Source of the DNA: an uncultured Christensenellaceae bacterium
Lineage (GTDB): Bacteria > Bacillota > Clostridia > Christensenellales > UBA3700
Direction: 5' to 3'
Assembly: GCA_944381365.1 (NCBI GenBank)
Contig: CALWKW010000002.1
Coordinates: 257,952 to 321,951 of the forward strand
Length of the DNA stretch: 64,000 nt
A model generated the notes under the pieces. The model did no database searches and was not told where the DNA came from. It saw nothing but the letters and a program-made list of their open reading frames with translations. Every line of letters begins with the position of its first letter. Position 1 is the first letter of the stretch. The position numbers were made by a program, and so were the translations under genes. This document shows, in pieces, positions 1-64,000 of this stretch.

Positions 1-1
1 A

Positions 2-997
2 AAAATGCTCAACTATGAAAAATTTATCATCAAAAACACAAAGATGACAAATTCTTTAAAAGGTTATGGCAATATGTGTTTTAACATACTTTCGCTCTTC
101 GGTCTGAGATTTTTCAGATTTTTGCACAAAACAACTTTCAGAGGTGCGACAAAGGGAGTGCTAAAGTATTTTGAAAGCGTGTGCCCCGACATTATTGTAA
201 GTACTCATTATTATATGACCTATTGCGGACTCGAGTACAAAAAGACTCATCCAGATACGCAAGTCATTACTTACAATCCCGATACGAATGTGCACATGTG
301 GTGGGACAATCGCAAGGGCGGTGTCTTTTTTGTCAACAACTCTCTTGCCTATGAAGAGGCTATCAAAAAACATTTTGACAGAAAAAACCTATATCTTGTA
401 TCTTACACCACAAGACAGTGCATTCTTGACAGCACTTTTGACAAGGAGTTTTATCGCAAAAAGTTTGGTTTGCCCGTTGACAAATTCACCGTCATAATCG
501 CTGACGGAGCTTATGCAAAAGCCAAATCTGATATCGTGACAAGCTATTTGCTCGATACCGACCGTCAGATTTCCATAATTTTTGTCGCAGGCAAAAACAA
601 AAAATTGTACGATAAATACACCGCCTTAAAAGATAATCTGCCAAAAAACATTACCCTCACGGTTTTGCCTTTTATGCAGAATATTCACGAATACTATTCG
701 GCAAGCGATGTGTTTGTCTGCAAAGGCGGACCAAACGCCGTCCTCGACAGCGTTTATATGCACACTCCTGTAATAATCGACTATTATGCCCACCCGATAG
801 AGAAGGCTACTATAAATTATTTTGTAGACAAATTGGGTTGCGGCGAGGCTATCTTCAATCCTCTTAAAATCAAAACTACGATTGAAAGCTGGATTGACAA
901 CCCGTCTCTTATCGACAAGTACACTATCAATACTTTTAAGATAGACAAGACGGACAACGGTGCCGACAAAATCGCATCGTTTATAATGAATTGTTAG
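2..997 (+). CDS. Glycosyltransferase, MGDG/diglucosyl-diacylglycerol-synthase-like (GT28-type). The 5' end is probably cut by the window edge.
   Basis: ORF 5..997, with the frame open back to base 2. The C-terminal half has a GT-B pattern ('VFVCKGGPNAVLDS...HPIEKATINYF...GCGE') typical of MGDG-synthase/UgtP-like enzymes. The usual N-terminal ~50 aa are absent. Confidence 0.55.
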   Translation, partial: KMLNYEKFIIKNTKMTNSLKGYGNMCFNILSLFGLRFFRFLHKTTFRGATKGVLKYFESVCPDIIVSTHYYMTYCGLEYKKTHPDTQVITYNPDTNVHMWWDNRKGGVFFVNNSLAYEEAIKKHFDRKNLYLVSYTTRQCILDSTFDKEFYRKKFGLPVDKFTVIIADGAYAKAKSDIVTSYLLDTDRQISIIFVAGKNKKLYDKYTALKDNLPKNITLTVLPFMQNIHEYYSASDVFVCKGGPNAVLDSVYMHTPVIIDYYAHPIEKATINYFVDKLGCGEAIFNPLKIKTTIESWIDNPSLIDKYTINTFKIDKTDNGADKIASFIMNC

Positions 998-1005
998 GTG
1001 TTAGT

Positions 1006-2055
1006 ATGGAAAAGGAAAAGAAAATGACAAGAAAAGATTACGACCAGCTACATGCAAACTATGCTCGTATGGAAGCTTTTGACCACTGGTCTCACCCTTT
1101 TGATGACAAAAACGCAATTACCGTAGACAAAAATTATGTTTTCCAGCCTGATACAGTAGGTTTCAAAATAGGAAAATTCTTTATCAAGGGTGCTTTGCGT
1201 ACTATGTTGCCTCTTGCAAACAAAATTCTCTTTGATCTCAAAATCGAAGGAAAAGACAATCTCAAGAAGGTTGACAACTGCATCAGAGTTTCCAATCATG
1301 TATTGCTCCTCGATACCATGATAAACTTTCAGGTAGCTTTCGGTCACAGACACTTTATGACCGGTGCTTACTTCAATATCAAAAAAGGTTTGAGCGGAAA
1401 AATTTTCCGTTGCGGCGGTTTTTTGCCTCTTGCAAACTCTATCAAGGGCATGAGCAATCTTGACAAGACAATAAGCGATATCTACAAAAAAGGCAATTCA
1501 ATCGTCACTTTTTATGCCGAGCAAGCAATGTGGGAAAACTACGAAAATTCTCGTCCCCTCAAAAAAGGTGCTTTCCACTATGCTGTCAAAAACAATGTTC
1601 CTATCGTCATGACGGTTATACTTTTCAGAGATCCTAATTGGCTGAGAAGAAAACTCGGCGTCAAAAAGGATGTCACGGTAAAAATCTGCCCCGCTATTTA
1701 CCCCAAACAAGGTATCAGCGACAAGGAAAATGTAGAATATCTCCAAAAAGCTACTCAAGAGGTCTATGACCGTACTATCTGCGAATTCTACGGCTATGAC
1801 TATGACCAATACGATATGAGATTGACTCCTTTGGAAAACAAACTCGTGGCTCAAGGACTTATCAACAAGACAGAAGCTCTCTCGAGAAAACCCAATGACA
1901 ACGAATTGAGACAAAAGGTTTTGCTTGAGATGACAAAAAACAATATGGCTCCTCAAAAGCCTGAGTATGAACAAGAGATTTCTCAAGAAGATCTCGAAGC
2001 ATATTATGATTTAGACTTATACGACGAGGAAATGATGACAAAACATACCGTTTAG
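1006..2055 (+). CDS. 1-acyl-sn-glycerol-3-phosphate/lysophospholipid acyltransferase-like protein (PlsC family)
   Basis: HX4D acyltransferase motif 'SNHVLLLD' and 'FYAEQAMWEN' block. ATG at 1006 is preferred over the TTG at 991. Follows the lipid glycosyltransferase gene. Confidence 0.6.
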   Translation: MEKEKKMTRKDYDQLHANYARMEAFDHWSHPFDDKNAITVDKNYVFQPDTVGFKIGKFFIKGALRTMLPLANKILFDLKIEGKDNLKKVDNCIRVSNHVLLLDTMINFQVAFGHRHFMTGAYFNIKKGLSGKIFRCGGFLPLANSIKGMSNLDKTISDIYKKGNSIVTFYAEQAMWENYENSRPLKKGAFHYAVKNNVPIVMTVILFRDPNWLRRKLGVKKDVTVKICPAIYPKQGISDKENVEYLQKATQEVYDRTICEFYGYDYDQYDMRLTPLENKLVAQGLINKTEALSRKPNDNELRQKVLLEMTKNNMAPQKPEYEQEISQEDLEAYYDLDLYDEEMMTKHTV

Positions 2056-2107
2056 TCACTTTTCTCAAAACATAATTTTTTCACTTCCACATTATTGGTT
2101 TTTTACC

Positions 2108-2142
2108 GAACAAAGGTCGCCTCAAAAAGGCGACCTTTGTTC
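2108..2142. terminator. Bidirectional rho-independent terminator hairpin
   Basis: Perfect 14-bp stem GAACAAAGGTCGCC / GGCGACCTTTGTTC with a 7-nt loop, between convergent genes. Confidence 0.8.
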
Positions 2143-2203
2143 TTATCTTCTTATCAATATTTTCAATTCAATTTATTTTTATCTTTCATCAAATACAATC
2201 ACT

Positions 2204-3664
2204 TTATTTTTCTCTGTATGAAGTAAGCTCTTTGATATATTCTCTCAGCTCTTTTGTGTTGTATTTGTCTTTCATTCTCCATGTCCAATTCTCGCCCATG
2301 GTAGAAGGTGCGTTTATTCTTCCCTCTTCTTTGAGTCCGAGATAATCTGCCATACCTATAATTACCCTGTCGCCCGATGTCGACATAGCTGTTCTTATCA
2401 TACAATGCGTGAGATCTTCTCCTTTAAAAGGCTTGCACACTTTTTTGAAAAATGCCATTTCCTCTTCGCTTATTTCTTCAAGCCACTGAGGTGTGGTCAT
2501 ATTGTCGTGCGTACCCGCATATACGATACAGTTTCCGTCCTTAATATTTTTGGGAAGATATGAGCTGTTTTTATCGCCAAAGGCAAATTGCAAAACTTTC
2601 ATTCCGGGATATCCCGTCTTTTTCAACAAAGCTCTCACTTTATTTGTTATAATTCCCAAATCTTCGGCTATTATTTTGGCATTGGGGATTGCTTCATCGA
2701 GTTTTTTAAAAAACGCCATTCCCACGCCTTTGCACCACTTGCCTTCTTTTGCGGTCTTTGCATCTCCGTCTACTACATAATAACTTTCAAATGCTCTGAA
2801 ATGGTCTATCCTTATGATGTCATACAATTTGTATGCACACTCCAGTCTTTTCATCCACCACGAAAAGCTCTGCTTTTTCATCTTGTCCCAATTATATATA
2901 GGATTTCCCCAAAGCTGACCTTCCTCAGAAAACAAATCGGGAGGCACGCCTGCCACCAAGTAAGGTTTGAGTTCGCTATCCAAAAGATAGTTTTCGGGTT
3001 TTGCCCACACATCTACACTGTCGTATGCCACATATATAGGCATATCTCCGATAATCTCTATACCCTTTTTGTTGGCATATCTTTTTAATTTTGCGAATTG
3101 TTTATAGAATTCATATTGCACAAAGCACCAAAACTCAATGCTGCCCAGATATTCTCTTCTCAATTTTGAGATGTCTTTTCTGTATTTTTCCTCTTCTTTC
3201 CACTCACTCCAAGGCATATTGCTTCTGTATTCTTTTATTGACATAAACAAAGCATAGTCGTCAAGCCAATAGGAGTTTTCTGCCTTGAATTTTTTGTATT
3301 TGATATTGTTGATATCAAATTTTTCAAAAGCTTTTCTCAACAAAAAATGTCTGCTTTCAAACAGATATCCGTAATCTATTCTTTCATCTTTTCTCTCAAA
3401 TCCTTTTGCGTATTCTTTGTCGAGAATTTTTTCTTCGATAAGCATATCTATATCTACAAAATAAGGATTGCCCGCAAACGCAGAAGGCGATTGATAAGGA
3501 GAATCTCCGTAAATAGTCGGATTAAGAGGCAAAACCTGCCAATATTTTTGTCTGCATTCTTTCAAAAAATCTACAAACTTATATGCACTTTTGCCAAAGC
3601 TTCCAATTCCGTATTTGTTTGGCAAAGAAAATATAGGCAATAATATTCCTGCTTCTTTTGTCAT
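2204..3664 (-). CDS. malQ: 4-alpha-glucanotransferase (amylomaltase)
   Basis: 486 aa. N-terminus 'GILLPIFSLPNKYGIGSFGK', plus 'RIDHFRAF' and 'WGNPIYNW' blocks characteristic of GH77 MalQ. Confidence 0.9.
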   Translation of the reverse strand: MTKEAGILLPIFSLPNKYGIGSFGKSAYKFVDFLKECRQKYWQVLPLNPTIYGDSPYQSPSAFAGNPYFVDIDMLIEEKILDKEYAKGFERKDERIDYGYLFESRHFLLRKAFEKFDINNIKYKKFKAENSYWLDDYALFMSIKEYRSNMPWSEWKEEEKYRKDISKLRREYLGSIEFWCFVQYEFYKQFAKLKRYANKKGIEIIGDMPIYVAYDSVDVWAKPENYLLDSELKPYLVAGVPPDLFSEEGQLWGNPIYNWDKMKKQSFSWWMKRLECAYKLYDIIRIDHFRAFESYYVVDGDAKTAKEGKWCKGVGMAFFKKLDEAIPNAKIIAEDLGIITNKVRALLKKTGYPGMKVLQFAFGDKNSSYLPKNIKDGNCIVYAGTHDNMTTPQWLEEISEEEMAFFKKVCKPFKGEDLTHCMIRTAMSTSGDRVIIGMADYLGLKEEGRINAPSTMGENWTWRMKDKYNTKELREYIKELTSYREK

Positions 3665-3690
3665 CTTCCACCTTCAAGTTATCGATTTTA

Positions 3691-4464
3691 TCAATTTGTC
3701 TTAACCGATTTGATTATACCATCCAAAAAACTTATTATTTCACTTGTTATCTCAAGCTGAATTTCCTTTTTATCTCTCGTGTTTTCTCCATCGACATTTG
3801 ACATAAGATTGCTCTCGCCATAGCACATGTGATTTGCTCCTTCAAGCAAGACATATTGACACTTATCATTCATGCGAGACTTCACTTCGTTCTTTTGCTC
3901 GCTGCTTAGAATTTTGTCATTCTCTGCTTCAAAAAACAATACGGGCAGAGTGCTGTCTTTTAGACTTGAACTATTTGATATCATAGGCGATAATAATACG
4001 CAAGCTTTAACGATTTCCATATTCTCCTCTGCTCTTCTTATTGCCGCACCGCCGCCCTGTGAATGTCCGCCGATAATATAGTTTTTGCAATCAAACATAA
4101 AAAAAGCCTTTTCTTCTTTTTTATATCCCAGATCAGCTATCTTGTTGTCGGGCACTACTACACTTATTCCGTGCGATGCCACCTTGGTCAAAATTTCGTC
4201 ATAGTTGTTGACGCTCATTGCTGTTCCCAAATAAAAAATAAATACCCACTCTGTATTCACCTGCGGTTGGTATACTTTGTATCCGTCAGCGATAAAAGTC
4301 TTTACTTCGTATTGGTTTGAAGATATTCCGCTATCATAAGATGCGTCATTAGCATACTGATTGTTGTAAATTTTGTTGTCTTCTTTTGTACAACCTGCAA
4401 ATATGCTTGCCAAAATTATTGTTGCTAAAACCGTTATTAAAAAAATTTTATATATCTTTTTCAT
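3691..4464 (-). CDS. Lipoprotein, alpha/beta-hydrolase fold (dienelactone-hydrolase/chlorophyllase-like)
   Basis: Start moved to MKKIYKIF (ATG 4464). Lipobox 'IFAGC'. Nucleophile elbow 'GGHSQGG'. Confidence 0.55.
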   Translation of the reverse strand: MKKIYKIFLITVLATIILASIFAGCTKEDNKIYNNQYANDASYDSGISSNQYEVKTFIADGYKVYQPQVNTEWVFIFYLGTAMSVNNYDEILTKVASHGISVVVPDNKIADLGYKKEEKAFFMFDCKNYIIGGHSQGGGAAIRRAEENMEIVKACVLLSPMISNSSSLKDSTLPVLFFEAENDKILSSEQKNEVKSRMNDKCQYVLLEGANHMCYGESNLMSNVDGENTRDKKEIQLEITSEIISFLDGIIKSVKTN

Positions 4465-4569
4465 AGGATAATTATATCTCATTTCTTTTTGACTTGCAAT
4501 AGCATACAAAGATTTATTGCCTAAAGATTGGTTTTGTGATATACTTTGCTTGTTTTAAAGGAGCGTATT

Positions 4570-5739
4570 ATGCCTTATAGTGTTTATCTTAAAAAGAATG
4601 AAGAAAAAAGAATTGTCGCCGGTCATCCTTGGGTATTTGCCAATGAAGTAGCAAAAATCGAAGGAAAGGACAAAAACGGTGCTCTCGCCACCGTCTATGA
4701 TTACAACGGAAGATATATAGGAAAAGGATATATCAATCATTTATCAAAGATTCTTGTAAGAATATTCATAAGAGACAACTCTGTTCCTGATTTTGAATAT
4801 TTTAAAAACGCTATTTCAAAAGCCAATGAATATAGAAAAAACTTGGGATTTGACAACTGCTATCGTGTAGTGTTTGGCGAAAGCGACAATCTACCTGCCT
4901 TGATAATCGACAAATACGCAGATATATTGTGCGTACAATTTTTGTCATTGGGCATGGACAAAAACAAAGATATCATAGTCCGTGCTTTAGTAGAAATTTT
5001 CAATCCCAAAGGCATTTATGAGCGTAGCGATGTCGCTGTGAGAGAAAAAGAAGGCTTGCCTCTTGTCAAAGGAAAATTATATGGAGATTTCGATACAAAA
5101 GTCATTATCGAAGAAAACGGGCTTAAAATGCTTGTCGATATAGAAAACGGACAAAAGACAGGATATTTTCTTGACCAGAAAGAAAATAGATTTGCTTTAA
5201 GACGATATGCAAACAAAGGCGAAGTATTGGATTGCTTTTGCAATTCAGGCGGCTTTTCTCTCAATTCTGCCGTGGCAGGAGCAGAAAAAGTCACGGCTTT
5301 GGATATATCTCGTCTTGCCCTTGACAATGTCGAAGAGAATGCAAGACTCAACAATTTGACCAATATTTCCACTCTTCAAGGCGATGTATTCGAAGTATTG
5401 AGAGATTTTAAAAGACAAGGCAAAACTTTTGACACAATCGTGCTTGATCCCCCTGCTTTTTGCAAAAGCGTGAGCGAAGTCAAAAATGCTTATAAGGGCT
5501 ATAAAGACATAAATATCCTTGCCATGAAGCTTGTGAAAGAAGGCGGATTTCTCATTTCTTCATCTTGCTCTCACTATATGACTTTTCCTCTTTTTATGAA
5601 TATGCTCACAGATGCAGCCCATGAAAGCGGCAAAAAAGTGAGAATTGTAGAAATGCGTACTCAATCAAGCGACCATCCTTCTATGCTATCTACTGAAGAA
5701 AGTCTTTATCTCAAATTACTTGTTTTGCAAGTATTCTGA
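4570..5739 (+). CDS. Class I SAM-dependent rRNA methyltransferase, RlmI/YwbD-like (PUA domain plus MTase)
   Basis: Start at ATG 4570 after AAAGGAG. N-terminus 'YLKKNEEKRIVAGHPWVFANEV' (PUA-like). 'VLDCFCNSGGFS' SAM motif and 'DTIVLDPPAF' motif IV. Confidence 0.8.
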   Translation: MPYSVYLKKNEEKRIVAGHPWVFANEVAKIEGKDKNGALATVYDYNGRYIGKGYINHLSKILVRIFIRDNSVPDFEYFKNAISKANEYRKNLGFDNCYRVVFGESDNLPALIIDKYADILCVQFLSLGMDKNKDIIVRALVEIFNPKGIYERSDVAVREKEGLPLVKGKLYGDFDTKVIIEENGLKMLVDIENGQKTGYFLDQKENRFALRRYANKGEVLDCFCNSGGFSLNSAVAGAEKVTALDISRLALDNVEENARLNNLTNISTLQGDVFEVLRDFKRQGKTFDTIVLDPPAFCKSVSEVKNAYKGYKDINILAMKLVKEGGFLISSSCSHYMTFPLFMNMLTDAAHESGKKVRIVEMRTQSSDHPSMLSTEESLYLKLLVLQVF

Positions 5740-5794
5740 TAAATATATACTTTTTTATTTTTAAGAAAATTGCTTTTAAATTATTATTGCAAAC

Positions 5795-5828
5795 AAAAAA
5801 ACGCACCTAAAAAAGGTGCGTTTTAATT
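5795..5828. terminator. Bidirectional terminator hairpin
   Basis: ACGCACC-TAAAAAA-GGTGCGT flanked by A-runs and T-runs, between convergent genes. Confidence 0.7.
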
Positions 5829-5838
5829 TTTAAAAAGA

Positions 5839-6477
5839 TTATTCCTCTTCTTCTTGTACTATCTCTGCATTAACAGCTGCCTTAGCGATAGCTTGCATAC
5901 CGTTCTTGCATGCGGGCTTTGACAAATATCCATCGTTTGTGATACATACAATATTGCCGTTTGAAGCTTTGAGTCTGAATCTGTATTCGCCCTTTGCATC
6001 GAGATATACTTCCCACTTAGGACACTTCTGTTCTACTACTTTCTTCAATGTCTGATCTTCTACAGGTGCGTCTGCTGCATTTTTGATTATGCTTTGGATG
6101 CCTGTCTTCATGGATGCCAAAGATGAGTAGGGTTCTCCGCCGATTGCGATTACTCTGTGGTTGGAAGAATAAAGCTTATATACATAATTGCCTTTATCTG
6201 TCTTTCTGTATACAAATCTTGCTTTCTTTGCATTGTCAGCTGCAGCTTTGGGCTCAGCTTTTTTAGGAGCTGTTTTCTTTTCTGCCGAAGCCTCAACAAC
6301 TTCCTTTTCGGGAGCCGTTTCAGCTTTTGCAGGAGTAGCCTTGGGTTGTTCTGCTACAGGAGCCTTTTCCTCAACTACAGGTGCCTTTTCTTCCTTGCTC
6401 TCTGCTTGTACCTTAACTTCTTTTTGCTCTACCGCATTTGTTTGTTGTTGCTTCTTTTTCTTTCTAAAAAAACACAT
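5839..6477 (-). CDS. YegP/DUF1508 double-domain protein with a Lys/Ala/Glu/Pro-rich N-terminal region
   Basis: Two YegP-like repeats ('KGNYVYKLYSSNHRVIAIGGEPYSSLASMKTGIQSI' and 'KGEYRFRLKASNGNIVCITNDGYLSKPACKNGMQAI'). Start at MCFFRKKKK (ATG 6477) after AAGGAG. Confidence 0.75.
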   Translation of the reverse strand: MCFFRKKKKQQQTNAVEQKEVKVQAESKEEKAPVVEEKAPVAEQPKATPAKAETAPEKEVVEASAEKKTAPKKAEPKAAADNAKKARFVYRKTDKGNYVYKLYSSNHRVIAIGGEPYSSLASMKTGIQSIIKNAADAPVEDQTLKKVVEQKCPKWEVYLDAKGEYRFRLKASNGNIVCITNDGYLSKPACKNGMQAIAKAAVNAEIVQEEEE

Positions 6478-6815
6478 ATCAATTACTCCTTGTTTGTAAT
6501 CTAAATATAGTTTAGCATAAAATAAACTTAAATTCAATGAAAAACGACAACTTTTTTATTCTTTTTTACAAAAGTAAAAAATTTGCTATTTTTTAGCTGT
6601 CTGACAAAAATATACTTTTGTGCCCACAAAATTACATTTCTTTTCAAAAGCCTTTTGAGATATAAATTAAAAAAACTATAAATATTAAAAAATATTTTGA
6701 CAAGACACAAAAAGTATGATATTATACATATTGCAACAAGCAAATAGTATATCACTATCCTATCACTTAATTTCATTGATAAGATGCTGAAATACACAAT
6801 TTTACACTTCAGTCT

Positions 6816-6906
6816 GGAGAAATACCCAAGAGGCCGAAGGGGCTCCCCTGCTAAGGGAGTAGTACGGGAAACCGTAGCGAGGGTTCAAATCCCTCTTTCT
6901 CCGCCA
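6816..6906 (+). tRNA. tRNA-Ser: tRNA-Ser, anticodon GCU, with encoded CCA
   Basis: Hand-folded cloverleaf. Acceptor GGAGAAA/TTTCTCC, anticodon stem CTCCC/GGGAG with loop CTGCTAA, 19-nt long variable arm, T-arm GAGGG-TTCAAAT-CCCTC, discriminator G plus CCA. Confidence 0.95.
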
Positions 6907-7047
6907 AACAGAGTTGCGTTTGAACCCGCGGCTCTGTTATTTTTGTATTAAGGGGGTTGCCGGCATCATAATCGATACCGAAGTTTATGTTCCTCAATTG
7001 TCAGACTTCTACTTGACGCAGAAAAGAGATGAACACGGCAACTATAC

Positions 7048-7075
7048 AAAATAGACGGCACAAACCGTCTATTTT
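7048..7075 (-). terminator. Terminator hairpin downstream of the HEPN-like gene
   Basis: AAAATAGACGG-CACAAA-CCGTCTATTTT immediately after the stop of 7080..7844 (minus strand). Confidence 0.65.
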
Positions 7076-7079
7076 ATGT

Positions 7080-7844
7080 TTATCCTACAACAAAATTATC
7101 AATAATTTTCTGTAAATTTTGTTTTAGTCTTAAAAGAGCCTCTAAACAATTTTTAATTTTATTATAAAGTTCATTGTTTTGAATTGCATGAGTAAAATTT
7201 ATTGTCAAATATTGTCCGTGATTTATTTCCATCCTATCGGTATAATTATCCAAACACGATTCGTTATGTATTTCGTCATTTCTAACCTTATTGATAAAAC
7301 GTACGGAACTATTTATCTTGTATCTTTCAGCCTCATCATAAAATTCCTTAACATGGTTGTTACTTCGAGCGCATTCTTTAAGCGCATTCATAAAATCGCT
7401 ATTTCTTTCAGTTTTTTTCGGATCTAAATTCAGAATACTTCTTACTAAACTTTTTACTTTTTCCACATACATAAAAATTTCACAGCATACGCATCTGGCC
7501 TCATATCTCTGCCACACATTTAACAGCAATTTATTTATTTCTTCGTCACTCTCACTCCATAGCTTACAATAATGAATATAACTATATAATGAGTTTCTCA
7601 AATAGAAGATCGAGTTGTTGAATTTCCTTACTTTTTCTCTTAAATCTTTATTTATCAAATCACAGCTATCTTCACATTCTATATCAGAAACAGAAATTAG
7701 TTCAGTCAATCCATTCTTGGCGCAAAATTTTTTTGTGTCAATAAACAGTGAGTTTACATCAAAATAATTGACCTTAGTTTCTTGCCTATCCTCATTACTT
7801 GGCAAAGATTGTGCCGAAAACATATCATTTTGCATCATTATCAC
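7080..7844 (-). CDS. Hypothetical protein with a C-terminal HEPN-like Rx4H motif (candidate abortive-infection RNase)
   Basis: 254 aa, very low GC. 'FINKVRNDEIHNES' fits the HEPN R-x4-H signature in a predicted all-helical context. Single gene at the element edge. Confidence 0.4.
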   Translation of the reverse strand: MIMMQNDMFSAQSLPSNEDRQETKVNYFDVNSLFIDTKKFCAKNGLTELISVSDIECEDSCDLINKDLREKVRKFNNSIFYLRNSLYSYIHYCKLWSESDEEINKLLLNVWQRYEARCVCCEIFMYVEKVKSLVRSILNLDPKKTERNSDFMNALKECARSNNHVKEFYDEAERYKINSSVRFINKVRNDEIHNESCLDNYTDRMEINHGQYLTINFTHAIQNNELYNKIKNCLEALLRLKQNLQKIIDNFVVG

Positions 7845-7938
7845 CTATAAAAAATATTAACATTAAAATTTTCTCCTGAATTCAATTCAAAATTTTTATA
7901 AATAGTATATCATAATTATTGTAAAACTCAAATCAACG

Positions 7939-8217
7939 CTCCAAATTTTGCCGTTTCGTTGCGGCTATCGTAGCACAGATTTCGCAGAAGTCAATGCGAA
8001 AAAATATCGCTTAAAAATCAAATATCTCTTAATTTAAAAGCCGGGAAGAAATTTCTTCTCGGCTTTTTCTTTTGCTTTGAAAATCTAACAACTCCAACTC
8101 AATATTTTTTCGTGGCCGTTTGACTTCTGGTTTCTTTACTTCCAATAAACAGACCTATGCTCAATCGGTGCTGCTCAGCTACTGCCGAAAGGCAAAATAA
8201 ATTTGGAGGTAAATCCT
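7939..8217 (+). repeat. Conserved non-coding leader, copy A (homologous to 33913..34189)
   Basis: The 78-nt block 7939-8016 differs at only 5 positions from 33913-33990. A conserved hairpin with T-run lies at 8040-8068 (GCCGGGAAGAA-ATTT-CTTCTCGGC-TTTTT). A conserved block lies before the RBS. Confidence 0.8.
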
Positions 8218-8481
8218 ATGGAAAACAAAGTTTCCCAAATTCCTGAATTCAAGAGATATTATCTCTCAGAATTCGAACTCTATGACGGTGAAGAATTCAT
8301 CACCTTCAACATCGTAGGAATCGATGCTGCCAAGAATGAAATCCGGATAGCCGTTACCAACAGAGGCAAAATAAGCGTTATCACTTACGACCTTCTGACG
8401 GATAAAAACGGCAGACTGTATTTCGAGTACGGCGCCATGTTTGAACACGTCCATCTGGACGACTTCGAGGAGGTGGCGTAA
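8218..8481 (+). CDS. Small conserved hypothetical protein (module A gene 1; paralog of 34190..34453)
   Basis: ATG 8218 sits 8 nt after GGAGG. 87 aa, about 70% identical by eye to the module B copy. Confidence 0.7.
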   Translation: MENKVSQIPEFKRYYLSEFELYDGEEFITFNIVGIDAAKNEIRIAVTNRGKISVITYDLLTDKNGRLYFEYGAMFEHVHLDDFEEVA

Positions 8482-8894
8482 TGAAGCTTACTCTTGCAAA
8501 CATCAAAGAACTGAAACGTAACTCAAGCAGTCCGCTTATTAAGCGGGTTTGCAACTACGTTATAGGCGAATGGAGCGACTATTCCGATAAGAAAAGCATC
8601 TTTACCGACGTGCTTTATCACGGCTGTCAATCCGGTATTGTCGGAGAACTTATCTACTACACAGACACCGTGCGCTTCTACAAACAGTACAAGGAAGAAA
8701 TCAACAGCCTTCTGTACGACGCAATGGACGGTACAGGACTTTACGCTCCTTCCGAGCTATTCGGCGACAAGTGGGACAAAGAAGATCCGCTGGCGCAGTA
8801 CGACTACAATCAAAACCTTCTGGCGTGGTTCGGTTTCGAAGAGACGCTTAGGAACATCGCTTACAAATTTGAATCATTAGAAAACTACATTTAA
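8481..8894 (+). CDS. Conserved hypothetical protein (module A gene 2; paralog of 34453..34866)
   Basis: 137 aa. TAATG overlap with the upstream gene. High by-eye identity to the module B copy ('GELIYYTDTVRFYKQYKEEINSLLYD', 'SELFGDKWDKEDPLAQ'). Confidence 0.7.
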   Translation: MKLTLANIKELKRNSSSPLIKRVCNYVIGEWSDYSDKKSIFTDVLYHGCQSGIVGELIYYTDTVRFYKQYKEEINSLLYDAMDGTGLYAPSELFGDKWDKEDPLAQYDYNQNLLAWFGFEETLRNIAYKFESLENYI

Positions 8895-8906
8895 GGAGAA
8901 AAGACT

Positions 8907-9317
8907 ATGAAAACGACAATTACCAAAAAAGAAAAAGCAATCGAAATCATGAAGAAAATGGATATCTACAAGCCTTATATAAACGGATTTGAGCAGAAAG
9001 ATAAAGTATGCTTCTTTGAACAATTCGGCGGCTTCTGGATCGACCAAGAGCCTGAACTTTACGAAAAGATGAAAGCCCTCGAAGAAAAGCACAAGTGCAA
9101 GGTTTACGCCGTTACGCACGAATACACGGAATTCGGAGAACTTTACGACTTCCTTATCGTAACCGACTATCCCGAAGAATGGGATACCCTCGTATACAGT
9201 CAGGGCAACCGTCATACGGCTTTTGCTTACGTCTGGAACAAAGACGACGACTGGTGTTCGGAATTCGGCAGCGTTACCGTACAAAGCTTCGGGGGCGGTA
9301 TCAGAAGAATTGCGTAA
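8907..9317 (+). CDS. Conserved hypothetical protein (module A gene 3; paralog of 34880..35290)
   Basis: 136 aa. Starts 'MKTTITKK.KAIE.MKK.DIYKPYI.GFE.KDKVCFFEQFGGFWI.QEPELY' in both copies. Confidence 0.7.
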   Translation: MKTTITKKEKAIEIMKKMDIYKPYINGFEQKDKVCFFEQFGGFWIDQEPELYEKMKALEEKHKCKVYAVTHEYTEFGELYDFLIVTDYPEEWDTLVYSQGNRHTAFAYVWNKDDDWCSEFGSVTVQSFGGGIRRIA

Positions 9318-9325
9318 GGTGAAAT

Positions 9326-9628
9326 ATGAAAATTTACTTAGTAGTATTTGAATGGTCTACCGAAGATGACTCGGACGTAGATATTGAAGCTTTTTACACC
9401 TATGAAAAAGCTGCTCTAAGGTTTCAAGAACGCATAAACGAGGAAAAGACGGATATGTCTTGGGTGCATGAAGCTTTCGATGAAAACGGCGATATTCTTG
9501 ACGGATATGATTTCGATGAATGCCAGCCCGATACGCGTTTAGAAACTTATGCATATTGGAACATCACGAACAAATATAACTGGCAGATGCACGATTACAT
9601 CGCCATCATACAGTTGGAGGTGAAATAA
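9326..9628 (+). CDS. Small acidic hypothetical protein (present only in module A)
   Basis: 100 aa, rich in D/E ('EWSTEDDSDVDIEAFY', 'DENGDILDGYDFDECQPD'). Tightly packed in the operon. No counterpart in module B. Confidence 0.55.
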   Translation: MKIYLVVFEWSTEDDSDVDIEAFYTYEKAALRFQERINEEKTDMSWVHEAFDENGDILDGYDFDECQPDTRLETYAYWNITNKYNWQMHDYIAIIQLEVK

Positions 9629-9820
9629 ATGAAACCCTATAAAACAACAGCTCATATCCATTCCCGGAACGGTGAAATGGACGAAATAACGATAATCGAT
9701 AAAATCGGAGATAACGACTACATCGTGGACTATAAGGGCGTGAAATGTCACGCCCTTTTTAATTGGTTCAACTGCACCTACTACGCAGACGACCTCTACG
9801 GGAGAATCAACAATGACTAA
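9629..9820 (+). CDS. Small hypothetical protein (module A only)
   Basis: 63 aa. TAAATG junction with the upstream gene. Confidence 0.45.
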   Translation: MKPYKTTAHIHSRNGEMDEITIIDKIGDNDYIVDYKGVKCHALFNWFNCTYYADDLYGRINND

Positions 9821-10028
9821 CATCCAAAAACTTGCCGCAGAAGGCAATAAAAATCATAGGATTTTCGCGGCAACGGTCGTAGACCTTATGAATTCGCAAG
9901 GATTTTACGGTCGGCTTTACCGCTCCATCAACGAAATGGACGACGACAGATACGAACAGTTTTTTGAACTGATCGGCGAGCAGAATTTCAAAGATTCGCT
10001 GGATGTCGTACTCTGGCTCGAATGTTAA
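9813..10028 (+). CDS. Small hypothetical protein (module A only)
   Basis: 71 aa. 8-nt overlap with the upstream ORF. Same strand and operon. Confidence 0.45.
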   Translation: MTNIQKLAAEGNKNHRIFAATVVDLMNSQGFYGRLYRSINEMDDDRYEQFFELIGEQNFKDSLDVVLWLEC

Positions 10029-10048
10029 ATTACAGGAGGTATAACACT

Positions 10049-10423
10049 ATGGCTAAATTAGCAGAACTCAAAAAGTATCTGAATTACGAATTTTCATCCG
10101 GCTGTTATACGGGCGAAGATTACAAATCCTTTCAGACCAAATATATCAACTACCTGAAAGCAATGTGCCGTGAAAATCACTGGCAGCTTGTAAACGTCGG
10201 AAAAAATCATTACTGCTTCTCCGCTTTTATCAAGAGTGCGGATAACAAATGCGTTTACATCTCTGTAAGCGACGTCAGGTATTTCAACAACGAATGGCAC
10301 GACCATATTCTCATTCGCACGGCGCAAAACGAAGTCGATTACAAAGGCGGTTTTAACCATTACACCACACTCGACGGGTTGGAAGGAAAAGCCGCCGAAC
10401 TGCTCGACGATATGCCGTTTTAA
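10049..10423 (+). CDS. Conserved hypothetical protein (module A; paralog of 35305..35679)
   Basis: Start at MAKLAELKKY (ATG 10049, after AGGAGG). 124 aa in both copies. Shared blocks 'YTGEDYK.FQTKYINYLKAMC..NHWQLVNVGKNHYCFSAFIKS'. Confidence 0.7.
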   Translation: MAKLAELKKYLNYEFSSGCYTGEDYKSFQTKYINYLKAMCRENHWQLVNVGKNHYCFSAFIKSADNKCVYISVSDVRYFNNEWHDHILIRTAQNEVDYKGGFNHYTTLDGLEGKAAELLDDMPF

Positions 10424-10434
10424 GGAGGCGCAAT

Positions 10435-10704
10435 ATGAAATCAATCATTGAAGAACTGTATTACGGAAATATCTATGCAAAAGACATTGTATTACCCGAA
10501 AAGAAACGCAAAAAAGAACTTGCGCTTTACGACAAACTGAAAGCAACTTTGTCAAAAGAAAGCGACGAACTCTTTGAAAAATTTATCGAGCTTATAGATG
10601 ATCATTACGACGAACTGATGCTAATGATTTACAAACGCGGCGTTTCTACGGGAATTATGATTGCTGCCGAAGCATTTATCGAAGGAGAAAAACTATGCGA
10701 TTGA
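10435..10704 (+). CDS. Small hypothetical protein (module A only)
   Basis: 89 aa. RBS AAGGAGG upstream. No counterpart in module B. Confidence 0.5.
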   Translation: MKSIIEELYYGNIYAKDIVLPEKKRKKELALYDKLKATLSKESDELFEKFIELIDDHYDELMLMIYKRGVSTGIMIAAEAFIEGEKLCD

Positions 10705-11693
10705 ATCTTGAAACCAAAACAAAAGAACAGGAACTCGTAAAGGCATACCTTGAAGAGAACGCAAGCGAAACTCTTGTAGAGAAAATCAACAACGGCACGC
10801 CTTTTGAAAAGGACGGAAAGCAACTTATCAACCGCAAAACGCTGGACGGCTTTATGCGATACGCCTGCGACGAAGCGAGAAAGCTCGCGGCAAAAGGCGC
10901 AAACTCCGCTTGCGTGGAAGAAAAAGTCGTGTACGGCTGGGCGGTGCATTACTTCGAGGAGGAGTCCATAGAAGGCACGCTCTTTAACGAAGACGGTACA
11001 GAGTATAATCCTGCTCCGAAACCGACGCCTGCTCAGGTCAGGAAAGTAGAAGCGAAAAAGCCGGAACAGCGTCAACCTACGCTCTTTGATTTTATGGAAC
11101 CGGAATCACCCGAACCCGAAGTCAACGATGAAAACGGCGACGATGAGGACGAACAGCCTTCACAAGAAGAAATCGACGAAATCCTTGCCGAAATTGCCGA
11201 AGAAGAAAAATCCGATGCGGAACCGGAAAAGCTCGTTTCACCGATCTGGCAAAAATATCAAGAACTTCAAAAGGAACACTCCGACCGTATTCTCTTGTAT
11301 CGCTTGGGCGATTTTTATGAAGTTTTCGGGGATAATGCCGTAACTCTTTCCGATGAACTCGGCTTAACCCTTACAGGCAGAGATGTAGGACTTGAAAGCC
11401 GTATTCCGATGATAGGTTTTCCTTATCACGCAGCGAACAACTATCTCCCAAAAATAACTCAAAAACACAAAATAGCCGTCGCCGAAACGCCCGACGACGT
11501 AAAGCTGCTCCCTGAACCCGAAGACGACTTCGATGAGCTGACGGAAGAAGAAATGCGGGAGTTTGACGGCGATATAGAAGAACCGAAAGACCTTGACGAC
11601 GAACCCGATAACGGTTTCGACACTTCCGCTTTCGATAAAAACGCTCTCTGCAAACTCGATGAGATCTTCGGCGATAAACTTACTTTGAGGTGA
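10695..11693 (+). CDS. PcfK-like/AcrIIA9-family-like N-terminal domain, an acidic linker, and a MutS-domain-I-like insert (fusion protein)
   Basis: N-terminal ~115 aa match the module B paralog and, from memory, the PcfK-like family. Residues ~185-265, 'SPIWQKYQELQKEHSDRILLYRLGDFYEVFGDNAVTLSDELGLTLTGR...IPMIGFPYHAANNYLPKI', resemble the MutS N-terminal mismatch-binding domain. Long D/E-rich stretches are present. Confidence 0.55.
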   Translation: MRLNLETKTKEQELVKAYLEENASETLVEKINNGTPFEKDGKQLINRKTLDGFMRYACDEARKLAAKGANSACVEEKVVYGWAVHYFEEESIEGTLFNEDGTEYNPAPKPTPAQVRKVEAKKPEQRQPTLFDFMEPESPEPEVNDENGDDEDEQPSQEEIDEILAEIAEEEKSDAEPEKLVSPIWQKYQELQKEHSDRILLYRLGDFYEVFGDNAVTLSDELGLTLTGRDVGLESRIPMIGFPYHAANNYLPKITQKHKIAVAETPDDVKLLPEPEDDFDELTEEEMREFDGDIEEPKDLDDEPDNGFDTSAFDKNALCKLDEIFGDKLTLR

Positions 11694-11697
11694 AATT

Positions 11698-13017
11698 ATG
11701 AAAGTTACAGTCATCAAACCCATTCCAAAATACATATTGGAGAGAATCCGAAAGACGGACAACAAAAACTATCCGAACCCTGACGGTCACGTTCGCTGTT
11801 ATGCCTATCTTACCACTTGGAAAAACGAACTTGTGAAGGTGACCGTTGCCGTAAAGCACCGTTATAAAAAATGGTACTGCAAACAGGTTGCCGTACATGG
11901 ACTGAACTCGGATAAGTGCTTCGTAAAGGATATGGAATACTGCTACTGCGCAAGCATGGGCTTTCGTTTCGGCTGGTACGAAGAAGGCTTGCAAAAATAC
12001 AAAAACTGGTACGAACGCGGTTGGTGCTGGGCGGACGATAAATATTACGATCCATACGCTACGCTTATCAATCCCGACTTTATAGACCGCTTGCCGGAAT
12101 TCAAATTCAGCGCATATAAACTGTATCAGGGCTGCGATATTTTCAAGTATTTACGGCTTTATCGGCAGTATCCCCAGATTGAAATGCTGATGAAACTCGG
12201 CTTTTCGAGAATTGCCATGAGCACCACCATTCTTAAACGCTGCGGAACGGATAAAGCCTTCTGCAAATGGCTCATTTCCAACAAAGCGTTGCTTCAAAAC
12301 AGACACTACTATATCGACGTCATAATCCGTGCATATAGGACGAAAAAACCGCTTGAACAGTTGCAATCATATAAGGAAGAGAAGCTCAGACTAATCCATG
12401 ACAGCAGTCTTACTCCCATTAAAGAACTGTTCAAAGGAAAAGACCTTGAACGGCTCTTCGACTATATGCTAAAACAACAGACCAACCCGAACACTTATCT
12501 CGACTATCTGAAAGCCTGCCAACATCTCGGTCTGGATATGACAGAAGAAAAGGACCGTTTTCCCCACGATTTCAAACGCTGGCACGATATCCGAATCGAC
12601 GAATACGCCACGAAAAAGGCTATGGAAGACGAAGAAAAACGCAAGGAACTGTATATTCAATTTGCCGCCGTTGCGGAAAAATACCTGTCTTTGCAACACG
12701 CAAAACGAAGCTCATTTATCTGCATTATCGCCCACAGCCCGGCAGATCTGATTCGAGAAGGCGAAATGTTGCATCACTGCGTCGGCAGAATGGGTTACGA
12801 CCAAAAATTTGTCCGCGAAGAAACGCTCATTTTCTTTATCCGCAACAAGCAGGAACCCGATACGCCGTTCGTTACAGTCGAATACTCCTTGAAAAACCGG
12901 AAAATCCTGCAATGCTACGGAGAACACGACCACAAACCGAGCGAAGACGTACTGCATTACGTCAACAAAGTATGGCTGCCTTACGCCAACAGAACACTCA
13001 AACAAATTGCCGCATAG
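11698..13017 (+). CDS. PcfJ-like protein (paralog of 36319..37641)
   Basis: 439 aa. C-terminal 'EGEMLHHCVGRMGYDQKFVREETLIFFIR...PFVTVEYSL' block, as I recall for the PcfJ-like domain of conjugative plasmids and ICEs. Confidence 0.6.
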   Translation: MKVTVIKPIPKYILERIRKTDNKNYPNPDGHVRCYAYLTTWKNELVKVTVAVKHRYKKWYCKQVAVHGLNSDKCFVKDMEYCYCASMGFRFGWYEEGLQKYKNWYERGWCWADDKYYDPYATLINPDFIDRLPEFKFSAYKLYQGCDIFKYLRLYRQYPQIEMLMKLGFSRIAMSTTILKRCGTDKAFCKWLISNKALLQNRHYYIDVIIRAYRTKKPLEQLQSYKEEKLRLIHDSSLTPIKELFKGKDLERLFDYMLKQQTNPNTYLDYLKACQHLGLDMTEEKDRFPHDFKRWHDIRIDEYATKKAMEDEEKRKELYIQFAAVAEKYLSLQHAKRSSFICIIAHSPADLIREGEMLHHCVGRMGYDQKFVREETLIFFIRNKQEPDTPFVTVEYSLKNRKILQCYGEHDHKPSEDVLHYVNKVWLPYANRTLKQIAA

Positions 13018-13030
13018 GAGGAATTAAACA

Positions 13031-13315
13031 ATGGCAAACTATTTCAGAATTACAGCTTATCACCCGACCGAAAATCTCTCGGTCATTATGGATTCAAACG
13101 GACTGTTTGAAAAACTCTGGCAATTTTCATCCTTTATGGTATCCAAAGGCTTCAAAATCATAGAAGTCGGAGGCGAAGACAAATTCGATGATGGAGATAT
13201 GCCGAAAGCAGAATACGATAACGTCCACGTTATTTTGCGTGCATGCAAAAGCGGTGAAGCGGAAATTACAGGAAACCGCATTACGGTGGAAGGTAAATCA
13301 TACACTACACTATAA
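13031..13315 (+). CDS. Small conserved hypothetical protein (paralog of 37657..37941)
   Basis: 94 aa. 'YFRITAYHPTEN.SVIMDS.G.FEKLWQFSS..VSKGFKII.VGGEDKFD.GDMPK' is shared between both copies. Confidence 0.65.
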   Translation: MANYFRITAYHPTENLSVIMDSNGLFEKLWQFSSFMVSKGFKIIEVGGEDKFDDGDMPKAEYDNVHVILRACKSGEAEITGNRITVEGKSYTTL

Positions 13316-13317
13316 AA

Positions 13318-13346
13318 AGAAAAAGCCGCTTAATTGCGGTTTTTTC
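13318..13346. terminator. Terminator hairpin between convergent genes
   Basis: AAAAGCCGC-TTAATT-GCGGTTTTT. Confidence 0.7.
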
Positions 13347-13350
13347 GCTT

Positions 13351-14766
13351 TTAATCTCCTTTTATATCAAACAATTGTTTTAACCTTCTTGAATTACTAA
13401 GTACGACTTGCTTCAATTGAATTTGAGGCAAACCTGCTCTTTCAAAAATCATAAAATATATCATTTTTTGCAATATTAGAGTGTCCAACATTACTGTATG
13501 ATAATCAATATTATTCTTTAATAAATGCGCTATGTCATTACGAGCATCCGTTATTCTATTAGCTAAATTAGTCATATCATAGCCAGTATATTTGGTCCCA
13601 AAACTGCTGGAGATTTGTGCTTTTGTTTTATCTAAACATTTTAGCATTTTAGCAAATACAAATTTTAGACGTGACCTTAAAGAACTTAATATTTTATCGA
13701 CACGATCTTTTTCACTCTTAATTATAGCTTTTTCAAGTTCTGTTTCTCCATCTGAATAATGAATTACACGCTTATAAGCAACCTTATAATCTTGTTCTTT
13801 AACACAATAATCCTCAATTCCTGCTTTTAGATTTTCCCTATACTGATTTTCAAACATGCTTGCACACCGCAATATATCTAATGGTTCACAAGTATTTGAT
13901 TTAGAATAATACAATTCTTTCAAATCAAAATTATCTATCAAAAACATTTTCATTATATTAGAAAAAACAGATTTTATAGTATCAAAATTAAAAATACTTT
14001 CTGTTAAAATACTTTTGGTGTCTTGTATAAAAAAAATATTTTCTATCAAAAAATTATTATCATTCGCTAAGTTCACATAGTTAATAAAATTCCCAGCATC
14101 ACAAAGCAAAAATTCACAATATCTATTAACCGCATTTACAATTCTTACAACCAAATCATCACTTATACTTTTATTCGCTTCAAACACAAACCCGCCAACA
14201 ATTTCTTTAGGGAATTTTATTTCCATAGATTGTTGGTTATGATTAAAATGGATTGCTGTGGATTTATATACTTTAATATGTATTTCATCGATATCAAACT
14301 CAGCGCATACTTCATTATCAATAAATCCGTTAGTATTATAATCAAAGCTATTGGGGGCAAAAAAATGTTCTAATAAGCATGGAGAAAAAACCTCTACTTT
14401 GAATATTGGAGAATCATTTCTAATTTTGCTTATTATTGATTTGACATAAAAACAAATTTCATAGCCATTGGTATAGCCATATTCTAAAAACGCAGTAAAG
14501 CCTTGCGAAATATCAACTTCCGAATCAAAATGTCCATACTCATGATTTCTATATTCATCAAAGCAAATCCATTTCTTATTTAAAGCTCTTATAACAACTA
14601 CATTTATATCATATCGCGAAATAAATCTAAAACTTGCAACGCCATTGTGAAAATTGTAACTTAAACGATTTCCGTCAATAGTTATTTCGCCTCTCGCAAT
14701 AAAATTATTAATGCGCTGAGCATCATTAAGTAAAAACTCACGAGCTATTTTCATAAATTTCTCCAC
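13351..14766 (-). CDS. HEPN-domain protein, ApeA-like (candidate single-gene abortive-infection defence)
   Basis: 471 aa, low GC. C-terminal 'ITDARNDIAHLLKN' is an R-x4-H HEPN motif. A large uncharacterised N-terminal region gives an architecture like ApeA (N-terminal domain plus HEPN). Confidence 0.45.
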   Translation of the reverse strand: MEKFMKIAREFLLNDAQRINNFIARGEITIDGNRLSYNFHNGVASFRFISRYDINVVVIRALNKKWICFDEYRNHEYGHFDSEVDISQGFTAFLEYGYTNGYEICFYVKSIISKIRNDSPIFKVEVFSPCLLEHFFAPNSFDYNTNGFIDNEVCAEFDIDEIHIKVYKSTAIHFNHNQQSMEIKFPKEIVGGFVFEANKSISDDLVVRIVNAVNRYCEFLLCDAGNFINYVNLANDNNFLIENIFFIQDTKSILTESIFNFDTIKSVFSNIMKMFLIDNFDLKELYYSKSNTCEPLDILRCASMFENQYRENLKAGIEDYCVKEQDYKVAYKRVIHYSDGETELEKAIIKSEKDRVDKILSSLRSRLKFVFAKMLKCLDKTKAQISSSFGTKYTGYDMTNLANRITDARNDIAHLLKNNIDYHTVMLDTLILQKMIYFMIFERAGLPQIQLKQVVLSNSRRLKQLFDIKGD

Positions 14767-14811
14767 GACTATAATGTAAACATTAAGCTTCTATATATCC
14801 AATCTAACTTT

Positions 14812-15315
14812 CTATAACTTAGGAATTATAGTATGATTATCTATTGTTTTACGGGAAATATCCCATTTAGCGACTTTGATTTTTTTGATTCTTTTACCAT
14901 CGCCAAAATCTAACAAGTCTTCTCTATGTAAGATATTTAGTACTTTATTTAAACTCCCAAGTCCAGCCGACGAAAGCAGATAGGCATCTTCCGGATCGCA
15001 AAGTTTGCAGTAAATCTGTAACTGCCCTAAATTGGGTAAAGTAAGGGGTGTCTTTTTTGCTTCAATAAAGTAAAGATGTGCTTTATTGCTCCATATTACC
15101 ATACCTAAAACATCTATTTCTATCTTTAAACCTACTACTTGAGGATAATAATTTATTATACCGTATTTTTCAAGTACGGAATCTAAATAGACTGAATGAC
15201 AATCGACAACTTTAATGTCACAATTTTGGCGTTTATATTTGTCAACTAGATATATTTCAAGCCATTTGCACATATCGGCATAAAGCTCAACTTCTTTAGC
15301 TACATTATTCTCCAT
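14812..15315 (-). CDS. Small PD-(D/E)xK-like nuclease-fold protein (candidate restriction subunit)
   Basis: 167 aa. 'KIEIDVLGMV...LYFIEAKK' gives a D...ExK arrangement. 11-nt overlap with the upstream gene in the MTase operon. Confidence 0.45.
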   Translation of the reverse strand: MENNVAKEVELYADMCKWLEIYLVDKYKRQNCDIKVVDCHSVYLDSVLEKYGIINYYPQVVGLKIEIDVLGMVIWSNKAHLYFIEAKKTPLTLPNLGQLQIYCKLCDPEDAYLLSSAGLGSLNKVLNILHREDLLDFGDGKRIKKIKVAKWDISRKTIDNHTIIPKL

Positions 15316-16183
15316 ACCCTAAATCCCTTGCCAAATCTGTCCATGAGTCATAATGTTTACCTCTAATGACTGCCGGTAGTGATTCATCATTTTCCATAGG
15401 ATGAATCGGTTTATGTTCTCTCCTTCTTATTGTTTTTTCCCAATAAAATTTATGCGTTTTGTTTTCGTCCAAATATTCTAAAAGTTCTTCCGAGTATTTT
15501 TCCAACGCGCGTTGTTTGTGAAGAATATTAAATCCTATTGGCATAAACTCATTAGCACATATTTTTACTTGGTGTTCTTTTTTCCAATAATAGGGTTTTC
15601 CTTGATTATACATTTTCAAATTTGAATCTCTAAAATTTGGATGTCCGAAATCTATAGTCTGCACCGGAATATCTAAGCTTTTTAGCATATTAGAGATGTC
15701 TATAACCATTTGCCAATTGCCTGGAATTTCAATGTAAACTCTATGGAATCCTTCTTGCCCATATGCCATATTACTACGTCGAATATAACCTGTCACATCA
15801 GCAATTCCGCGTAACAGCTCTTTTTTTTCGTCATTTGATAACGAGAACAATTCGCTATTCATTGTCATTGTAGAATGATGAACACCGTTTCCAATAAATC
15901 GCATAATTTCTCGCATCGTATAATCGGCATTTGGCTTGGTAAAAGATATTTGCGTAACTCTTTTCCCTTGAACAATAGGTAATGAGTGCCCAATCAATGG
16001 TTCAACAACGCACCGTATATCTGCTAAACTGCTTTTTACATATACGGAAACTTCACGCCCTTCATCGTCCCTTAAATTTTTATGAGGCAACTCTATCGTA
16101 ATTGTAGTTGTATCTTCTTTACGTTGCACCTCGCCGTTTCCTAAAATCATTCCAATTAAATATGCCATTTGCGCATTCATCAT
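15305..16183 (-). CDS. Double-motif LAGLIDADG-like protein with both catalytic acidic positions substituted (candidate DNA-recognition subunit)
   Basis: 292 aa. 'AYLIGMILGNGEV' aligns to LAGLIDADG with N at position 8. 'LLRGIADVTGYI' is a second motif with T at position 8. ATGA overlap with the C5-MTase gene. Confidence 0.4.
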   Translation of the reverse strand: MMNAQMAYLIGMILGNGEVQRKEDTTTITIELPHKNLRDDEGREVSVYVKSSLADIRCVVEPLIGHSLPIVQGKRVTQISFTKPNADYTMREIMRFIGNGVHHSTMTMNSELFSLSNDEKKELLRGIADVTGYIRRSNMAYGQEGFHRVYIEIPGNWQMVIDISNMLKSLDIPVQTIDFGHPNFRDSNLKMYNQGKPYYWKKEHQVKICANEFMPIGFNILHKQRALEKYSEELLEYLDENKTHKFYWEKTIRRREHKPIHPMENDESLPAVIRGKHYDSWTDLARDLGYGE

Positions 16184-17274
16184 TGTTCTCCTTGCTCGTC
16201 AACTGTATCATTATATATTTTATCAGCTATCGCCTTTGCCATCAATGGTGGAACAGCATTTCCTATTTGAGTACGCACTGCGACTTTTGTACCGTAAAAA
16301 ATATAGGTATCATCAAAAGATTGAATGCGTGCTGCCTCACGAGGAGTAATAGCGCGGTTCAATACCGGATGATTATTGGTTCCGTTAGAGGCCGCATCAA
16401 ATCTGGTATCTATCGTCGGAGAAGCTTCGTCCCATTTTAGGCGTCCCCAAGTTGAATGAAATTTTTGTTTGCCGAGAAGCTCTTCGGGTAAAAACTCTTT
16501 TCCTTTCTCAGGGGGGATCATCTGTAATTTTTGTATCGCAATTTGAGCATGATTGGAAGCCTTATGATTATATAGTTTTGCGCTATTTCTCCTCATCATT
16601 TTTTGATAATCAGTCGATGCTGGCAACCTATAATCTTGCTCAAAAGCTCCTTCTCCCGATTCCAAATATGCCAAATCACTTATTGCTTCACGAACAGTAA
16701 CAGTTTTACTGCAAGTCGGTAATGGCAAACATATTTTTTTATTCTTACAGCAAATGAAGATTGTTCTTTCTCTTGTTTGAGGAACGCCAAAATCACTTGC
16801 TTTTAATACGCCGACATCAACATTGTAACCGAGTTTATTTATTGCAGATATAATCTCTTCTTTAAACCAACCTTTAGATGTAGAAAGCAGAGTTTTAACA
16901 TTTTCAATAACAAAAACTTCCGGCTGTAACCTTTCTACCAATTTCAAATACTCAATGAAAAGAAAATTACGAGGATCCTTAAGTCCAAGTTTTTTTCCTT
17001 TCATAGAGTAACCCTGACACGGTGGCCCGCCAATTATCATATTGACTTTATATTTAAGAGATTGCTCTATTACTTCATTCTTCACTTCTTGCGTTTTAAT
17101 ATCGCCAACAATAACATGGACATCCGGCATATTCTTCTTAAGAGTAATAGCTAGTTTATCATTTATGTCTAAAGCGACAACTGTTTTGAAGTGGGGATTC
17201 AAATGCATCCCATAAGACATTCCACCTGCGCCACAAAACAAATCAAGTATTCTATAATTGACATCTATGTTCAT
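16180..17274 (-). CDS. DNA (cytosine-5)-methyltransferase
   Basis: Motif I 'DLFCGAGGMS', motif IV 'GGPPCQGYS', motif VI 'FVIENV', motif VIII 'QTRERTIFI', motif X 'QIGNAVPP'. Confidence 0.92.
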   Translation of the reverse strand: MNIDVNYRILDLFCGAGGMSYGMHLNPHFKTVVALDINDKLAITLKKNMPDVHVIVGDIKTQEVKNEVIEQSLKYKVNMIIGGPPCQGYSMKGKKLGLKDPRNFLFIEYLKLVERLQPEVFVIENVKTLLSTSKGWFKEEIISAINKLGYNVDVGVLKASDFGVPQTRERTIFICCKNKKICLPLPTCSKTVTVREAISDLAYLESGEGAFEQDYRLPASTDYQKMMRRNSAKLYNHKASNHAQIAIQKLQMIPPEKGKEFLPEELLGKQKFHSTWGRLKWDEASPTIDTRFDAASNGTNNHPVLNRAITPREAARIQSFDDTYIFYGTKVAVRTQIGNAVPPLMAKAIADKIYNDTVDEQGEQ

Positions 17275-18299
17275 TTAATCTTCTTCCTGATAAGTATTCT
17301 TTTGAAAATATCTTTTCCTTTGATTCTTGGCTTAAATAAGTCGAACTCATTATCGGAGCCATGATTTGCCTCACCAATTATTTCAAACTGAGAATCATTA
17401 TGATACTTTAGATAAGTAAGAGGAACTCCCATTATTCCCGTATAATCTGATGGAATTTCCAAAACTCTAGAAACATTTATAGCGTCAAAATCATCATACT
17501 TAGGATATTTTTCCGGATCGTACTTACAGGTTAAGACTAATTGCTGATGCTTACGTTCATTATCTAAATTGGTAAGCCACATTGCATTTCCTAAGCTACG
17601 CCATTTCTGCCCGGTTTCGTCGACCCAAAATCTATATTTTCTAGGTTGTGTATCATTCGGGACTTTAAAAGCCATATCGCCAAAACGGTAACCAATCCAA
17701 GCTTGCCCACTTTTAATGAAAGGAAAAATCTCTTTATAAGTTATAGCATTTTGATTGCCAATTAACAAGTATTGTTTCTTATATTTTACCAACAATGAGA
17801 ACAAGTCTATGAATTTAGAAAAAGGTGGATTTGTGACTACTATATCAGCCTCCTTAAGATATTCAACACATTCCTCACTTCTAAAATCGCCGTCACCTTT
17901 TAATTTCTTAACAACCTTTAATTTATTTATTAGATCTGTTATACTGTCACCATGAAGTAAGACTTCCTCAATATTAGGAAATTGTTCTACAACCATTACA
18001 TAAGCAGCATTATCTACTAGCGGAGAATAATTGTCATCTACTATAGTCGACTGAGCAACAATTCTTGATCCCTTATAAGAGGTACAAATTAATTTTTTTA
18101 GTTTCAGTGTATTAAAATTTTTCAAAAAATAGGTTGTAAAAGCAGATTTGTAAGGATCATCACAATTACATAAAACAACCTTTCCTTGAAATTGTTCAGA
18201 ATAATGAGAAATCTCCGACTCTACAGTTGCATAGTCGGTGTACCATTCGTCTGTGTTTTCAGTATATCTAGCTTTATTAAGTATAGAATTGTTTGCCAC
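17271..18299 (-). CDS. N6-adenine DNA methyltransferase, EcoRI-methylase-like family
   Basis: 'DEWYTDYATVE...GKVVLCNCDDP...GDFRSEE...ADIVVTNPPFSKF...LLIGNQNAITYKE...YPKYDDFDAINV' matches my recollection of the EcoRI_methylase family. NPPF catalytic motif. Confidence 0.75.
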   Translation of the reverse strand: MANNSILNKARYTENTDEWYTDYATVESEISHYSEQFQGKVVLCNCDDPYKSAFTTYFLKNFNTLKLKKLICTSYKGSRIVAQSTIVDDNYSPLVDNAAYVMVVEQFPNIEEVLLHGDSITDLINKLKVVKKLKGDGDFRSEECVEYLKEADIVVTNPPFSKFIDLFSLLVKYKKQYLLIGNQNAITYKEIFPFIKSGQAWIGYRFGDMAFKVPNDTQPRKYRFWVDETGQKWRSLGNAMWLTNLDNERKHQQLVLTCKYDPEKYPKYDDFDAINVSRVLEIPSDYTGIMGVPLTYLKYHNDSQFEIIGEANHGSDNEFDLFKPRIKGKDIFKRILIRKKIK

Positions 18300-18328
18300 T
18301 CCAAATACCTCTAAAACATATTGTCAAA

Positions 18329-18520
18329 TTAGTCATCAAACTGAATACCATTTTGTGCACAAAATTCATAAAACTTACGTTGCAATGCATAAGTAGGCTT
18401 TCGGACACCAAGCTCCCAACGATTTAATGAAGAGTGAGCTACACCAATCGCATCAGCAAATTCTTTTTGACTCATATGTATAGTCTCGCGTGCGCACTTG
18501 ACTTTGTCTTTAAATTCCAT
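18329..18520 (-). CDS. XRE-family helix-turn-helix regulator (C-protein-like controller of the MTase operon)
   Basis: 63 aa. 'MSQKEFADAIGVAHSSLNRWELGVRKPT' is a classic HTH_3. First gene of the operon, behind a strong promoter. Confidence 0.8.
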   Translation of the reverse strand: MEFKDKVKCARETIHMSQKEFADAIGVAHSSLNRWELGVRKPTYALQRKFYEFCAQNGIQFDD

Positions 18521-18533
18521 AGTTTAACCTCAA

Positions 18534-18600
18534 TGCAAGGATATTGCAAACATTATAGCACTTTTTTCAAAAAAAATCAATACCTACAAGGATATATCGC
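18534..18600 (-). promoter_or_regulatory. SigmaA-type promoter with two flanking operator-like repeats for the XRE/MTase operon
   Basis: On the minus strand: TTGATT (18580-18575), 17-nt spacer, TGcTATAAT (-10 at 18557-18552). 'TGCAAGGATATTGCA' (18534-18548, 5-bp inverted arms) and 'ACAAGGATATATCGC' (18586-18600) share CAAGGATAT. Confidence 0.65.
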
Positions 18601-18667
18601 TTGACTATTATTATTTCGCACCAACAACATTTGCTCTCACTCTATTGATAGAATCTCAATTTGCAAC

Positions 18668-18835
18668 CGCGGCGTGTGCTTGTCTTGATACGAGAGCGGC
18701 GTCGCTCCGCTCCGCCGCGACAAGCACACGCCACGTAAACTTAACTCGACTGAAATACGGAAAAGCGGAGTGCTGACGGAAGCGGAGTCGCCCGCTGAAC
18801 CGCTTGGGCGATCTTCCGCTTTCACCGTCACACAT
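18668..18835. other. GC-rich hairpin plus iteron-like region (candidate rolling-circle origin or nick site for the adjacent HUH protein)
   Basis: 14-bp perfect inverted repeat GGCGTGTGCTTGTC (18671-18684) / GACAAGCACACGCC (18719-18732) with a 34-nt GC-rich loop. Direct repeats ACGGAA(AA)GCGGAGT at 18757-18771 and 18776-18788, plus an inverted partial copy CTTCCGCTT at 18813-18821. Lies directly 3' of the Rep gene. Confidence 0.45.
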
Positions 18836-18870
18836 TTTCCGTTTTTTGACCGTATTTTACCATTCGAAGT

Positions 18871-19920
18871 TCAGTTACATTTGCGCATTTGCTCGATGAC
18901 GGCTTTACTCACTTTGCCCATATAGCAGCCTTCGTCCCAGCACGAGAAATCGTCAAAAAGAAGCAGTTTCTTATCTTCAAGACCTATCGGACAGACGACA
19001 TCTTCGTCCATAATGTCCGAGATAAAGAATTGCGGCAATCCCTTAGAATAGACCATCTTTTCGCCTGTTTTCTCCATGTACTTTGTAAGATAAGCTATTG
19101 CTTCACCCAACATAGAACGATCGTCTACCGTTTTGAAATCGGATCTACCGAACCGTTTATTGAAATACGAGTTCTGTATTGTTGTCTGTACCTTCTTTTT
19201 GATAGGAGAATAGTCCTTGACTTCAACGAGTTCGCCCGGCATCGAGCCTTCGGGGATATAGAACAACCCGTGGAAATGCAGACGCTGTTTTTCGGGAGAG
19301 CGTTCCCATACGCCGACATACTTCCAATCTTTACGGTGGCACATCATTTTGAAACAGCCTTGAAGCTTCTTTTTGAAACTTTCTTCCGTGTGCTTTTCGC
19401 CGTCGTAGGTAAACGTGCAGAAATAGTTAAACTCCTGCAAATTAACCTTGCGGGTAAGCCTTACACGCCGACAAACAAGATTGCGTAATTTACGTTCAAA
19501 TTGCTCATTCACATACATTACCGTGCTTTTTTCGTCCTTAAAATACGGGTTCATGTTGTGAATGATAAATTTCTTCCTATCACTTCTGGTCTTTCCTGCA
19601 GTGGATTTATATAATTCCTCAAACAATTCCTTTCTTGTCATTGTCCTTACCTTCGGCTGTGATTCGGATTGCGGTTCAGACTCAGACTCTGACGATTCAA
19701 TATTTTTCTCAAGTGCAATAGGCGCATCGTCATTCTCCGACGGTGCGCTTTTAGTTGCCTTGCTATTTTCTTCTGTTTCGGTGGGCGGTTCGGCTTCTTT
19801 TTCCGTTACAACGATTTCTTCTTCCGGCGGTTTTTCCCGCCGCCTTGACGGCCTTGTCGTGTGCGGTATTCCTATGTAATGACTGCCGTCAAAGTAGATT
19901 TTACATTCGCCGTATGGCAT
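18871..19920 (-). CDS. HUH-superfamily rolling-circle replication initiator or relaxase-like protein
   Basis: Start at MPYGECKIY (ATG 19920 after GGAGG). Motif 1 'FCTFTYD', HUH motif 'LHFHGLFYI', Tyr motif 'AIAYLTKYMEK'. Acidic/Ser-rich linker near the N-terminus. Confidence 0.7.
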   Translation of the reverse strand: MPYGECKIYFDGSHYIGIPHTTRPSRRREKPPEEEIVVTEKEAEPPTETEENSKATKSAPSENDDAPIALEKNIESSESESEPQSESQPKVRTMTRKELFEELYKSTAGKTRSDRKKFIIHNMNPYFKDEKSTVMYVNEQFERKLRNLVCRRVRLTRKVNLQEFNYFCTFTYDGEKHTEESFKKKLQGCFKMMCHRKDWKYVGVWERSPEKQRLHFHGLFYIPEGSMPGELVEVKDYSPIKKKVQTTIQNSYFNKRFGRSDFKTVDDRSMLGEAIAYLTKYMEKTGEKMVYSKGLPQFFISDIMDEDVVCPIGLEDKKLLLFDDFSCWDEGCYMGKVSKAVIEQMRKCN

Positions 19921-19952
19921 AGATACCTCCTTTACAGGAGTACCGACCATCT

Positions 19953-22079
19953 TTACGCAGAACCCGTTTCGTCGGTATCCCTGTACAATGAATTGATAAA
20001 ATAACTGTTCTGCATTTTGAGCTCGTCAACGCTCGCTTTTTCGGTTACGTATTCGAGATAATCGCCGAGTCCGATATTTGTTTTCTTCGCCATATCGTTG
20101 AAATAATCGCTGAAACAGTCCGTCGAAAAACGGCGGCTGTAAATCTTCTTATTCATCAGATAATACTTCTTGTTTTCCGGCTTTCCGTCCATCGTGCCGC
20201 GCTCTTTTTCTATCTTCAAAACCGAATAGCCGAATCTGTTGAATATCCTTACGTTCCTGCGCCATATCCACGACGTTACGCATTTCAGCAAATGCACAAG
20301 CAACGTATTGTCGCCCCTGCGGAAACGGAAATCGTAGTACATGGCAATGAACCGGTTGAACGTCCATTCGCTTATCATTTCTTCTATCGTGTAGAACGGC
20401 AGCGCAAGTCTTTGCTCTCCCGATTGCACGATATGGATTATGTCGCACAGATCTCTTGCGTCGGCGCCCCAGCTTTCGGGCCGCTGTTCGTCCGTAAAGA
20501 CTTTGATGAACGGGAAATTATCCACCGTTGCCGAGTGACGGCACATTTTGAGCCACGCATTGAACAAGTCGTTTTTCTGATTTGTTTCTTCCGTTCCCTT
20601 CTTGACCTCTTTGAGCTCCAGATTATTGCCGCGCTCTTTGCCTATCTCCGAAATCGCCACAACGCCGAATTCAAAGCTGCCTGCCTTCGGGTTATTTTCT
20701 ATGACCTTTTTTCCGAGCCTTAACACATCGAAATCGAGGATATGCGCGTGCCTGCCTTCGGTAATCCCTTCGGGAAAAAAATCGGACGCCCAGATGGGAA
20801 AATTGCCTTCGCTTACAAGCTCGTTATCCTCTCGAATAGAATAGTTCGCCACGATAAGGCTGCTTTCGATAACATAGATGAAGTACGCCTGAGCGTATGT
20901 TTCCAACACTTCGAACAGAGTACTTACTTTCAGTCCGTCGTTAAAGGTCTGACCGTAACGGCAAATATCGTAGCCGTATAATTGCAGGTCCGTTCTGCCA
21001 TTCCTAAGGTAGCGATTTTCTTTCAGCTTTACCCATTCCTTGACCGTTGCAAGATTGTACACGGTGCCGTGTTCCATACAAAGCCTCAGTTCGTCCTCAA
21101 AAGCTATCCACGGGAACATAGGGAATTTCATATCGTTGTTTTTCAGAATGTCGTATGCCTTTTGTCGGAACATAACTTCCTGCGAGAGAGTCATATCCGT
21201 AATGAGCGTTGTCTTTTTCTTTCCCATACTTCCGCAAGAGATAGACACGATGGGTACTTCGTTGATAAACCCGCAATTACGGGCTTCGAAATGCCGCAGT
21301 CTGTTCAGGGCGATTGACTTTCTCCAACGGTTGAAGATGAGCCACGCTATCGTTGCAATACTCCACCACGGGAAGTGTCGGAAGATGACCTGCAAGTCGA
21401 TAAGTAGCTTGCACACCTGCGTATATATAGACGCGACGTCGAAGGACGCCGAAAAGTAAAAGTAATAGGCAAAGAATCCTAATACGATACTTACGAGATT
21501 GAGATGGAACGCCCACAGTACGAGCCAGCATATCCACAGCCAATTCGTGTGTTTCAGAAAATCGATATAGCCGAGTACGAACCGTTTTACAGGCTGATAT
21601 GTAGCACGAGATACCGATTTGAACACTTTAAGAGGCAGCGTATCTTTGTTGTGCTTCGTGTTTCCGCTTGCATAGAGCCGTTTCAACGCAAAGACAAATA
21701 CGAGCACGCAAGGGAGCGCAATCGCAATCACATTTGCCGCAACCGCCGATTTATCTCCGACCACCGACCAATAGCCGATGAAATTTTCCTTGTCTACAAA
21801 GAGTTCAAAAAACCGTGCCGCCGAAACCTTGAACGTATCAAAGTCCGAAGGGAGCAAGATATCCCACTTCATAACTTCCGACCAAGCATTTACGGCGGGA
21901 GCGGTATTGTGTGCGATGCCGAAGATCTCCGCGAAGTAAAACTTGATTGAATCTATCAGGTTGCCGCCTGCCTCGAACGCTCTGAGATAAGAAGACGAAA
22001 AGACGAAGAAGCCGAGAAGGACAAAGCCTACCGACACGATTGCCGAAAATATGATATTGACTGTTTTTCGTCTGTTCAT
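19953..22079 (-). CDS. Polytopic membrane protein with a C-terminal Zot/pI-like P-loop NTPase region
   Basis: 708 aa. The first ~260 aa contain several hydrophobic helices. These are followed by a deviant Walker A 'SCGSMGKKKTT', 'FGVVAISEIGKE', and 'WLKMCRHSATVDNFPFIKVFTDEQRPESWGADAR', which by eye parallels Ff pI 'LLVLDECG...FLHARKLGWDIIFLVQD...KQAR'. Confidence 0.45.
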   Translation of the reverse strand: MNRRKTVNIIFSAIVSVGFVLLGFFVFSSSYLRAFEAGGNLIDSIKFYFAEIFGIAHNTAPAVNAWSEVMKWDILLPSDFDTFKVSAARFFELFVDKENFIGYWSVVGDKSAVAANVIAIALPCVLVFVFALKRLYASGNTKHNKDTLPLKVFKSVSRATYQPVKRFVLGYIDFLKHTNWLWICWLVLWAFHLNLVSIVLGFFAYYFYFSASFDVASIYTQVCKLLIDLQVIFRHFPWWSIATIAWLIFNRWRKSIALNRLRHFEARNCGFINEVPIVSISCGSMGKKKTTLITDMTLSQEVMFRQKAYDILKNNDMKFPMFPWIAFEDELRLCMEHGTVYNLATVKEWVKLKENRYLRNGRTDLQLYGYDICRYGQTFNDGLKVSTLFEVLETYAQAYFIYVIESSLIVANYSIREDNELVSEGNFPIWASDFFPEGITEGRHAHILDFDVLRLGKKVIENNPKAGSFEFGVVAISEIGKERGNNLELKEVKKGTEETNQKNDLFNAWLKMCRHSATVDNFPFIKVFTDEQRPESWGADARDLCDIIHIVQSGEQRLALPFYTIEEMISEWTFNRFIAMYYDFRFRRGDNTLLVHLLKCVTSWIWRRNVRIFNRFGYSVLKIEKERGTMDGKPENKKYYLMNKKIYSRRFSTDCFSDYFNDMAKKTNIGLGDYLEYVTEKASVDELKMQNSYFINSLYRDTDETGSA

Positions 22080-22210
22080 AATACACCTCCTACCTGAGAG
22101 ATAATCGCTTGACCGTCGGTCAATCGGCTACCCGTATAGACGAGATAGCCGACGACCAAAACGGTCACGATTAAGAGGCATACGACAAGTATTCTCTTAA
22201 CCGTTTTCAT
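22076..22210 (-). CDS. Unannotated 44-aa single-TM protein, translationally coupled to the ATPase gene
   Basis: Hand translation: MKTVKRILVVCLLIVTVLVVGYLVYTGSRLTDGQAIISQVGGVL. Its TGA overlaps the ATG of 19953..22079 (ATGA). Below the ORF-track length cutoff. Confidence 0.55.
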   Translation of the reverse strand: MKTVKRILVVCLLIVTVLVVGYLVYTGSRLTDGQAIISQVGGVL

Positions 22211-22213
22211 TTG

Positions 22214-24229
22214 TTATTCCTCCTTTTTCTCACTTCGCTTTTTCTTTGCCTTGTCGATACTCTTGAACAGTGCGGCAATAGCCTTGAACGGCAACGAGAT
22301 AATCCAGAACAGTCCTTTAATGATCCACGGCAATACGGGGAACAGTAAGACTATCAAAAGGATAATCAGTAAGACCGCAAGCAGGATTTTCCACCACTCG
22401 GTATCGTCCGGCATCTGCACGGGCGGAGTAATCGAATTGACGATATCCATAGGACTTGAAACAACGGGTATGGCTTTGTACACACCGTCACGGTTAAAAG
22501 TGAGCTGAATAATGTCAAAATCCATAAACACGCTTTCCCATGCACGATACGCCTGTCCGCTCGTGTGTTTGTCGGGCAGAATGGTTCTCAGCTCCATAAT
22601 ATCGACCGCTGCGGAATAATAGTCGCTCGTCGCAAATCGGAACAGCACGACAACCTTTTCTTCATCGTCCTTGCCGCTTACCGTTACGGCGTCGTTGTAA
22701 TAGCTTTTCAGAGCGGGTACGTCCGCTGCGTTGATGAGCAGGCGTTCGGCAATTTCCTCGTCGCTTCCGTTCAGATCGCTTGCCTTGAGAGTATAAATGG
22801 GCGAAATCGTGCGGCTTTCTTCTTCCGGAATCTTACCGAATATCGTATCCCACAGCCCCCAGTTCAGCCAATTATCCCAGAACGATGGATTGCCTTCCTG
22901 CCAGCTCGTCAGCTTTTGCAAATCAACGTCCGCGTCAAAATCGTAATACGAATAGCCTTGCTGTATCTTGCCGAATTCCGTATCCATTTTGCGGTAATCG
23001 TCAATATCGTCGGCGAACAAGTCTGCGCTGATCGTTCCGTCTTTTATCGGCAACGTGCCTTTGTCGAAGGTCTTGTTGTAGTTCTTGATATACTCGTACA
23101 GGGCATTGCTTTCCACGCTGCCGATAGACACGATATCCGCATAGGGATCGTACTCCTCGATGTTGTTTACCTTGAACAGGTAATACAGCGTTTCGCAGGG
23201 GACGTGAAGATAATTCGTGCCGAGGTTCCAACCCCATTTTGCGACCATAACTCCGCCACCGCCGTCGCCTGCCTGTTGTCCGAGAGAAAGCACGGAATTG
23301 TAATAATCGTATCCGACGTGCTTGCCGACATAAGAGGACGCCTGATTGTAAAAATCCTGATTGCTCGTCACGACGATATCGTTGGTCTTGTACTCATACC
23401 ACTCAGCCTTGATGCGTTGCAGTCTGCCGTATGTATCGAAGAACCTCTGCGGAACGGCAAAATATACCGTGTCGAGCTGGTTCTGATAACCCGCGCCCTT
23501 AATGGAAGTCTTTGTACGGTAGAACGTGTGCTTGACGTCCAGCGTTATCGTTTCGAGGTATTCCACGGTACTTGTAAGCGTACTCTTAGCCGAAGCGTCG
23601 GGACCGTAGCCTTGCGAATAGCCCGTAAACCTAAATGTTCCGTTGACCGCATACTCGGTGGCGTTGTTGGCGCCGTATGTCATAAGCTCGATTCCGGAAA
23701 CGTCGTATCGGCGTTCGTTGCTGTTTACTCGGTCCGCAAAAGTCGTTCCGTTGATCTCTTTGTCAACCACCTTGAACTTGTAGAACAGGTTTTTATAGTT
23801 GCTGTCCTCGGACTTACTCAAAAACTGCAAGTCAAACTTCACATAGTCGTTTGGGTTGCCGTCTGCGTCATAAGAGGACGCCATTTGTATCTTATTGCTC
23901 TTGCTGCTCGTGGAGATGTTCAGACCTTTCGGATTGTAAACGTAGACGTACAACCCGTAGTTTCCACACATATTCGCTTTGTACGAATAGCAATACTCCA
24001 CGAAATTGATGATTTGTATATCTTTGCTTTCGTCGAAAGGATAGTCGTTGAGATCGAATGCCTCACCGCCGTCGGACGAAGATTTCAGATCGTCCAAAAC
24101 ATTGGTGGTATCGAAGTTCAACGCTTCCTCCGCATAAGCAATATTCGGCGCCGCCGTAGTGACGACGCCGAACAAAACCACGATGACAATAAGCAAAGAC
24201 AACGCTTTTACTTTAATTGCCGTGGTCAA
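22214..24229 (-). CDS. Large secreted protein with an N-terminal signal peptide and a C-terminal membrane anchor (function unknown)
   Basis: 671 aa. Signal 'LLIVIVVLFGVVTTAAPNIAYA/EE'. C-terminal hydrophobic 'WWKILLAVLLIILLIVLLFPVLPWIIKGLFWIISLPF' followed by a K/E-rich tail. 4-nt overlap with the upstream gene. Confidence 0.6.
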   Translation of the reverse strand: MTTAIKVKALSLLIVIVVLFGVVTTAAPNIAYAEEALNFDTTNVLDDLKSSSDGGEAFDLNDYPFDESKDIQIINFVEYCYSYKANMCGNYGLYVYVYNPKGLNISTSSKSNKIQMASSYDADGNPNDYVKFDLQFLSKSEDSNYKNLFYKFKVVDKEINGTTFADRVNSNERRYDVSGIELMTYGANNATEYAVNGTFRFTGYSQGYGPDASAKSTLTSTVEYLETITLDVKHTFYRTKTSIKGAGYQNQLDTVYFAVPQRFFDTYGRLQRIKAEWYEYKTNDIVVTSNQDFYNQASSYVGKHVGYDYYNSVLSLGQQAGDGGGGVMVAKWGWNLGTNYLHVPCETLYYLFKVNNIEEYDPYADIVSIGSVESNALYEYIKNYNKTFDKGTLPIKDGTISADLFADDIDDYRKMDTEFGKIQQGYSYYDFDADVDLQKLTSWQEGNPSFWDNWLNWGLWDTIFGKIPEEESRTISPIYTLKASDLNGSDEEIAERLLINAADVPALKSYYNDAVTVSGKDDEEKVVVLFRFATSDYYSAAVDIMELRTILPDKHTSGQAYRAWESVFMDFDIIQLTFNRDGVYKAIPVVSSPMDIVNSITPPVQMPDDTEWWKILLAVLLIILLIVLLFPVLPWIIKGLFWIISLPFKAIAALFKSIDKAKKKRSEKKEE

Positions 24230-24825
24230 AATACAATCACCTCCTGATCAAGTTCGACTCCTGCGACTTCTTCTATCACCGAGAAGTACAGCGTTACGCT
24301 GGATTCTCCGTTATAGGAAGTCACGATGAGCGAATACATATCGGTATAGCCTTTACCTTCGCATCCGCTGATCTCATTGTTGGGATAGACCGCCTGCAAC
24401 ACGTCGGTCACGGTACCTTTGGGGGTAAGCGTAAACGAGTTTTCTCCGTATTCGATATCGAAACCGGGCGTCAGATTTGTTTCCGCCTGAAACGAATAAA
24501 TTTGTCCGTCAAGCGAAAAATCAAAGTCCTTGCCGTCCACGACATGAGGTACAACCTTGACCGTATAGCCGCTGACGCCGCCTCCGGCTGAACCGAACGT
24601 ATATTTGACGTCAACATTTAACGGTTTTTCATTGGTTACCTCATAACCGCCTGCCGATGTAAGAACATCTTTACCGTCCACGGAGACGTAGAACGTCTTG
24701 AAACTGCTTGTAAAGCCACCCGTAAAACGAACGATTACGCCTATCACGCCCGCAAGAACCAAGACAACGAGAATATAGGCAATCACTTTTGCTACTGTTT
24801 TTCCTGTCTGTTTTGCGGAACTCAT
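24226..24825 (-). CDS. Membrane-anchored beta-rich protein (function unknown)
   Basis: 199 aa. N-terminal TM 'VIAYILVVLVLAGVIGVIV'. RBS GGAGGTG upstream. Confidence 0.55.
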   Translation of the reverse strand: MSSAKQTGKTVAKVIAYILVVLVLAGVIGVIVRFTGGFTSSFKTFYVSVDGKDVLTSAGGYEVTNEKPLNVDVKYTFGSAGGGVSGYTVKVVPHVVDGKDFDFSLDGQIYSFQAETNLTPGFDIEYGENSFTLTPKGTVTDVLQAVYPNNEISGCEGKGYTDMYSLIVTSYNGESSVTLYFSVIEEVAGVELDQEVIVF

Positions 24826-24840
24826 GGTTCACCTCCGTCA

Positions 24841-25857
24841 TCAGAATTTTAATGAACCCGATAAATTTACGCCGGTAACAACATTGTCATCAAAGCGCAA
24901 ATAAAATTTCTCGTACAAATTGGAGTTTTGTTCTATAACGGTTATTTCAAAATAAGCGTCTGAATCAACGGACTTTACCTTATCGTAATAATAAGTATTA
25001 CGCCCGCCGTCCAATCTCTGAGAATAACGATAATACCCTTCAATGGATTTCTTCGTTTCAACTACAAGACTGTTACCGGTCAAGTTCACGGATATAAGCT
25101 GATCTTTCAGTTCATTGACATTCGAAGTGTACTCATCGTGCCAGTCATCTCGAAGCGTCAAATTATTATGGTGCAACTCGCCCATAGTCAAATCGCCGTA
25201 TCCCACAACGAAAAATGAGTAATTGTTATACGATGAACCGACCTGATTAAAAGCGTTTTCGCATGCAACAGTAAACGTATAGGTAGTACCTACACCAAGC
25301 TTATACGAGGAACCAAGCGTATCATCGGACGTAGGAGAAATAGATCCGGAAAGCGAAATCGAACTCGGCAAGCCGACGAATTCAACAGAGCATTCGGCGC
25401 TATAGCCCCCTTCACGCGTAGTGCAGACAATCAAAATGACACCCGTAAAAGGTTTATGACAGGTTACCGTTGCTTCTGTGCTGCCGTCACCGGAAGGAGT
25501 TACGGTAATGTATTCCGACACGTCCGTTTCATTGCTTTCGTCGCCCCATTCGACAGACCAGTCAACAAGTTTGTTGGAGGCTGTTGCAGGAGTGACGGTA
25601 GCGGTAAGCGTTTTACTGACACTGCCGTTCTCCGAGTTCGCAACTGCCGCACTCATAGCGAGTTTTATGAACTCGGTATTCTGAATTTCGGCGGTAAAGT
25701 CATAAACCGGTGCTTGTTCCGCCGTTATTTCTCCGCTTGACGTTTCGGATGAATCTTTCGTTCCGCAAGCTACAAGTGTGACGGAAAGAATTGCTACAAG
25801 AACGACTGCGAGAATCGCAACCGCCCGTCTTTTCTTAGTTATAATGTTCGTATTCAT
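24841..25857 (-). CDS. Lipoprotein with a Big_2-like Ig domain (paralog of 25873..26943)
   Basis: 338 aa. Lipobox 'LVAC'. 'LTATVTPATASNKLVDWSVEW' is a Big_2-like signature. Shares 'VTVTP..DG...ATVTC..PF.G.IL' blocks with the neighbouring gene. Confidence 0.55.
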   Translation of the reverse strand: MNTNIITKKRRAVAILAVVLVAILSVTLVACGTKDSSETSSGEITAEQAPVYDFTAEIQNTEFIKLAMSAAVANSENGSVSKTLTATVTPATASNKLVDWSVEWGDESNETDVSEYITVTPSGDGSTEATVTCHKPFTGVILIVCTTREGGYSAECSVEFVGLPSSISLSGSISPTSDDTLGSSYKLGVGTTYTFTVACENAFNQVGSSYNNYSFFVVGYGDLTMGELHHNNLTLRDDWHDEYTSNVNELKDQLISVNLTGNSLVVETKKSIEGYYRYSQRLDGGRNTYYYDKVKSVDSDAYFEITVIEQNSNLYEKFYLRFDDNVVTGVNLSGSLKF

Positions 25858-25872
25858 GTTTTACCTCCTGTA

Positions 25873-26943
25873 TTAAAATCCGATTTTGACGTTGTTGAGA
25901 GTGACCGAGGACACCGAAACTTCCGGACGGAACCTTATCTTTTGGGTTGCTCCGCTGTTGGATTCGGTTACCGTAAGCTCGTAATACCAGTTGTCGTCCT
26001 CGTATGCTTTGAAGCTGTCGTAATAGGTAACCATTTGTCCGCTGCGCTGAGAGGAAGAATAATAACTCGTAAGCGTTGCGTTCGATTCGATAGACAGCGT
26101 ATTCCCGGAAATGGAATAGGCAAACACATAGGGAATGTAATTGGAAACCTTGGTGATATCGTTGATGGCAAGCGTCGCTTCCGTGCCGTCCACAAAAGTG
26201 TTAGTGTCCGTCAGACCGTTGTACTTTCTGTCTGCGGTGATGATGTTGCCGTACGCTCTGACGCTGTAAGTATAGTTGCAATCGGTACGCACGTCGTTAA
26301 ATCCGTTTTCACCGGAAAGCGTAAACGTATAGGTGCTGCCCGTAGGAAGCTTATAATACGCGCCGATGCTCGCATGGGAAGTCGTGCTGATGCCGTTCGC
26401 CGTAATTCTCAATGTTTCGGGTGCTCCGACATAAGACACAAGACACGTTGCAGACTTCTTGCCGCTGCGAGTTACGACCGTTACGAGGATATCGCCGTCA
26501 AACGGCTGATAGCAGGTTACGGTCGCCTTTAACGCTCCGTCCGAAGCGGGGGTGACGGTAACATAATCGGTTACGGTGCCGCTCGCCTGAGAGTCCGACC
26601 ATTCGATATACCAATCGACCGTTTTGTCCGCCACTTCTTCAGGGAAGATTGTAGCCGTCAGGTCTACCGACTTTGTATAACCGTTTACCGCAAGCGGAGA
26701 AGCCATATAATAGGGCTCGCTCACACGAAGCGTCATCACTTCGGTATTCTGCGGAATAACGGACAACTTATCGCCATCGCCTTGAACGTCGGTTATCTCC
26801 TGATCCTCAGGCGTGTTTTCTTTGTCGGGCAAAGCCATCACAAGCGCCGCAATCATACCCGCAAAAAGCACCGCGATCAGTATGAAAACGACAGCCCATT
26901 TGATGGCGTCCGACTTTTTATGTTGATTGAATTCGTTGTACAT
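25873..26943 (-). CDS. Membrane-anchored protein with a Big_2-like Ig domain (paralog of 24841..25857)
   Basis: 356 aa. N-terminal TM 'WAVVFILIAVLFAGMIAALVMAL'. 'LTATIFPEEVADKTVDWYIEW', 'VTVTPASDGALKATVTCYQPFDGDILV'. Confidence 0.55.
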   Translation of the reverse strand: MYNEFNQHKKSDAIKWAVVFILIAVLFAGMIAALVMALPDKENTPEDQEITDVQGDGDKLSVIPQNTEVMTLRVSEPYYMASPLAVNGYTKSVDLTATIFPEEVADKTVDWYIEWSDSQASGTVTDYVTVTPASDGALKATVTCYQPFDGDILVTVVTRSGKKSATCLVSYVGAPETLRITANGISTTSHASIGAYYKLPTGSTYTFTLSGENGFNDVRTDCNYTYSVRAYGNIITADRKYNGLTDTNTFVDGTEATLAINDITKVSNYIPYVFAYSISGNTLSIESNATLTSYYSSSQRSGQMVTYYDSFKAYEDDNWYYELTVTESNSGATQKIRFRPEVSVSSVTLNNVKIGF

Positions 26944-27032
26944 ATTAACCTCCTGTTTTTTTGTCTGATACTCACAACTGCGGTTTAATAGAATAAACCG
27001 CAGCCGTAAAGTATCCGTTGTGAAATTGCTTG

Positions 27033-27389
27033 TTATCTGAGAAGCATATTCAGAAGCGATTTATCCGAGCTTCTGTAAGGCTTGACGGCACATTCGTAAA
27101 TCCCGCCGTCCTCGTCCACGGTCTGCACGGAATAGGTGTTGCCGGAAATGATTTTGCCGGTCGCTTCGTCCTTGATCTCGAAAGGCTTTGCAACGAGCTC
27201 GGCCACCATCTGATCCCCGAATACGATGTCGAGTACGGTATAGCCGCCTCTGTCGGGCGGAACGACGGCTACTTTGACGTCTTTGCCGCGGATATTGCCT
27301 TTGATGAAATATGAGAAGAAAGTTCTGCCGTTCTTCTCAAACGTCTCTCTTTCGACGAAAATCTGATTGTTTTGGTTGTTCTTTGCCAT
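27033..27389 (-). CDS. Small soluble protein of unknown function (ssDNA-binding or structural role is only a guess)
   Basis: 118 aa, predicted beta-rich, no TM. Followed by the hairpin CTGCGGTTTA/TAAACCGCAG at about 26978-27006. Confidence 0.4.
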   Translation of the reverse strand: MAKNNQNNQIFVERETFEKNGRTFFSYFIKGNIRGKDVKVAVVPPDRGGYTVLDIVFGDQMVAELVAKPFEIKDEATGKIISGNTYSVQTVDEDGGIYECAVKPYRSSDKSLLNMLLR

Positions 27390-27407
27390 TATCTGAAATC
27401 CTCCTGT

Positions 27408-27671
27408 TTATCCTTTTTTCTGCGAAATGGCTTTCGCTTCTGCTTTGCTTTTTCCTTCGGAAATTGCTTTCTTGTACTTGTAGATACCTGCGTGGTCGGT
27501 CTGGCACTGCAAATAGCCCGAACGCATACCGGCTTCGTAGTCGGTCAGTTCCTTGCCTTCCTTGGGACCGTAGGTATGTACCTTTGCTTTTCTGTCTGCC
27601 GCATATCCCTTTGCTCTTTTCGAGGGAACGGACCAACGACGTTTGTTGTACTTACTGTTTTTCTCTGCCAC
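27408..27671 (-). CDS. Small highly basic protein (unknown; possible nucleic-acid binder)
   Basis: GTG start at 27671, 8 nt after AGGAGG. 87 aa, rich in K/R ('KYNKRRWSVPSKRAKGYAADRKAK'). Confidence 0.5.
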   Translation of the reverse strand: MAEKNSKYNKRRWSVPSKRAKGYAADRKAKVHTYGPKEGKELTDYEAGMRSGYLQCQTDHAGIYKYKKAISEGKSKAEAKAISQKKG

Positions 27672-27863
27672 AGTAAAATCCTCCTGTAAAATGTGATTTG
27701 TTTTGCCCGTCACGCCGTTAGCACAGCTATTAAGTTGTATATGGTAACGAACGCTTCCACTTGGACCGCTGTCCTATGCGATTTCTTGCGGTGAGTGGCC
27801 ACTCTTATCCTTCGAAGTACCGCATAGGTTTCGCCAAATTTCACTGCGTTCGGTTACGCCGGT

Positions 27864-28106
27864 TTAGTCGATATAGGTACGGATGTACGTATTCGACGGA
27901 AGCCTTTTGCCATCTATGTGCTTACGGTCTTTATACAGAAGCAAATACTTGCTATCGCGCAAAAGCGTTCTGCGATAATAGGTGTCCACACTCAAAACGG
28001 CATTGTTCTGTTCGGCGTTTACAATAAGGTAAAGCTCTTGCTTTACTATGTAATCGCGCGTCCGATATACGTTCTCAAACAGTTTTTCGTTCTTTGCCTT
28101 GGCCAT
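27864..28106 (-). CDS. Small hypothetical protein
   Basis: 80 aa, same strand within the operon. Overlaps the upstream ORF by 32 nt. Confidence 0.45.
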   Translation of the reverse strand: MAKAKNEKLFENVYRTRDYIVKQELYLIVNAEQNNAVLSVDTYYRRTLLRDSKYLLLYKDRKHIDGKRLPSNTYIRTYID

Positions 28107-28329
28107 CTTTGCTTTCTCCTTTTTCTTTATTTTTTATGAACTCAGCTAGTTGCTGTTCATAACGTCGTATCATACATTCGGAAACGCGATGGATCAGATC
28201 TTCCTGTTCTGCCGGTAACGGACTTCCTTCTTCCGCGCGAACCTTGATATATAAAGGCACGGTCACCATTTCTTCGGATTCGCTTTTTCTTAGCCCGATA
28301 CAAGCTACCATTTGATATCTTTCAACCAT
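28075..28329 (-). CDS. Small hypothetical protein
   Basis: Start moved to MVERYQ (ATG 28329 after GAGGAG). 84 aa. Confidence 0.45.
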   Translation of the reverse strand: MVERYQMVACIGLRKSESEEMVTVPLYIKVRAEEGSPLPAEQEDLIHRVSECMIRRYEQQLAEFIKNKEKGESKDGQGKERKTV

Positions 28330-28405
28330 GTAACGCTCCTCTTTTAGTGAGGTTTTGAATAACCCCTTCACTTATAAGGGAATGAAAAAAGCAAAAGTCC
28401 ACGGT

Positions 28406-28804
28406 CTAATTCAAAAATTTTTTTATTTTTTCTAAAATTCGAGCAATTCTATTATTCAGTGCTTGTTTACAAATGGATAATTCAGCCGCTACTTCCGACT
28501 GCTTCCGTCCATAATAAAAGATCTGCTTAATAAGCCATTTTTGATCTTCGGTTAAAGTTTTTATAGCTTTACTTAATTGCTCAATATCGTACTTTTCAAA
28601 AAGTTTTTCTTCAACATTGCTGTTTGGATCAGCAACCTGAAACCCGGCTTCAACCATTCTCTCCAACGAACTGTCTTTTCGCTTCTTATCACGCCATATT
28701 TGACGGGCTTCTTCCGCCTCAATCTGTTCATACTGCCTTGCAAATTCGTCCGAAACTTCAACTTCGACAAACGTGCCATTGACTTCATACTTAATAGTTT
28801 TCAT
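28406..28804 (-). CDS. Sigma-70 region-4-like HTH regulator (conjugative-transposon/prophage type)
   Basis: Start at MKTIKYEVNG (ATG 28804). C-terminal 'LTEDQKWLIKQIFYYGRKQSEVAAELSICKQALNNRIARILEKIKKF' is a region-4 HTH pattern. Confidence 0.6.
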   Translation of the reverse strand: MKTIKYEVNGTFVEVEVSDEFARQYEQIEAEEARQIWRDKKRKDSSLERMVEAGFQVADPNSNVEEKLFEKYDIEQLSKAIKTLTEDQKWLIKQIFYYGRKQSEVAAELSICKQALNNRIARILEKIKKFLN

Positions 28805-28940
28805 TTGATTTCCTTTCCCCTTGTGCTCAATGGGGGGCGAGCGATTTTTCGTAAATCGCTGTCGGAAATCTCTGAAAATAAAAAAAGACCCGACAGCAGT
28901 GAACCAAATCACTGCCATCGGGAGAGAAAGCCTATTTTTG

Positions 28941-29003
28941 GGTATAAAAAAACCCTGACAACAGGCTAACCACTTTTACTGTGATTTGGCTCTATTGTCA
29001 GGG
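28941..29003 (-). terminator. Long imperfect hairpin plus T7 run (minus-strand terminator) splitting the operon
   Basis: Stem CCCTGACAA (28953-28961) / TTGTCAGGG (28995-29003) with partial inner pairing. On the minus strand it is followed by TTTTTTT. Confidence 0.6.
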
Positions 29004-29206
29004 CTCTTGGCGGTTCTTGTTTCAACCTTATAGGTTTGCCGGATCCAGCCTCTACGCTAAACTAAATATGTTCAGCTAACAATCTTTTGGAACAGGTAGT
29101 ACCTCATAACGGTTCGCTTCGATACTCTACGGTATGCCGAGTACAGGTTTTATTCTTCCGTTCCTCAATACAATTAAGTTTTAATTTTCCTATATTTTAC
29201 GCTGCA

Positions 29207-29386
29207 TTAAGCTTTCTGCTTCTTCTGCTTAACTGCGAGCGGCAATGCGTAAACGCCTCCGTCTTTATCTACCGTGCCTTGAACTACAGTCTTGCAAACA
29301 TGACAATGTAATTCGACCTCGCTTCCGATTTTCGCACGGCACAATAATTTTCCGCATTGAGGACAAGTAATGGGTTTTAATGTCAT
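29207..29386 (-). CDS. Unannotated 59-aa zinc-ribbon protein, Mu Com-like
   Basis: Hand translation: MTLKPITCPQCGKLLCRAKIGSEVELHCHVCKTVVQGTVDKDGGVYALPLAVKQKKQKA. RBS GGAGGA upstream. The CxxCxKLL...(E/I)xLxCxxCK pattern resembles the phage Mu Com translational activator. Confidence 0.5.
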   Translation of the reverse strand: MTLKPITCPQCGKLLCRAKIGSEVELHCHVCKTVVQGTVDKDGGVYALPLAVKQKKQKA

Positions 29387-29523
29387 ACTTATAATCCTCC
29401 TTTCCCCATAGTCACTTCACGGGTATTTGACAACTGTATTGTGAGGGAGGGGATTCCCGTCACACAGTAATGTCACGCTTATTGACCGACCCTTGTTTCC
29501 GTAGGGCATCCGTTCTTAAATTG

Positions 29524-29700
29524 TCAGTCTTTGATTATTTCTCCCAAATCGGGATACTTTGCCAACATCGTTTCTTTGTCTAAAACTTTGATTTCATTTT
29601 TTGTTCCACATTTGCTGCATACAAAACTCAGCTCATTTCCTTTTCTCTTTACATTTTCATTTTCCCTCCCGCACTTAGAACAATAAACTTTTTCCAGCAC
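29524..29700 (-). CDS. Small zinc-ribbon protein
   Basis: GTG start at 29700 after AAGGAGG. 58 aa with 'CSKCG...CSKCG'. Confidence 0.5.
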   Translation of the reverse strand: MLEKVYCSKCGRENENVKRKGNELSFVCSKCGTKNEIKVLDKETMLAKYPDLGEIIKD

Positions 29701-29728
29701 AAATAACACCTCCTTATTCGCTGAATAC

Positions 29729-30001
29729 CTACACAAATTGAACGACAGGTTTTTCGATGAACCATCTTCTCGGCTTATCCTCAAGATATAAAGCCCGTTC
29801 TTGACCGCGCATCTTTACCAAATATTTAATCGTACTGCTACTGCCTACATATTGAGGCGGTGCCATCAGTATCTTTACAACGCTATCTATCTCAAACTCT
29901 CTATCATCCCACATAACTTTGACCGGAATGAAAGTCCCATCTGTGCGCATTTTTACCAACACGTCAACATAAGTTTTGACATATTTAACCGAACTCGCCA
30001 T
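29729..30001 (-). CDS. Small hypothetical protein (first gene of the leftward operon)
   Basis: 90 aa, immediately downstream of the LexA-like repressor gene on the same strand. Confidence 0.45.
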   Translation of the reverse strand: MASSVKYVKTYVDVLVKMRTDGTFIPVKVMWDDREFEIDSVVKILMAPPQYVGSSSTIKYLVKMRGQERALYLEDKPRRWFIEKPVVQFV

Positions 30002-30016
30002 CGTTCATCTTGACCT

Positions 30017-30625
30017 CTAAACAACGTCCTTGATAACCTTTATCACTATGCCTTGAATATCTATACTGTCGAAGAACATATCTTCCATTTTATCGTTTTC
30101 GGGATGCAGTCTTACTCTGTGTTTCTTCTTATCTAAATAAAAACGCTTTAACGTCGCTTCATCGTCAATCAAAGCAACGACAATTTGTCCTTCTTCGGCT
30201 GTATTCTGTTGCCTTACGATAACAAAATCCCCGTCCTCTATGTTTGCGTTAATCATACTGTCGCCGCAAGCGTGAAGAGCAAAGAACTTGCCGGGACCGA
30301 GTATCGAAGAAGAAATCGGGATATAACTCTCAATATTTTCTTCTGCGAGCATAGGGGTGCCGCAAGCAATGCTTCCTACTATCGGAACTCTCACGGTATC
30401 GGCTAATACCTTTGACATTTTTTTCGTTCTGATACCACGCCAACCTCCCGTTGTTTCAATCAACCCACGCTCTTTCATTGCTTGGAGATTGCGACTGACA
30501 TTACTTTTGTTTAACTTTATCGCGTCCGCTATCTCCTGCATTGTAGGCACTGTATTGTTGGCAAAGTAGTATTCGTCTATAAACTCAATAATCGAGTTAA
30601 AGACCGATTCGCTCATTACCTTCAT
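30017..30625 (-). CDS. LexA/CI-like repressor (winged-helix N-terminus plus S24 self-cleaving peptidase)
   Basis: 'MQEIADAIKLNKSNVSRNLQAMKERGLIE' HTH. S24 catalytic 'ACGDSM' (Ser) and 'EATLKRF' (Lys). Start chosen at ATG 30625. Confidence 0.8.
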   Translation of the reverse strand: MKVMSESVFNSIIEFIDEYYFANNTVPTMQEIADAIKLNKSNVSRNLQAMKERGLIETTGGWRGIRTKKMSKVLADTVRVPIVGSIACGTPMLAEENIESYIPISSSILGPGKFFALHACGDSMINANIEDGDFVIVRQQNTAEEGQIVVALIDDEATLKRFYLDKKKHRVRLHPENDKMEDMFFDSIDIQGIVIKVIKDVV

Positions 30626-30664
30626 AAAAAAATCCTGCTCTTTTGATTTATTACGCAATTTTTG

Positions 30665-30708
30665 TTGCGTTATGATTATATTTTAGCTATAATAGAATCG
30701 AAAGTCAA
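30665..30708. promoter_or_regulatory. Overlapping divergent promoter pair between the repressor and recombinase genes
   Basis: Minus strand: TTGACT (30708-30703), 17 nt, TAAAAT (30685-30680). Plus strand: TTGCGT (30665-30670), 17 nt, TATAAT (30688-30693). Palindrome TTTGCA-TTT-TGCAAA at 30871-30885 lies nearer the recombinase start. Confidence 0.45.
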
Positions 30709-30926
30709 GCCTTTTATCTGACAAATAGGTGAATTGACAAAAATTTTTTTGCTATTGCCTTTTGTCGGGAAGGTGTCTCCCTCAGCGAAAAAGCTCAAGG
30801 GGCAATGTTTATCCCTCGTTAAGCATAAAGCATTGCCTGTTTCCTTGACCTTTTTCTACTGAGGTAGAGTTTTGCATTTTGCAAAAGGCAACAGCTTGAA
30901 CAAAATCTCTTATAAAGGAGTTTAGT

Positions 30927-32465
30927 ATGGAAAATTGTGTTATATATGCAAGATTCAGCTCCCACGGACAAAACGAACAAAGTATTGAAGCGCAGGTGCG
31001 TATTTGTAAGGAATATGCCGAAAACAAAGACTTTGACGTTGTCAATCTCTATACCGATAAAGCCAGAACGGGAACAAACGACGCTCGACCTGCTTTTCAG
31101 AAAATGATTGCGGACGCCAAAACCGGCGCTTTCCAGTACATCTTAGTTTATATGTTCGATAGGTTTGCCCGAAATCGCAGGGACAGCATTATCTATAAGG
31201 AAATGCTGAAAGACAAATACGGCGTCAAAGTCATATCCGCTTTGGAGCCGATTGCCGAAGACGAAGGCGGCGAATTTTATGAAATGTTCCTCGAATGGAA
31301 TGCCGAAAAATACAGCAAACGTCTTTCCAAAAGAGTACGCGATGGTCTTGACACTAGCATTGCAAATGGAACTTTTTGCGGAGGTTTTATCATTTACGGG
31401 TATAAACTCGAATTAGAGCCTGTCCCCGGAAAACAAGGCAAGTTTATCAAACGTGTTGTTATCAACGAAGAAGAAGCCAAAGTCATCCGCTATGTATTCG
31501 AACAATACGACAAAGGCGTAAGCAAAAAGCAAATTGCCGCCAATCTGAACGCACAAGGAATTCGTGTTAAAGGCAAGTCCATTTCGCACAAGACTTTCGA
31601 CAATTACATGAAGAACACGAAATACACCGGCGAATTCTATTTCGGTGAAAGGCTCTGCACAAATATGTATCCGCCGATCATCGATAAGGAGATGTTTGAA
31701 CGAGTACAACAGCGGCTTGCGAGCAATCGGTATTTTCTGGGCGGAAAGGAAACGGCAAAAGAACCTTACCTTCTGACAGGCAAATTATTCTGCGGACACT
31801 GCGGTACGGAAATGGTAGCCGGTGGCGGTAAAAGCAAGACGGGAAAAAAGTATTACTATTACGAATGCAAACAGAAGAAAAAGAAGCTTTGCACAAAAAG
31901 AATAGAACACAAAGATAAGCTCGAAAAATTCGTGGTACGGAGAGTGATCGATTTCTTGTCCGATGAAGTCAACTTGAATATCGTTACGCAAGACGTGTTG
32001 AAGTATTTTAACTCCCGCACAGACGAAAGAGAAATCAAGTCTATCCGAAAACGGATCGCCGATATACAAGAGGAAGCCGATGCGGCCGCTAATGCGTTCA
32101 TCGAGGCAAAAAGCCCGTTATTGAAACAGCGCATCGAAAAGCGTATGCAAGAATGCGAAGTATTGCTCGCAGACTTGGAAAAAGTAAAAGCCCGCCTCGT
32201 TATAGAGCGCGGACAAAAACTCACCGAACAGGATATCAAAGCATTCGTTAATATGATTTTGCAAGGTGATGTTGAGGACTTGGAATTCAGGCGGCGACTG
32301 ATAGACAATCTGGTCTATAAAGTCTATGTGAGCGATGACGACACCTATATCTATTTTAATATTAAGGGCGGCAATCATATCGAGGAGATTACTTTGGAAG
32401 ATACAAAAGCCGCTCTAAAAGAAGCTAATAGAGTTCAAACGCAACGTGACCCTGCCCGCCATTAG
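30927..32465 (+). CDS. Large serine recombinase (integrase)
   Basis: 512 aa. N-terminal resolvase catalytic domain 'VIYARFSSHGQNEQSIEAQ' and 'DRFARN'. Recombinase domain, zinc-ribbon 'CGHCG...YYYYECKQKKKKLC', coiled-coil C-terminus. Confidence 0.9.
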   Translation: MENCVIYARFSSHGQNEQSIEAQVRICKEYAENKDFDVVNLYTDKARTGTNDARPAFQKMIADAKTGAFQYILVYMFDRFARNRRDSIIYKEMLKDKYGVKVISALEPIAEDEGGEFYEMFLEWNAEKYSKRLSKRVRDGLDTSIANGTFCGGFIIYGYKLELEPVPGKQGKFIKRVVINEEEAKVIRYVFEQYDKGVSKKQIAANLNAQGIRVKGKSISHKTFDNYMKNTKYTGEFYFGERLCTNMYPPIIDKEMFERVQQRLASNRYFLGGKETAKEPYLLTGKLFCGHCGTEMVAGGGKSKTGKKYYYYECKQKKKKLCTKRIEHKDKLEKFVVRRVIDFLSDEVNLNIVTQDVLKYFNSRTDEREIKSIRKRIADIQEEADAAANAFIEAKSPLLKQRIEKRMQECEVLLADLEKVKARLVIERGQKLTEQDIKAFVNMILQGDVEDLEFRRRLIDNLVYKVYVSDDDTYIYFNIKGGNHIEEITLEDTKAALKEANRVQTQRDPARH

Positions 32466-32467
32466 CG

Positions 32468-32507
32468 AATAATACGAACTCTGAATACGAGGTCGTATTA
32501 TTTTTTG
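32468..32507 (+). terminator. Rho-independent terminator after the recombinase gene
   Basis: AATAATACGA ... TCGTATTATT followed by TTTTT. Confidence 0.75.
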
Positions 32508-32721
32508 CCGTCGATTACTTCGGTATCATCGTTAAACGAAAATAGACCATCCAATAAAAGCTTCTTAAATACTACCTACAATCATCCCATATAACATTAC
32601 GAACGTTATTGTATTCTGAACCATTAAAAATAACGTGCGTCGTTACTGGTAAATCTTTGATTGATACGTTATAATATAATAAATTACAACTACGATATTA
32701 AAAGTCTTTTAGAGGTTTTAA

Positions 32722-33900
32722 ATGCCACATTACGATAAAAATCATTATGTGCAATGTAGATTATTAAGAAGTTTTGCACAACAAAATAAAAACGGCAATG
32801 ATGTAATATGTGTTTTAAATCTTATTAATTTTTCAGCGTATTATGCAAAACCTGAAAATGCCTTTTGTGAAAATAATTTATATGATGTCGAATTTGCCGA
32901 TAATAACAAAGATTTAGAACTCAAATTCAAAGCCAACATAGAAGATCCAATGGGCACTTTACTTAATAAGATTGACAATGATAGTGCCCCGACTTTTACT
33001 TTTACACGTGCCGAATTAGAAACAATTAAAAAATATATTTTGCTTCAAATTTACAGAACACCACACAATAAAAAATCTTATACCAATATACCGGACAATA
33101 CTTTTGAGTTAAGCCAATTTAACATAAATCAAAAAGAAAGCAAAGTGGATTTTTGGAAGCGTGAAATGCTTACAATACTTGATTCTGATTGGGATTCTTT
33201 GTTGAAAACCGATATGATCGGCATTCGTAAAAATGCTTTGGAAATCAACTCTTCTTTTTTGATGTTTATAAAAACAGCAGATGAATTCTGCATAAATGAT
33301 TTAGGCTATTGCACAGAAAGACTACCAATAAAAATTCCAGAAGATCAACAAGATGATTTTATAAAAACTGCCCAAATAATCGGACAGGAGTTGTACGGTA
33401 AAGACAATTTCGATGAAATAGCCAAAAAAGAAATAGCAGATGAAAGTAGCTATATTGATAATTATATTCTTTTTCCAATATCATCAAACATTGCAATACT
33501 CGTGGTTTCCCCGTTATGGAAACAATATTTATTGCATCCGGAATTAAGACATAAAGGAATACCGTTCCACTCGCTACTGCTCCAAAATCATTTAAGTATA
33601 CCAATGACAACTTATAAGAATGCAGATAAAATTAAAAACGATGCGGACATTGTCACATATAAAAGTCCTGAGGATCAATACACTTATCAATTACATACAA
33701 TGTCGTGCGAAGAAACCGTTTATTTGAATCACCTGACAATAAATGAGGCATTTTGTTACATTGGTCTAAAAACTCCAGATAAGTTTTTAAAAACAATCAG
33801 AGAATATAATTCTTTAGCTTCTATGCAAACACAAAACATTAAGAAAAATTTATTAGGATATGTGGAACTGCTTTCAAAATTAAGTAAAACCAATCATTGA
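32722..33900 (+). CDS. DUF4238-like protein (defence-island-associated family; function unknown)
   Basis: 392 aa, very low GC. N-terminal 'KNHYVQCRLLRSFA' resembles the DUF4238 'HYVPQFYLRxF' start. Confidence 0.4.
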   Translation: MPHYDKNHYVQCRLLRSFAQQNKNGNDVICVLNLINFSAYYAKPENAFCENNLYDVEFADNNKDLELKFKANIEDPMGTLLNKIDNDSAPTFTFTRAELETIKKYILLQIYRTPHNKKSYTNIPDNTFELSQFNINQKESKVDFWKREMLTILDSDWDSLLKTDMIGIRKNALEINSSFLMFIKTADEFCINDLGYCTERLPIKIPEDQQDDFIKTAQIIGQELYGKDNFDEIAKKEIADESSYIDNYILFPISSNIAILVVSPLWKQYLLHPELRHKGIPFHSLLLQNHLSIPMTTYKNADKIKNDADIVTYKSPEDQYTYQLHTMSCEETVYLNHLTINEAFCYIGLKTPDKFLKTIREYNSLASMQTQNIKKNLLGYVELLSKLSKTNH

Positions 33901-33912
33901 AATAAATAAGCT

Positions 33913-34189
33913 CTCCAAATTTTGCCGTTTCGTAGTGGCTAGCGTAGCACAGATTTCGCTGAAGTCAATGCGAAAAAATATCACTTAAAATTTAATATAT
34001 TGCTTTACCGAAGCCGGGAAGAATTTTCTTCTCGGCTTTTTTATTGTTAAAAATCGTATCGACTATAAGGCAATATTTTTTCGGTGCTCATTGACTTCGG
34101 ATTATCTCACAATAAGCAAACAGACCTATGCCCAATCGGTGCTACTTTGCCTCTGCCGAAAAGGCAAAATAAATTTGGAGGTAAATCCT
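33913..34189 (+). repeat. Conserved non-coding leader, copy B (homologous to 7939..8217)
   Basis: 33913-33990 differs at 5 of 78 positions from 7939-8016. Conserved hairpin AAGCCGGGAAGAATTTTCTTCTCGGCTTTTTT. Conserved block before the RBS. Confidence 0.8.
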
Positions 34190-34453
34190 ATGGAAAACAA
34201 AGTTTCCCAATTTAATGAATTCAAAAGATACTATCTCTCTGAATTCGAAATCTTCGATGGCGAAGAATTCATTACTTTCAATATTGTAGGCATTGACACT
34301 GCAAGAAAGCAAGCTCAGATAGCCGTAACAGACAGAGGTAAAATAAGCGTTATCACTTATGACCTTATGCAAGATAAAGACGGCAATCTGTATTTTGAAT
34401 ACGGCTGTACTTATCAGAAAGTATGGCTCGATGACTTTATGGAGGTAGCGTAA
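34190..34453 (+). CDS. Small conserved hypothetical protein (module B gene 1)
   Basis: ATG 34190 after GGAGG. 87 aa. Paralog of 8218..8481. Confidence 0.7.
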   Translation: MENKVSQFNEFKRYYLSEFEIFDGEEFITFNIVGIDTARKQAQIAVTDRGKISVITYDLMQDKDGNLYFEYGCTYQKVWLDDFMEVA

Positions 34454-34866
34454 TGAAACTTATCCTTGCAAATATCAAAGAAGTCAAAAGAAATACAGAA
34501 AACAAACTTACCAAAAGAGTTTGCAATTATGTAATGTCGAGGTGGAGCGACTACGATGACAAAAAACATATCTTCACCGATGTACTTAACTATGGCTGTC
34601 AATCAGGCGTTGTAGGAGAACTTATATACTACTCTGACACAGTACGCTTTTATAAACAATACAAAGATGAAATCAACAGCCTTTTGTATGACACAATGAA
34701 CGGAACAGGACTTTATGCTCCGTCAGAATTATTCGGAGATAAGTGGGATAAAGAAGATCCGCTTGCTCAGGGTACATACAATCAAAACTTACTTGCTTGG
34801 TTCGGATTTGAAGAAACTCTAAGAAATATCGGCTACAACTTCGAACAATTAGAAAATTACATTTAA
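34453..34866 (+). CDS. Conserved hypothetical protein (module B gene 2)
   Basis: 137 aa. Paralog of 8481..8894. Confidence 0.7.
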   Translation: MKLILANIKEVKRNTENKLTKRVCNYVMSRWSDYDDKKHIFTDVLNYGCQSGVVGELIYYSDTVRFYKQYKDEINSLLYDTMNGTGLYAPSELFGDKWDKEDPLAQGTYNQNLLAWFGFEETLRNIGYNFEQLENYI

Positions 34867-34879
34867 GGAGGACAGAATT

Positions 34880-35290
34880 ATGAAAACTACTATTACTAAA
34901 AAACAAAAAGCAATCGAACTTATGAAAAAGTTGGACATATACAAACCCTACATCAAAGGCTTTGAAGAAAAAGACAAAGTATGTTTCTTCGAGCAATTCG
35001 GAGGTTTTTGGATAGAACAAGAACCCGAACTCTATAAGAAAATGCAAGAGATTGAAAAAGAACATAAATGCAAAGTATATGCCGTAACACACGAATACAC
35101 AGAGTTTGGCGAACTCTATGACTTTCTTATCGTAACAGACTATCCCGAAGAGTGGGACACACTCATATACAGCAAAGGCAACAAACATACAGCTTTTGCC
35201 TATGTATGGAACAAAGACTGCGATTGGTTTTCAGAATTCGGCAGCATTACCCTACACAGCTTTGGTGGCGGTATTAAAAGAATTGCTTAA
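34880..35290 (+). CDS. Conserved hypothetical protein (module B gene 3)
   Basis: 136 aa. Paralog of 8907..9317. Confidence 0.7.
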   Translation: MKTTITKKQKAIELMKKLDIYKPYIKGFEEKDKVCFFEQFGGFWIEQEPELYKKMQEIEKEHKCKVYAVTHEYTEFGELYDFLIVTDYPEEWDTLIYSKGNKHTAFAYVWNKDCDWFSEFGSITLHSFGGGIKRIA

Positions 35291-35304
35291 ACGGAGGATA
35301 ATCT

Positions 35305-35679
35305 ATGGCAAAACTTCAAGAACTCAAAAAATATATCGACTATGAATTCTCCACAGGTATTTATACGGGAGAAGATTATAAGGCTTTCCAAACTAAGTAT
35401 ATCAACTACTTAAAAGCAATGTGCAAAGACAATCATTGGCAACTTGTAAATGTAGGCAAGAACCATTATTGTTTCTCTGCTTTTATCAAAAGCTCACATA
35501 ACAAGTATGTCTACATATCAATAAGCGATGTCAGATATTTTTCTAATGAATGGTACAGACATATACTTGTTCGTACTGCAAAAAACGAAGTAGATTACCG
35601 AGGCGGATTTAACAACTATACTACGCTTGAAAGATTAGCTAGCAAAGTTGCCGAACTGCTCGAAGATGTACCATTTTAA
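35305..35679 (+). CDS. Conserved hypothetical protein (module B gene 4)
   Basis: 124 aa. Paralog of 10049..10423. Confidence 0.7.
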   Translation: MAKLQELKKYIDYEFSTGIYTGEDYKAFQTKYINYLKAMCKDNHWQLVNVGKNHYCFSAFIKSSHNKYVYISISDVRYFSNEWYRHILVRTAKNEVDYRGGFNNYTTLERLASKVAELLEDVPF

Positions 35680-35689
35680 GGAGGCTATT

Positions 35690-36313
35690 ATGAAACTTAA
35701 TCTCGAAGCTAAAACAAAAGAACAAGAACTCGTAAAACAATATCTCGAACATAATGTAAGCCAAACTCTTGCCGATAAAATCAATAACGGTACACCATTC
35801 GAAAAAGACGGCAAGATATTAATCAACAAAAAGACGCTTGACAGCTTTATGAAATACGCATCTGACGAGGCAAGGAAACTTGCCTCCAAAGGTGCTAATT
35901 GTGCGTGTGTCGAAGATAAAGTCGTATTCGGTTGGGCTATCCACTATTTTGAAGAAGACAGTATCGAAGGAACTCTTTACAATGAGGACGGTACAGAATA
36001 CAAACCTGCACCGAAATACACGCCTGCTAAAGTAAAGAAAGCCGAACTAGAAAAACCCAAACAACAGCAAGTTTCCTTATTTGACTTTATGGACTCTGAA
36101 CAAAAAGAAGACTTAAAGACAGACAATACTTCCGAAAACGATGACGAATACGAGGAAATGACAGAAGAAGAAATGCGTGAGTTTGACGGAGATATTGACG
36201 AACCGATGAGTTTGTTAGATAAGATTGAAGACGATTTGCAAAACAATACATCAGATAGCAATATCTTGTCTTCATTAAAACGCATATTCGAAAACAATAT
36301 TATTGTGAGGTAA
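35690..36313 (+). CDS. PcfK-like/AcrIIA9-family-like protein with an acidic C-terminal half (short form, lacking the MutS-I-like insert)
   Basis: Start at MKLNLEAKTKEQ (ATG 35690 after AAGGAGG). The N-terminal ~115 aa and the C-terminal 'EEMREFDGDI.EP' are shared with 10695..11693. Confidence 0.55.
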   Translation: MKLNLEAKTKEQELVKQYLEHNVSQTLADKINNGTPFEKDGKILINKKTLDSFMKYASDEARKLASKGANCACVEDKVVFGWAIHYFEEDSIEGTLYNEDGTEYKPAPKYTPAKVKKAELEKPKQQQVSLFDFMDSEQKEDLKTDNTSENDDEYEEMTEEEMREFDGDIDEPMSLLDKIEDDLQNNTSDSNILSSLKRIFENNIIVR

Positions 36314-36318
36314 CTACT

Positions 36319-37641
36319 ATGACAGAAAAAGATATTAGACCTATACCAAAATACATATTGAAACTAATACAAAAAATAGATAAGTTAAATTACCCTATGC
36401 CTGACGGACATGTCAGATTTTATTCTTATCTCACATCAAAGAAAGGCGAACTTATTAAAGTTACGGTAGCCGTAAAACACCGCTATAAAAATTGGTATTG
36501 CAAGCAAGTAGCTATACACGGATTACATTCAGAAAACTGCTATGTAAAAGACTTGGAATATTGCGGAATGGTAGGTATGGGATTTAGAGTCGGCTGGCAC
36601 GACGAAGGATTGCAGAAATACCGTAATTGGTTTGAAAGCAAAGATTGGTGCTATGCACAAGATAAATATTACGATCCCTATGCTCCGCTAATTAATAGAG
36701 AATATATATCTCGCTTTAAGGAATTCAAATACAGTGCTTACGAGCTTTACTATGGTAACGATATATTTAAGTACCTAAGACTTTATGAGCAATACCCTCA
36801 AATGGAAATGCTTATGAAATTCGGCTTTACCAGAATTGCACAAAGTAAAACAATACTAAAGCTAACAGGCAAAGACAGAAGCTTTTGCAAGTGGCTCATT
36901 AATCATAAAGAACAACTGCAATCTAAGTTCTACTATAACGATGTGATTGTAAAGGCATATAAGACAAACAGACCAGTAGATAAATTGCAATCATATAAAA
37001 GTGCTAAACTTCAGTTGCAGCACGATAGCAACCTATCTCAAATTAAAGAACTATTCAAAGGCAAAGAATTAGAACGCTTTTTCGATTATATCTCTTTTCA
37101 AGATACAAATCCGCATACTTTTTTAGACTATGTTAAAGCCTGTCAATATCTCGGTTTGGATATGTCAATAGACAAAAACCGCTTCCCTCATAATTTCAAA
37201 CGCTGGCACGATATACGAATTGACGAATATGCTACCAAAAAAGCTTTGGAAGATGCAGAAAAGAAAAAGGAACTCTATGCCAAGTTTGCATATGTAGCCG
37301 AAAAGTATATGTCCCTAGAAAAACAAAACAGCAGACAATACATAGCCATCATTGCTCAATCCCCTGCCGATTTGATAAACGAAGGCGAAGTGCTTCATCA
37401 CTGCGTAGGACGAATGAACTATGACCAAAGATTTATTAGAGAAGAAAGCCTTATCTTCTTTATACGCAATAAGCAAACCCCGGATATTCCTTTCGTTACC
37501 ATTGAATACTCTCTTAAAACAAGAAAAGTATTGCAATGCTACGGTGACCACGATAGCAAACCTAGTGAAGACATACTCCACTATGTCAATAAAATTTGGC
37601 TACCCTATGCCAACAAAACACTTAAGAAAATACCATCATGA
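36319..37641 (+). CDS. PcfJ-like protein
   Basis: 440 aa. Paralog of 11698..13017 ('EGEVLHHCVGRMNYDQRFIREESLIFFIR'). Confidence 0.6.
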   Translation: MTEKDIRPIPKYILKLIQKIDKLNYPMPDGHVRFYSYLTSKKGELIKVTVAVKHRYKNWYCKQVAIHGLHSENCYVKDLEYCGMVGMGFRVGWHDEGLQKYRNWFESKDWCYAQDKYYDPYAPLINREYISRFKEFKYSAYELYYGNDIFKYLRLYEQYPQMEMLMKFGFTRIAQSKTILKLTGKDRSFCKWLINHKEQLQSKFYYNDVIVKAYKTNRPVDKLQSYKSAKLQLQHDSNLSQIKELFKGKELERFFDYISFQDTNPHTFLDYVKACQYLGLDMSIDKNRFPHNFKRWHDIRIDEYATKKALEDAEKKKELYAKFAYVAEKYMSLEKQNSRQYIAIIAQSPADLINEGEVLHHCVGRMNYDQRFIREESLIFFIRNKQTPDIPFVTIEYSLKTRKVLQCYGDHDSKPSEDILHYVNKIWLPYANKTLKKIPS

Positions 37642-37656
37642 AAGGAGAATACAACT

Positions 37657-37941
37657 ATGCAAGACTATTTTAGAATTACTGCTTACCACCCTACTGAAAA
37701 CATATCCGTTATTATGGACTCATACGGCAGATTTGAAAAACTTTGGCAATTCAGCTCATATATAGTGTCCAAAGGCTTTAAAATAATTGCAGTCGGAGGA
37801 GAAGATAAATTTGATTTTGGAGATATGCCAAAAGTTGAATATAATACAAATCAAATTTATCTTAGAGCTTGTCAACAAGATGAAGTAAAAGTTTATAGCA
37901 ACTCTATTACAGTACAAGACAATATTTATCGCTTAAAATAA
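37657..37941 (+). CDS. Small conserved hypothetical protein (module B last gene)
   Basis: 94 aa. Paralog of 13031..13315. Confidence 0.65.
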   Translation: MQDYFRITAYHPTENISVIMDSYGRFEKLWQFSSYIVSKGFKIIAVGGEDKFDFGDMPKVEYNTNQIYLRACQQDEVKVYSNSITVQDNIYRLK

Positions 37942-37947
37942 TAATAT

Positions 37948-37975
37948 AAAAAGCCGCAACAAAGCGGCTCTTTAT
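37948..37975. terminator. Terminator hairpin between convergent genes
   Basis: AGCCGC-AACAAA-GCGGCT followed by a T-rich run. Confidence 0.65.
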
Positions 37976-37993
37976 TGACTTTATTAAATATAT

Positions 37994-40861
37994 TTATCGT
38001 ATAATGTCGATAGGTTTACGCTTTGAAACAAAATAGCTTCCTATTAATGACACTAACAATGTAACAGCAAAAGATACCAGCAATATCAACAATATCTGTC
38101 TGATGCCAAACACCGATATGGGAATTAAAATACCTAGTTCATTACTTACCATTGAATTTATTAATAAACCTGCGATACCGCTTAATATCGATGATATAGG
38201 GAATATAATGGCAAAAAGAATAGCCCCTTCACACAAAACAATGTAAAATATATCCCTCGATGTCGCACCGATAGCTCTCAGAACCCCTATTTCTTTTTTT
38301 CTTGCCATGATAGAGTTTATCAAATAGTTTGCAAACATTATAGATGCAAAAATACCTATTCCCAAAGAAATATAATAGAATATTTTTTTCATAATATCCA
38401 TTGTGCCTTTGAGAAAATCTGCCTGTTCCATAATGCTATTTGACGTATAAATTCCTTCATACGCATTATCAAAATATTCAGTTATCGCTTTGACTATGTC
38501 AGATTGATTTTGTGAATCAATTTTTATTATTCCTACTCTTGCGTCGAGATGATTCGACTCCAAAATTGCCTTATCGTGTTCATATGCTACCATATTAACA
38601 AATGCTTTATTTTCCTCATCTACATAATATTCACCAGGATAGGACGAAAACTCTTTTTTTGTAACCCCTGTAGCTTCGCTCGGTATATATACACCAACAA
38701 TTTTAGCATCTATTTGGCTGCCGTCATCTAGTTTAATTTTTATGGCATTAAATTTATCTGCAATATTATAACTATTGATAAGCGACATGTTTGCCTGGGC
38801 AATTATCTGCAGTCCGCTTTTTCCTAAAGGATTATCCAAATAGCCACTTTCTATATCGTTACTGATTGCTATCGATGACAGATAATAAGCAACTGCCATT
38901 GCCAAATCCTCATCGCCATTTGTGTAATTTTGAATAATTTTCGATATATTCTCATCTTCCTTGTAAAGCTGAGCATTTTCAACAGCATATTCATAAATTT
39001 TTGACAATGAATATGCTTTGAATAGCTTGCTGTTTATACTATTAAAATTTTCACTTACCAAAGACAACTTACCAGATATATTTTGTACATATGTCAAATT
39101 CATTTCTCTACCGATACTAGATGATATCCCTGGTATATTAGTCATATTTCCCAATAAAGATGATATGTCCAAATACGAAATTATAGCTTCGTTGTCAGAT
39201 AAAGATGTCTTTTCTTCTCCTATCCACAGAATACTGGTATTACTTTTTCGGAATGTTTCAAAATCAGCAACAAAAGTATTTTTTTTGCTCGTTACCAGTT
39301 CATTCAAAATAGGCATCTCAAACTCATAACTGCTATGCGAAGGCACTCCATAATCAAAATCACTCATTTGCATAAGAGAATTAATATATTCTATACCGCC
39401 TTTGTGCAAGTATAATATAGAATGCCCGTCGGGATTAATATCTCCCACATCGCTTTTATAACCGTTATATTCTTCCGAAAGCGGGTCAATGCTTGCATTC
39501 CTTTCGTAATCGTAACCACTGTCAATAATACCTACAACTGTAAATTTGTTTTCCCAATCCAAAGTGATAGTTTTACCTAAAATACCATTTTCTTCATTTG
39601 TAGGCTCTATCATACTCCCGTCAATATAGATATCGTCAGTCTTATATGCTCCCGCCTTAAAACTTCTATATATATGATATGATATAGCTATTTCGCCATT
39701 TTCCTCAGGATATCTTCCCGCATAAAGTTTAAGTCCTAATTCATCTGCTACCATATCATCGATTTCGACATAGCCGTCTGCATACTTACTATAACAACCG
39801 TAACTTGATTCATTTTCCCTAATTGGCAAATATCTTTCATTTATAAGCACACCCACTTGATTTTTTTTGTATAATAAAGTGTAATTATCCCCCAAAGAAT
39901 AATCTGCATCTGCAAAATTCACCAAGTATTTATCTTCTGAATTAACAATTGCTGTGTATGTATTTTCTACAGAATCCCAAGCCGCCAAGCTATCAGCAAT
40001 TCCAAACAGCCCAAAGCAAACAATACATAGCAGTAAAGTGATAGCTAGCCGAATTTTTTTACTTTTAAGACTGTATGTCGACATCTTTACTACCGCCTTT
40101 GGCGATAATGAATACCTTTTAAAGGTTTTTGGAATTCTATCTTGTTCTTCATTAACATTCACGCTTTCTTCAATATCTTTCGCTACAGTTTCTTTTAAGC
40201 ATTTATCCTCAATTATAGTACCGTCAGCAAGCCTGATTATTCTATCCGCAAAAGAATTAGCAAAACCTTCATCATGCGAAACAACTAGCACCAAGCTGTT
40301 TCTTGATATTTCCTTAAGCAACTCCAATATTGAGCGACCTGTTTTTGCATCGAGCGCACCTGTTGGCTCATCGGCAAGTATTATTTTAGGATTTTTTATC
40401 AATGCTCTTGCAATAGCTACTCTTTGTTTTTGTCCGCCTGAAAGTTCGTTAATTTTCCTCTTAGAAAACGTCGACATATTAACTGCCGCCAAAACTTCTT
40501 CAATTTTGCTCTCTTGACTTTGGTGTTGTAAATTTTGTGCAAGCATTATATTTTCGCCCACATTAAAATTATCCAGCAAATTAAATTCCTGAAAAATAAA
40601 ACCTATGTCCGTATTCCTAAATTTGTCGAGTTTTATTTGACTTATATTTTGAATATCCACTCCATCGACTATTATTTGTCCGCTATCGGCTCTTTCTATC
40701 CCGCCAATAATATTTAGAAGTGTGCTTTTTCCTGCTCCGCTTTCACCAAGTAGAAACACAAGCCCTTTTGATGGTAAATCGCATGAAATATTATTGATAG
40801 CTAAAACACTTTCTTTTGATTTTGAAACATATTGTTTTGTTAGATTTTTAATTTGTATCAT
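37994..40861 (-). CDS. Fused ABC transporter: N-terminal ATPase plus large extracytoplasmic region plus FtsX/MacB-type permease
   Basis: Start at MIQIKNL (ATG 40861 after GGAGGA). Walker A 'GESGAGKS', signature 'LSGGQKQR', Walker B 'ILADEPTGALD'. C-terminal 'RKKEIGVLRAIGATSRDI' FtsX-like motif with TM helices. Confidence 0.8.
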   Translation of the reverse strand: MIQIKNLTKQYVSKSKESVLAINNISCDLPSKGLVFLLGESGAGKSTLLNIIGGIERADSGQIIVDGVDIQNISQIKLDKFRNTDIGFIFQEFNLLDNFNVGENIMLAQNLQHQSQESKIEEVLAAVNMSTFSKRKINELSGGQKQRVAIARALIKNPKIILADEPTGALDAKTGRSILELLKEISRNSLVLVVSHDEGFANSFADRIIRLADGTIIEDKCLKETVAKDIEESVNVNEEQDRIPKTFKRYSLSPKAVVKMSTYSLKSKKIRLAITLLLCIVCFGLFGIADSLAAWDSVENTYTAIVNSEDKYLVNFADADYSLGDNYTLLYKKNQVGVLINERYLPIRENESSYGCYSKYADGYVEIDDMVADELGLKLYAGRYPEENGEIAISYHIYRSFKAGAYKTDDIYIDGSMIEPTNEENGILGKTITLDWENKFTVVGIIDSGYDYERNASIDPLSEEYNGYKSDVGDINPDGHSILYLHKGGIEYINSLMQMSDFDYGVPSHSSYEFEMPILNELVTSKKNTFVADFETFRKSNTSILWIGEEKTSLSDNEAIISYLDISSLLGNMTNIPGISSSIGREMNLTYVQNISGKLSLVSENFNSINSKLFKAYSLSKIYEYAVENAQLYKEDENISKIIQNYTNGDEDLAMAVAYYLSSIAISNDIESGYLDNPLGKSGLQIIAQANMSLINSYNIADKFNAIKIKLDDGSQIDAKIVGVYIPSEATGVTKKEFSSYPGEYYVDEENKAFVNMVAYEHDKAILESNHLDARVGIIKIDSQNQSDIVKAITEYFDNAYEGIYTSNSIMEQADFLKGTMDIMKKIFYYISLGIGIFASIMFANYLINSIMARKKEIGVLRAIGATSRDIFYIVLCEGAILFAIIFPISSILSGIAGLLINSMVSNELGILIPISVFGIRQILLILLVSFAVTLLVSLIGSYFVSKRKPIDIIR

Positions 40862-40918
40862 GTAATCCTCCACATCCCTGGCAAACTACTGTATTGTATT
40901 TGCCAGGGATTATATGAT

Positions 40919-42412
40919 TTAGGTTCTATCTCTACCCTCTACGCCGTCAGCACCTTTTTCGCCGTTTGCGCCAGAAGCATGACGATCCCCGCCTAATAAA
41001 GTTTTACCGCCAAGGCCGCCTTCTCCACCTTCGCCGCCTTCGCCTTTATATCCAATCACACCTTTTGTTCCGTTAGATGTGGAGCAGTTAACGATTGCCC
41101 CTGTAAGATAAACAGCTGAACCGCCTTCGCCGCCCGAACCGCCATTGCCACCAGTACCGCCAGTGCCACCTTTACCGCCAACTGTTCCATAGACAAATAG
41201 TGTTCCGTCTCGGCCTTCACCGCCTTTGCCGCCCTGACCGCCATTGCCACCAGTACCGCCAGTGCCACCTTTACCGCCAACTGTTCCATAGACAAATAGT
41301 GTTCCGTCTCGGCCTTCACCGCCTTTGCCGCCCTGACCTCCTTTACCACCTTGGCCGCCAGCGCCACCATTACCGCCATAAATACTGAATTTAGTGGAAA
41401 TTTCAGTCTGCTCTAAATAACTATTAATACAATATGAATTATTAACCACTTTTATAGCATTATATATACCAATGCCGCCCTTACCTCCTGAACCTCCTGT
41501 TATTCCAGTATTACCAGTGTAACCTTGTAATCCGGGCTTATCTTTTTGTGTTTGTTTTTCTGGAACCGAAATCATTTTTGCGGCTTCTGCCGGCTGTTTG
41601 CCATTCGAGCCATTTCCTCCTCGAACTATTAGTTGTTTCATGTTATTTGTTACATAACCAGTAGCGCTAATGCCGTATCCACCTTGTAACCCATGAATAC
41701 CATTTGTGCCAATATTATTTGCCCCAGCGATACTTAAATTTCCTTCTCCGTAAAAAATAATTTCCTGACAATTAATTACGCTTGTTAAAGTACTGGAACT
41801 AATATTCCCACCCGTCAAAGTATTTGTACCATTAGAAATAATATTTAGTTTATTACACTCGTCTGCCACTAATAAAGTAGAATTAGACTTGCTAATCATT
41901 TTTGAATTTTTAAAAATGATAGTTAAAGATCTACTTCTTTGTTCCACATTTATGTTTACAGTTCTTTGTATATTATTAGTAGTAAACATTACTTGATCAA
42001 CATTACTCTTAATACTAAAACTCACGTTACCTTTGATCGTGAATATTGAATAATCAAGAGTAATGTTATAAACAGAACTTGAAGTGTTTGCAATTACTTC
42101 GTTTGCATACCACCTAGCATTAAGTTTATAATTCCCGTGTGAACCTTTTTGAATTACATTAATTATTTGTCCACTTCCATCTTCCCATCCAAGGAACTTA
42201 TATCCTAATTTTTGAGGGATGGGCAAAACAACAGAATTTTCAATTGTATAATTCCTAATTAGGTTTTGACAATTCTCGTAATTTTCATATGTGATTTCAT
42301 ATTCAATTATATTCCACATAGCTTGAATTGTTATGTCATAAGTATAAAGGAATTGAATATTTTCATCCATCATCACTCCTTCATAATACCATCCTAAAAA
42401 CTCATAGCCCAA
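40919..42412 (-). CDS. Repeat protein: Listeria-Bacteroides-type (Flg_new-like) repeats, a beta-helix-like middle, and a Gly-rich C-terminal repeat region. Lacks a signal peptide, so it is probably N-terminally truncated.
   Basis: Begins mid-repeat ('GYEFLGWYYEG', then 'GYKFLGWEDGSG'). C-terminal 'GGKGGTGGTGGNGGQGGKGGEGRDGTLFVYGTV' occurs twice exactly. Its start overlaps the end of the truncated hsdM. Confidence 0.5.
   Translation of the reverse strand: MGYEFLGWYYEGVMMDENIQFLYTYDITIQAMWNIIEYEITYENYENCQNLIRNYTIENSVVLPIPQKLGYKFLGWEDGSGQIINVIQKGSHGNYKLNARWYANEVIANTSSSVYNITLDYSIFTIKGNVSFSIKSNVDQVMFTTNNIQRTVNINVEQRSRSLTIIFKNSKMISKSNSTLLVADECNKLNIISNGTNTLTGGNISSSTLTSVINCQEIIFYGEGNLSIAGANNIGTNGIHGLQGGYGISATGYVTNNMKQLIVRGGNGSNGKQPAEAAKMISVPEKQTQKDKPGLQGYTGNTGITGGSGGKGGIGIYNAIKVVNNSYCINSYLEQTEISTKFSIYGGNGGAGGQGGKGGQGGKGGEGRDGTLFVYGTVGGKGGTGGTGGNGGQGGKGGEGRDGTLFVYGTVGGKGGTGGTGGNGGSGGEGGSAVYLTGAIVNCSTSNGTKGVIGYKGEGGEGGEGGLGGKTLLGGDRHASGANGEKGADGVEGRDRT
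41141..41338. repeat. Perfect tandem duplication, 2 x 99 bp (33 codons), inside the Gly-rich gene
   Basis: 41141-41239 and 41240-41338 are identical base for base by direct reading. Confidence 0.9.
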
Positions 42413-43463
42413 TCTTTCCGGTATCTTTTAATTTCGATATACCGTTGAGCATAAAAAGCATTTGTCCGTCGGATATAGGTGGCAAGCCTACGCTAAATCT
42501 GCCACCAGCTTTCTTGCTCTCGTTTTCAACGGCGTTTTTCTCCTTCTTCCATTCGATACCGAAAGGCGGATTGGATATTATATAGTCAAAGGTATAATCT
42601 GCAAAATGGTCATTGGACAAAGTGTCGCCGTGTTTCATATTCTCAGCATTACCGCCCTTGATAAGCATATCGGCTTTGGCTATGGCGAAGGTTTCTTCGT
42701 TGAGTTCTTGTCCAAAACATTTTATACTTGCGTCTTTATCCAGCTCAAGCAATCTTTCAGTCATACAACCCAGCATTTGACTTGTACCCATAGCCATATC
42801 GTATACCGTAGCTGTTATGCCCTCTTCTCTGAGTCTGTCTTCGTCTTCGCCGATAAGAATATCTGACATAAGATAAATAATATCTCTTGCCGTAAAGTGC
42901 GCCCCTGCTTGTTCGTCATAGGACTCGCTGAACTTTCGCACCAATTCTTCGAATATATAGCCCATATCGGTACTAGTAACTTTATCGGGACTCAAATCTG
43001 CTTTTTGCGAACAAAACTCCGAGATAACAAGATACAGCAATCCGTTGTCTTCCATCTTCTTGATTTCGTCTTCAAACTTAAAGTTGTTGAGAATATCTAT
43101 TACATTTTCGCTAAAACCTTGCAAATACATCCTGAAGTTTTCGCCGATATTAAATTCGTCGGTCAACAACTTCTCCAACGTCATTTTGCTGGTGTTGTAA
43201 AATAAATAACCTGACGCTCTTTTCAAAAAGCCGTCTTTGACTTCTATCCCCTTGCTCTTCAATTCGTCATATTTATCCCATACAGCCTGTCTTGTGCCTA
43301 CCAACGCATCGCTAAATCTCTTGATTACACACATAGGCAATATAACCTTGCCGTATTCGTGAGGTTTGTAAACTCCTACCAATTTGTCGGCTATTGCCCA
43401 TATTAAGTTAGCCTTTTCTTGCACGTTGATTGTTGTCTGTTTTTGTCTCTCGCTTATCGTCAT
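42402..43463 (-). pseudogene. hsdM: Type I restriction-modification methylase subunit HsdM, 3'-truncated remnant
   Basis: HsdM N-terminal domain ('KANLIWAIADKLVGVYKPHEYGKVILPMCVIKRF'). Catalytic 'YIISNPPFG'. Ends shortly after 'LFMLNGISKLKDTG', whereas full-length HsdM continues ~150 aa. No hsdS or hsdR is nearby. Confidence 0.7.
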
Positions 43464-43624
43464 AAATTTACCTTTTATTGAGTATTTAATTTTTGATTTG
43501 CCTTATCTTTTATTGTATCATAACAAAATATTTTTGAAAAGATATTTTAATAATTTATATTAATAAAAAGTCCCTTAGTTTTTACCTAAGAGACTTAAGA
43601 ATAATTTTTTATATTAATTTGCAA

Positions 43625-44437
43625 TCAATCTAACTTCTTCCATATTTTTCTGTCCGCAAAATATATTTCACCATTGACAGTATTTCTTGCATCTTTCATT
43701 AATACATATCCGTAAAACTTTCCATTCGCATAGGGAGGCTTGCAAATTTTTACCCACTTCAAATCAGGATTCTCTTCGTTTGTGGCCTTAAGATACTTCT
43801 TATCAGCATCTTTCGAACACCACAATTCATATAGAGTCTTTAATTCAGGCTTTTGTGGCATATCAGCATGTTCAAGGTTGTTATTAATAAACTCATTCTC
43901 TTTCGGTTTTTGCTGGCGTTCTTGTACTTTGTGATACTCCTTATTATATTGAGTTACATGTGGTTTAGGTTGATTTACTTGTTTCGTATTAGGCAAAATC
44001 TTTTCGCTAACAGTTTTTTCCTGAGATACTTTAAAAGCATTTTTTACTTTTAAAGCTTTTACTACTGTCCATACTATTAAAACAAAAATAAAAAGTATCG
44101 TTATTGATGATAAAATGTATAAAATTGTTTGACTTATCGATTCTATAAACGCTAACACTGGCGTGACAGCGCTTAACAGTATTATCGAAATCAAAATATA
44201 CAAAGCTATTCTAGTTTTTCCGCCCGCTACCCTGTCTTTTAATATTTTCATTGAGAACAAGGTACCTACGCATATAGTAGCTAATGAAAAAGATACACTT
44301 AATATGCCCTTAATTATAACTTTATCTATAAGAGAAAAACCCGTAATCTCAAATATCTTAGGAACAAACATACCAAATAGCATTGTTATGATAATTGCCT
44401 GAAATGATTTCGCTACTTTTTTCAAATTATCCTCCAA
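43625..44437 (-). CDS. Membrane protein (about 4 TM) with an uncharacterised cytoplasmic C-terminal domain
   Basis: 270 aa. Hydrophobic segments in the first ~130 aa. Starts 12 nt after the stop of the GIY-YIG gene on the same strand. Confidence 0.5.
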   Translation of the reverse strand: MEDNLKKVAKSFQAIIITMLFGMFVPKIFEITGFSLIDKVIIKGILSVSFSLATICVGTLFSMKILKDRVAGGKTRIALYILISIILLSAVTPVLAFIESISQTILYILSSITILFIFVLIVWTVVKALKVKNAFKVSQEKTVSEKILPNTKQVNQPKPHVTQYNKEYHKVQERQQKPKENEFINNNLEHADMPQKPELKTLYELWCSKDADKKYLKATNEENPDLKWVKICKPPYANGKFYGYVLMKDARNTVNGEIYFADRKIWKKLD

Positions 44438-44449
44438 TAAAACTCAATT

Positions 44450-45283
44450 TTATTTGGTTCGATATATTTTATCTAATGTTTTGCCGTCTTTGTTTTTCCA
44501 CTCTGTCCAACCGTTTGTCGAGCCGCCTAAAACAAAATCACTCGCTCCACTAGGAGTATTAAATTCTAATGTAACTTTAAGAAAATACTTATCTACTTCC
44601 TGAACAATATCTCCTTTTTCTACAAGTACTCGTCTTTGCTTATTGTATTTTTCAAGATTAACATCTTTTTGCATATTTATTTCAGAGCCTTCCAATACCT
44701 GGAATTTATCGCCATTGTAAACACCATAAGCAGTAATGCCTAGTCTCGTAGTATGAAAAATTTCCGATTCATTAAGACTTTCTTTTGCATTATCCATCTT
44801 ATAGCCTTGAGTCGCCATAATAAACTGTATCTCTTCATAAACTTCTTCTATTGACGGCAAATCGTATTCGTCAATTTCGTATTGAGGTTTTACAAAATTC
44901 TCAACTTTATAACGATTTGACTCGTGCGCCTTAATTATCGCGTATTCTTCAAGACCGCTTATCATATCAAGGGAAAATGTTTTATTATCTGCAAGAAACA
45001 TAATCGCTTTATTCCAAAAATCTTTCGAACGATTATGATCATCCAACCTAGTAACCCCATTGCGTGTCTGTCCAATGTAAATTTGAGCTATCTTATTCTC
45101 GTCATTTTCGTTTATCAAATAATATATTCCAGGTCTATTTATGCCCGTTATCTTCTTTGCTTCGGATAGTAGGGGGCGAGGAATCACATAAGTTGTCATT
45201 GTTGATAGATGTCGACGTATGGACCTGATTCCGTCTGGTTGCCCGTTTAAATAAATTACTTCAAGTTTTTTGCTTTGTGCCAT
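44450..45283 (-). CDS. GIY-YIG nuclease domain protein with a DUF4357-like C-terminus
   Basis: 'PGIYYLINENDENKIAQIYIGQTRNGVTRLDDH' GIY-YIG motif. C-terminal 'ASDFVLGGSTNGWTEWKNKDGKTLDKIY', as in DUF4357 proteins commonly found next to type I R-M genes. Confidence 0.65.
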   Translation of the reverse strand: MAQSKKLEVIYLNGQPDGIRSIRRHLSTMTTYVIPRPLLSEAKKITGINRPGIYYLINENDENKIAQIYIGQTRNGVTRLDDHNRSKDFWNKAIMFLADNKTFSLDMISGLEEYAIIKAHESNRYKVENFVKPQYEIDEYDLPSIEEVYEEIQFIMATQGYKMDNAKESLNESEIFHTTRLGITAYGVYNGDKFQVLEGSEINMQKDVNLEKYNKQRRVLVEKGDIVQEVDKYFLKVTLEFNTPSGASDFVLGGSTNGWTEWKNKDGKTLDKIYRTK

Positions 45284-45513
45284 TTATACCTCTTTGCTTA
45301 ACATATATTTTCGCGTATATTATAACACAAATAAATATACAATACAAGATTTTACATTAATAATATGCACTTCCTTTTGTAGTGCACTTAATGGCAGAAA
45401 TAATTGTGAAAATCTACTAGTATCACAATTTAATACCTGCAAAATTAACAGAAGTATTGCCAGATATAAAAAATGGGATTATAATATTTATAGTAATAAA
45501 TATCGGTGACAAA

Positions 45514-46266
45514 ATGTTAAAGAAAATAGTTGTTTTTATAATCGTCATTGCAGTAATATCCGTTGGATTTACGGCTTGCGCTCCTACGCCGCCTAGTATA
45601 ATAATGCAAAGATGTTTTCAATCAACAGTAAATATATTTCCTGAAGATGCTCCTGTGCATATCAAGACAATAGATGTACTTAATAACAGCTTTATGTTCA
45701 GATGTATTATCGAAACAGAAGAACTGAACGAATTTGAGCCGTCCAAATATGACATAGGCAATGTTTATTTTATTGCCTATACAGGAAATCTGTCGAGCGA
45801 TCCTTTTGTGATTAGAGGTAAATATTCAATATGCACTGATAACCCCACAGAAGATAATCCTCTATTTGCTAAATTTTTGAAAGACAATCATTGGGGAAAG
45901 GATTATACCGATTATGAAATATTGTACGGTGCAGAAAAACCTGCCGTATTGTTTGAGGAAGAAGATACAGAAGTTTTGAATGAGCTTGCGGGCAAGATGG
46001 CAGAAAAAATTACAGAAAAACAAATCGGCAAAACAAACGAATATGTTCTCGGAGAGATAAGAAGCAACCCTGCAAGCGGAAAATACTATTACGGTGATTT
46101 TAACCTTAAGGATATGACAATGAAGTTTATCCGTATTAATATTACAAAAGAAACGCTGCAGGCTTATAAAGACAGCGGAGAAGTAATATTATCAGGCATA
46201 TCGTCAGAAGATTTTGATCCGTACAGGTATGCAGAATATGCAGATGAGATTATAAGCAATACATAG
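45514..46266 (+). CDS. Lipoprotein, function unknown
   Basis: Start at MLKKIVVF (ATG 45514). Lipobox 'GFTAC'. Confidence 0.55.
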   Translation: MLKKIVVFIIVIAVISVGFTACAPTPPSIIMQRCFQSTVNIFPEDAPVHIKTIDVLNNSFMFRCIIETEELNEFEPSKYDIGNVYFIAYTGNLSSDPFVIRGKYSICTDNPTEDNPLFAKFLKDNHWGKDYTDYEILYGAEKPAVLFEEEDTEVLNELAGKMAEKITEKQIGKTNEYVLGEIRSNPASGKYYYGDFNLKDMTMKFIRINITKETLQAYKDSGEVILSGISSEDFDPYRYAEYADEIISNT

Positions 46267-46364
46267 CAAAATTGCAAAACACGCAAGGACTACCCTATGC
46301 GTGTTTTTTGAAAATAATATAATTTTATTTGACTCTATTTCCTTTTTAATTTTTAATGTTTTTA

Positions 46365-49300
46365 TCAAAGAACATCAAAATCATCAAACATTGATTGCTG
46401 AATTGTAGTAGACTTGTTTTTGGCGGATAGAATTATGTCGGCAATATATTCATATGCTTTTACAAATGAATTTGGAATAAAAATTATTTTTATGTTGTTT
46501 TGTTTGCATATTTCCATTTTCATTCTATCAGACTTCTCTCTTGCCAACACTCCAAAATGTTCGCCCCCATTAACCTCAAAAACAATAACCGGTTTCTTTC
46601 CCCAAAATGTTTTCTCATAAAGTACTAAATCAAATTCCTTAGATGCCAGATTTTGCGGCAAATTGTTTTTGAAAATTTTATTTAACTTAACATTTCTTTC
46701 TGCTTCAAAAGACTTATGGCATGTACAGAAATGAGATACTGTTTTAAAAAATTCATCTTCAGCAACACTACCGTTAGATTTTCCTACTTCTATTTTTACT
46801 GATTCATTAGGAGGTACAACTATTTTTCCGTTATGTTTTGCATATTGAATCAGATTATAAAGATCATCCTTTTTATCTGATAAAATATCCATAATTTCCA
46901 CATCGGCAGCGACAATTAATTTGCTTTTCGCTCTGGTAGTTGCAACATTAATTAATTCGTAATTATTCTTTAGCCATTTGTATGTATTTTTACTAGTCTT
47001 GCTTGATATCGCAGTCGAAAAAATAATAGTATCTCTTTCTGCTCCTTGCAAAGAATGTATAGTGCCGCAATCAATATTTTTGATATTTCTTTCTTTCAAT
47101 AGCTTTTGCAATAAATCTTTTTGGTTTACAAAAGGAGTAATGATATACGCATCGTCGATTTTGTTCCTTTCTATATAATCAACAATAGCTACTGCCTCAT
47201 CTATTGCTTCATTCTTCTGCTTTACATTTTGATTTTTTACATCAATTACTTTTAAGTCGCCTTCAAAATCCACATAAGACAAATTCAATGAATTATTATA
47301 ATATCTCTGATTTGAAAAGCCTATTATTTTCTTTCCGCATCTATAATGATATTTTAATAAAATGTATTTTGAAATATTATCATTTTCTACCATTACATCA
47401 AGGATAGAATTGGTTTTGTAATCATAAATATCTAATATATTATATTGTTCTTTTAAGTCTTCATTGACTTGGTCTTCTAGTATAATAACAGGCTTCAACT
47501 GATTGGGATCTCCAACTAGCAACAAAGATTCGGCTTTTGCTATCGGAAGCAAAGCTGTAGCAACATTGCATTGCCCTGCCTCATCCATAACTACCAAATC
47601 AAACATAAATTTCGGCGAACCTAATCTTCTTGAAGAGATATTAGTCGAGAATATTACAGGAAATACTTCGACCAACTTTTTCATATTCAAATCGTCCTGC
47701 ATCCATTTATTGAAACTTGTAGCACGCTCATCGTCATCTTCGATATTGCATATTCCTATCAATTCCGAATATCTTGGCTTTTTTAGTTTCAATATATACT
47801 GCAACGATTTGAAAAATAAAAATTGCGATAGATAATAGTTTTCAGTTAATGGAGTAAATAATGATGTTATTTCTTCATTAGATATTTCTGGATACTGTTT
47901 TAGTTCATTCTTTAATTGCTCAATCTTTTCTTTTACGATATCGATGATTTTACTGCTATTATCACCAAAAGAATCAATTAATCGACGCGAACTCTCTAAA
48001 CAATTTTCTATTTCGCTTCTTTTTTCTTGGATATTTAACAAATTAATTAATTTTTTATTTCTATCGTCATCAGTAACTTTTATTTTATTCAATAAATCAT
48101 CTTTTGCGATTTTATCTGTTTTATAGTTATATAATTCTCTTATTCTTAATGTAGCCTTCTTTACATCTTCAAAATTACCGAGTCTTAAATAAGGAAAATT
48201 GATTATTTCGTCTCTATATGAAAATTTTAATTTTTCAACTATTCCGTTTACCGGCTTATTGTTTGATGAACAAATCAAAACTGTTTTATCATTATAGAAA
48301 GCACTGAGAGTCACATTTATAATTGTTTGAGTTTTGCCAGTTCCGGGCGGTCCTTGCACAAAGGTTACAGGATATTTCAAAGCATTGTACAAAACTCTCA
48401 TTTGATTAATGTTTATTCTTTTATCGTAAATAATCAAAGATGGTTTTTTCCGCCTGAAATTATTTCTTTTCGTGATATTCCCAAAAAATGATTTTAAAGG
48501 TATAGGCAACTCATTGTCATAATACTTTCTTTCAATAGTATCGTAGGTTTCTGTTAGATCAACAGGGATATCTCTTTGCAAAAGCATTATATCAGGTCTT
48601 GTATCAATGTACTCGCCAGGCTTTAAGTTCTCTTTGATTACAGATTGATAAAAATCAAATTTATCAGCAAATGTTCTGGTAAATTCTTCAACATCCATTT
48701 TTATATAATTGAATAAAGAATGTCTTCGACCGTCTACTATAAAAGATTGATTGAACCTTAATTTATTGTTCAGAACCAAAGCCTTTTTAACTGGATCAAA
48801 TGTAATTGCATAATAACATATTACATATTTATTTTTGCCTTCATCTATGGAAAAACAATTTATTGCCAATGTGTAAAAACTGTTACTGTTATTTTTGAGA
48901 TTGTAGTGGTAAATATCGGCTATTATTTTTTTAGCCTGTTCATCACTTAACGAATAAGTTTTATTTTTTCTTAACTGAATTAAATCTATTCCCGGAATTG
49001 CCGTATATTCTTTCTGACAAGGATCGTTATCTAATATGTTGCATTCGGCATAATAATTTAGCACATTGTGATTAAAATGGTCATAATTTAGCCAAGCACA
49101 TTTACTTAAATTTTTCTCTATTTTATTAATTAAATCATCGGGCACATCATATGATGCCAAATCTATTATTTCCGCTTGCTGAATATTTTCGAAATATATC
49201 CAATATTCAAATGTCTTCATGGATTTTTTATCGTTAAATGCAGTCACATACAATTTATGACTATCCAAATCAATATCTTTTACTGCGATCCAATAATATG

Positions 49301-49385
49301 TATTTTCGCCCTTTTGATTTATATATGATATATTAAGCCATTTGCCTTCTTTTATTGCTTTTGATATCTTATCCCCGATATTCAT
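46365..49385 (-). CDS. SF1 (Upf1/COG1112-like) helicase with a large unknown N-terminal region and a C-terminal Vsr/DUF559-like endonuclease-fold domain
   Basis: 1006 aa. 'QGPPGTGKTQT' Walker A, 'VVMDEAGQ' Walker B, 'LVGDPNQLKPV', 'TIHSLQGAERDTIIFS', 'NVATTRAK'. C-terminal 'EFDLVLYEK...PVIVFEVNGGEHF'. Confidence 0.7.
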   Translation of the reverse strand: MNIGDKISKAIKEGKWLNISYINQKGENTYYWIAVKDIDLDSHKLYVTAFNDKKSMKTFEYWIYFENIQQAEIIDLASYDVPDDLINKIEKNLSKCAWLNYDHFNHNVLNYYAECNILDNDPCQKEYTAIPGIDLIQLRKNKTYSLSDEQAKKIIADIYHYNLKNNSNSFYTLAINCFSIDEGKNKYVICYYAITFDPVKKALVLNNKLRFNQSFIVDGRRHSLFNYIKMDVEEFTRTFADKFDFYQSVIKENLKPGEYIDTRPDIMLLQRDIPVDLTETYDTIERKYYDNELPIPLKSFFGNITKRNNFRRKKPSLIIYDKRININQMRVLYNALKYPVTFVQGPPGTGKTQTIINVTLSAFYNDKTVLICSSNNKPVNGIVEKLKFSYRDEIINFPYLRLGNFEDVKKATLRIRELYNYKTDKIAKDDLLNKIKVTDDDRNKKLINLLNIQEKRSEIENCLESSRRLIDSFGDNSSKIIDIVKEKIEQLKNELKQYPEISNEEITSLFTPLTENYYLSQFLFFKSLQYILKLKKPRYSELIGICNIEDDDERATSFNKWMQDDLNMKKLVEVFPVIFSTNISSRRLGSPKFMFDLVVMDEAGQCNVATALLPIAKAESLLLVGDPNQLKPVIILEDQVNEDLKEQYNILDIYDYKTNSILDVMVENDNISKYILLKYHYRCGKKIIGFSNQRYYNNSLNLSYVDFEGDLKVIDVKNQNVKQKNEAIDEAVAIVDYIERNKIDDAYIITPFVNQKDLLQKLLKERNIKNIDCGTIHSLQGAERDTIIFSTAISSKTSKNTYKWLKNNYELINVATTRAKSKLIVAADVEIMDILSDKKDDLYNLIQYAKHNGKIVVPPNESVKIEVGKSNGSVAEDEFFKTVSHFCTCHKSFEAERNVKLNKIFKNNLPQNLASKEFDLVLYEKTFWGKKPVIVFEVNGGEHFGVLAREKSDRMKMEICKQNNIKIIFIPNSFVKAYEYIADIILSAKNKSTTIQQSMFDDFDVL

Positions 49386-49714
49386 AACACATCCATCTTA
49401 CCTTAACTTTATAAAACTAATAAGATTATAACATATTATTAAAATTTATACAACAAAATCTATAAGAAAAGCCTTAAAAGAGCAATAAAATAAACATTCT
49501 ATTAAATGTATAGGTGTCTCACCAAGCGGTTCCCATAAGAACACCTAAGTTCTTATGGTACTTTATATTAACTGAATATTGGGTTTCAATTATCTAAAAT
49601 TTTTATAAATACATTTATTTGCAAAAAAGTTTAATAAAAAGATTATTTTTTTAAAAATTATAGAAATACTGATATAAATATGTTATAATATGTTATAACA
49701 ATTAGGAGATTTCT

Positions 49715-49984
49715 ATGAAGATAAAAGAAAGAATAATATATTATCTTGATATCTATGATGGCGAAGAACAAGGGACAATCAAGCGTGTTTCGGAAGATTT
49801 AATCTCGTGTTCTCCAAAACGAAACACCTATGAAATACTAAATATGATTTATACTGCTTTTCAAGAATTGGTGGCAGATAAGAAAATTGAATTGATAGTA
49901 TGTGAGAAAATGACTCCAACTCAACTTCATCGATTTAATATGGAAAGCAAAACTTTTTATCGCATAATAGACAGAAACGTGTAA
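49715..49984 (+). CDS. Small hypothetical protein
   Basis: 89 aa. RBS AGGAGA. Followed by the hairpin terminator at 50041-50075. Confidence 0.4.
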   Translation: MKIKERIIYYLDIYDGEEQGTIKRVSEDLISCSPKRNTYEILNMIYTAFQELVADKKIELIVCEKMTPTQLHRFNMESKTFYRIIDRNV

Positions 49985-50113
49985 TTATTTTGCCTTTAAG
50001 TATTATTTTGTATTTACTCAATAAATAATTTTACAATTTAAAATCCCATAAGAGTGAAATATCTTATGGGATTTTATAGATAATTTGGAATTTATTATAT
50101 TTGCATCATATTT

Positions 50114-52159
50114 TTATCTTGTGAGATTTATATTGAAATTTTTCTTAAGCATGTGCATTTTTATAATTGTAATGGCCAAAGTGATGACTATAGATAAAAC
50201 AAGCAAAATCGCATTGCTACCGGCTACTTGACAGACAAAGAAAAGTATATTCTTTTCTATCAATACTTTGGCAATTATGTTTACAATCAAAGCTATAGTA
50301 TTGGCAGACAAAATCACAGGCAGAGCCTGCAAAATCAATATACCGAAAATACTTTTTTCTCCTATTCGCAAAGTCTTGAGTATATACAATTCTCTAGTGT
50401 TTATAATGGCAATATGGCTAAGAACTGCCAGCATATACAAAGACGCCAATATTATACCGACAAAAAGTATTGTGTAGACATATGGCTGCATCGTCTTTTG
50501 TATTATCCGAGCATCTTTGTAGGCATAATAATTTTCATTGTATATATCGACATCTTTGTCCCACCAATAATCAATTTTATCTTTGTCAGCGGTCTTTATA
50601 AAATATCCGTAATATAGTCTTGCCATGCTGATATCATGATAATCCGATGGCGAAACATAGAGAATATATTCCTCAGCATTTTCGTTTGTCCTATCGACAG
50701 ATTGGATTTTATAATCTTTTGAATAAAGAGTCGTGCGATAATCTTTTATTTCCCAAGTAATAGTATTTTTTCTCAAATCTATATACTTAGGCTCATTTTT
50801 CCCCAACGCATAGTATATTCCAAAATTGACAATACACTCTCCTTCTTTTAGAGTATCGTCCATTACGATTTTTGTTTGATTATGAAAGATATTGAATAAT
50901 ACAGATACTTCAGGAGTAAGGATAATTTCCTTGGCGGTTTTATCATTGAGATATACGGCATAATTTAAATTTATTTCCTCGCTAGAAGGTATATCCCTGA
51001 TAAATTCTTTGACGACAAAACTTTTGTCAAAATAATCGAGCATATCCCCTTCTTTTACAGTGTCAAGAAGTTTATTGTCGAGCACCTTTTTAGTGGCATA
51101 ACCCAGTTTTATCTCATTGTCTTTCAGACTGTCATCTACAATTATATATTTGCTTTGTCCTTCTGTCCCATAATAATTGTAATATCTCAAAAGTCCTGTT
51201 GTATCCGCACCTTCTATTTTTTGTGCAAACAAGTTCATATCATCGTCATTATAAAGAGTCGAGTATTCATAAACCTCAATATTTTTGAGATATTCATTTC
51301 TACAATTCATCAAAAGAATTGCAAGGGGAAACGCTATCAACACAAACATTAAAGCAAGGATAAATATCGAGGTCAATTTTTTTGCAAAAGTATTTTTCAG
51401 TTTTGCAAAACAAAATTTGTTGAGAGAAGAAAAGGTCAACTGACGGGGCTTTCCAATTGTATTTTGGGGCAAATCCTTTTCAGTCTTATCGATATTGATT
51501 TTTTCATTGTTAGATGATAATGAATTTTTTTGATAAAGCTCAGAGTCTTCTTGTATATCGCCTTTGTAAATCCTTATTATTCTGTCGGCATACTTATCGG
51601 CAAATTCTACTTTGTGAGTGATGACAAGCACGAGTTTTTGCAAAGAAATCTCTTTGAGAATTGACATAACGTTCTCGCCGTTTTTTTCATCCAGACTTCC
51701 TGTCGGCTCGTCTGCCAAGAGTATCTTGCTGTCGTCAAGCAAAGCTCTTGCTATTGCAACTCTCTGCATCTCTCCGCCGCTCAACTTGGATACCTTGGTG
51801 TTGATATATTTTTTTATGCCAAGGTTTTGCAATATCTCTGTTTGCTTTTGAGTATCGGCAGAGCATATATCGAGATTTTGTTTTACGGTAAGACCGCCCA
51901 AAAGGTTTCCGTCCTGAAAGATTATACCGAAAATGTTGTGCGAGTTTATTTTTTCATCCGTATTGAGAGGTGTGCCGTCATACAATACTTGACCGCTGTC
52001 AGGCTTGACTATGCCCGTAAGGATATTAAATAGCGTACTTTTACCGCTACCGCTCTCGCCTAATATCGCCACAAGTCCTTTTTCGCCGAATGAAAGATTT
52101 ATATCATTTAAAGCGGTAGCGTTTTTGAACTTTTTGTTTATTCCTATGACTTCGAGCAT
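50114..52159 (-). CDS. Fused ABC transporter ATPase-permease (second of a tandem pair)
   Basis: Start at MLEVIGINKKF (ATG 52159). 'GESGSGKST', 'LSGGEMQRVAIARAL', 'LLADEPTGSLD'. TM helices in the C-terminal part. Confidence 0.75.
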   Translation of the reverse strand: MLEVIGINKKFKNATALNDINLSFGEKGLVAILGESGSGKSTLFNILTGIVKPDSGQVLYDGTPLNTDEKINSHNIFGIIFQDGNLLGGLTVKQNLDICSADTQKQTEILQNLGIKKYINTKVSKLSGGEMQRVAIARALLDDSKILLADEPTGSLDEKNGENVMSILKEISLQKLVLVITHKVEFADKYADRIIRIYKGDIQEDSELYQKNSLSSNNEKINIDKTEKDLPQNTIGKPRQLTFSSLNKFCFAKLKNTFAKKLTSIFILALMFVLIAFPLAILLMNCRNEYLKNIEVYEYSTLYNDDDMNLFAQKIEGADTTGLLRYYNYYGTEGQSKYIIVDDSLKDNEIKLGYATKKVLDNKLLDTVKEGDMLDYFDKSFVVKEFIRDIPSSEEINLNYAVYLNDKTAKEIILTPEVSVLFNIFHNQTKIVMDDTLKEGECIVNFGIYYALGKNEPKYIDLRKNTITWEIKDYRTTLYSKDYKIQSVDRTNENAEEYILYVSPSDYHDISMARLYYGYFIKTADKDKIDYWWDKDVDIYNENYYAYKDARIIQKTMQPYVYTILFVGIILASLYMLAVLSHIAIINTRELYILKTLRIGEKSIFGILILQALPVILSANTIALIVNIIAKVLIEKNILFFVCQVAGSNAILLVLSIVITLAITIIKMHMLKKNFNINLTR

Positions 52160-54177
52160 ATGCTTATCTCCTTGTTGAATTTTGCATAGGTAATAAAGTA
52201 TGACAAAATTATAATTGCCGTCATGACTAATACTGAACAAACAACTGCCCAACCACTCAGTACATATAAGTACATAGAGTCGAATTCCAAATCAATAATC
52301 TGACAATGATACATTATTGGCAAGCTTATTGCCATAAAAAGCACCAAAGCTATCGCCAAAATGAAGAAATTGACAAAAAGATTATAGGCTATGAGGCTGT
52401 GCTTGTTGAATCCCGCCTGCCTCATGTTTCTGAAAAGTATTTTTTTTTCATCTGTTTCGAAAAGATTGAGATTGACCAAAAGTATTATGGCAAGCAATGC
52501 AAAAACACCGAATACAGGCATACCGATTTTGATGTTTAAATCATGTCTTTGCATAGCTGTTGTAATAAAAGTAGTATTAAGTTTGTCATGATAAAAATTA
52601 TCTTTTTTTACTTCTTCGATAGGCACGTAATATCCTACAGAAGAATCGAGATATAATTTAGGACCTATTTTGTCCAGACCGATTGCATATTCGTTGTCAT
52701 ATATTCCTACTATCGTAAAATCATATCCGTTGAGCTTAATATCTTTTTGAAGTTTGTTAAAATAACCTTGAAGATTAGCCATTACATCTTCGATTTCGCA
52801 ATCAAAACGAAAACACATATAGCCCGTAGAAGCAAGAACTTCTCTGTCTGTAGCATTTTCGTCTATTGATCTTCCTGCTATTACGGGCTCGCCGATATAA
52901 TTGAATATGCTGATTCCATTGTTGTTTACTCTTCCCATAAAACCGTTCTCTTCATAATACGAGAAAGACCCTATCGATAAGTAAAGTGCAGTAAGAGAAG
53001 GGTAAGGACGATAATCTTCAGGGAGTTTCCATGAAAATTTGTAGTCCAAAACATCGCTTTTAAAAATTCCGCTTATAATAAATTCTGCGTCATATTTAAG
53101 AAATAATTTATCTCCTACTTCTAATTTTGAATATTTTGCATTGAATTCAGAAATAAGTACTTCGTTTTCTTTTGTAGGTAACTTTCCTTCTTTAAGCTCA
53201 AAATGTTCTTTTTCTTTTTCAAAGTCGACAAATATGGTACACATCTGCCAATGGTCAGATTTAATGGCAAAAAAGCTATCCTCTTGTCGTTCCTGAACTT
53301 TGACAAACTCGACACCCAAAAGCTCAGCTTGCTTGCGAATAAGGCTGTCACTGCCGGATATGGCCTGAGTTGTACCAAAACAAAAACCCGTCAAAGCGAC
53401 AAACAGAAAGATTGTGCAAAATATAATTCTAGCAAGTTTTGCCTTTATGCCCCACGAAAATATTTTAAAAAACTTTTTGACACCTATACTTGTTTTTTTG
53501 CTTTGTATAGTACATTCTTTATCGTCTACATGTATATCTTCGGCAAAGCATTTATCCTCACATACTTCGCCTTCTTTCAAAGTAATCATTCTGTCGGCGT
53601 AATTTGCGAGCGTTTTGGGATTGTGTCCTACGCACAAAACAAGTCTTTCATGAGAAATTTCTTTGAGTATTTTATGTACTTCTTCGGCATTTTTAGGGTC
53701 AAGATTTGCAGTAATCTCATCGCAAAGAAGCACCTGTGTATCTCTCAGCAAAGCCTGTGCAATAGCTACTCTTTGTCTTTCGCCTCCGCTCAAATTGCGA
53801 GCCAATTCGTCTTTTTTATCCTCTATGCCGAGTTTCTTAAGAACTTCTAATCTTTTTTGTGCATCGGAGCAAAAAAATGAAAGTCCGTTGTCTACCGTAT
53901 CGTCCTCTATAAGAGCGGTAGACTGCGAAATGTATGCAAATATTTTTCCTCTCATATTCTCTTTGGCAAAAGTATTGAGAGAAGTCAATTTTTTATTGCC
54001 ATACCAAATTTCACCAGATGAGGGTTTTTCGAGAAGTCCTATACACTTCAAAAGCGTACTCTTTCCGCTTCCGCTTTCCCCTATGAGTGCGACAAAGCCT
54101 TTGTCCGGCAATTCAAGATTTATGTCCTGCAAAACCGCAAAATTATAGTTTTTGTTAAGTCCTATTATTTTAATCAT
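52144..54177 (-). CDS. Fused ABC transporter ATPase-permease (first of a tandem pair)
   Basis: 'GESGSGKSTL', 'LSGGERQRVAIAQAL', 'LLCDEITANLD'. C-terminal TM helices. Confidence 0.75.
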   Translation of the reverse strand: MIKIIGLNKNYNFAVLQDINLELPDKGFVALIGESGSGKSTLLKCIGLLEKPSSGEIWYGNKKLTSLNTFAKENMRGKIFAYISQSTALIEDDTVDNGLSFFCSDAQKRLEVLKKLGIEDKKDELARNLSGGERQRVAIAQALLRDTQVLLCDEITANLDPKNAEEVHKILKEISHERLVLCVGHNPKTLANYADRMITLKEGEVCEDKCFAEDIHVDDKECTIQSKKTSIGVKKFFKIFSWGIKAKLARIIFCTIFLFVALTGFCFGTTQAISGSDSLIRKQAELLGVEFVKVQERQEDSFFAIKSDHWQMCTIFVDFEKEKEHFELKEGKLPTKENEVLISEFNAKYSKLEVGDKLFLKYDAEFIISGIFKSDVLDYKFSWKLPEDYRPYPSLTALYLSIGSFSYYEENGFMGRVNNNGISIFNYIGEPVIAGRSIDENATDREVLASTGYMCFRFDCEIEDVMANLQGYFNKLQKDIKLNGYDFTIVGIYDNEYAIGLDKIGPKLYLDSSVGYYVPIEEVKKDNFYHDKLNTTFITTAMQRHDLNIKIGMPVFGVFALLAIILLVNLNLFETDEKKILFRNMRQAGFNKHSLIAYNLFVNFFILAIALVLFMAISLPIMYHCQIIDLEFDSMYLYVLSGWAVVCSVLVMTAIIILSYFITYAKFNKEISICSKS

Positions 54178-54549
54178 AAAATTCTCCTAATGGCTTTTGA
54201 CAGAACCAATAATTTCTATTGTTTATATTGTAGTATAACTATAGATATTTTGCAATAGGCAATTATTAATTCGTGTTCTTTCAAAAACATTGACAAATCA
54301 TAATCACTGGATTTGCTTCTTTAAAGATTTTCATCTTTTTTTTCATATTTGTTTTTTTTAATTTGTATTGTTGAAAATCATCTTGCCGAATAAAATATCT
54401 ATTATTTATTAGACGCAAAATTTGATATATAATGTGACATAAAAAAATAAAAAAGTCGAAAATTTTTCGACTTTTTTATTTTTGATAAACTATCTATCTT
54501 AAAATAATAATGATTTATCTATAAAATTTTCAAATCAAAATGGCAAACT

Positions 54550-55392
54550 TTAATCTTTCATATTGTACCATGATTTGATGTGGTGAATTGCTATACCGAA
54601 ATTTTGAGGCAATTTTTCTTTTAATTTGGACAATTCATTATACATATACACTTCCCCTTCTTCATAAAAAGTCACGATATCATCGTCATTTTCTCCCGTT
54701 TCCACTCCGAGGTTCAAAGTCTTGCCTACACTCAAAGCATAATCTATTTCGTTTTCTGCTGCCTTATAGATTTCTTCTGATGAATCTCTATAACTCATTA
54801 TCGTTATCTTTGACGCATTGTCTATAATATGCTCGTAGACAGGTTTTGCGGTGCCGTCAAAAAGTATCACATCGTCAAACCACAATGGGATATCGTACTC
54901 TATCCATAAATTCGGATAATCGGTTCTTAATACATATGTAAGATTGATAAATTTTTTCAAAAGCTCTGATCTTTTTTCTTCAAACAAAGGATGTTGATGA
55001 GGCTCTATATCAAAATGTATGCCTTTGAATTTATGAGGAGACATCTTTTGAAATTCTAAAAACTCGTCTATTTTCAAAACCAAATCACTGCTATCTTCTA
55101 TCCATTCGTATTTGCCTGCAAGCCATAGTACTTCTATGCCCTTTCTGTTGGCTTCTTTTATGAAATTACTATTTTTTTCTGAAAAAGAAGAAGTGTAATA
55201 GTAAATTTCATTGATGCCTTTTTCGCAAGCAAAATCGAGATATGAAGAGTCAAGGCGGTTATCCCACCACCATAAGCCGAGTGCTCTTTCATTGTCAGAA
55301 TTCTCTTTTAAATAGAAGACACCTATAATTATTCCTATAGCGATAGCTATCGCAAGCACTGCCGCTATAATGATTATTGCAATTTTTTTCAT
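54550..55392 (-). CDS. Membrane-anchored protein, possibly TIM-barrel glycoside-hydrolase-like (uncertain)
   Basis: 280 aa. N-terminal TM 'IAIIIIAAVLAIAIAIGIIIGVF'. No motif that I can name with confidence. Confidence 0.3.
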   Translation of the reverse strand: MKKIAIIIIAAVLAIAIAIGIIIGVFYLKENSDNERALGLWWWDNRLDSSYLDFACEKGINEIYYYTSSFSEKNSNFIKEANRKGIEVLWLAGKYEWIEDSSDLVLKIDEFLEFQKMSPHKFKGIHFDIEPHQHPLFEEKRSELLKKFINLTYVLRTDYPNLWIEYDIPLWFDDVILFDGTAKPVYEHIIDNASKITIMSYRDSSEEIYKAAENEIDYALSVGKTLNLGVETGENDDDIVTFYEEGEVYMYNELSKLKEKLPQNFGIAIHHIKSWYNMKD

Positions 55393-55585
55393 ATCTCACC
55401 TTTTTTCTATTTTTATATTATCATCAAAACCTAAAAATCTCAACAAGCATTCTGAATGATTTAAAGACTTTGATTTTACGATTTTATCCTTTATATATAC
55501 AATTTAAGACTTAGGTAAATTGTATATATAACTATATATTAATACTAATAAATATATAATATATAATATTAAGTAGAAAAATTTT

Positions 55586-56440
55586 TTAATTAAGATTTTT
55601 AGATTTATTTTGTGATGCCAACCAATTTTTGGGAGATAGTCCCGTGAATTTTTTGAACACATTGCTAAAATAATTCTGCTCTGAAAAGCCTGTCTTTTTT
55701 GCACATTCTTTGACGCTTATGCCCATACTTAAGAGTTGTTTTGCATGATTGATTTTTATATTGTTAAAATAATCAATAACGCCCTTTCCCGTAAAAGTAT
55801 TGAACACTTTTTTGAGATTGCTTTCGCTCATTCCGACATTTTCGGCAATAGCTTTTATGGATAAATTTTTATCCAGATTGTTTTTTAAAAAATTTATGAT
55901 ATTTTCAAAATACTTTGTCTTTCCGGAAACGACTACATTATCCGAATAAGACTGATTGTCGTATAAAGATATTATAAAGTTTTCCATTTTGTTTGCAAAA
56001 ATATGTGCTTTTATGTCGGCATTATTTTTGACTGACTTGACAAATATATCATTGAATTCAAAAATATTTTCAGCCATTTTAAGCAAATTGAATATATCTT
56101 CTTTTCTCTCTTTCGAAAGTTTGTAAATAGCTTTTTCTATATCAAACTCTCCCCCGACAGAAAACGAAACAATAAACAAATGCGGCATAGTCGATTTTTC
56201 CGCCCAAAGTCTGTGAAATTGCATGGGCTTTAAAAAAATAGCCTGATTTGCCCCTACATTATAAATTTTTTCATCTATCGAAACACCTATCTCGCCATCG
56301 AGTACGCATACTATCTCCCAAAAATCATGCTCCTCGCCATCAAAATAATAGCCTTTTGGATATTTGTACTCAAACATAGTGTACAATTTTTTTAAAAAAA
56401 ACTTTTTGCTTATATCGGTGCCCAAGCCTTCGTATTGCAT
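55586..56440 (-). CDS. AraC-family transcriptional regulator (cupin N-terminus plus HTH_18)
   Basis: C-terminal 'LSIKAIAENVGMSESNLKKVF...ECAKKTGFSEQNYFSNVFKKFTGLSPKNW'. Confidence 0.85.
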   Translation of the reverse strand: MQYEGLGTDISKKFFLKKLYTMFEYKYPKGYYFDGEEHDFWEIVCVLDGEIGVSIDEKIYNVGANQAIFLKPMQFHRLWAEKSTMPHLFIVSFSVGGEFDIEKAIYKLSKERKEDIFNLLKMAENIFEFNDIFVKSVKNNADIKAHIFANKMENFIISLYDNQSYSDNVVVSGKTKYFENIINFLKNNLDKNLSIKAIAENVGMSESNLKKVFNTFTGKGVIDYFNNIKINHAKQLLSMGISVKECAKKTGFSEQNYFSNVFKKFTGLSPKNWLASQNKSKNLN

Positions 56441-56553
56441 ATTTATCCTTAAATGTCTGATTTTATATAAAATTGACCTAATAGTCTATATACATATAAT
56501 ATCATATATGATAAAATAATTGCAAGACAACAAAATAAAAGGCGGAAAATAAA

Positions 56554-57825
56554 ATGAAAAAAATTGCAGTGCTAGGTTTTGGAGGAAGAGGAACGGGATA
56601 TTCATATCTATGCAAAAAAATGAAAAATGATTTTGAGATAGTAGCCGTCATCGACACTTCAAAAGACAAACTCAATCTTGCAAAAAAAATCTTAAAACTT
56701 GATGACAACCAGCTTTTCTCTTCGCTTGACGAGTATTTAAAACAACAAAAAAATGCAGATTGGATGTTTGTTTGCACGCAGGACAAATTGCATCTAGAAC
56801 ACTCCTTAAAAGCTATTCAAAAAGGATTTAATTTGCTTTTGGAAAAGCCTGTCGCTTGCACGGCAGAAGATTGTATAGAGATAGAAAACCAAGCCCAAAA
56901 ATATAATGTAGAAGTAGCGGTGTGCCATGTCTTGAGATATTCAAAGTATTATTCAAAAATAAAATCCATCATCGACAGCGGCATACTCGGTCAGATAATA
57001 GCAATCGATCAGGTGGAGAATGTGGGATATTGGCATCAGGCACATTCTTTTGTAAGAGGAGATTGGGGAAATTCGCAAAAAAGCAATCCCATGATACTTG
57101 CAAAATGCTGTCATGACCTTGACATAGCTGTATATTTGAGCGACAGCAAATGCGTACGAGTTTCAAGTCAAGGAAAACTGAATTTTTTTAATAAAGAGCA
57201 TGCTCCCGAAGGTGCGACACAATATTGTCTTGGCGGATGCAAGGCAAAAGATAAGTGCCCTTATGACGCAGAAAAACTCTATCTAGACACAATAAAACAC
57301 TTGCCCTCGTTTGCCATAAAATATATGTAGCCCCAATCAAGACTTATGAAAGACGGCGTAGTCACAAGAGCAAAGCTCTATGAAGCAATCAAGTCGACAG
57401 ATTTTGGCAAATGCGTATTCTTGTGCGACAACGATGTAGTCGATTATCAGGTGTCGACTATGATTTTTGAAAACGGCATTACATCTACTCTCACGATGAC
57501 GGCTTTTTCTGATAAAGTATACAGAGAAACACGCATTAGAGGAACTCTCGGCGACTTGCAATGCGACATGACAAAAAACTATATGATATTGAATATATTC
57601 GGAAAAAGAAAAAAGAGAATACTTTTAGGACTTGGCGGAGACCCTCACGGAGGCGGAGATTACGGATTGATAAAAGCACTTGCAAAAGACAACATAAAGA
57701 CAGATATTTCCAAGTCAATAGAAAGTCACCTTATAGCTTTTGCGTGTGAACAATCCCGACAAAACAACGGCATGCCCGTAAATCTTGATTCTCTAAGAAA
57801 AACAATAAGCGAAAAAAACAAATAA
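56554..57825 (+). pseudogene. Gfo/Idh/MocA-family oxidoreductase interrupted by a single in-frame TAG (57328-57330)
   Basis: ORFs 56554..57330 and 57346..57825 are in the same frame (offset 792 = 264 x 3). N-terminal Rossmann 'KIAVLGFGGRG' and an 'EKP' motif. The second ORF continues the C-terminal dimerisation-type domain. Confidence 0.6.
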
Positions 57826-57857
57826 TAAAAATAATTTTGAATTTATTTTTAAAAATA

Positions 57858-57888
57858 GAAAAGACCGGTTTTTGTCCGGTCTTTTTTG
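57858..57888. terminator. Bidirectional terminator hairpin
   Basis: AAAGACCGG-TTTTTGT-CCGGTCTTT flanked by A-runs and T-runs. Confidence 0.75.
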
Positions 57889-57929
57889 TCAATCCCAAAT
57901 TTTAGAGATAGCAATCTCATTTTTTTTGC

Positions 57930-60401
57930 TTAAAAGAGATTTTTTTCTTTGCTTTTTTCATCCAACCATATCAAAGTTTTGAGAGTATTCTTGGCACATC
58001 TTTCCATCTCGCCTCTCGTTATCATATCTTTTTTGCCGATGCTTTTGATGAGCTTTTTGTCTTTTTTATATCCCTTTGTGACATACTTCATATCGCCAGG
58101 CATCAAAACATCTACTTGTGCTCTTATTCTGTAAGCATTGTCCTCTATCTTCTCAAACTCGGGACTCTTGCTTCTTCTCATCCACCAATCGGTAATTACC
58201 GTTCCCTCATATTGCCATTCTTCTCTTAGCACCATAGTGGCCAAATCATAATTGTAATGGCTCCATACGCCGTTTATTTTGTTGTAGCTTGTCATTATAT
58301 TGATAGGCTTGCTTTCCTTGACGCAAATTTCAAAGCCCTTGAGATATATTTCTCTCAATGCTCTTTGAGATAATCTGCTGTCGTTTCTGTTTCGTTTTAC
58401 TTCCTGATTGTTGCAAGCAAAATGTTTGGGACAAGCACCTTTTCCTTGACTTTGAATACCGTTTATAAAAGCTGCCGCCATTTTTCCGCTGATAAGAGGA
58501 TCTTCAGAATAATACTCAAAGTTTCTTCCGCACAAAGGATTTCTGTGAATATTCATACCCGCTCCCAGCAAGATGTCTGACTTATAATATTCCATCTCTT
58601 CTCCTACTTTGGCATAAAGCTTTTCCACAAGCTCTGTATTCCATGTGCTTGCCAATGCCGTACCGCAAGGCAACAATGCAGTATAATATTGAATTCTTAT
58701 ACCCGCAGGTCCGTCCGTGGTAATTGCTGCTTTTACGCCTTTTTCTTCAAGCGAAGGGATTATGCCTCCGTAAGCTCCTGCATTGCCTTTTACTCCCTGA
58801 GGTGCATTCATGGCACCATAGCCTCTTGTCAAAGCCTGAAGCTCGTCATTTGAAAGCACGGACACAAACTCGTCAAGCGTAATTTTTTTGCTGAGGACAT
58901 CTTCAAATTTTTGTCCTTTGTATTCTTTTGGTCCGATGCTCTTTGGCAAAGCTGTTTGTATTCTCTCTTTGAGGCTGTAATCATCCTTTGGTACTTCTTC
59001 CTCTACTGCCATGATTTGTCCGTCAATACATTTTGCTTTTATTCTCATAAAAGGCTCTTTTACTTGACAAACACTGTTGAGCTTTGACAAAACTTCGTCT
59101 TTTTCAATCTCAAACTCTCCTGCTCTCAATTCTGCTCTTACGCTATTGCCGACAAAAACTGTATATTTTCCCTTTTCGAGAATAAAACAATCCTTTGTCT
59201 CACTATCCAAATAATCGTCAAACGATGCAAAATCATAATCGGAAAACTCTATATCGATATTCTGACTATCTCCCGCTTTTAAAAGTTTTGTCTTTTTAAA
59301 AGCCGCAAGCACTCTCGATGCTTTGCCGAGTCTTCCCTGAGGAGCTTTGACATAAACCTGAACTATTTCTTTGCCATCTCTTTTGCCTGTATTTTTTATG
59401 ACAAGACTTATCTTTATCTTGGATTTTGTCCTTGCAAAACTCTGAACTTTTATTTCAAAATCCGTATAGCTCAGTCCGTATCCGAAAGGATAAAGCACCT
59501 TTTCTTTTGCAAAAGTCTCGAAGTATCTGTATCCTACAAAAATATCTTCTCTATAATTGTTGTATTCCAATCCCCCGAAATTCTTTGCCGAAGGATATGA
59601 CTCATAGTCTACGGCAATGGTATCTGTAAGTTTTCCGCACGCACATACTTTTCCCGTGAGGACATCTACTACTGAATTTCCGCTTTCCATACCGCCTTGC
59701 CAAGCATACAGTATAGAAGAGATTTTGTCTTTGTATTTATTCTGCCAAGACATATCTATTACATTGCCTGCATCTATAAGCACCACTACTTGAGAAAATT
59801 CTGCACATACCTTGTCAAGCATATCTTCTTCTTTGTCGGTGAGATAATAGCTTCCCTTCTCAAGTTTGTTTTCTCTGTCTTCGCCTGCGGCACGACCTAT
59901 CACTACCAAAGCTACATCGTTTGTCTTTGCACTTTTTTCCACAAGCTTTTTGTCGAGAGGCATTTCTTCATAACTCATCGGCCAATGTCCCCACCAGCCA
60001 TCGCTAGGCTGATTGTCAGGATTTTTTGTCCATTTGACATATTCTTCTCTCACTTCTTTGTCAAGCAAGATATAGCCATCTTTTTCTGCCTCCAAAAGTG
60101 CATCGTCAAGACTGATTTTGTAAGGAGCATTGATATTTCCGCCGCTTCCGTAACCTACATAAAAATAATTTATCTGACAGCGACCGAATACTGCCACCCT
60201 CTTTTTGTTTTCTAAAGGCAATACCCCGTTGTTTTTGAGCAAGACTATACCTTCTGCTCCCGACTGTCTTATAAGTTTGGGCAAACCTTTTGTGATATAT
60301 CTCTCGCCGACCGCCTGATTCTCATCTTGCATAAGACCATTGCCGGTGAATCTGTCGCTTATTTTTCTGATAAGGTTTTCTATTTTGGTTTTGAGTCTCA
60401 T
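57930..60401 (-). CDS. Glycoside hydrolase family 3 (beta-glucosidase-like) with permuted domain order
   Basis: Start at MRLKTKI (ATG 60401 after GGAGGA). Alpha/beta-sandwich and Fn3-like segments come first ('LYAWQGGMESGNSVVDVLTG', 'VQVYVKAP'). The TIM-barrel segment with 'KHFACNNQE' and the nucleophile context 'GTVITDWW' is at the C-terminus. Confidence 0.8.
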   Translation of the reverse strand: MRLKTKIENLIRKISDRFTGNGLMQDENQAVGERYITKGLPKLIRQSGAEGIVLLKNNGVLPLENKKRVAVFGRCQINYFYVGYGSGGNINAPYKISLDDALLEAEKDGYILLDKEVREEYVKWTKNPDNQPSDGWWGHWPMSYEEMPLDKKLVEKSAKTNDVALVVIGRAAGEDRENKLEKGSYYLTDKEEDMLDKVCAEFSQVVVLIDAGNVIDMSWQNKYKDKISSILYAWQGGMESGNSVVDVLTGKVCACGKLTDTIAVDYESYPSAKNFGGLEYNNYREDIFVGYRYFETFAKEKVLYPFGYGLSYTDFEIKVQSFARTKSKIKISLVIKNTGKRDGKEIVQVYVKAPQGRLGKASRVLAAFKKTKLLKAGDSQNIDIEFSDYDFASFDDYLDSETKDCFILEKGKYTVFVGNSVRAELRAGEFEIEKDEVLSKLNSVCQVKEPFMRIKAKCIDGQIMAVEEEVPKDDYSLKERIQTALPKSIGPKEYKGQKFEDVLSKKITLDEFVSVLSNDELQALTRGYGAMNAPQGVKGNAGAYGGIIPSLEEKGVKAAITTDGPAGIRIQYYTALLPCGTALASTWNTELVEKLYAKVGEEMEYYKSDILLGAGMNIHRNPLCGRNFEYYSEDPLISGKMAAAFINGIQSQGKGACPKHFACNNQEVKRNRNDSRLSQRALREIYLKGFEICVKESKPINIMTSYNKINGVWSHYNYDLATMVLREEWQYEGTVITDWWMRRSKSPEFEKIEDNAYRIRAQVDVLMPGDMKYVTKGYKKDKKLIKSIGKKDMITRGEMERCAKNTLKTLIWLDEKSKEKNLF

Positions 60402-60795
60402 AATTCCTCCCAAGGTTTCTTATAAAATTTCCTGTCTTCATTTTAGCAAATGAATTTTGATTGGTCAATAGCATTTTAAATCAAACATAGCAGCAATTTA
60501 AAATTACCAAATTTATACCAATTTTTATGTTTTATCTAATTCATTGCAAATTCTTTAAATACTGTTTATATCATTAATTTTTCCAATTTTGTTTTATCTA
60601 AATGACATCTAAAAGCTAAAAAATATAATAATGAACAATGTCCTTTGCATACTATGAATATAAAAAACAATAAATAAAGAAGCTGCAAAATCGCAGCTTC
60701 TTTTGTGATGATTTTCGTCCTAAAATTATTGTTTAATGGCTAGTTTTGTATTATCTATTAGATATAATAAAGCTTGAATTTTTATAAATCCAGCC

Positions 60796-61254
60796 TTAGC
60801 TGTTTTTTAAAGACAACACGATTTTTATATCCCCCTTTCCGAGAATGCTTTTTAATTCTTGAGCTGTAATGTCTTTTATCTTGCCTAATCTGGTAAGGCT
60901 CCAACTGTTTGTATCATAATATATTACGAATTGATTGCCTTGATAAAGGATTATATCTCCTGCCTGAGTATTGATATATTTGTCATCGGCAGGCAAACTT
61001 TCAGATAGTCTTCCTACCTTTTCCATATTTGCGTAGTCTTGCATATCCAACTCTATATCGCTTTGCGTCAACATACTCTTTAGTTTTTGAGTGGCAGCAT
61101 TGTCTATCATCTCGGCAGTGAGTATTTTATCTCCTATCTTTATATACATTTCGTAAGACTTTGTCATATCGCCTTCCTCATAATCGTCTATACAGCCTGA
61201 AAATGCCGTCAGAATAATCAAACATATCAGTAAAAATATCGTTGTCTTTTTCAT
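60796..61254 (-). CDS. Lipoprotein, cyclophilin-like-fold family
   Basis: Lipobox 'FSGC'. 'AGDIILYQGNQFVIYYDTNSWSLTRLGKI' is typical of the cyclophilin-like small proteins. Confidence 0.55.
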   Translation of the reverse strand: MKKTTIFLLICLIILTAFSGCIDDYEEGDMTKSYEMYIKIGDKILTAEMIDNAATQKLKSMLTQSDIELDMQDYANMEKVGRLSESLPADDKYINTQAGDIILYQGNQFVIYYDTNSWSLTRLGKIKDITAQELKSILGKGDIKIVLSLKNS

Positions 61255-62426
61255 AGTTCTTCCGATGCAGTCTTAAGAATTGCCATAATATCGTTTTTAT
61301 CCAAAACCTTGTATCCGCCTTGCATAATAAATGTCGCACCTACTATGCCTTCGAGCATTTCGTCTCTTACGCCCAACTCTTTTATGTTCATGACAAGACC
61401 TATTTGTTTCATCCATGCCTGCATTCTGTCAAGACCTTCGTTTGCTATCTCGATATCCGATTTGTCTTTTTCTTCGACATTCCATACATTTATGGCAAAT
61501 CGTCTGAATTTATGCAAGCCGTAATTCATGATATATCTATAATATGCCATAGACACAGCTGACAAAGTCATTCCGTGAGTAGCGTCAGTATAGGCACCTA
61601 TTGCCTGTCCTATCATGTGTACTTCCCAGTCAGTAGTCTTGCCCATTGCCACAAGAGTGTTCAAAGCCATCGTAGCCGTCCACATGATATTGCTTCTTGC
61701 CTCATAATCTTGAGGATTTTCGACAGCGATTTTACTGCTGTGTACAAGCGATCTCATAAGTCCTTCCATGATATAGTCTGAAGTATTGTCGTCATCTCCT
61801 GAAAAATACTGCTCCATAATATGCGACATTATATCGAAAATACCCGACACCATCTGATATTTTGGCAATGTTAAAGTAAACATAGGGTTGAGAATGGAAA
61901 ACTTGGGAAAAACATTGTCCCCGAATACATGACCAATCTTAAGTTTTTGAGAATGATTTGTGATTACCGAACCGCCGTTCATTTCACTGCCCGTGCCTAC
62001 CATAGTCAATACGCAGCCGACAGGTATTATCTTGTTGTCCACATCTTGCATTTTTATAAAATACTTTTCCCAAGGGTCGCTGTCAGAATATGCGGATACC
62101 GAAACGGCTTTTGAATAGTCGCATACCGAACCGCCGCCCACTGCCAATATAAGGTCGATATTATTTTCTTTTGCGATCTTACAACCTTCATAGAGTTTTT
62201 CCACAGTAGGATTTGGCATTACGCCTTTGTCTTCAAAAATGTTTTTGCCGTTTGATTTTAATATTGATACTACTTTATCATAAATACCGTTTTTCTTGAT
62301 TGAATCCCTGCCGTAAACAAGCATTACATTTTTGCCATACAAAGGCAACTCTTTGTTCAAGCCCTCCAATGCGTCTTGTCCGAAATAAATTCTTGTGGGA
62401 TTGCAATATTCAAAATTTCCTAACAT
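61251..62426 (-). CDS. Iron-containing alcohol dehydrogenase (butanol dehydrogenase/YqhD-like)
   Basis: 391 aa. 'AVGGGSVCDYSKA' and the His-rich metal site 'IFDIMSHIMEQYF...HGMTL'. Confidence 0.85.
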   Translation of the reverse strand: MLGNFEYCNPTRIYFGQDALEGLNKELPLYGKNVMLVYGRDSIKKNGIYDKVVSILKSNGKNIFEDKGVMPNPTVEKLYEGCKIAKENNIDLILAVGGGSVCDYSKAVSVSAYSDSDPWEKYFIKMQDVDNKIIPVGCVLTMVGTGSEMNGGSVITNHSQKLKIGHVFGDNVFPKFSILNPMFTLTLPKYQMVSGIFDIMSHIMEQYFSGDDDNTSDYIMEGLMRSLVHSSKIAVENPQDYEARSNIMWTATMALNTLVAMGKTTDWEVHMIGQAIGAYTDATHGMTLSAVSMAYYRYIMNYGLHKFRRFAINVWNVEEKDKSDIEIANEGLDRMQAWMKQIGLVMNIKELGVRDEMLEGIVGATFIMQGGYKVLDKNDIMAILKTASEEL

Positions 62427-62448
62427 AATATTTCTCCTAAAAATGATT

Positions 62449-62991
62449 TTATTTTATGGCTTTGCCCATATCGTAAGCTTTTTTCATAGCCTGAGATTTT
62501 TTGATATCTCCGACTGCCTCTGCTCCTGTGCCGTACACGACATCTTTGAGATAAACCTTGTCAAAACATTCTGCCCAGCCTTTTATGCCGTTTATAGCAT
62601 TGTCGAGTGCGGATTTTGAAGTATCGGCACTTGTGGCAAGAAAATATATCTCTTTGAACTTGTTTTCTTGAAAATACAAAGGATTGAGTCTGTCGAGAAA
62701 AGTCTTGAGCTGTCCGCTCATTTCATAATAATATACGGGAGTGGCAAAGACAAGAACATCGCTGTTTTGCACTTTTCCCAAAATCTCATTAATGTCGTCT
62801 TTTATTGCACAGCCCTTTTTGTTTTGACAATACATACAGCCCTTGCAAAAATTTAAATTTATATTTTTCAAATCCAAAAACTCTGTTGTGTTGTCAGCGT
62901 CTTTTGCTCCCCTTTCGAATTCTTTTGCCAATAAATATGAGTTTCCGTTTGCTCTCATTGTAGATGATACGATAAATACTTTTTTGCTCAT
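62449..62991 (-). CDS. Flavodoxin-like NADPH-dependent FMN reductase / iron-sulfur flavoprotein family
   Basis: 180 aa. 'KVFIVSSTMRANGNS', 'CKGCMYCQ', 'ATPVYYYEMSGQLKTFLDR'. Confidence 0.75.
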   Translation of the reverse strand: MSKKVFIVSSTMRANGNSYLLAKEFERGAKDADNTTEFLDLKNINLNFCKGCMYCQNKKGCAIKDDINEILGKVQNSDVLVFATPVYYYEMSGQLKTFLDRLNPLYFQENKFKEIYFLATSADTSKSALDNAINGIKGWAECFDKVYLKDVVYGTGAEAVGDIKKSQAMKKAYDMGKAIK

Positions 62992-63009
62992 GATTGCCTC
63001 CTTTAAAAT

Positions 63010-63594
63010 TTAATTATTTTTGTCGATATGTCTTATTATTTTTGCAGGCACTCCTGCCACTACCACATTATCGGGTACGCTCTTTGTCACCACAGCTCCT
63101 GCCGCTACGATAGAGTTTTCTCCTATTTCTACTCCCGACAAAATGGTGGCGTGTGCACCTATCCATACATTTTTGCCAATTTTGACAGGTCGAGGATACA
63201 TATCCTTTCTCTTTGACGGCACGATATCGTGATTGAGTGTTGCCAAAACCACTTGCTGACCTATAAGCACATCGTCAGATATTATGACTCCGCCTTGGTC
63301 CTGAAAACAGCAACCCGAATTGATAAACACATTTTTGCCCACCTTTATATTCTTTCCGCAATCGGTATAAAAGGGAGGAAAAAGCACAAAGGTCTCATCG
63401 ACATCTCTTCCCGTAAGCTCAGAAAACAATGCTCTTATTTCTTCATTCGTGTGATATCCGCCATTCAATACACAAGTGATTTTTCTTGCTTCTTCACTCA
63501 ACAAATGCATTGTATTATGAACATCCGATTTTGCCACGACTCTATCCTGATCGTCCATTATTCTTATAAATTCATCGATTTTTTCTCTTTCCAT
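63010..63594 (-). CDS. Maltose/galactoside O-acetyltransferase-like hexapeptide-repeat acetyltransferase
   Basis: N-terminal Mac-like region. Left-handed beta-helix repeats '[33 protein letters not shown]'. Confidence 0.8.
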
Positions 63595-63768
63595 ATTTTT
63601 CTCCTCGATAAAATTATATTTTAAAAACGCTTTTATGTAAAATGCTTTATTTTTATAGTAATGTATGACTTTTGTCTATACATCATCGATAGCCGTATTC
63701 TATTGATATAGCTTTTCTATGGTTGACGGCTATATATATTTGTTGTATATTATAGTAGAGGTATAAAT

Positions 63769-64000
63769 ATGGACATAAGAGAATTAAAATATTTTTTGGC
63801 TATTGCCAAAGAAGAAAACATATCCAAAGCATCAGAATATTTGTTTATCACTCAGCCAAGTCTTACAAGACAAATCCAAAATCTAGAAAAAGAAGTAGGC
63901 CAGCCCCTTTTTGAGAGAAAAAACAAAAAAATGAAGCTTACTCCCGCAGGCGTCTTGCTCAAAACAAGAGCCGAAGAAATAATATCGCTTTATGAAAAGA
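63769..64000 (+). CDS. LysR-family transcriptional regulator, 3' end cut by the window edge
   Basis: 'MDIRELKYFLAIAKEENISKASEYLFITQPSLTRQIQNLEKEVGQPLFER' is a canonical LysR HTH. Confidence 0.85.
   Translation, partial: MDIRELKYFLAIAKEENISKASEYLFITQPSLTRQIQNLEKEVGQPLFERKNKKMKLTPAGVLLKTRAEEIISLYEK

Follow-up and report, generated by a model that had tools for sequence, protein, structure and literature searches.

The non-coding leaders that precede two related PcfK/PcfJ operons in the 64,000-nt stretch of Christensenellaceae DNA analyzed here (the window) are best explained as a Frpo-like single-strand (hairpin) promoter of independent origin, a reading to which we give a probability of about 0.58 and under which the same element might also serve as a priming site and as an insulator in duplex DNA. 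The leaders, at positions 7939 to 8217 (copy A) and 33913 to 34189 (copy B), are about 280 nt long with a GC content of about 36%. Each folds as single-stranded DNA into one long hairpin whose arms covary among homologues, one arm carries a conserved promoter motif oriented into the operon in the folded strand, and the operon is syntenic with a rolling-circle Rep-like gene. From these observations we infer that RNA polymerase uses the hairpin. A single-strand promoter of the Frpo/ssi type had headed the candidates of an earlier, sequence-only reading of this DNA, and the comparative evidence favors it.

A blastn comparison within the window delimited two paralogous modules (7930 to 13215 and 33904 to 37841) with 72 to 79% nucleotide identity, the homology between them starting abruptly at 7930/33904. 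The sequence-only reading had pointed to a 78-nt block at the beginning of the leaders (7939 to 8016 and 33913 to 33990) as approximately 94% identical, with 5 mismatches, and as better conserved than the genes behind it. Both statements were confirmed. Besides the 5 mismatches, the block contains one 1-nt indel near its end, giving 72 of 78 identical positions in a global alignment (92 to 94% identity), whereas the three genes behind it showed 75 to 79% nucleotide identity between copies (84 to 93% at codon positions 1 and 2, and 51 to 60% at position 3). The probability of finding at least 72 matches in 78 positions is about 1e-10 if the neutral identity is 60%, so that neutrality is very unlikely for the block; at the module average of 79% it is 0.001. 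The other two features previously noticed are also present, namely, a hairpin formed by GCCGGGAAGAA and TTCTTCTCGGC with a T-run (8036 to 8067 and 34010 to 34039) and a further conserved stretch before the ribosome-binding site (8159 to 8217), which is 88% identical between copies. Identity drops to 62% in the variable bulge at 8133 to 8158 of copy A. Selection on the non-coding sequence, as had been proposed, is thus supported by conservation and, as described below, by covariation.

The window was compared with other contigs encoding a homologue of its DUF7222 protein. The earlier interpretation hinged on the presence of the block upstream of homologous modules elsewhere, and there it was found in 63 of 75 loci fetched through the operon protein; in addition, a 21-base core pattern of the block matched 98 metagenome DNA stretches. 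All 69 loci with DUF7222 relatives came from uncultured-bacterium assemblies, which, where labelled, were mostly of Clostridia, including some Christensenellaceae. Blastn searches of plasmid and phage collections gave no match to the leader, nor did a pattern scan of viral contigs. Rfam recognized only a tRNA in the whole window at the gathering threshold, and a permissive search returned no leader match near the gathering score of its family.

When folded as single-stranded DNA, the leader yields over its full length a single imperfect hairpin of approximately 280 nt, with z-scores of -4.4 and -6.6 for the two copies. In copy A, the 78-nt block is the distal arm (minus strand) and pairs with the proximal arm at 8100 to 8208. 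The upper part of the proximal arm (CAATATTTTTTCG...TTGACTTC, 8100 to 8132) pairs with 7984 to 8012, a segment containing the -35 box described below, and the lower part (8159 to 8217, plus strand) with 7939 to 7978; this lower part contains the invariant TGCCGAAAGGCAAAA (8183 to 8197) and the Shine-Dalgarno GGAGG (8205 to 8209), which is included in the base of the hairpin, where its GGAG is paired with CTCC from the first bases of the block. Between the upper and lower parts lies the bulge (8133 to 8158), of about 26 to 35 nt and unaligned across loci. The tip (8036 to 8075, plus strand) is an intrinsic-terminator-like stem-loop, with a 14-pair stem and a T-run. Copy B has the same layout, with the distal arm at 33913 to 33990 (minus strand), a terminator-like stem-loop with a T-run as the tip (34010 to 34045, plus strand), and a proximal arm at 34070 to 34189 (plus strand), detected as a reverse-complement match to the block by nhmmer. 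The latter contains a TTGACT (34091 to 34096), TGCCGAAAAGGCAAAA (34154 to 34169), and the Shine-Dalgarno sequence (34177 to 34181). Such opposite-strand matches of the block profile to the leader part nearest the ribosome-binding site were obtained with nhmmer in many other loci as well.

The same long-range fold was obtained with all 28 leaders of a diverse set of aligned homologues, each folded singly, and with 115 of 122 distinct complete leaders. Covariation, an analysis that the sequence-only reading had called for, was assessed in the 28 aligned leaders on a 68-pair consensus structure. Pairing occurred in 89.7% of the cells, compared with 40 to 46% when the partners were slid by 1 to 3 columns. 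Two-sided (compensatory) changes affected 28 pairs, versus 4 to 15 in the slid controls, and the covariation score was 0.172, versus 0.055 or less; none of 500 shuffles reached the observed values. RNAalifold independently predicted the middle helices, with 12 covarying pairs, and helices 6 to 8 were 92 to 93% paired and included 13 pairs with compensatory changes.

This structure differs from the one envisaged earlier, which centered on a local hairpin, ATTTCGC-N10-GCGAAA, within the block. The motif is indeed present in both copies, but it is not the pairing that covariation among the 28 homologues supports: its variable positions covary with the other arm and in doing so break the local stem. 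Examples of the long-range covariation in the 28 leaders are columns 257/126 (CG in 13, GC in 11) and columns 274/67 (TA in 16, CG in 11). Because long-range pairing explains the variable positions, ATTTCGC/GCGAAA and the GCCG/CGGC local hairpin were both rejected as conserved units. To judge from the alignments, the functional unit is the whole leader of approximately 280 nt as one hairpin and not the 78-nt block with its local hairpin. The idea of non-coding selection and the single-strand promoter candidate stood, whereas the proposed functional unit did not, and the small RNA and the oriT discussed below were not supported.

A promoter scan of the minus strand of the block revealed a motif composed of TTGACT (7994 to 7989), a 16-nt spacer, TGTGc (7977 to 7973), and TACGAT (7972 to 7967); the counterparts in copy B are TTGACT (33968 to 33963), TGTGc (33951 to 33947), and TACGCT (33946 to 33941). 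TTGACT was found in 27 of the 28 aligned leaders and in 101 of the 119 members of the larger set in which promoter features were scored. The spacer between the -35 and -10 boxes measured 16 nt in 26 of the 28 leaders and 17 nt in the other 2. The TG of the extended -10 element was present in all 28 aligned leaders (118 of 119 in the larger set), and the upstream TG of TGTG in 25 of 28. Within the -10 box, T1, A2, and T6, the positions that weigh most in sigma binding, were kept in 27 to 28 of the 28 leaders, while positions 3 to 5 varied. The A at position 2 is invariant, yet its pairing partner varies; selection therefore acts on the base and not on the pair. TAGCGT, which occurs in a subset of the leaders, is there solely as the complement of the -10 box.

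The motif also showed a regular relation to the pairing. The -35 box was fully paired in 104 of 119 folds, and at least one of positions 4 to 6 of the -10 hexamer was unpaired, as part of an internal loop, in 109 of 119; in the consensus fold, TAC of the -10 box is paired and GAT is unpaired. The bulge of 26 to 35 nt in the template arm lies opposite the promoter spacer, and its presence might disturb the binding of the polymerase.

Read 5' to 3', the minus strand presents the complement of the start codon, the proximal arm, the tip, and then the distal arm with the promoter motif. The motif is thus located in the 3' arm of this hairpin and is directed at its base, from which it follows that the paired 5' (proximal) arm is the template and that transcription would run into the operon. 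A start about 7 nt past the -10 box would fall at the beginning of the invariant TGCCGAAAGGCAAAA, approximately 35 nt before the ATG, that is, near 8183 to 8185 in copy A and 34154 to 34156 in copy B (plus strand), as judged from the register of the -10 box. In duplex DNA, the same motif is directed away from the operon, and in copy A it faces a HEPN gene (7080 to 7844).

Other promoters were sought on the plus strand. Between the terminator and the ribosome-binding site no conserved one was found, with only a weak match, TTGAAA-18-AATATT, at 8077 to 8106 of copy A. A duplex promoter built on the TTGACT of the proximal arm was considered and rejected, given that no conserved -10 box lies 16 to 18 nt downstream of it. 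Upstream of the block there was likewise no conserved plus-strand promoter. Copy A has a promoter-like match just upstream, at 7886 to 7913, which neither copy B nor the conserved region shares.

Neither wobble pairs nor folding energies were accepted as a basis for deciding which strand folds, their asymmetry being weak and indecisive. There were 82 G-T cells on the minus strand versus 46 on the plus strand, the lower stem favoring the minus strand and the terminator tip favoring plus-strand RNA. The minus strand was the more stable in 21 of 28 leaders, by a mean of 1.7 kcal/mol, whereas in the two copies of the window the plus strand folded slightly better. The strand assignment consequently rests on promoter orientation and genetic context. 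By convention, a rolling-circle Rep nicks whichever strand has the same sense as its own gene, as is the case in single-stranded DNA phages and in most rolling-circle plasmids. If this holds here, displacement would free the template strand of the operon, and the minus strand is presumably the one that becomes single-stranded. In the F plasmid, the relaxase gene has the transferred strand as its template, a geometry that would predict the opposite strand in this element; the argument therefore relies on the rolling-circle convention.

The context of the leader was similar in the window and in other contigs. The copy A operon (8218 to 13315, plus strand), identified by Pfam scans and with the same gene order in other contigs, encodes an 87-amino-acid (aa) protein, DUF7222, small unknown proteins, DUF6809, a PcfK-like protein fused to MutS domain I, PcfJ, and a 94-aa protein. 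The copy B operon (34190 to 37941, plus strand) encodes the 87-aa protein, DUF7222, unknown proteins, PcfK, PcfJ, and the 94-aa protein; DUF6809 and the MutS domain I fusion are thus confined to copy A. Strong GGAGG ribosome-binding sites in the window are indicative of Firmicutes. Behind the operon are variable methylase or restriction genes on the opposite strand, followed on that strand, both in the window and in independent contigs, by the Rep-like gene. The latter lies at 18871 to 19950 (minus strand) in the element of copy A (Pfam REP_ORF2-G2P, E value of 1e-11) and 4 to 11 kb downstream in other loci. Rep was antiparallel to the operon in 20 of 21 leader-Rep pairs, and every open reading frame of the window taken as a gene between 13351 and 30658 shares its orientation. 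The presence of Rep alone implies a single-stranded stage in the life of the element. Next to the Rep gene, a GC-rich region at 18668 to 18846 is more strongly structured than the leader; it is an alternative candidate for the origin and a better candidate than the leader for a nick or origin region.

The leader begins 0 to 85 nt from the element boundary in loci with different flanks; three contigs whose flanks differ (L070 to L072) have it about 85 nt beyond the hairpin. In several other loci, the leader adjoins the 3' flank (6878 to 7085 in the window) of tRNA-Ser (6816 to 6906, plus strand), which, given this recurrent junction, is probably the insertion site. In four loci (L063, L028, L030, and L031), the leader is directly abutted by the 3' end of a serine recombinase gene, matching 32456 to 32554 of the window. 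The copy B leader itself lies behind the large serine recombinase gene identified by Pfam scan at 30927 to 32465 (plus strand), with one cargo gene in between. The neighbor to the left of the outward promoter varies by locus and may be the tRNA flank, the 3' end of the recombinase gene, or a cargo gene in either orientation. On the other side, leaders of this type are found before first genes of at least three unrelated kinds, the others including an 89-aa gene and a 219-aa sigma/HTH-like gene, which makes the leader a portable module.

Homologues of PcfJ occur in ssb/radC arrays of enterococcal plasmids. A PcfJ-like family also appears in a supplementary table of leading-region gene families (PMC11541004). 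Searches of the window with Pfam and NCBIfam gave no match to type IV secretion or coupling-protein genes. PHROG scans gave no informative match for the element and only families of unknown function for the operon proteins. No relaxase nick site was identified in the window and no relaxase gene adjoins the leader; direct repeats or attachment sites were not found around the tRNA-Ser and the recombinase gene. The leading-region character that the sequence-only reading had suggested is accordingly tentative. The Rep, 708-aa, and 671-aa proteins had no solved-structure relatives, and the AlphaFold model of the 708-aa protein (pLDDT of 36) was too poor for use. IME_Rho_tet (PMC12904643) was rejected as the family of the element, the architecture being different. 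The element may be mobilizable, or it may move in another way.

In the mechanism that we propose, the minus strand of the window, from which the operon is transcribed and whose sense is that of the Rep gene, would become single-stranded after nicking and displacement by Rep or after transfer into a new cell, and the leader would then fold into its imperfect hairpin of about 280 nt. In the stem, the distal-arm motif (TTGACT, 16 nt, TGTGc, TAcgaT) would be restored to a duplex sigma-A promoter, with the -35 box and the TG motif base paired and the downstream half of the -10 box in an internal loop and hence already melted. RNA polymerase would read the proximal arm as the template towards the base of the hairpin and on into the complement of the operon, starting near 8183 to 8185 (34154 to 34156 in copy B), just upstream of the ribosome-binding site. 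The polymerase would thereby produce sense mRNA of the PcfK/PcfJ operon ahead of any complementary strand, and the same RNA could prime the synthesis of that strand. In the duplex form, with no conserved promoter between the terminator and the ribosome-binding site, the leader would behave as an insulator: the promoter would face outward, the tip would terminate plus-strand read-in, and pairing of the Shine-Dalgarno sequence in any read-through RNA would add to the insulation.

Part of this evidence would fit other functions. The hairpin might be mainly a single-strand origin, at which RNA polymerase makes a primer on the strand displaced by Rep, as in ssoA-type origins or the minus origin of filamentous phages, expression of the operon being incidental. 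The element encodes an inovirus gpII-type rolling-circle Rep and so needs an origin of this kind, such origins are folded promoters used by the host RNA polymerase (PMC4595007), and the hairpin and promoter evidence fits them equally well. We nevertheless regard this as unlikely, since a pure origin needs neither a Shine-Dalgarno sequence in its base nor a start close to the start codon; the base of the leader hairpin always includes the former, and only about 35 nt separate the predicted start from the start codon in essentially all loci. Moreover, no terminator follows the predicted start, and the more strongly structured region at 18668 to 18846 that adjoins Rep is separate from the leader. 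Promoter and origin functions are in any case not mutually exclusive. An alternative that places the hairpin in plus-strand RNA seems to us similarly improbable. Under it, the terminator and the pairing of the block with the Shine-Dalgarno sequence would silence read-through, and the minus-strand promoter would be an unrelated outward promoter that serves a cargo gene or collides with read-in. In its favor, folding is about equally good on the two strands, the first bases of the block (CUCC) pair with GGAG of the Shine-Dalgarno sequence, and the tip makes a good terminator. Tn916 provides a precedent for a terminator insulator at an element end (PMC11658703), EGeRS1 of pLS20 blocks read-through (PMC8708921), and the outward promoter of copy A faces the HEPN gene. 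Being a good outward promoter in duplex DNA, the motif could also owe its conservation to a role in the duplex. Against this, the terminator lies between the two arms, so that most transcripts would lack the proximal arm; G-U cells on the plus strand (46) are fewer than A-C mismatches (82), the reverse of the usual pattern in structured RNA; no conserved plus-strand promoter exists upstream of the block; and loci differ in what lies to the left of the outward promoter. This alternative would, in addition, leave the operon without any promoter.

Two further possibilities concern the block itself. It could be a DNA-processing site, either an oriT or an attachment-site arm on which the serine recombinase acts. 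In keeping with this, the leader occupies the very end of the element, starting 0 to 85 nt from its boundary or, in other loci, directly behind the recombinase gene, and the first 25 nt or so of the block could overlap an attachment-site arm. The sites of serine recombinases measure about 50 bp, however, a length that cannot explain covariation over 280 nt or a promoter motif 28 to 55 nt inside the block. In L070 to L072 the boundary is, besides, about 85 nt outside the hairpin, and no relaxase gene is adjacent. We consider a processing site very improbable, and the oriT suggested by the sequence-only reading finds no support, a better nick or origin candidate being located beside the Rep gene. 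The same reading had suggested a small RNA ending at the terminator, which would make the block plus the terminator a gene of about 130 nt. A terminator does follow the block, and in copy A the plus-strand promoter-like match at 7886 to 7913 lies just upstream of it. This match, however, is missing from copy B and from the conserved region, no Rfam family matches, and the block covaries with sequence beyond the terminator. With homology starting exactly at the block and no conserved plus-strand promoter upstream of it, the small RNA was not supported, and we hold it to be the least probable of these explanations.

The single-strand promoter that we favor resembles the Frpo/ssi hairpin promoters described for IncF and IncI1 plasmids, which are inactive as duplexes (PMC9849209, PMC12672017). 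In common with Frpo1/2 of F, ssi1 to ssi3 of ColIb-P9, and classes 1 to 3 of pESBL, the leader is an intergenic stem-loop of about 300 nt directly upstream of an operon (such stem-loops measure about 200 to 350 nt), its stem rebuilds -35 and -10 boxes at promoter spacing, and the genes downstream have the folded strand as their template; related copies precede different operons, which encode small establishment-type proteins (PMC9849209, PMC12672017, PMC11541004). Silence in the duplex form has been demonstrated for Frpo and is predicted for this leader, as is the activity of its promoter. Promoters of the Frpo/ssi type also act early and transiently in the recipient, from a folded strand that is the transferred one and lies in the leading region beside oriT; for the leader, the one clue in this direction is indirect, namely, the antiparallel orientation of operon and Rep in 20 of 21 pairs. 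There is, in contrast, no sequence similarity. Comparison of the leader with Frpo1 and Frpo2 of ColIb-P9 (of the three listed), ssiD and ssiE of F, and one Frpo' candidate of PMC11541004 gave only chance words of 8 to 10 nt by blastn and nothing by nhmmer. The leader is AT rich (about 36% GC), whereas Frpo/ssi are GC rich; its hosts are Clostridia, and its extended -10 element is of the Gram-positive TRTG type. Its carrier is no conjugative plasmid with a known oriT but an integrative element that encodes a serine recombinase and a rolling-circle Rep, and its hairpin tip doubles as a plus-strand terminator. A survey of 21,907 elements identified Frpo by similarity to enterobacterial sequences and reported no Frpo-like sequence in its Streptococcus example (PMC11541004).

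Gram-positive rolling-circle plasmids and ICEBs1 possess single-strand origins, some of which are hairpin promoters for priming by RNA polymerase (PMC4595007). The ssoA/ssoT origins, sso1 of ICEBs1, and the minus-strand origin of filamentous phages are strand-specific folded DNAs on elements that replicate with a rolling-circle Rep, as the leader may be, and sso origins are recognized as promoters by the host RNA polymerase (PMC4595007). Origins of the ssoA kind are further marked by conserved RSB and CS-6 motifs. They differ in producing a short primer that is not joined to a ribosome-binding site, whereas the predicted start of the leader precedes the start codon by about 35 nt with no terminator after it. 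EGeRS1 of pLS20 (PMC8708921) is likewise a conserved, structured, multicopy leader of a Gram-positive element that ends right before the ribosome-binding site of an establishment operon, with no duplex promoter for the downstream genes and with the capacity to block upstream read-through. It is, however, larger (420 to 750 bp), GC rich, and multibranched, in contrast to the single 280-nt hairpin with about 36% GC described here, and no similarity of the EGeRS1 type was detected by blastn of the leader against the plasmid collection. Its authors, who found no promoter in the fold and reported that transfer involves the non-template strand, thought it unlikely to be a single-strand promoter (PMC8708921), while the present leader carries an explicit sigma-A motif. 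Tn916 has an intrinsic terminator near the element end (PMC11658703) that, like the tip of the leader, would stop host read-in; the terminator of the leader, in contrast, is only the tip of a larger covarying hairpin with a promoter motif.

Single-strand promoters explain how the anti-defence and establishment genes of conjugative plasmids are expressed before the incoming DNA is double-stranded. In the literature searched, they have been demonstrated only in IncF and IncI plasmids of enterobacteria, and it yielded no gene-directed single-strand promoter reported for a Gram-positive element; for EGeRS1, the single structured leader from Gram-positive bacteria that has been studied, such a role was judged not to apply (PMC8708921). 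The leader family described here is widespread and covariation supported in integrative elements of gut Clostridia. We see about an even chance that it constitutes the first Gram-positive family of single-strand promoters, unrelated in sequence to Frpo, with a PcfK/PcfJ operon expressed only on entry or during replication. The family offers a directly testable case for the single-strand promoter strategy in Firmicutes and a signature of sequence and structure for entry-expressed, candidate anti-defence genes in uncultured gut bacteria. If the proposal is true, the leader would also be a compact part that is silent as a duplex and active only as single-stranded DNA.

The tRNA-Ser(GCT) gene at 6816-6906 has a 3' flank (6878-7085) that directly adjoins the hairpin leader in several related loci, and thus this gene or its 3' flank is probably the integration site. 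No direct repeat of the tRNA-Ser gene or its flank was found elsewhere within the window. Here, a minus-strand gene for a Cthe2314-like HEPN-domain protein (7080-7844) sits between the flank and the leader, immediately downstream of the outward-facing duplex promoter (the leader motif in double-stranded DNA), while the same position is either empty or occupied by another cargo gene in related elements. Together with an Apea-like HEPN-domain gene (13351-14766, minus strand), it flanks operon A, the PcfK/PcfJ gene set behind leader copy A.

Cargo also varies in the stretch that separates operon A from the rolling-circle Rep-like gene (Rep). Adjacent genes for a C5-cytosine and an EcoRI-type adenine methyltransferase (16180-18299, minus strand) were found there with no recognisable endonuclease, and related elements of this family have other methylase or restriction genes in the same place. 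Directly 3' of the Rep stop codon, two GC-rich hairpins (18668-18846), with arms at 18668-18684/18719-18735 and 18753-18764/18835-18846, respectively, form the most strongly structured 300-nt stretch within 5.5-39 kb of the window (GC-corrected z of approximately -5). They are candidates for a nick site, a double-strand origin or a single-strand origin.

Directly upstream of Rep, a minus-strand gene (19953-22079) encodes a 708-amino-acid protein whose N-terminal third is hydrophobic; its sequence includes a Walker A motif (GSMGKKKTT) as well as a VFTDE motif. The protein gave no match in Pfam, PDB or PHROG, and it has more than 2,600 homologues. Its AlphaFold model (pLDDT of 36) was too poor for use. 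One possibility is a divergent membrane ATPase that belongs to the machinery for transfer or packaging.

Within operon A, the PcfK-like protein (10695-11693) contains a MutS domain I, the mismatch-recognition domain (E-value of 6e-21), a fusion also present in other contigs; the copy B paralogue (35648-36313) has no such domain.

A further very stable hairpin (z = -6.9) was observed in the intergenic region at 30640-30940, which separates the gene for a LexA-like repressor (30017-30658, minus strand) from a serine recombinase gene (30927-32465, plus strand) that is co-oriented with the hairpin-led operons. No clear promoter motif was found in its stem.

Among the homologous loci from other genomes and metagenomes, six metagenome loci (L142, L147, L152, L172, L130 and L127) carry decayed leaders; these keep the distal arm, with or without the terminator, but deletions or interruptions affect the proximal arm and the first genes. 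In another locus (L158), an IS200/IS605-type TnpA open reading frame lies directly 3' of the leader. Finally, a divergent copy of the hairpin leader occurs 3' of a serine recombinase gene in L012 (6745-5794, minus strand) and L169, and the gene behind it differs, encoding a 219-amino-acid protein with a sigma-factor region 4-like helix-turn-helix. The leader thus serves as a portable module.

Follow-up and report, generated by a model that had tools for sequence, protein, structure and literature searches.

In the window, a stretch of 64,000 nucleotides from an uncultured Christensenellaceae bacterium, two related integrative elements are stacked head-to-tail at a single tRNA-Ser gene, and the two PcfK-PcfJ modules found there, A and B, are orthologous accessory operons of these two separately acquired elements (Table 1). 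Element A looks intact and carries module A as its attL-proximal operon; element B begins directly behind it with module B at its head, is decayed, and retains only its left end and module. The operon opens with small acidic genes that vary and closes with a fixed triad of PcfK, PcfJ and g11.

Table 1. Positions of the features in the window
Feature	Position	Strand	Remarks
tRNA-Ser(gct)	6816-6906	+	ARAGORN and Rfam
attL crossover core	6901-6906		CCGCCA, last six bases of tRNA-Ser; repeated at attR
49-codon ORF	6905-7054	+	after excision and circularisation, would extend the serine recombinase frame through attP
Element A	6907-32460		25.5 kb
HEPN-like cargo gene	7080-7844	-	weak HEPN_Cthe2314 match; between attL and conserved block
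Leader homologous to B	7930-8217
Conserved 75-nt non-coding block, copy A	7939-8016
Promoter-like site	7967-7994	-	TTGACT-16-TGcTACGAT (promoter scan); inside the block
Terminator-like hairpin and T-run	8036-8067	+	between conserved block and module A
Module A	8218-13315	+
Variable upstream part of A	8218-10704	+	eight small genes, mostly acidic
g1, g2 (DUF7222), g3, g7, copy A	8218-8481, 8481-8894, 8907-9317, 10049-10423	+	shared with B
Four A-only genes	9326-9628, 9629-9820, 9813-10028, 10435-10704 (DUF6809)	+
PcfK-A	10695-11693	+	332 aa, net charge -45
PcfJ-A	11698-13017	+	439 aa, basic, HHCVG motif; Pfam E 1e-31
g11-A	13031-13315	+	94 aa; completes the triad
Cargo slot of element A	13351-18299	-	low GC (0.30-0.38)
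Backbone cluster	18871-27713	-	Rep, p708, 44-aa TM ORF, p671, p199, p338, p356, p118, p101
Regulators	28406-30658	-	sigma-70 region-4 protein (28406-28918), zinc-ribbon ORFs, LexA/S24-type repressor (30017-30658)
Large serine recombinase	30927-32465	+	attR core inside 3' end
attR core	32456-32461		CCGCCA, two codons before recombinase stop
Element B, start	32461
DUF4238 cargo gene	32722-33900	+	left end of element B
Leader homologous to A	33904-34189
Conserved block and hairpin, copy B	33913-34039		block 33913-33990, terminator hairpin 34010-34039
Module B	34190-37941	+	seven intact genes; PcfK-B, PcfJ-B and g11-B last
g1, g2, g3, g7, copy B	34190-34453, 34453-34866, 34880-35290, 35305-35679	+
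PcfK-B	35690-36313	+	207 aa; QVSLFDF motif; without MutS_I
PcfJ-B	36319-37641	+
g11-B	37657-37941	+

Modules A and B have separate origins

The original prediction described two collinear seven-gene modules with roughly 65-80% amino acid identity, the first GC-richer at synonymous positions, and pairwise comparison confirmed both modules with exact boundaries. Protein identity was 64-85% over the seven pairs (74.7, 82.5, 84.6, 79.0, 63.8, 69.5 and 66.0% in gene order; BLASTP E-values from 1e-46 down to 0), and BLASTP found no other duplicated genes in the window. At the nucleotide level identity was 66-79%, falling to only 44-60% at third positions, and dN was 0.075-0.27, with dS saturated to the point that NG86 returned no value in five of the seven genes. 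The dN/dS of ~0.02-0.22 therefore indicates purifying selection on both copies. Module A had the higher GC3 in every gene (0.42-0.57 vs 0.23-0.40), resembles its own GC-rich backbone in composition (0.44-0.49) and has close relatives with a GC3 of 0.47-0.65, and GC3 within the element family tracks lineage. Module B belongs to another lineage, its best identity to any locus of the representative set being at most 73%.

Since their composition differs and dS is saturated, A and B have separate origins, and arrival from different donors, as had been proposed, is supported by composition, lineage and the presence of two stacked elements. A single module duplicated locally in tandem, with one diverging copy ameliorated to the host composition, would fit the collinearity, the common orientation and the spacing of only 26 kb. 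Such a history is extremely improbable and was already contradicted by the saturated dS, by the rest of element A, which is single-copy with only the module and a 290-bp leader shared, and by the left end of B, which recurs as an independent tRNA-proximal end after tRNA-Ser(tga) in locus L075 (87% nucleotide identity from position 32456). The lineage dependence of GC3 also argues against it, as does the closer identity of module A to elements in other genomes (86-91%) than to B (64-85%).

The homology between A and B extends ~290 bp into the upstream non-coding DNA, and parts of this leader are 89-97% conserved, i.e. above the module genes. It contains a 75-nt block that is ~80% conserved in loci whose PcfJ proteins are only ~50% identical; the block has a promoter-like site on the minus strand, and neither a conserved helix nor an Rfam family was found for it. 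The terminator-like hairpin that follows showed compensatory changes in 9 of 9 pairs across 24 loci.

Element A and its stacking with element B

Neither module lies in a core chromosomal context, both being within mobile elements. In element A, attL is followed by an integrase-tail ORF and a small cargo site; after these come the conserved block and the module, a large cargo slot, a Rep/membrane-protein cluster in convergent orientation, regulators, a LexA-like repressor, a serine recombinase and finally attR. The 49-codon ORF behind attL joins the recombinase frame in frame at the junction and is open in L004, L007, L008, L009 and L014, where synonymous changes outnumber non-synonymous ones. 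The neighbouring HEPN-like gene is 99% identical in L007 and missing at the same spot in L004 and L009. The large slot holds a HEPN_Apea-like gene, two unknown genes, and Dcm-type and EcoRI-type methyltransferases. In the backbone cluster, Rep is of the two-tyrosine rolling-circle initiator type (HUH and YLTKY), p708 is a membrane protein whose P-loop is deviant, p671 has a signal peptide and a C-terminal anchor, and p338 and p356 are paralogous lipoproteins. A hairpin lies beside rep at 18668-18735. The DNA downstream of module B contained neither a Rep cluster nor a recombinase, nor any pseudogene remnants, and no right end of element B was found.

Tandem accretion at tRNA genes is known for ICEs and IMEs of streptococci. 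The present case shares with it two related elements, one att site, a hybrid inner junction and one decayed member, and differs in that the large serine recombinase has an ORF spanning attP.

The element family in gut Clostridia

The same layout was found in ~80 gut Clostridia/Christensenellaceae genomes (80 loci recovered from MAGs), and in many loci a tRNA-Ser gene (cga, tga, gga or gct) lies 170-270 bp upstream of the module. The stacked layout is repeated in L013, with LexA, serine recombinase and a second module, and some genomes hold several copies (at least four in CALWRH, two in CALVQW). The backbone cluster is syntenic in MT835493 and more than 25 loci, and synteny with MT835493 runs from the module through the LexA-like gene. 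The components of the triad are present in 68-81 of 82 loci, with g11 directly after PcfJ in 68 of the 82. The small upstream genes (in A: g1, g2, g3, three A-only genes, g7 and the DUF6809 gene) differ in presence from locus to locus. The original prediction had suggested that the modules may be a reusable toolkit; instead of being free-standing, they belong to the fixed backbone of a single element family.

Between module and rep lies a cargo hotspot, whose content is mostly restriction-modification and other defence genes. In L030, L031, L037, L046 and L074 the slot is empty and Rep and p708 follow the module directly (595-bp gap); in other loci, 1-14 kb of cargo (maximum 13.9 kb) separates them. 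The position of the operon beside hotspots full of such defence genes was counted for a counter-defence reading of it.

Rolling-circle integrative elements of actinomycetes, the pSAM2 type, and inoviruses resemble the element family in tRNA-gene integration, in having a rolling-circle Rep and in their uncharacterised membrane proteins; unlike these, it has no detectable pI/Zot-type or FtsK/TraB-type ATPase, and the host phylum differs. A prophage of the chronic filamentous (inovirus-like) type, with the module as its early or accessory region, is an unlikely carrier, though one compatible with a counter-defence role of the module. Roux et al. (PMC6813254) count a pI-like ATPase and short proteins with a single TM among the hallmarks of inoviruses, which can integrate by means of serine or tyrosine recombinases; Rep matches the ORF2/G2P family of inoviruses and plectroviruses, p671 has a pIII-like topology, the cluster includes a 44-aa single-TM ORF and a protein of 118 aa, and syntenic MT835493 was submitted as faecal-virome sequence. 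Yet no backbone gene gave a Zot/pI or PHROG match, the genes are long with just one short TM ORF, and the ~19-kb backbone is large. In addition, IMG/VR yielded no p708 relative and only 3 contigs of the PcfJ subfamily, and MT835493 carries host genes as well.

PcfK combines a clamp-type motif with a MutS domain I

PcfJ was assigned with 110 and 100 bits (Pfam cut-off 25). The AF2 model of PcfJ-A (pLDDT 90.7) had no fold match in PDB, and in BFVD it matched only PcfJ-like phage proteins. The predicted PcfK assignment held for PcfK-B (36.7 bits; Pfam cut-off 27), while PcfK-A, although 64% identical to it, fell just under the cut-off (25.3 bits). Behind an N-terminal PcfK domain and a Pro/Lys linker, PcfK-A has QPTLFDF (aa 127-133) and an acidic stretch; MutS domain I then occupies aa 182-268, and the C-terminal tail after it is conserved.

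New here are a clamp-consensus motif in every intact PcfK and, in most of the element family, a MutS domain I with its Phe-X-Glu residues. The motif, QxSLFDΦ, matches the β-clamp-binding consensus, and among the 76 PcfK proteins of the recovered loci its columns were Q in 70/73, S/T in 70/73, L/M/F/I in 73/73, F in 73/73 and D/E in 71/73, within an otherwise variable linker. Of 150 proteins representing clusters at 50% identity, 98 have it in strict form, the rest being nearly all close variants or frameshifted ORFs. In plasmid and phage PcfK the motif forms the C-terminus (QLSLLDML*, QMSIFDFLDEA*), where the QLxLF clamp-binding motif, also employed by other proteins of mobile elements (PMC4549789), usually lies, whereas it is internal in the PcfK of this serine-integrase element family, a position counted against the clamp reading. 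This short linear motif resembles a sliding-clamp docking site and could serve as one, though another partner, e.g. PcfJ, is possible.

The MutS_I match of PcfK-A (PF01624; E 6.5e-21) covers ~87 residues that align with E. coli MutS 11-98, with GDFYE (Phe-X-Glu) and IPMxGxPYH conserved; unlike MutS, PcfK-A has domain I alone, without connector, lever, clamp or ATPase domains. The fusion was found in 46 of 77 loci and 47 of 150 representative clusters, with more than 6,500 homologues. On its own, such a domain may be a weak DNA binder.

AcrIIA9, an inhibitor of SpyCas9 that functional metagenomics recovered from the human gut, has PcfK (PF14058) as its Pfam domain (PMC6739104; PMC6538845). It shares the N-terminal domain with both proteins here, and a plasmid gene adjoining PcfJ that is annotated as "Cas9 inhibitor AcrIIA9 family" encodes the same Q-x-S-L-[FL]-D motif and aligns with both PcfK copies (31-34% over the core). 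AcrIIA9 has 141 aa vs 207 and 332 aa here; in the longer proteins the internal motif precedes an acidic stretch, MutS domain I where present, and a conserved tail. Neither PcfK-A nor PcfK-B matched the AcrIIA9 family in NCBIfam. Since AcrIIA9 homologues occur mainly in genomes without type II-A CRISPR (PMC6739104), and a later report describes its sister AcrIIA8 from the same screen as not inhibiting Cas9 (PMC13239955), the Acr label may misdescribe the native role. The window shows no CRISPR locus.

The PcfK-PcfJ pair is not specific to conjugative elements

PcfJ and PcfK are named after the conjugative plasmid pCF10. The pheromone plasmids of this type in Enterococcus and the PcfJ of Firmicutes phages share with the modules the Pfam families, the pair order and the HCV motif; the PcfJ subfamily here is only ~25-30% identical to theirs, and unlike the plasmids its carrier is a chromosomal serine-integrase/rolling-circle element without a T4SS. 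The two genes are neighbours in the same order in an Enterococcus plasmid and a Streptococcus prophage, and PcfK-PcfJ therefore works as a unit in mobile elements of different kinds. As predicted, no T4SS or known relaxase was detectable in any ORF of the window, nor were a coupling protein, VirB4 or other T4SS domains, and no oriT was identified. The view of these genes as typical of leading regions found no support in that form: PcfJ homologues occur in 530 plasmid records, and 206 phage genomes, strictly lytic myoviruses included, have them too. Because of both results, "leading region" is only an analogy.

Like the leading-region anti-defence islands of Samuel & Burstein 2024 (PMC11541004), the module has co-oriented small, mostly acidic genes at an element end, includes a domain for which an Acr member has been reported, and lies near methyltransferases; unlike them, no oriT, relaxase, ssDNA promoter, SSB, PsiB or ArdA was found. 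The text of that paper does not mention Pcf, and one supplementary table has a 19-member PcfJ-like family (PMC11541004). If the modules were true conjugative leading regions, their DNA would enter first and early expression would block restriction and CRISPR, with Rep as relaxase and the unannotated p708/p671 cluster as an unrecognised conjugation machine. We regard this as quite improbable: the pCF10 naming, that supplementary family, the position and co-orientation of the operon, the P-loop-like motif of p708 and the typing of PcfJ plasmids (356 mobilizable and 108 conjugative of the 530 records) agree with it, but transfer genes and oriT were not detected, Rep belongs to the phiX A/gpII type and not to a known MOB family, no homology of p708 to an ATPase family could be detected, and PcfJ is as frequent in phages as in plasmids.

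Proposed role of the operon

An anti-defence or establishment function, as originally suggested, is plausible because PcfK has the AcrIIA9 domain; this domain is its sole basis, the family-level NCBIfam match being negative, and a search without a dedicated anti-defence HMM set assigned none of the small module genes to a known anti-defence family. A replication accessory module without a defence role, in which PcfK and PcfJ recruit the host replisome to the element, e.g. for complementary-strand synthesis on the rolling-circle ssDNA product here or for phage or plasmid replication elsewhere, is possible but rather doubtful. It would account for the universal clamp-type motif of PcfK, the rolling-circle type of Rep, the presence of PcfJ in lytic phages, which never conjugate, and the early replication region of Streptococcus phage Javan569, where PcfK-PcfJ lies directly upstream of a "DNA replication protein". 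It accords less well with a module at the opposite end from rep, across the cargo slot, with the anti-Cas9 activity reported for one PcfK-domain member, and with an extremely acidic PcfK in which MutS_I is the only recognisable domain of DNA metabolism.

With modest confidence, we favour the stacked-element history together with an establishment or counter-defence role of the PcfK-PcfJ operon as one explanation. The operon would act on element DNA replicating in the cell, after entry or after SOS-induced excision, the "establishment" timing being an assumption. Acidic PcfK would dock on the host β sliding clamp through QxSLFDΦ and, together with basic PcfJ, shield rolling-circle or newly converted DNA from DNA-targeting functions of the host such as Cas9-type nucleases. 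Copies with MutS domain I may also occupy mismatches and so disturb or exploit clamp-coupled mismatch repair, and PcfK-B, which does not have this domain, would keep the core activity alone.

Comparison of the two modules

The ORF lists recovered the two gene strings exactly as described in the original prediction, which had estimated by eye that the seven collinear genes of modules A and B share 65-80% amino acid identity. By codon-aware pairwise alignment, protein identity was 64-85%, nucleotide identity 66-79% and third-position identity 44-60%, with a GC3 of 0.42-0.57 in copy A and 0.23-0.40 in copy B. The proposed dS/dN comparison (NG86) yielded dN of 0.075-0.27 and saturated dS, with no dS value for five of the seven genes; dN/dS was at most about 0.2, indicating that selection maintains both copies. 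Four small genes are found only in copy A, whose PcfK also exceeds that of copy B by 125 aa. Pfam assigned g2 to DUF7222 and one A-only gene to DUF6809, and PHROGs yielded only families without known function. Homology between the copies reaches ~290 bp upstream into non-coding DNA (the leader), where two blocks are 89-97% identical, above the level of the genes.

Local duplication was ruled out, since an all-vs-all comparison of window ORFs revealed no duplicated genes besides the modules, dS was saturated, and GC3 follows a pattern across the family. PcfJ GC3 ranges from 0.16 to 0.65 in the family, tracking the composition of the flanks, and is 0.47-0.65 in the relatives of A; identity to B does not exceed 73% for any sequence of the family set. 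These data support the earlier suggestion that the copies came from different donors. The two copies are accounted for by tandem accretion of relatives that were acquired separately, and not by local duplication; the duplication itself is ordinary mobile-element biology.

Boundaries and tandem insertion

The post-tRNA sequence of element A recurs directly 5' of the module leader in four related loci of other genomes (L004, L008, L009 and L014), where it adjoins a tRNA-Ser of varying anticodon; since it abuts the leader in these relatives, the HEPN gene is an insertion. At the other junction, homology to locus L075 begins at 32456, corresponding to the 3' end of the tRNA-Ser in L075, which is followed by the same DUF4238 gene and then by an A-type module. 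The hexamer CCGCCA is present at both junctions and therefore delimits element A and marks the start of the decayed element B. The junctions have only this 6-bp core in common, which is what a serine recombinase would be expected to leave. Considering all sequence criteria (a recombinase at one end, a common att core, a tRNA at attL and recurrence in other genomes), element A is a predicted integrative element that uses a large serine recombinase and tRNA-Ser. At attR, no match to the 3' end of the tRNA was found within 3 mismatches. The same junction, with LexA, serine recombinase and second module, was found in L013, in a genome with at least four copies.

The serine-recombinase ORF ends two codons past the att core and, when joined to attL, would read on in frame for 49 codons; the predicted attP junction of the excised circle is ...GACCCTGCCCGCCAAACAGAGTTGCG... 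In five related loci the tail ORF has stayed open, and its synonymous changes outnumber the non-synonymous ones. Production of the full-length integrase is thus probably restricted to the excised circle. Another, smaller cargo site lies between attL and the conserved block of the leader, and is empty in L004 and L009.

Downstream of module B, neither a rep cluster nor a recombinase nor any remnant of them was detected (E<0.1), and the region contains ABC transporters, a truncated HsdM gene, a PDC-S14 gene and a Mko/Hhe-like helicase; the latter two may be leftovers of the cargo slot of element B.

Features of the two elements and adjoining DNA (window coordinates)
Feature	Position	Strand	Remarks
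tRNA-Ser	ends at 6906		at attL
CCGCCA, attL	6901-6906		
Element A	6907-32460		carries module A
Post-tRNA sequence	6907-7085		
Small-site cargo, HEPN-like gene	7080-7844	-	in element A and L007
Module A	8218-13315		
Cargo block of element A			HEPN_Apea-like gene, two unknown genes, two type II methyltransferases (PADLOC)
Rep			first in GC-rich cluster; ORF2/G2P-type, HUH and YLTKY motifs
Inverted repeat	18668-18735		GC-rich, 17 bp, just 3' of rep; single-strand fold z-score -4.6
p708	19953-22079	-	708 aa; N-terminal multi-TM region, then GSMGKKKTT; deviant P-loop
44-aa ORF	22076-22210	-	single TM segment; between p671 and p708; the backbone's only short TM ORF
p671			671 aa; signal peptide and C-terminal anchor
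Later genes of minus-strand cluster			199-aa TM protein, two paralogous lipoproteins
Genes after membrane cluster			small proteins, sigma region-4 protein, LexA/S24 repressor
Large serine recombinase	30927-32465	+	
Joined integrase ORF	30927-32465 + 6905-7054		
CCGCCA, attR	32456-32461		
Element B	from 32461		decayed; carries module B
Small-site cargo, DUF4238 gene	32722-33900	+	in element B and L075
Module B	34190-37941		
Tandem duplication	41120-41317		99 nt, 97% identical; inside 497-aa Flg_new-repeat gene
Truncated HsdM gene	42402-43463		abuts 497-aa Flg_new-repeat gene
PDC-S14 candidate defence gene	44450-45283		GIY-YIG + DUF4357; downstream of module B
Mko/Hhe-like helicase	46365-49385	-	1006 aa, with DUF2726; downstream of module B

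Backbone of the carrier element

Pfam scans of every large ORF showed that module A is followed by a low-GC cargo block and then by a GC-rich minus-strand cluster, whose proteins had no match in Pfam, PHROG, NCBIfam or PDB. Rep, p671 and p118 likewise had no match among PDB sequences. The membrane protein p708 has more than 2,600 homologues (~72% identity), none of them annotated, and none in IMG/VR; it had no match in PDB, by sequence or by profile, nor in Pfam, PHROG or NCBIfam, and its AF2 model was unusable (pLDDT 33). The region of the inverted repeat 3' of rep is conserved in L004, L006, L019 and L020, and may be a rolling-circle origin or only a terminator. Inoviruses (Tubulavirales) are marked by a pI-like FtsK-HerA ATPase, several short single-TM coat proteins and short genes. 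In element A, p708 could not be classified, the genes are long, only one 44-aa TM ORF is present, and neither a Zot nor a PHROG match was obtained. The leading region of a conjugative element would adjoin an oriT and a relaxase, share its element with a T4SS, and enter the recipient first, with early expression. As originally stated, no T4SS or relaxase domain was found by Pfam in any large ORF of the window, which leaves the framing of the modules as leading-region-like an analogy only.

The leader contains a 75-nt block with ~80% conservation among elements that share ~50% identity in PcfJ. A structured RNA or riboswitch in the leader was rejected, since there was no Rfam match and RNAalifold returned a terminator hairpin only, with no conserved helix in the block. 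This hairpin, followed by a T-run, lies on the plus strand after the block and has compensatory changes in 9 of 9 pairs. Within the block, on the minus strand, is a TTGACT-16-TGcTACGAT site preceded by an A/T-rich tract; this promoter-like site points away from the module, and the inserted HEPN gene of element A lies downstream of it. No second copy of the block core was found near rep.

Carrier family and cargo hotspot

A tblastn search with PcfJ retrieved a 57-kb 'UNVERIFIED bacteriophage' scaffold, MT835493, that is syntenic with the window from the module through the LexA-like gene and also carries host metabolic genes. A scan of one genome per species gave 80 loci, onto which the window proteins were then mapped; every locus was from uncultured gut Clostridia, Christensenellaceae or Eubacteriales. 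The PcfK-PcfJ-g11 triad (g11 being a 94-aa protein after PcfJ) is nearly universal among the loci, with variable small genes upstream, and a convergent Rep/p708/p671 cluster follows, separated from g11 by either 595 bp or a variable stretch of 1-14 kb. It follows that the module belongs to the backbone of a single element family. The element is present in two to four or more copies per genome in CALWRH (L006, L013, L014 and L061) and CALVQW (L009 and L010), at different tRNA-Ser isoacceptors or in tandem.

The gap between g11 and rep is the cargo hotspot of the family. In a Pfam census of this slot (70 ORFs), those that prevailed were Dcm and other methyltransferases, restriction subunits, Vsr, AAA_21, Schlafen-type helicases, YpsA/SLOG, surface LRR proteins and stray integrases. 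A YpsA/SLOG-family gene recurs near rep, accounting for 7 of the 70 ORFs (L005, L010, L020, L022 and others). In MT835493 the slot (16949-30135) holds, in place of the cargo of the window, an Ssp-type phosphorothioation set (cysteine desulfurase, DUF4007, a 1202-aa protein and PAPS reductase), along with a PLD-helicase and an AAA_23 protein. The HEPN, DUF4238 and unknown cargo genes went unrecognised by PADLOC.

PcfJ and PcfK

Across the plasmids, ICEs and phages of Firmicutes and Bacteroidetes, few 'hypothetical' pairs are as common as PcfJ and PcfK, and a literature search on their function found almost nothing specific. The original assignment of PcfJ (PF14284) was borne out by 110.2 bits for A (E 1e-31) and 99.9 bits for B (E 1.5e-28), against a Pfam gathering cut-off of 25 bits. 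A conserved HCV motif characterizes this family; here LHHCVG occupies aa 358-363, and C361, V362 and G363 are invariant in 48 sequences. The protein is basic (pI 9.2), and its AF2 model is confident (pLDDT 90.7) but has no related solved structure. Homologues were found in 530 plasmid records, mostly Enterococcus, and 206 phage genomes, and BFVD contains PcfJ-like folds from many tailed phages, including lytic SPO1-like ones; IMG/VR held just three contigs of this PcfJ subfamily. The gene directly 5' of PcfJ encodes a PcfK-like protein in Streptococcus phage Javan569 and in the E. faecium plasmid pEF7150-3.

For PcfK (PF14058, gathering cut-off 27 bits), the assignment held for copy B at 36.7 bits, while copy A, at 25.3 bits, fell just under the cut-off; the two are 64% identical over 207 aa. 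Both are very acidic (net charge -45 and -19). The wide annotation of PcfK as an anti-CRISPR goes back to one screen, and the PcfK-like protein of pEF7150-3 is annotated 'Cas9 inhibitor AcrIIA9 family protein'. Neither PcfK-A nor PcfK-B had an AcrIIA9-family match in NCBIfam at E<=0.01, and the link to an annotated member is one of pairwise similarity only (E 3e-6 and 1e-8). A PcfK domain is present in AcrIIA9, whose homologues are very numerous, seldom adjoin aca genes and lie mostly in genomes without II-A systems (PMC6739104).

Alignment of PcfK from all loci revealed a Q-x-[ST]-[LMF]-F-[DE]-Φ island within a variable Pro/Lys linker. The motif, QxSLFDΦ, is kept in 70-73 of 73 sequences, reads QLSLFDF in several loci, and forms the very C-terminus of plasmid and phage homologues; KPEQRQPTLFDFMEPE is a PcfK peptide with this motif. 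It holds across 150 representatives drawn from 790 hits clustered at 50% identity. As a predicted docking motif it fits the consensus QLxLF for binding the bacterial β-clamp (DnaN), which other mobile-element proteins also use (PMC4549789).

Between this motif and a conserved tail, PcfK-A carries MutS domain I (PF01624; 75.1 bits, E 6.5e-21, cut-off 20.6 bits), which is absent from PcfK of copy B. It can be aligned with residues 11-98 of E. coli MutS, retaining GDFYE, the Phe-X-Glu mismatch contact, aligned to E. coli F36-Y-E38. The fusion was found in 46 of 77 loci and 47 of the 150 representatives, and has more than 6,500 homologues.

Discussion

On the basis of the motif, the pairing of an acidic PcfK with a basic PcfJ, the MutS domain I and the link to AcrIIA9, we infer that the operon may be an establishment or counter-defence unit acting at the host replisome. 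The main rival reading of these features is a pure replication-accessory role and no more; an anti-defence function is plausible. Going further, it is conceivable, if rather unlikely, that PcfK proteins, including those called 'AcrIIA9', are clamp-tethered factors placed on the host sliding clamp, that PcfK-MutS_I is a mismatch-repair decoy or sensor at the element's own replication fork, and that the carrier's mode of transfer is new; no transfer machinery is recognisable in the carrier family.

Three features make the locus interesting, namely the motif in PcfK, its fusion to MutS_I, and a carrier element that is abundant but unclassified. The clamp-type motif and the fusion provide concrete, cheap handles on the function of the PcfK family and may alter the reading of thousands of 'AcrIIA9' annotations. 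The carrier is a very abundant integrative-element family of human and animal gut Clostridia, with a rolling-circle Rep, a serine integrase with an ORF across attP, and the membrane proteins p708 and p671; its fixed hotspot ferries defence systems, R-M and phosphorothioation among them, and its members stack in tandem at tRNA-Ser genes. If the clamp-tethered reading is true, the PcfK-MutS_I fusion, carried by this abundant element family, would represent a counter-measure against a host DNA-surveillance pathway that has so far not been counted among the targets of anti-defence.

Follow-up and report, generated by a model that had tools for sequence, protein, structure and literature searches.

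The window analysed here, a stretch of 64,000 nucleotides from an uncultured Christensenellaceae bacterium, contains an operon of co-oriented genes in which a protein of the PcfK family carries a MutS domain I as an internal insert (Table 1). The fusion gene has an ATG start with the Shine-Dalgarno sequence GGAG 8 nt upstream, and its exact 332-residue product is present in the NCBI/ENA protein collection. The small genes that lead up to it encode, in turn, a 92-residue protein, a DUF7222 protein, proteins of 136, 100, 63, 71 and 133 residues, and a DUF6809 protein. A gene of the PcfJ family begins 4 nt past the stop codon of the fusion and is the next gene downstream in 53 of 55 related loci, making it a near-obligate partner of the PcfK gene; a conserved gene for a 94-residue protein then closes the operon. 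The non-coding, hairpin-bearing element upstream of the operon is a candidate cis-acting site. It is 89–97% identical between the two copies of the locus in the window, copies A and B, compared with 70–83% for long coding blocks in the same comparison, its DNA fold has a z-score of -2.8, and a 17-mer from it recurs in eight other loci.

Table 1. Positions in the window of the features discussed in the text.
Feature	Position	Strand	Details and basis
Non-coding element with hairpins, upstream of operon	7940..8070	+	Candidate cis-acting site
Upstream co-oriented small genes of operon	8203..10704	+	ORFs, Pfam, synteny with copy B and other loci
PcfK/MutS-I fusion gene (copy A)	10695..11693	+	332 aa, stop codon 11691-11693; ORF list, Pfam MutS_I and PcfK
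PcfK-type N-terminal globular domain	10695..11024	+	Residues 1-110
Linker 1	11025..11237	+	Residues 111-181: basic patch, LFDFM motif, then acidic tract
Insert absent from copy B	11154..11528	+	125 aa, copy A residues 154-278; pairwise alignment
MutS domain I	11238..11510	+	Residues 182-272
F207-Y208-E209 codons	11313..11321	+	Aligned to E. coli MutS Phe36-x-Glu38 mismatch wedge
Acidic linker 2	11511..11630	+	Residues 273-312, 50% Asp/Glu; holds conserved motif TEEEMREFDGDIEEP
C-terminal amphipathic helix, FD..AL..LDEIFG..L.LR	11631..11690	+	AF2 helix 315-328
PcfJ-family gene	11698..13017	+	Pfam PF14284, E 9.8e-32
Conserved 94-aa gene closing operon	13031..13315	+	Homologue in 50/55 loci
Terminator-like hairpin, 3' of 94-aa gene	13319-13346		Terminator scan
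Rolling-circle Rep (REP_ORF2-G2P), element backbone	18871..19950	-	Pfam E 1.1e-11
LexA/CI-like S24 peptidase repressor	30017..30658	-	Pfam; element A or element B
Copy B: PcfK-family paralogue without MutS-I insert	35690..36313	+	207 aa
PcfJ gene of copy B	36319..37641	+	70% identical to copy A PcfJ

What kind of element carries this operon? The PcfK gene is best read as belonging to an integrated mobile element, and near the operon lie defence cargo, the rolling-circle Rep and the S24 repressor. The same REP_ORF2-G2P family occurs downstream of the operon in three related loci (L081, L082 and L085), in the first two of which an S24 gene adjoins the Rep, and in 12 of 25 loci there is a Rep homologue no more than 10 kb away. 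In the element itself we recognised no phage genes and none for a type IV secretion system (T4SS). A setting in a conjugative leading region was considered and dropped; neither the window nor the related loci with annotated neighbours contain a relaxase, T4CP or VirB4, and such a setting is therefore not claimed. We sought repeats of the tRNA-Ser 3' end that might mark attachment sites, along with other island-delimiting direct repeats, and found none that was convincing.

The PcfK-family paralogue of copy B, whose start is an ATG within a longer TTG-initiated reading frame, provides a direct reference for the fusion. Pairwise alignment of copies A and B gives 64% identity overall, with a single gap of 125 residues, and about 70% identity across the aligned N-terminal 152 residues. 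The flanks of the insert are conserved in both copies, with LFDFM on the N-terminal side and TEEEMREFDGDI on the C-terminal side, although the poor alignment of the acidic linker leaves an uncertainty of about 10 residues in its boundary. The first-pass annotation had described copy A as copy B plus an insert of about 120 residues, its core flanked by long Asp/Glu tracts, and both statements hold: the insert comprises residues 154–278, and Asp and Glu make up 47% of residues 135–181 and 50% of residues 273–312.

Copy A as a whole is strongly acidic, with a pI of 4.3 and a net charge of -45. Its structure was predicted with AF2 from a 43-sequence alignment, the single-sequence prediction (mean pLDDT 42) being unusable. 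The N-terminal domain is predicted at pLDDT 78–94 as two helices, two strands, two helices and one strand, with the PcfK profile aligning to residues 44–93. Linker 1 has low pLDDT and one predicted helix, at residues 157–173; within it F131 is invariant in the alignment of fusions, and Q127 and D132 are conserved in at least 90%. The short motif of linker 2 is kept in copy B, also at the level of DNA (82% over 73 nt), and a segment homologous to the C-terminal residues 276–332 is detected in 28 of 150 representatives.

The insert of copy A is a MutS domain I, and its resemblance to that domain is far beyond chance. Residues 183–268 match positions 2–88 of the 113-position Pfam profile MutS_I (PF01624) with an E-value of 6.5e-21 and a score of 75.1 bits, compared with a gathering score of 20.6, and the same profile is found in all 43 fusion homologues. 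A phmmer search of the PDB picks out residues 11–98 of E. coli MutS (E 7.4e-16), to which identity is 39–45% over about 88 residues; identity reaches 57% with residues 14–101 of an 850-residue Firmicutes-type MutS. Residues 181–272 are predicted at pLDDT above 90, and Foldseek matches the model to MutS chains in the PDB with E 1.8e-8 and an rmsd of 1.0–3.5 Å over 78–108 columns, MutSβ chains being matched at 19–24% identity. Profile, PDB match and fold thus all uphold the assignment that had first been made from the sequence pattern.

The same annotation had suggested looking in a structure prediction for the Phe-x-Glu motif that contacts the mismatch. The motif is retained on the matched fold; in a residue-by-residue alignment F207 and E209 correspond to F36 and E38 of E. 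coli MutS. The GDFYE wedge is one of three motifs that the domain has in common with MutS, the others being LTLT.R and R.PM.G.PYH. Across 67 PcfK-type copies of the domain, drawn from clusters at 50% identity, it is conserved at 98% (G205), 95% (D206), 97% (F207), 95% (Y208) and 100% (E209), and among 43 full-length fusions G205, D206 and E209 are invariant. MSH2 and MSH3 retain the domain I fold without a Phe-x-Glu motif, implying that conservation of the wedge speaks for a contact with DNA having been kept, and not for folding alone. The canonical last strand (E. coli residues ~107–115, including Arg108) is not conserved in PcfK-type domains, and the AF2 model puts a short substitute strand at residues 268–271. 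MutS_I is the only MutS domain that Pfam detects in copy A, with no match to MutS_II–V, the connector, lever, clamp and ABC ATPase domains. The fusion protein can therefore neither perform nor signal mismatch repair.

The scaffold that carries this domain had been called an acidic, PcfK/AcrIIA9-like protein, a description that also stands as regards its acidity and the PcfK family. Copy B scores 36.7 bits against the PcfK profile (PF14058), above the gathering score of 27, copy A itself scores 25.3 bits, just below it, and a PcfK match at E ≤ 1e-3 is found in 39 of the 43 fusion homologues; the scaffold of copy A is thus a probable member of the PcfK family. A profile of the N-terminal domain found no relative in the PDB, giving only matches at chance level (doublecortin, E 0.03; NF-YB, E 0.08). 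PADLOC has no model matching the three proteins scanned, the two PcfK copies and the PcfJ of copy A, and the PHROG families matched by PcfK proteins are of unknown function.

The fusion is common and so far undescribed. At 50% identity, no fewer than 49 clusters have its architecture, and relatives carry it in 76 of the best 80 species-genome loci, almost all from uncultured gut Clostridia. Purifying selection acts on both the MutS-I domain (dN/dS 0.16) and the N-terminal domain (dN/dS 0.11). The insert is nevertheless optional, in that copy B and other relatives lack it; some relatives have two copies, and tandem duplications of the MutS-I module also exist. The modules differ in their divergence: between the window and locus L005 dN is 0.10 for the N-terminal domain and 0.44 for MutS-I, and between the window and L003 the order is reversed. 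The domain was probably captured from a MutS of Firmicutes type; nearest-neighbour identities, compared with a view to single or multiple capture, are weakly resolved, at 49% within the PcfK type and 45% to Firmicutes MutS. No paper describing a PcfK/MutS-I fusion was found, PcfK and MutS together giving only an unrelated co-mention and searches on the single names being swamped. The first-pass annotation had named, as findings that would speak against it, that the insert should prove common and that it should already have a different established function; the former is the case, whereas for the latter we found no instance.

Borrowing of MutS-I by mobile elements, which that annotation had thought unusual, is in fact already known. 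MutS-I domains outside MutS have been described in the polyvalent proteins of conjugative elements and phages, conflict proteins of 2–15 domains, by Iyer et al. 2017 (Iyer, Burroughs, Anand, de Souza, Aravind; J Bacteriol 199:e00245-17; PMC5512222), who proposed that the domain binds the incoming element where its DNA is single-stranded or mismatched. About 80% of these domains co-occur with ArdC-N, and PcfK is not named among the domains of that study (PMC5512222). The closest relatives of the present insert include such proteins, one (P0136) with ArdC-N, MPTase-PolyVal and two MutS_I domains and another (P0193) with MutS_I and an N6 methylase, and also small stand-alone MutS_I proteins of phages; tandem arrays reach up to four Pfam-scored MutS_I stretches (P0176). 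The same authors gave polyvalent proteins as the sole occurrence of MutS-I outside MutS (PMC5512222), a claim that needs correction, since the PcfK fusion and the small phage proteins extend the range of the domain beyond them.

Why should a mobile element place this domain within a PcfK protein? The explanation we favour, to which we give roughly even chances, is that the fusion brings an acidic protein of anti-defence type to the element's own DNA by means of a module that binds distorted DNA or ssDNA. MutS-I, with its Phe-x-Glu wedge, would serve as a structure-specific handle on DNA that is kinked, mismatched or in part unpaired, for example at imperfect hairpins or ss/ds junctions in the single-stranded intermediates that the element would form in rolling-circle replication or transfer. 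This handle would concentrate the acidic PcfK scaffold on element DNA during establishment, where the N-terminal domain, the conserved short motifs and the Asp/Glu tracts that resemble a DNA mimic, acting with the co-translated PcfJ, could either shield that DNA or block a host factor that targets DNA. The domain's identity and fold, the retained motif, purifying selection, the conserved operon and the mobile-element setting are observed; we infer that the isolated domain binds DNA, what kind of DNA it binds and that PcfK has an anti-defence role. The position of the insert in the model, in an acidic linker of low confidence between two folded parts, fits a tethered module that would act independently.

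Several observations count against this explanation. The affinity of MutS for DNA comes mostly from the clamp domains of the dimer, and binding by domain I alone may be weak. Its acidic flanks, with about 50% Asp/Glu, could repel DNA or auto-inhibit binding. The PcfK N-terminal domain gave no PDB relative, no PADLOC match and only PHROG families of unknown function, and the anti-CRISPR claims for AcrIIA7 and AcrIIA8, which came from the same screen as AcrIIA9, were withdrawn or questioned. The PF01624 match ends at position 88 of 113, with the last strand not conserved. Lastly, ArdC-N, the companion of MutS-I in 80% of polyvalent cases, has no Pfam match in the fusion protein or in the scanned operon proteins, that is, those other than ORFs 8203-8481, 9629-9820 and 9813-10028.

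An alternative that we think rather improbable is that the fusion antagonises mismatch repair or anti-recombination. A free wedge would cover mismatches and small loops, hiding them from host MutS; it would block the MutS–MutL-directed nicking of imperfect ssDNA hairpins of the element, and would make it easier for diverged co-resident elements to recombine in the face of MutS. The residues that contact the mismatch are strictly retained, the domain is nearest to the Firmicutes MutS of the host type (the 57% identity above), and two diverged copies of the operon, 26 kb from each other in the window, share 72–79% nucleotide identity over long aligned blocks. The mosaic divergence of gene modules between relatives (L005, L003) implies frequent recombination between diverged elements, but mosaicism is common in mobile elements that have no such factor. 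Many related elements, moreover, lack the insert, and a monomeric domain without clamp or ATPase should compete poorly with dimeric MutS. The first-pass annotation had proposed a decoy or blocker of mismatch recognition, or a protein targeted to DNA ends; either may apply, the present computations speaking neither for nor against them. A role as a decoy for MutL is unlikely because MutL contacts the connector and ATPase domains of MutS and not domain I; competitive occupation of mismatches is the decoy option that remains plausible. In its most specific form, as a dedicated antagonist of host MutS built on an acidic, Acr-family scaffold and masking mismatches or loops in hairpin-rich ssDNA or heteroduplexes, the proposal seems to us distinctly improbable. 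Were this form true, no natural protein inhibitor of mismatch recognition would have preceded the fusion, its target structures would be spared MutS–MutL processing, and the repair barrier to recombination between diverged elements would be lowered.

We also judge it unlikely that the fusion is an AcrIIA9-like inhibitor of Cas9 or of some other DNA-targeting defence, in which the N-terminal domain and the acidic DNA-mimic tracts would do the work while the insert only tuned specificity or stability or added a second, unrelated target. Such an inhibitor would be consistent with the PcfK-family scaffold, with the extreme acidity of copy A and with a copy B that presumably functions without the insert. 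AcrIIA9, a protein of 141 residues that comes from the metagenome of the human gut (Uribe et al. 2019, cited by PMC6739104, PMC10328345 and PMC13239955), carries a Pfam PcfK domain according to the first of these articles (PMC6739104), a link that the first-pass annotation had given correctly. The three articles further state that AcrIIA9 binds SpyCas9 and that its homologues are often carried by ICEs, adjoining ArdA (PMC6739104, PMC10328345, PMC13239955). The same articles, however, report these homologues mostly from genomes without II-A systems or self-targeting spacers (PMC6739104, PMC10328345, PMC13239955). Copy A itself lies under the PcfK gathering threshold, and its tie to AcrIIA9 is at the level of the family. 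Selection on the insert is, in addition, similar in strength to that on the rest of the protein, and the DNA-contact motif is invariant, implying that the insert is not a passive spacer.

That a fragment of mutS was picked up by accident and has decayed into a functionless fusion, as a domain I standing alone without its C-terminal 25 profile positions might suggest, is hardly credible and effectively refuted by the conservation data: at least 49 clusters and 76 of the best 80 loci, a dN/dS of 0.16 with invariant motif residues, a confidently predicted fold and tandem duplications of the module.

The co-option of the mismatch-recognition domain of MutS by mobile elements is a computational prediction of 2017, and the fusion family is the simplest natural object on which to test it, being short, soluble-looking and equipped with a single MutS-I module. 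An insert-less paralogue in the same genome provides a built-in control, and natural variants are available in thousands. Such proteins could reveal whether domain I by itself can recognise mismatches, loops or ssDNA. They could also show whether mismatch repair or homeologous recombination suffers interference from mobile elements, and what role falls to the PcfK/PcfJ pair, which is widespread and takes in the AcrIIA9 family.

Comparison with known systems begins with canonical MutS (E. coli, Taq, Firmicutes), with which the domain shares its fold and the GDFYE, LTLT.R and R.PM.G.PYH motifs. Domains II–V are missing from the fusion, and with them the ATPase, the clamp and the dimerisation helix-turn-helix, and unlike canonical MutS it can neither bring in MutL nor slide along DNA as a clamp. 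A functional analogy can be proposed with proteins of the ArdC-N and ArdA types, which are likewise element-encoded and non-enzymatic. ArdC-N binds the ssDNA of the element, ArdA mimics DNA through acidic surfaces, and both blunt host nucleases. No sequence or fold relationship between these establishment proteins of conjugative elements and the fusion was found. With AcrIIA9 and other PcfK-like proteins the likeness extends to a homologous N-terminal domain, the tie to AcrIIA9 being the common Pfam family, and to an acidic, mobile-element-encoded protein adjoining PcfJ as, from the family names, on pCF10. The fusion is, however, more than twice the length of AcrIIA9, and it has both the MutS-I insert and a C-terminal part that is long and acidic. 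Its hosts are Clostridia, whereas the homologues of AcrIIA9 are reported mostly from Bacteroidetes.

Finally, the polyvalent proteins offer the closest precedent for the use made of MutS-I. The fusion differs from them in its partner, a PcfK-family domain, in its small size of 332 residues and two modules, and in the location of MutS-I within an acidic disordered linker; it has no ArdC-N or catalytic domain, and it belongs to an element with a rolling-circle Rep in which no T4SS could be recognised. In both, however, a domain I taken from cellular MutS is used by a mobile element outside the repair ATPase, and the polyvalent MutS-I domains, which are likewise found in elements of Firmicutes and Bacteroidetes, are predicted to bind ssDNA or mismatches.

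The core of the insert that distinguishes copy A, the fusion protein, from its insert-less paralogue copy B is a MutS domain I. The Pfam profile PF01624 matches it with an E-value of 6.5e-21 and a score of 75.1 bits (cut-off 20.6), residues 183-268 covering profile positions 2-88 of 113. A phmmer search of the PDB aligns residues 182-268 with residues 11-98 of E. coli MutS (E 7.4e-16), and the domain is 57% identical to residues 14-101 of an 850-residue Firmicutes-type MutS. Single-sequence AF2 gave a pLDDT of 42 for copy A; the model was therefore built on a 43-sequence alignment (A2), and has two confident domains, residues 1-110 (pLDDT 78-94) and 181-272 (pLDDT >90), parted by low-confidence linkers. 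Foldseek places the predicted MutS-I domain on domain I of E. coli, Taq and Neisseria MutS (E 1.8e-8, rmsd 1-3.5 Å, 33-45% identity; 19-24% identity to MSH3). Conservation does not extend to the last strand of the canonical domain, which includes Arg108, and AF2 puts a short substitute strand at residues 268-271. The resemblance that the first-pass annotation had seen is thus borne out by both profile search and predicted fold.

The ORF is as that annotation described it, with a GGAG ribosome-binding site 8 nt 5' of its ATG, and so is its relationship to copy B. The two proteins are 64% identical, and their alignment is broken only once, by a gap of 125 residues (154-278 in copy A; about 120 had been estimated) flanked by the conserved motifs LFDFM and TEEEMREFDGDI. 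The acidic tracts reported around the insert are likewise present, with 47% Asp/Glu in residues 135-181 and 50% in residues 273-312, and the whole protein has a net charge of -45 and a pI of 4.3. An internal motif, EEEMREFDGDIEEP, kept in copy B, is similar to the acidic tail that ends bacterial SSB (MDFDDDIPF); because it is internal rather than C-terminal, a role as SSB-tail mimic is a lead only. Assignment to the PcfK family (PF14058) holds for copy B (36.7 bits, threshold 27) and for 39 of 43 fusion homologues (E<=1e-3), but copy A itself, at 25.3 bits, falls just under the threshold. A profile search detected no relative of the PcfK-type N-domain in the PDB, and no PADLOC model matches it.

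Has the mismatch-binding wedge been retained? In the phmmer alignment F207 and E209 of copy A fall opposite Phe36 and Glu38 of E. coli MutS, so the Phe-x-Glu motif that the first-pass annotation proposed to check for is present. The 150 best representatives of clusters formed at 50% identity yielded 162 domain copies, 67 of them in PcfK-type proteins; in these 67 the wedge is strongly conserved (G205 98%, D206 95%, F207 97%, Y208 95%, E209 100%), as are A215 (100%), R236 (97%), G241 (94%), P243 (91%) and Y250 (91%). G205, D206, E209, A215, R236, G241, P243 and Y250 are invariant in 43 full-length fusions. MSH2 and MSH3 keep the domain I fold without Phe-x-Glu, so that conservation of the motif argues for a retained DNA contact and not for folding alone. 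Median pairwise dN/dS among close homologues (Nei-Gojobori) is 0.11 for the N-domain, 0.15 for linker 1, 0.16 for MutS-I and 0.18 for the C-terminal part. Divergence is discordant between modules: against the related loci L005 and L007 dN is ~0.10 in the N-domain and ~0.44 in MutS-I, and against L003 it is 0.21 and 0.07, which indicates inter-element recombination inside the gene. One homologue of 1004 nt in a MAG (L008, 10001-11004), with 11 stops on straight translation, is a copy with a frameshift, which reflects either pseudogene formation or an error of assembly.

The fusion is abundant in gut Clostridia. Copy A has 6570 matches among 5.8 billion proteins; among the best 120, identity is 86-92% and length 328-341 residues, and every one carries PF01624, all but a few with PF14058 alongside. 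Nearly all of these 120 are nameless, the only two source names being 'hypothetical protein' and 'DNA mismatch repair protein mutS', and one fusion variant is present on 214 contigs. With the insert alone as query, 49 of the top 150 representatives (50% identity) combine the PcfK N-domain with MutS-I, two of them (P0125, P0151) with a tandem module; P0121 likewise has two modules, along with the C-terminal segment, but no N-domain was detected in it. Five representatives (P0124, P0126, P0129, P0133, P0137) begin at or after LFDFM and lack the PcfK N-domain, comprising only the acidic linker, the MutS-I module and the C-terminal motif with its helix; either their gene calls are truncated or the fusion is naturally split in them. 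In GTDB, with one genome per species, 124 stretches encode a relative, and the best 80 loci were retained; nearly all are from uncultured gut Clostridia (Coproplasma, Scatosoma, Gallimonas, Christensenellaceae and others), and the insert is present in 76 and absent from 4 of the 80. In IMG/VR the full fusion was found once only, together with PcfK-only and MutS-I-only genes.

The gene is the ninth of 11 co-oriented operon genes. A PcfJ gene (PF14284, E 9.8e-32) begins 4 nt after its stop; next come a conserved gene for 94 aa and a hairpin that resembles a terminator. Of 55 related loci, 53 have PcfJ directly downstream and 50 have the 94-aa gene. The non-coding stretches upstream of the two operon copies are 89-97% identical, above the 70-83% of the coding sequence in long blocks. 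Within them lie small hairpins (GCCG-N8-CGGC; TTTCGC-N10-GCGAAA) and a stem-loop of 14 bp that resembles a terminator, AAGCCGGGAAGAAATTTCTTCTCGGCTTTTT; there is no match in Rfam, and a 17-mer taken from this sequence recurs ~250 nt 5' of the operon in 8 other loci. This element could be a Rep nick site, a single-strand origin, an att site, an oriT or a regulatory RNA.

Related contigs share a backbone of operon, variable cargo, Rep (rolling-circle, REP_ORF2-G2P family, with several unannotatable genes) and a sigma-70-like gene or S24 LexA-like repressor, and the window has equivalent parts. Their cargo includes a 1320-aa protein in one and a Thoeris-like SIR2/TIR set in another (L085, 4215-6888: SIR2/STALD and two TIR genes at the equivalent position). 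In the island here it comprises two HEPN-like proteins, C5 and EcoRI-type DNA methylases, a truncated HsdM, a GIY-YIG/DUF4357 protein and an SF1 helicase with DUF2726 that matches the PADLOC MkoA/MkoC models. The five large ORFs beyond Rep, of 46-48% GC against ~35% around them, have no Pfam or PHROG match; the 338-aa and 356-aa products are paralogues (36% identity), and among 25 related loci, 11 have a homologue of the 708-aa ORF downstream of Rep. Together the five may form an unrecognised transfer or morphogenesis module of this type of element. No repeat of the tRNA-Ser 3' end was found further right in the window, and the island is either one composite element or two in tandem. We call it an integrated mobile element with rolling-circle replication; we do not call it conjugative, because neither the window nor the annotated neighbours of related loci showed a recognisable relaxase, coupling protein or VirB4.

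Features of the island and its flanks, in window coordinates
Feature	Position	Strand	Remark
tRNA-Ser(GCT)	6816-6906		left edge of ~48-kb island
Defence-type cargo	7080-7844, 13351-14766, 16180-18299, 42402-43463, 44450-45283, 46365-49385
Non-coding stretch, operon copy A	7940-8070
Operon copy A	~8203-13315
PcfK/MutS-I fusion gene (copy A)	10695..11693	+	332 aa; ORF list
Internal motif, copy A	11544-11588		residues 284-298
Rep (rolling-circle)	18871-19950
Five large ORFs	19953-26943	-	708, 671, 199, 338, 356 aa; directly downstream of Rep
Sigma gene	28406-28918
S24 repressor	30017-30658
Serine recombinase	30927-32465		then operon copy B
Non-coding stretch, operon copy B	33913-34041
Copy B paralogue	35690..36313	+	207 aa
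Internal motif, copy B	36164-36208
Listeria-Bacteroides repeat (Flg_new) protein	40919-42412	-
Two tandem 99-nt repeat units	41120-41317		97% identical; inside the Flg_new ORF
Chromosomal genes	beyond ~55.5 kb		right side of island

The protein is thus a PcfK-family scaffold, tightly coupled to PcfJ, whose disordered acidic tether holds a constrained mismatch-wedge module that is optional and duplicable. A rolling-circle Rep implies single-stranded intermediates. We give an even chance to a role for MutS-I as a structure-specific DNA handle: while the element establishes itself or replicates, the domain would bring the acidic scaffold onto the element's own DNA where this is distorted or in part single-stranded. 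A module that instead competes with host MutS by masking mismatches, as an anti-MMR or anti-anti-recombination device, would suit the mosaic divergence of modules between relatives and the two diverged operon copies 26 kb apart, but a lone domain I is expected to bind with low affinity, and we think this unlikely. The first-pass annotation was right that AcrIIA9 (141 aa) carries a PcfK domain, as PMC6739104 and PMC10328345 state, and AcrIIA9 binds SpyCas9 according to PMC13239955. That paper also notes that neither AcrIIA7 nor AcrIIA8, which came from the same screen, inhibits Cas9, which calls for caution with 'Acr' labels in this family. That the fusion is an AcrIIA9-like inhibitor with an accessory insert seems to us equally improbable. 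MutL does not bind MutS domain I, which makes a MutL decoy unlikely, and the conservation data leave practically no room for a dead gene fragment.

Use of MutS-I by mobile elements is known, and its presence here is less unusual than first supposed, since it has been described as a DNA-binding domain, derived from classical MutS, in the polyvalent proteins of Bacteroidetes and Firmicutes elements, given as its only occurrence outside MutS (Iyer et al. 2017, PMC5512222). That work makes no mention of PcfK, and in the literature found PcfK and MutS come together only as unrelated rows of one table; the combined architecture is undescribed there. The finding is real and well defined, though not categorically new, and offers a convenient handle on what MutS-I does in mobile elements. 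BFVD and IMG/VR also include MutS_I proteins that stand alone (74-153 aa), one fusion of 254 aa and very large proteins of 1605-5118 aa, with GDFYE intact in those IMG/VR proteins whose domain sequence was inspected. The large proteins among the closest relatives of the insert are of the polyvalent type: P0136 (ArdcN, MPTase-PolyVal and two MutS_I), P0193 (MutS_I and N6_Mtase) and P0176 (DUF285, four MutS_I and ArdcN). ArdC-N accompanies polyvalent MutS-I in ~80% of cases, the proposed target being ssDNA or mismatched regions in the DNA of the element as it invades or replicates (PMC5512222), and the role we propose for the fusion would be analogous to that proposed for MutS-I and ArdC-N in those proteins.
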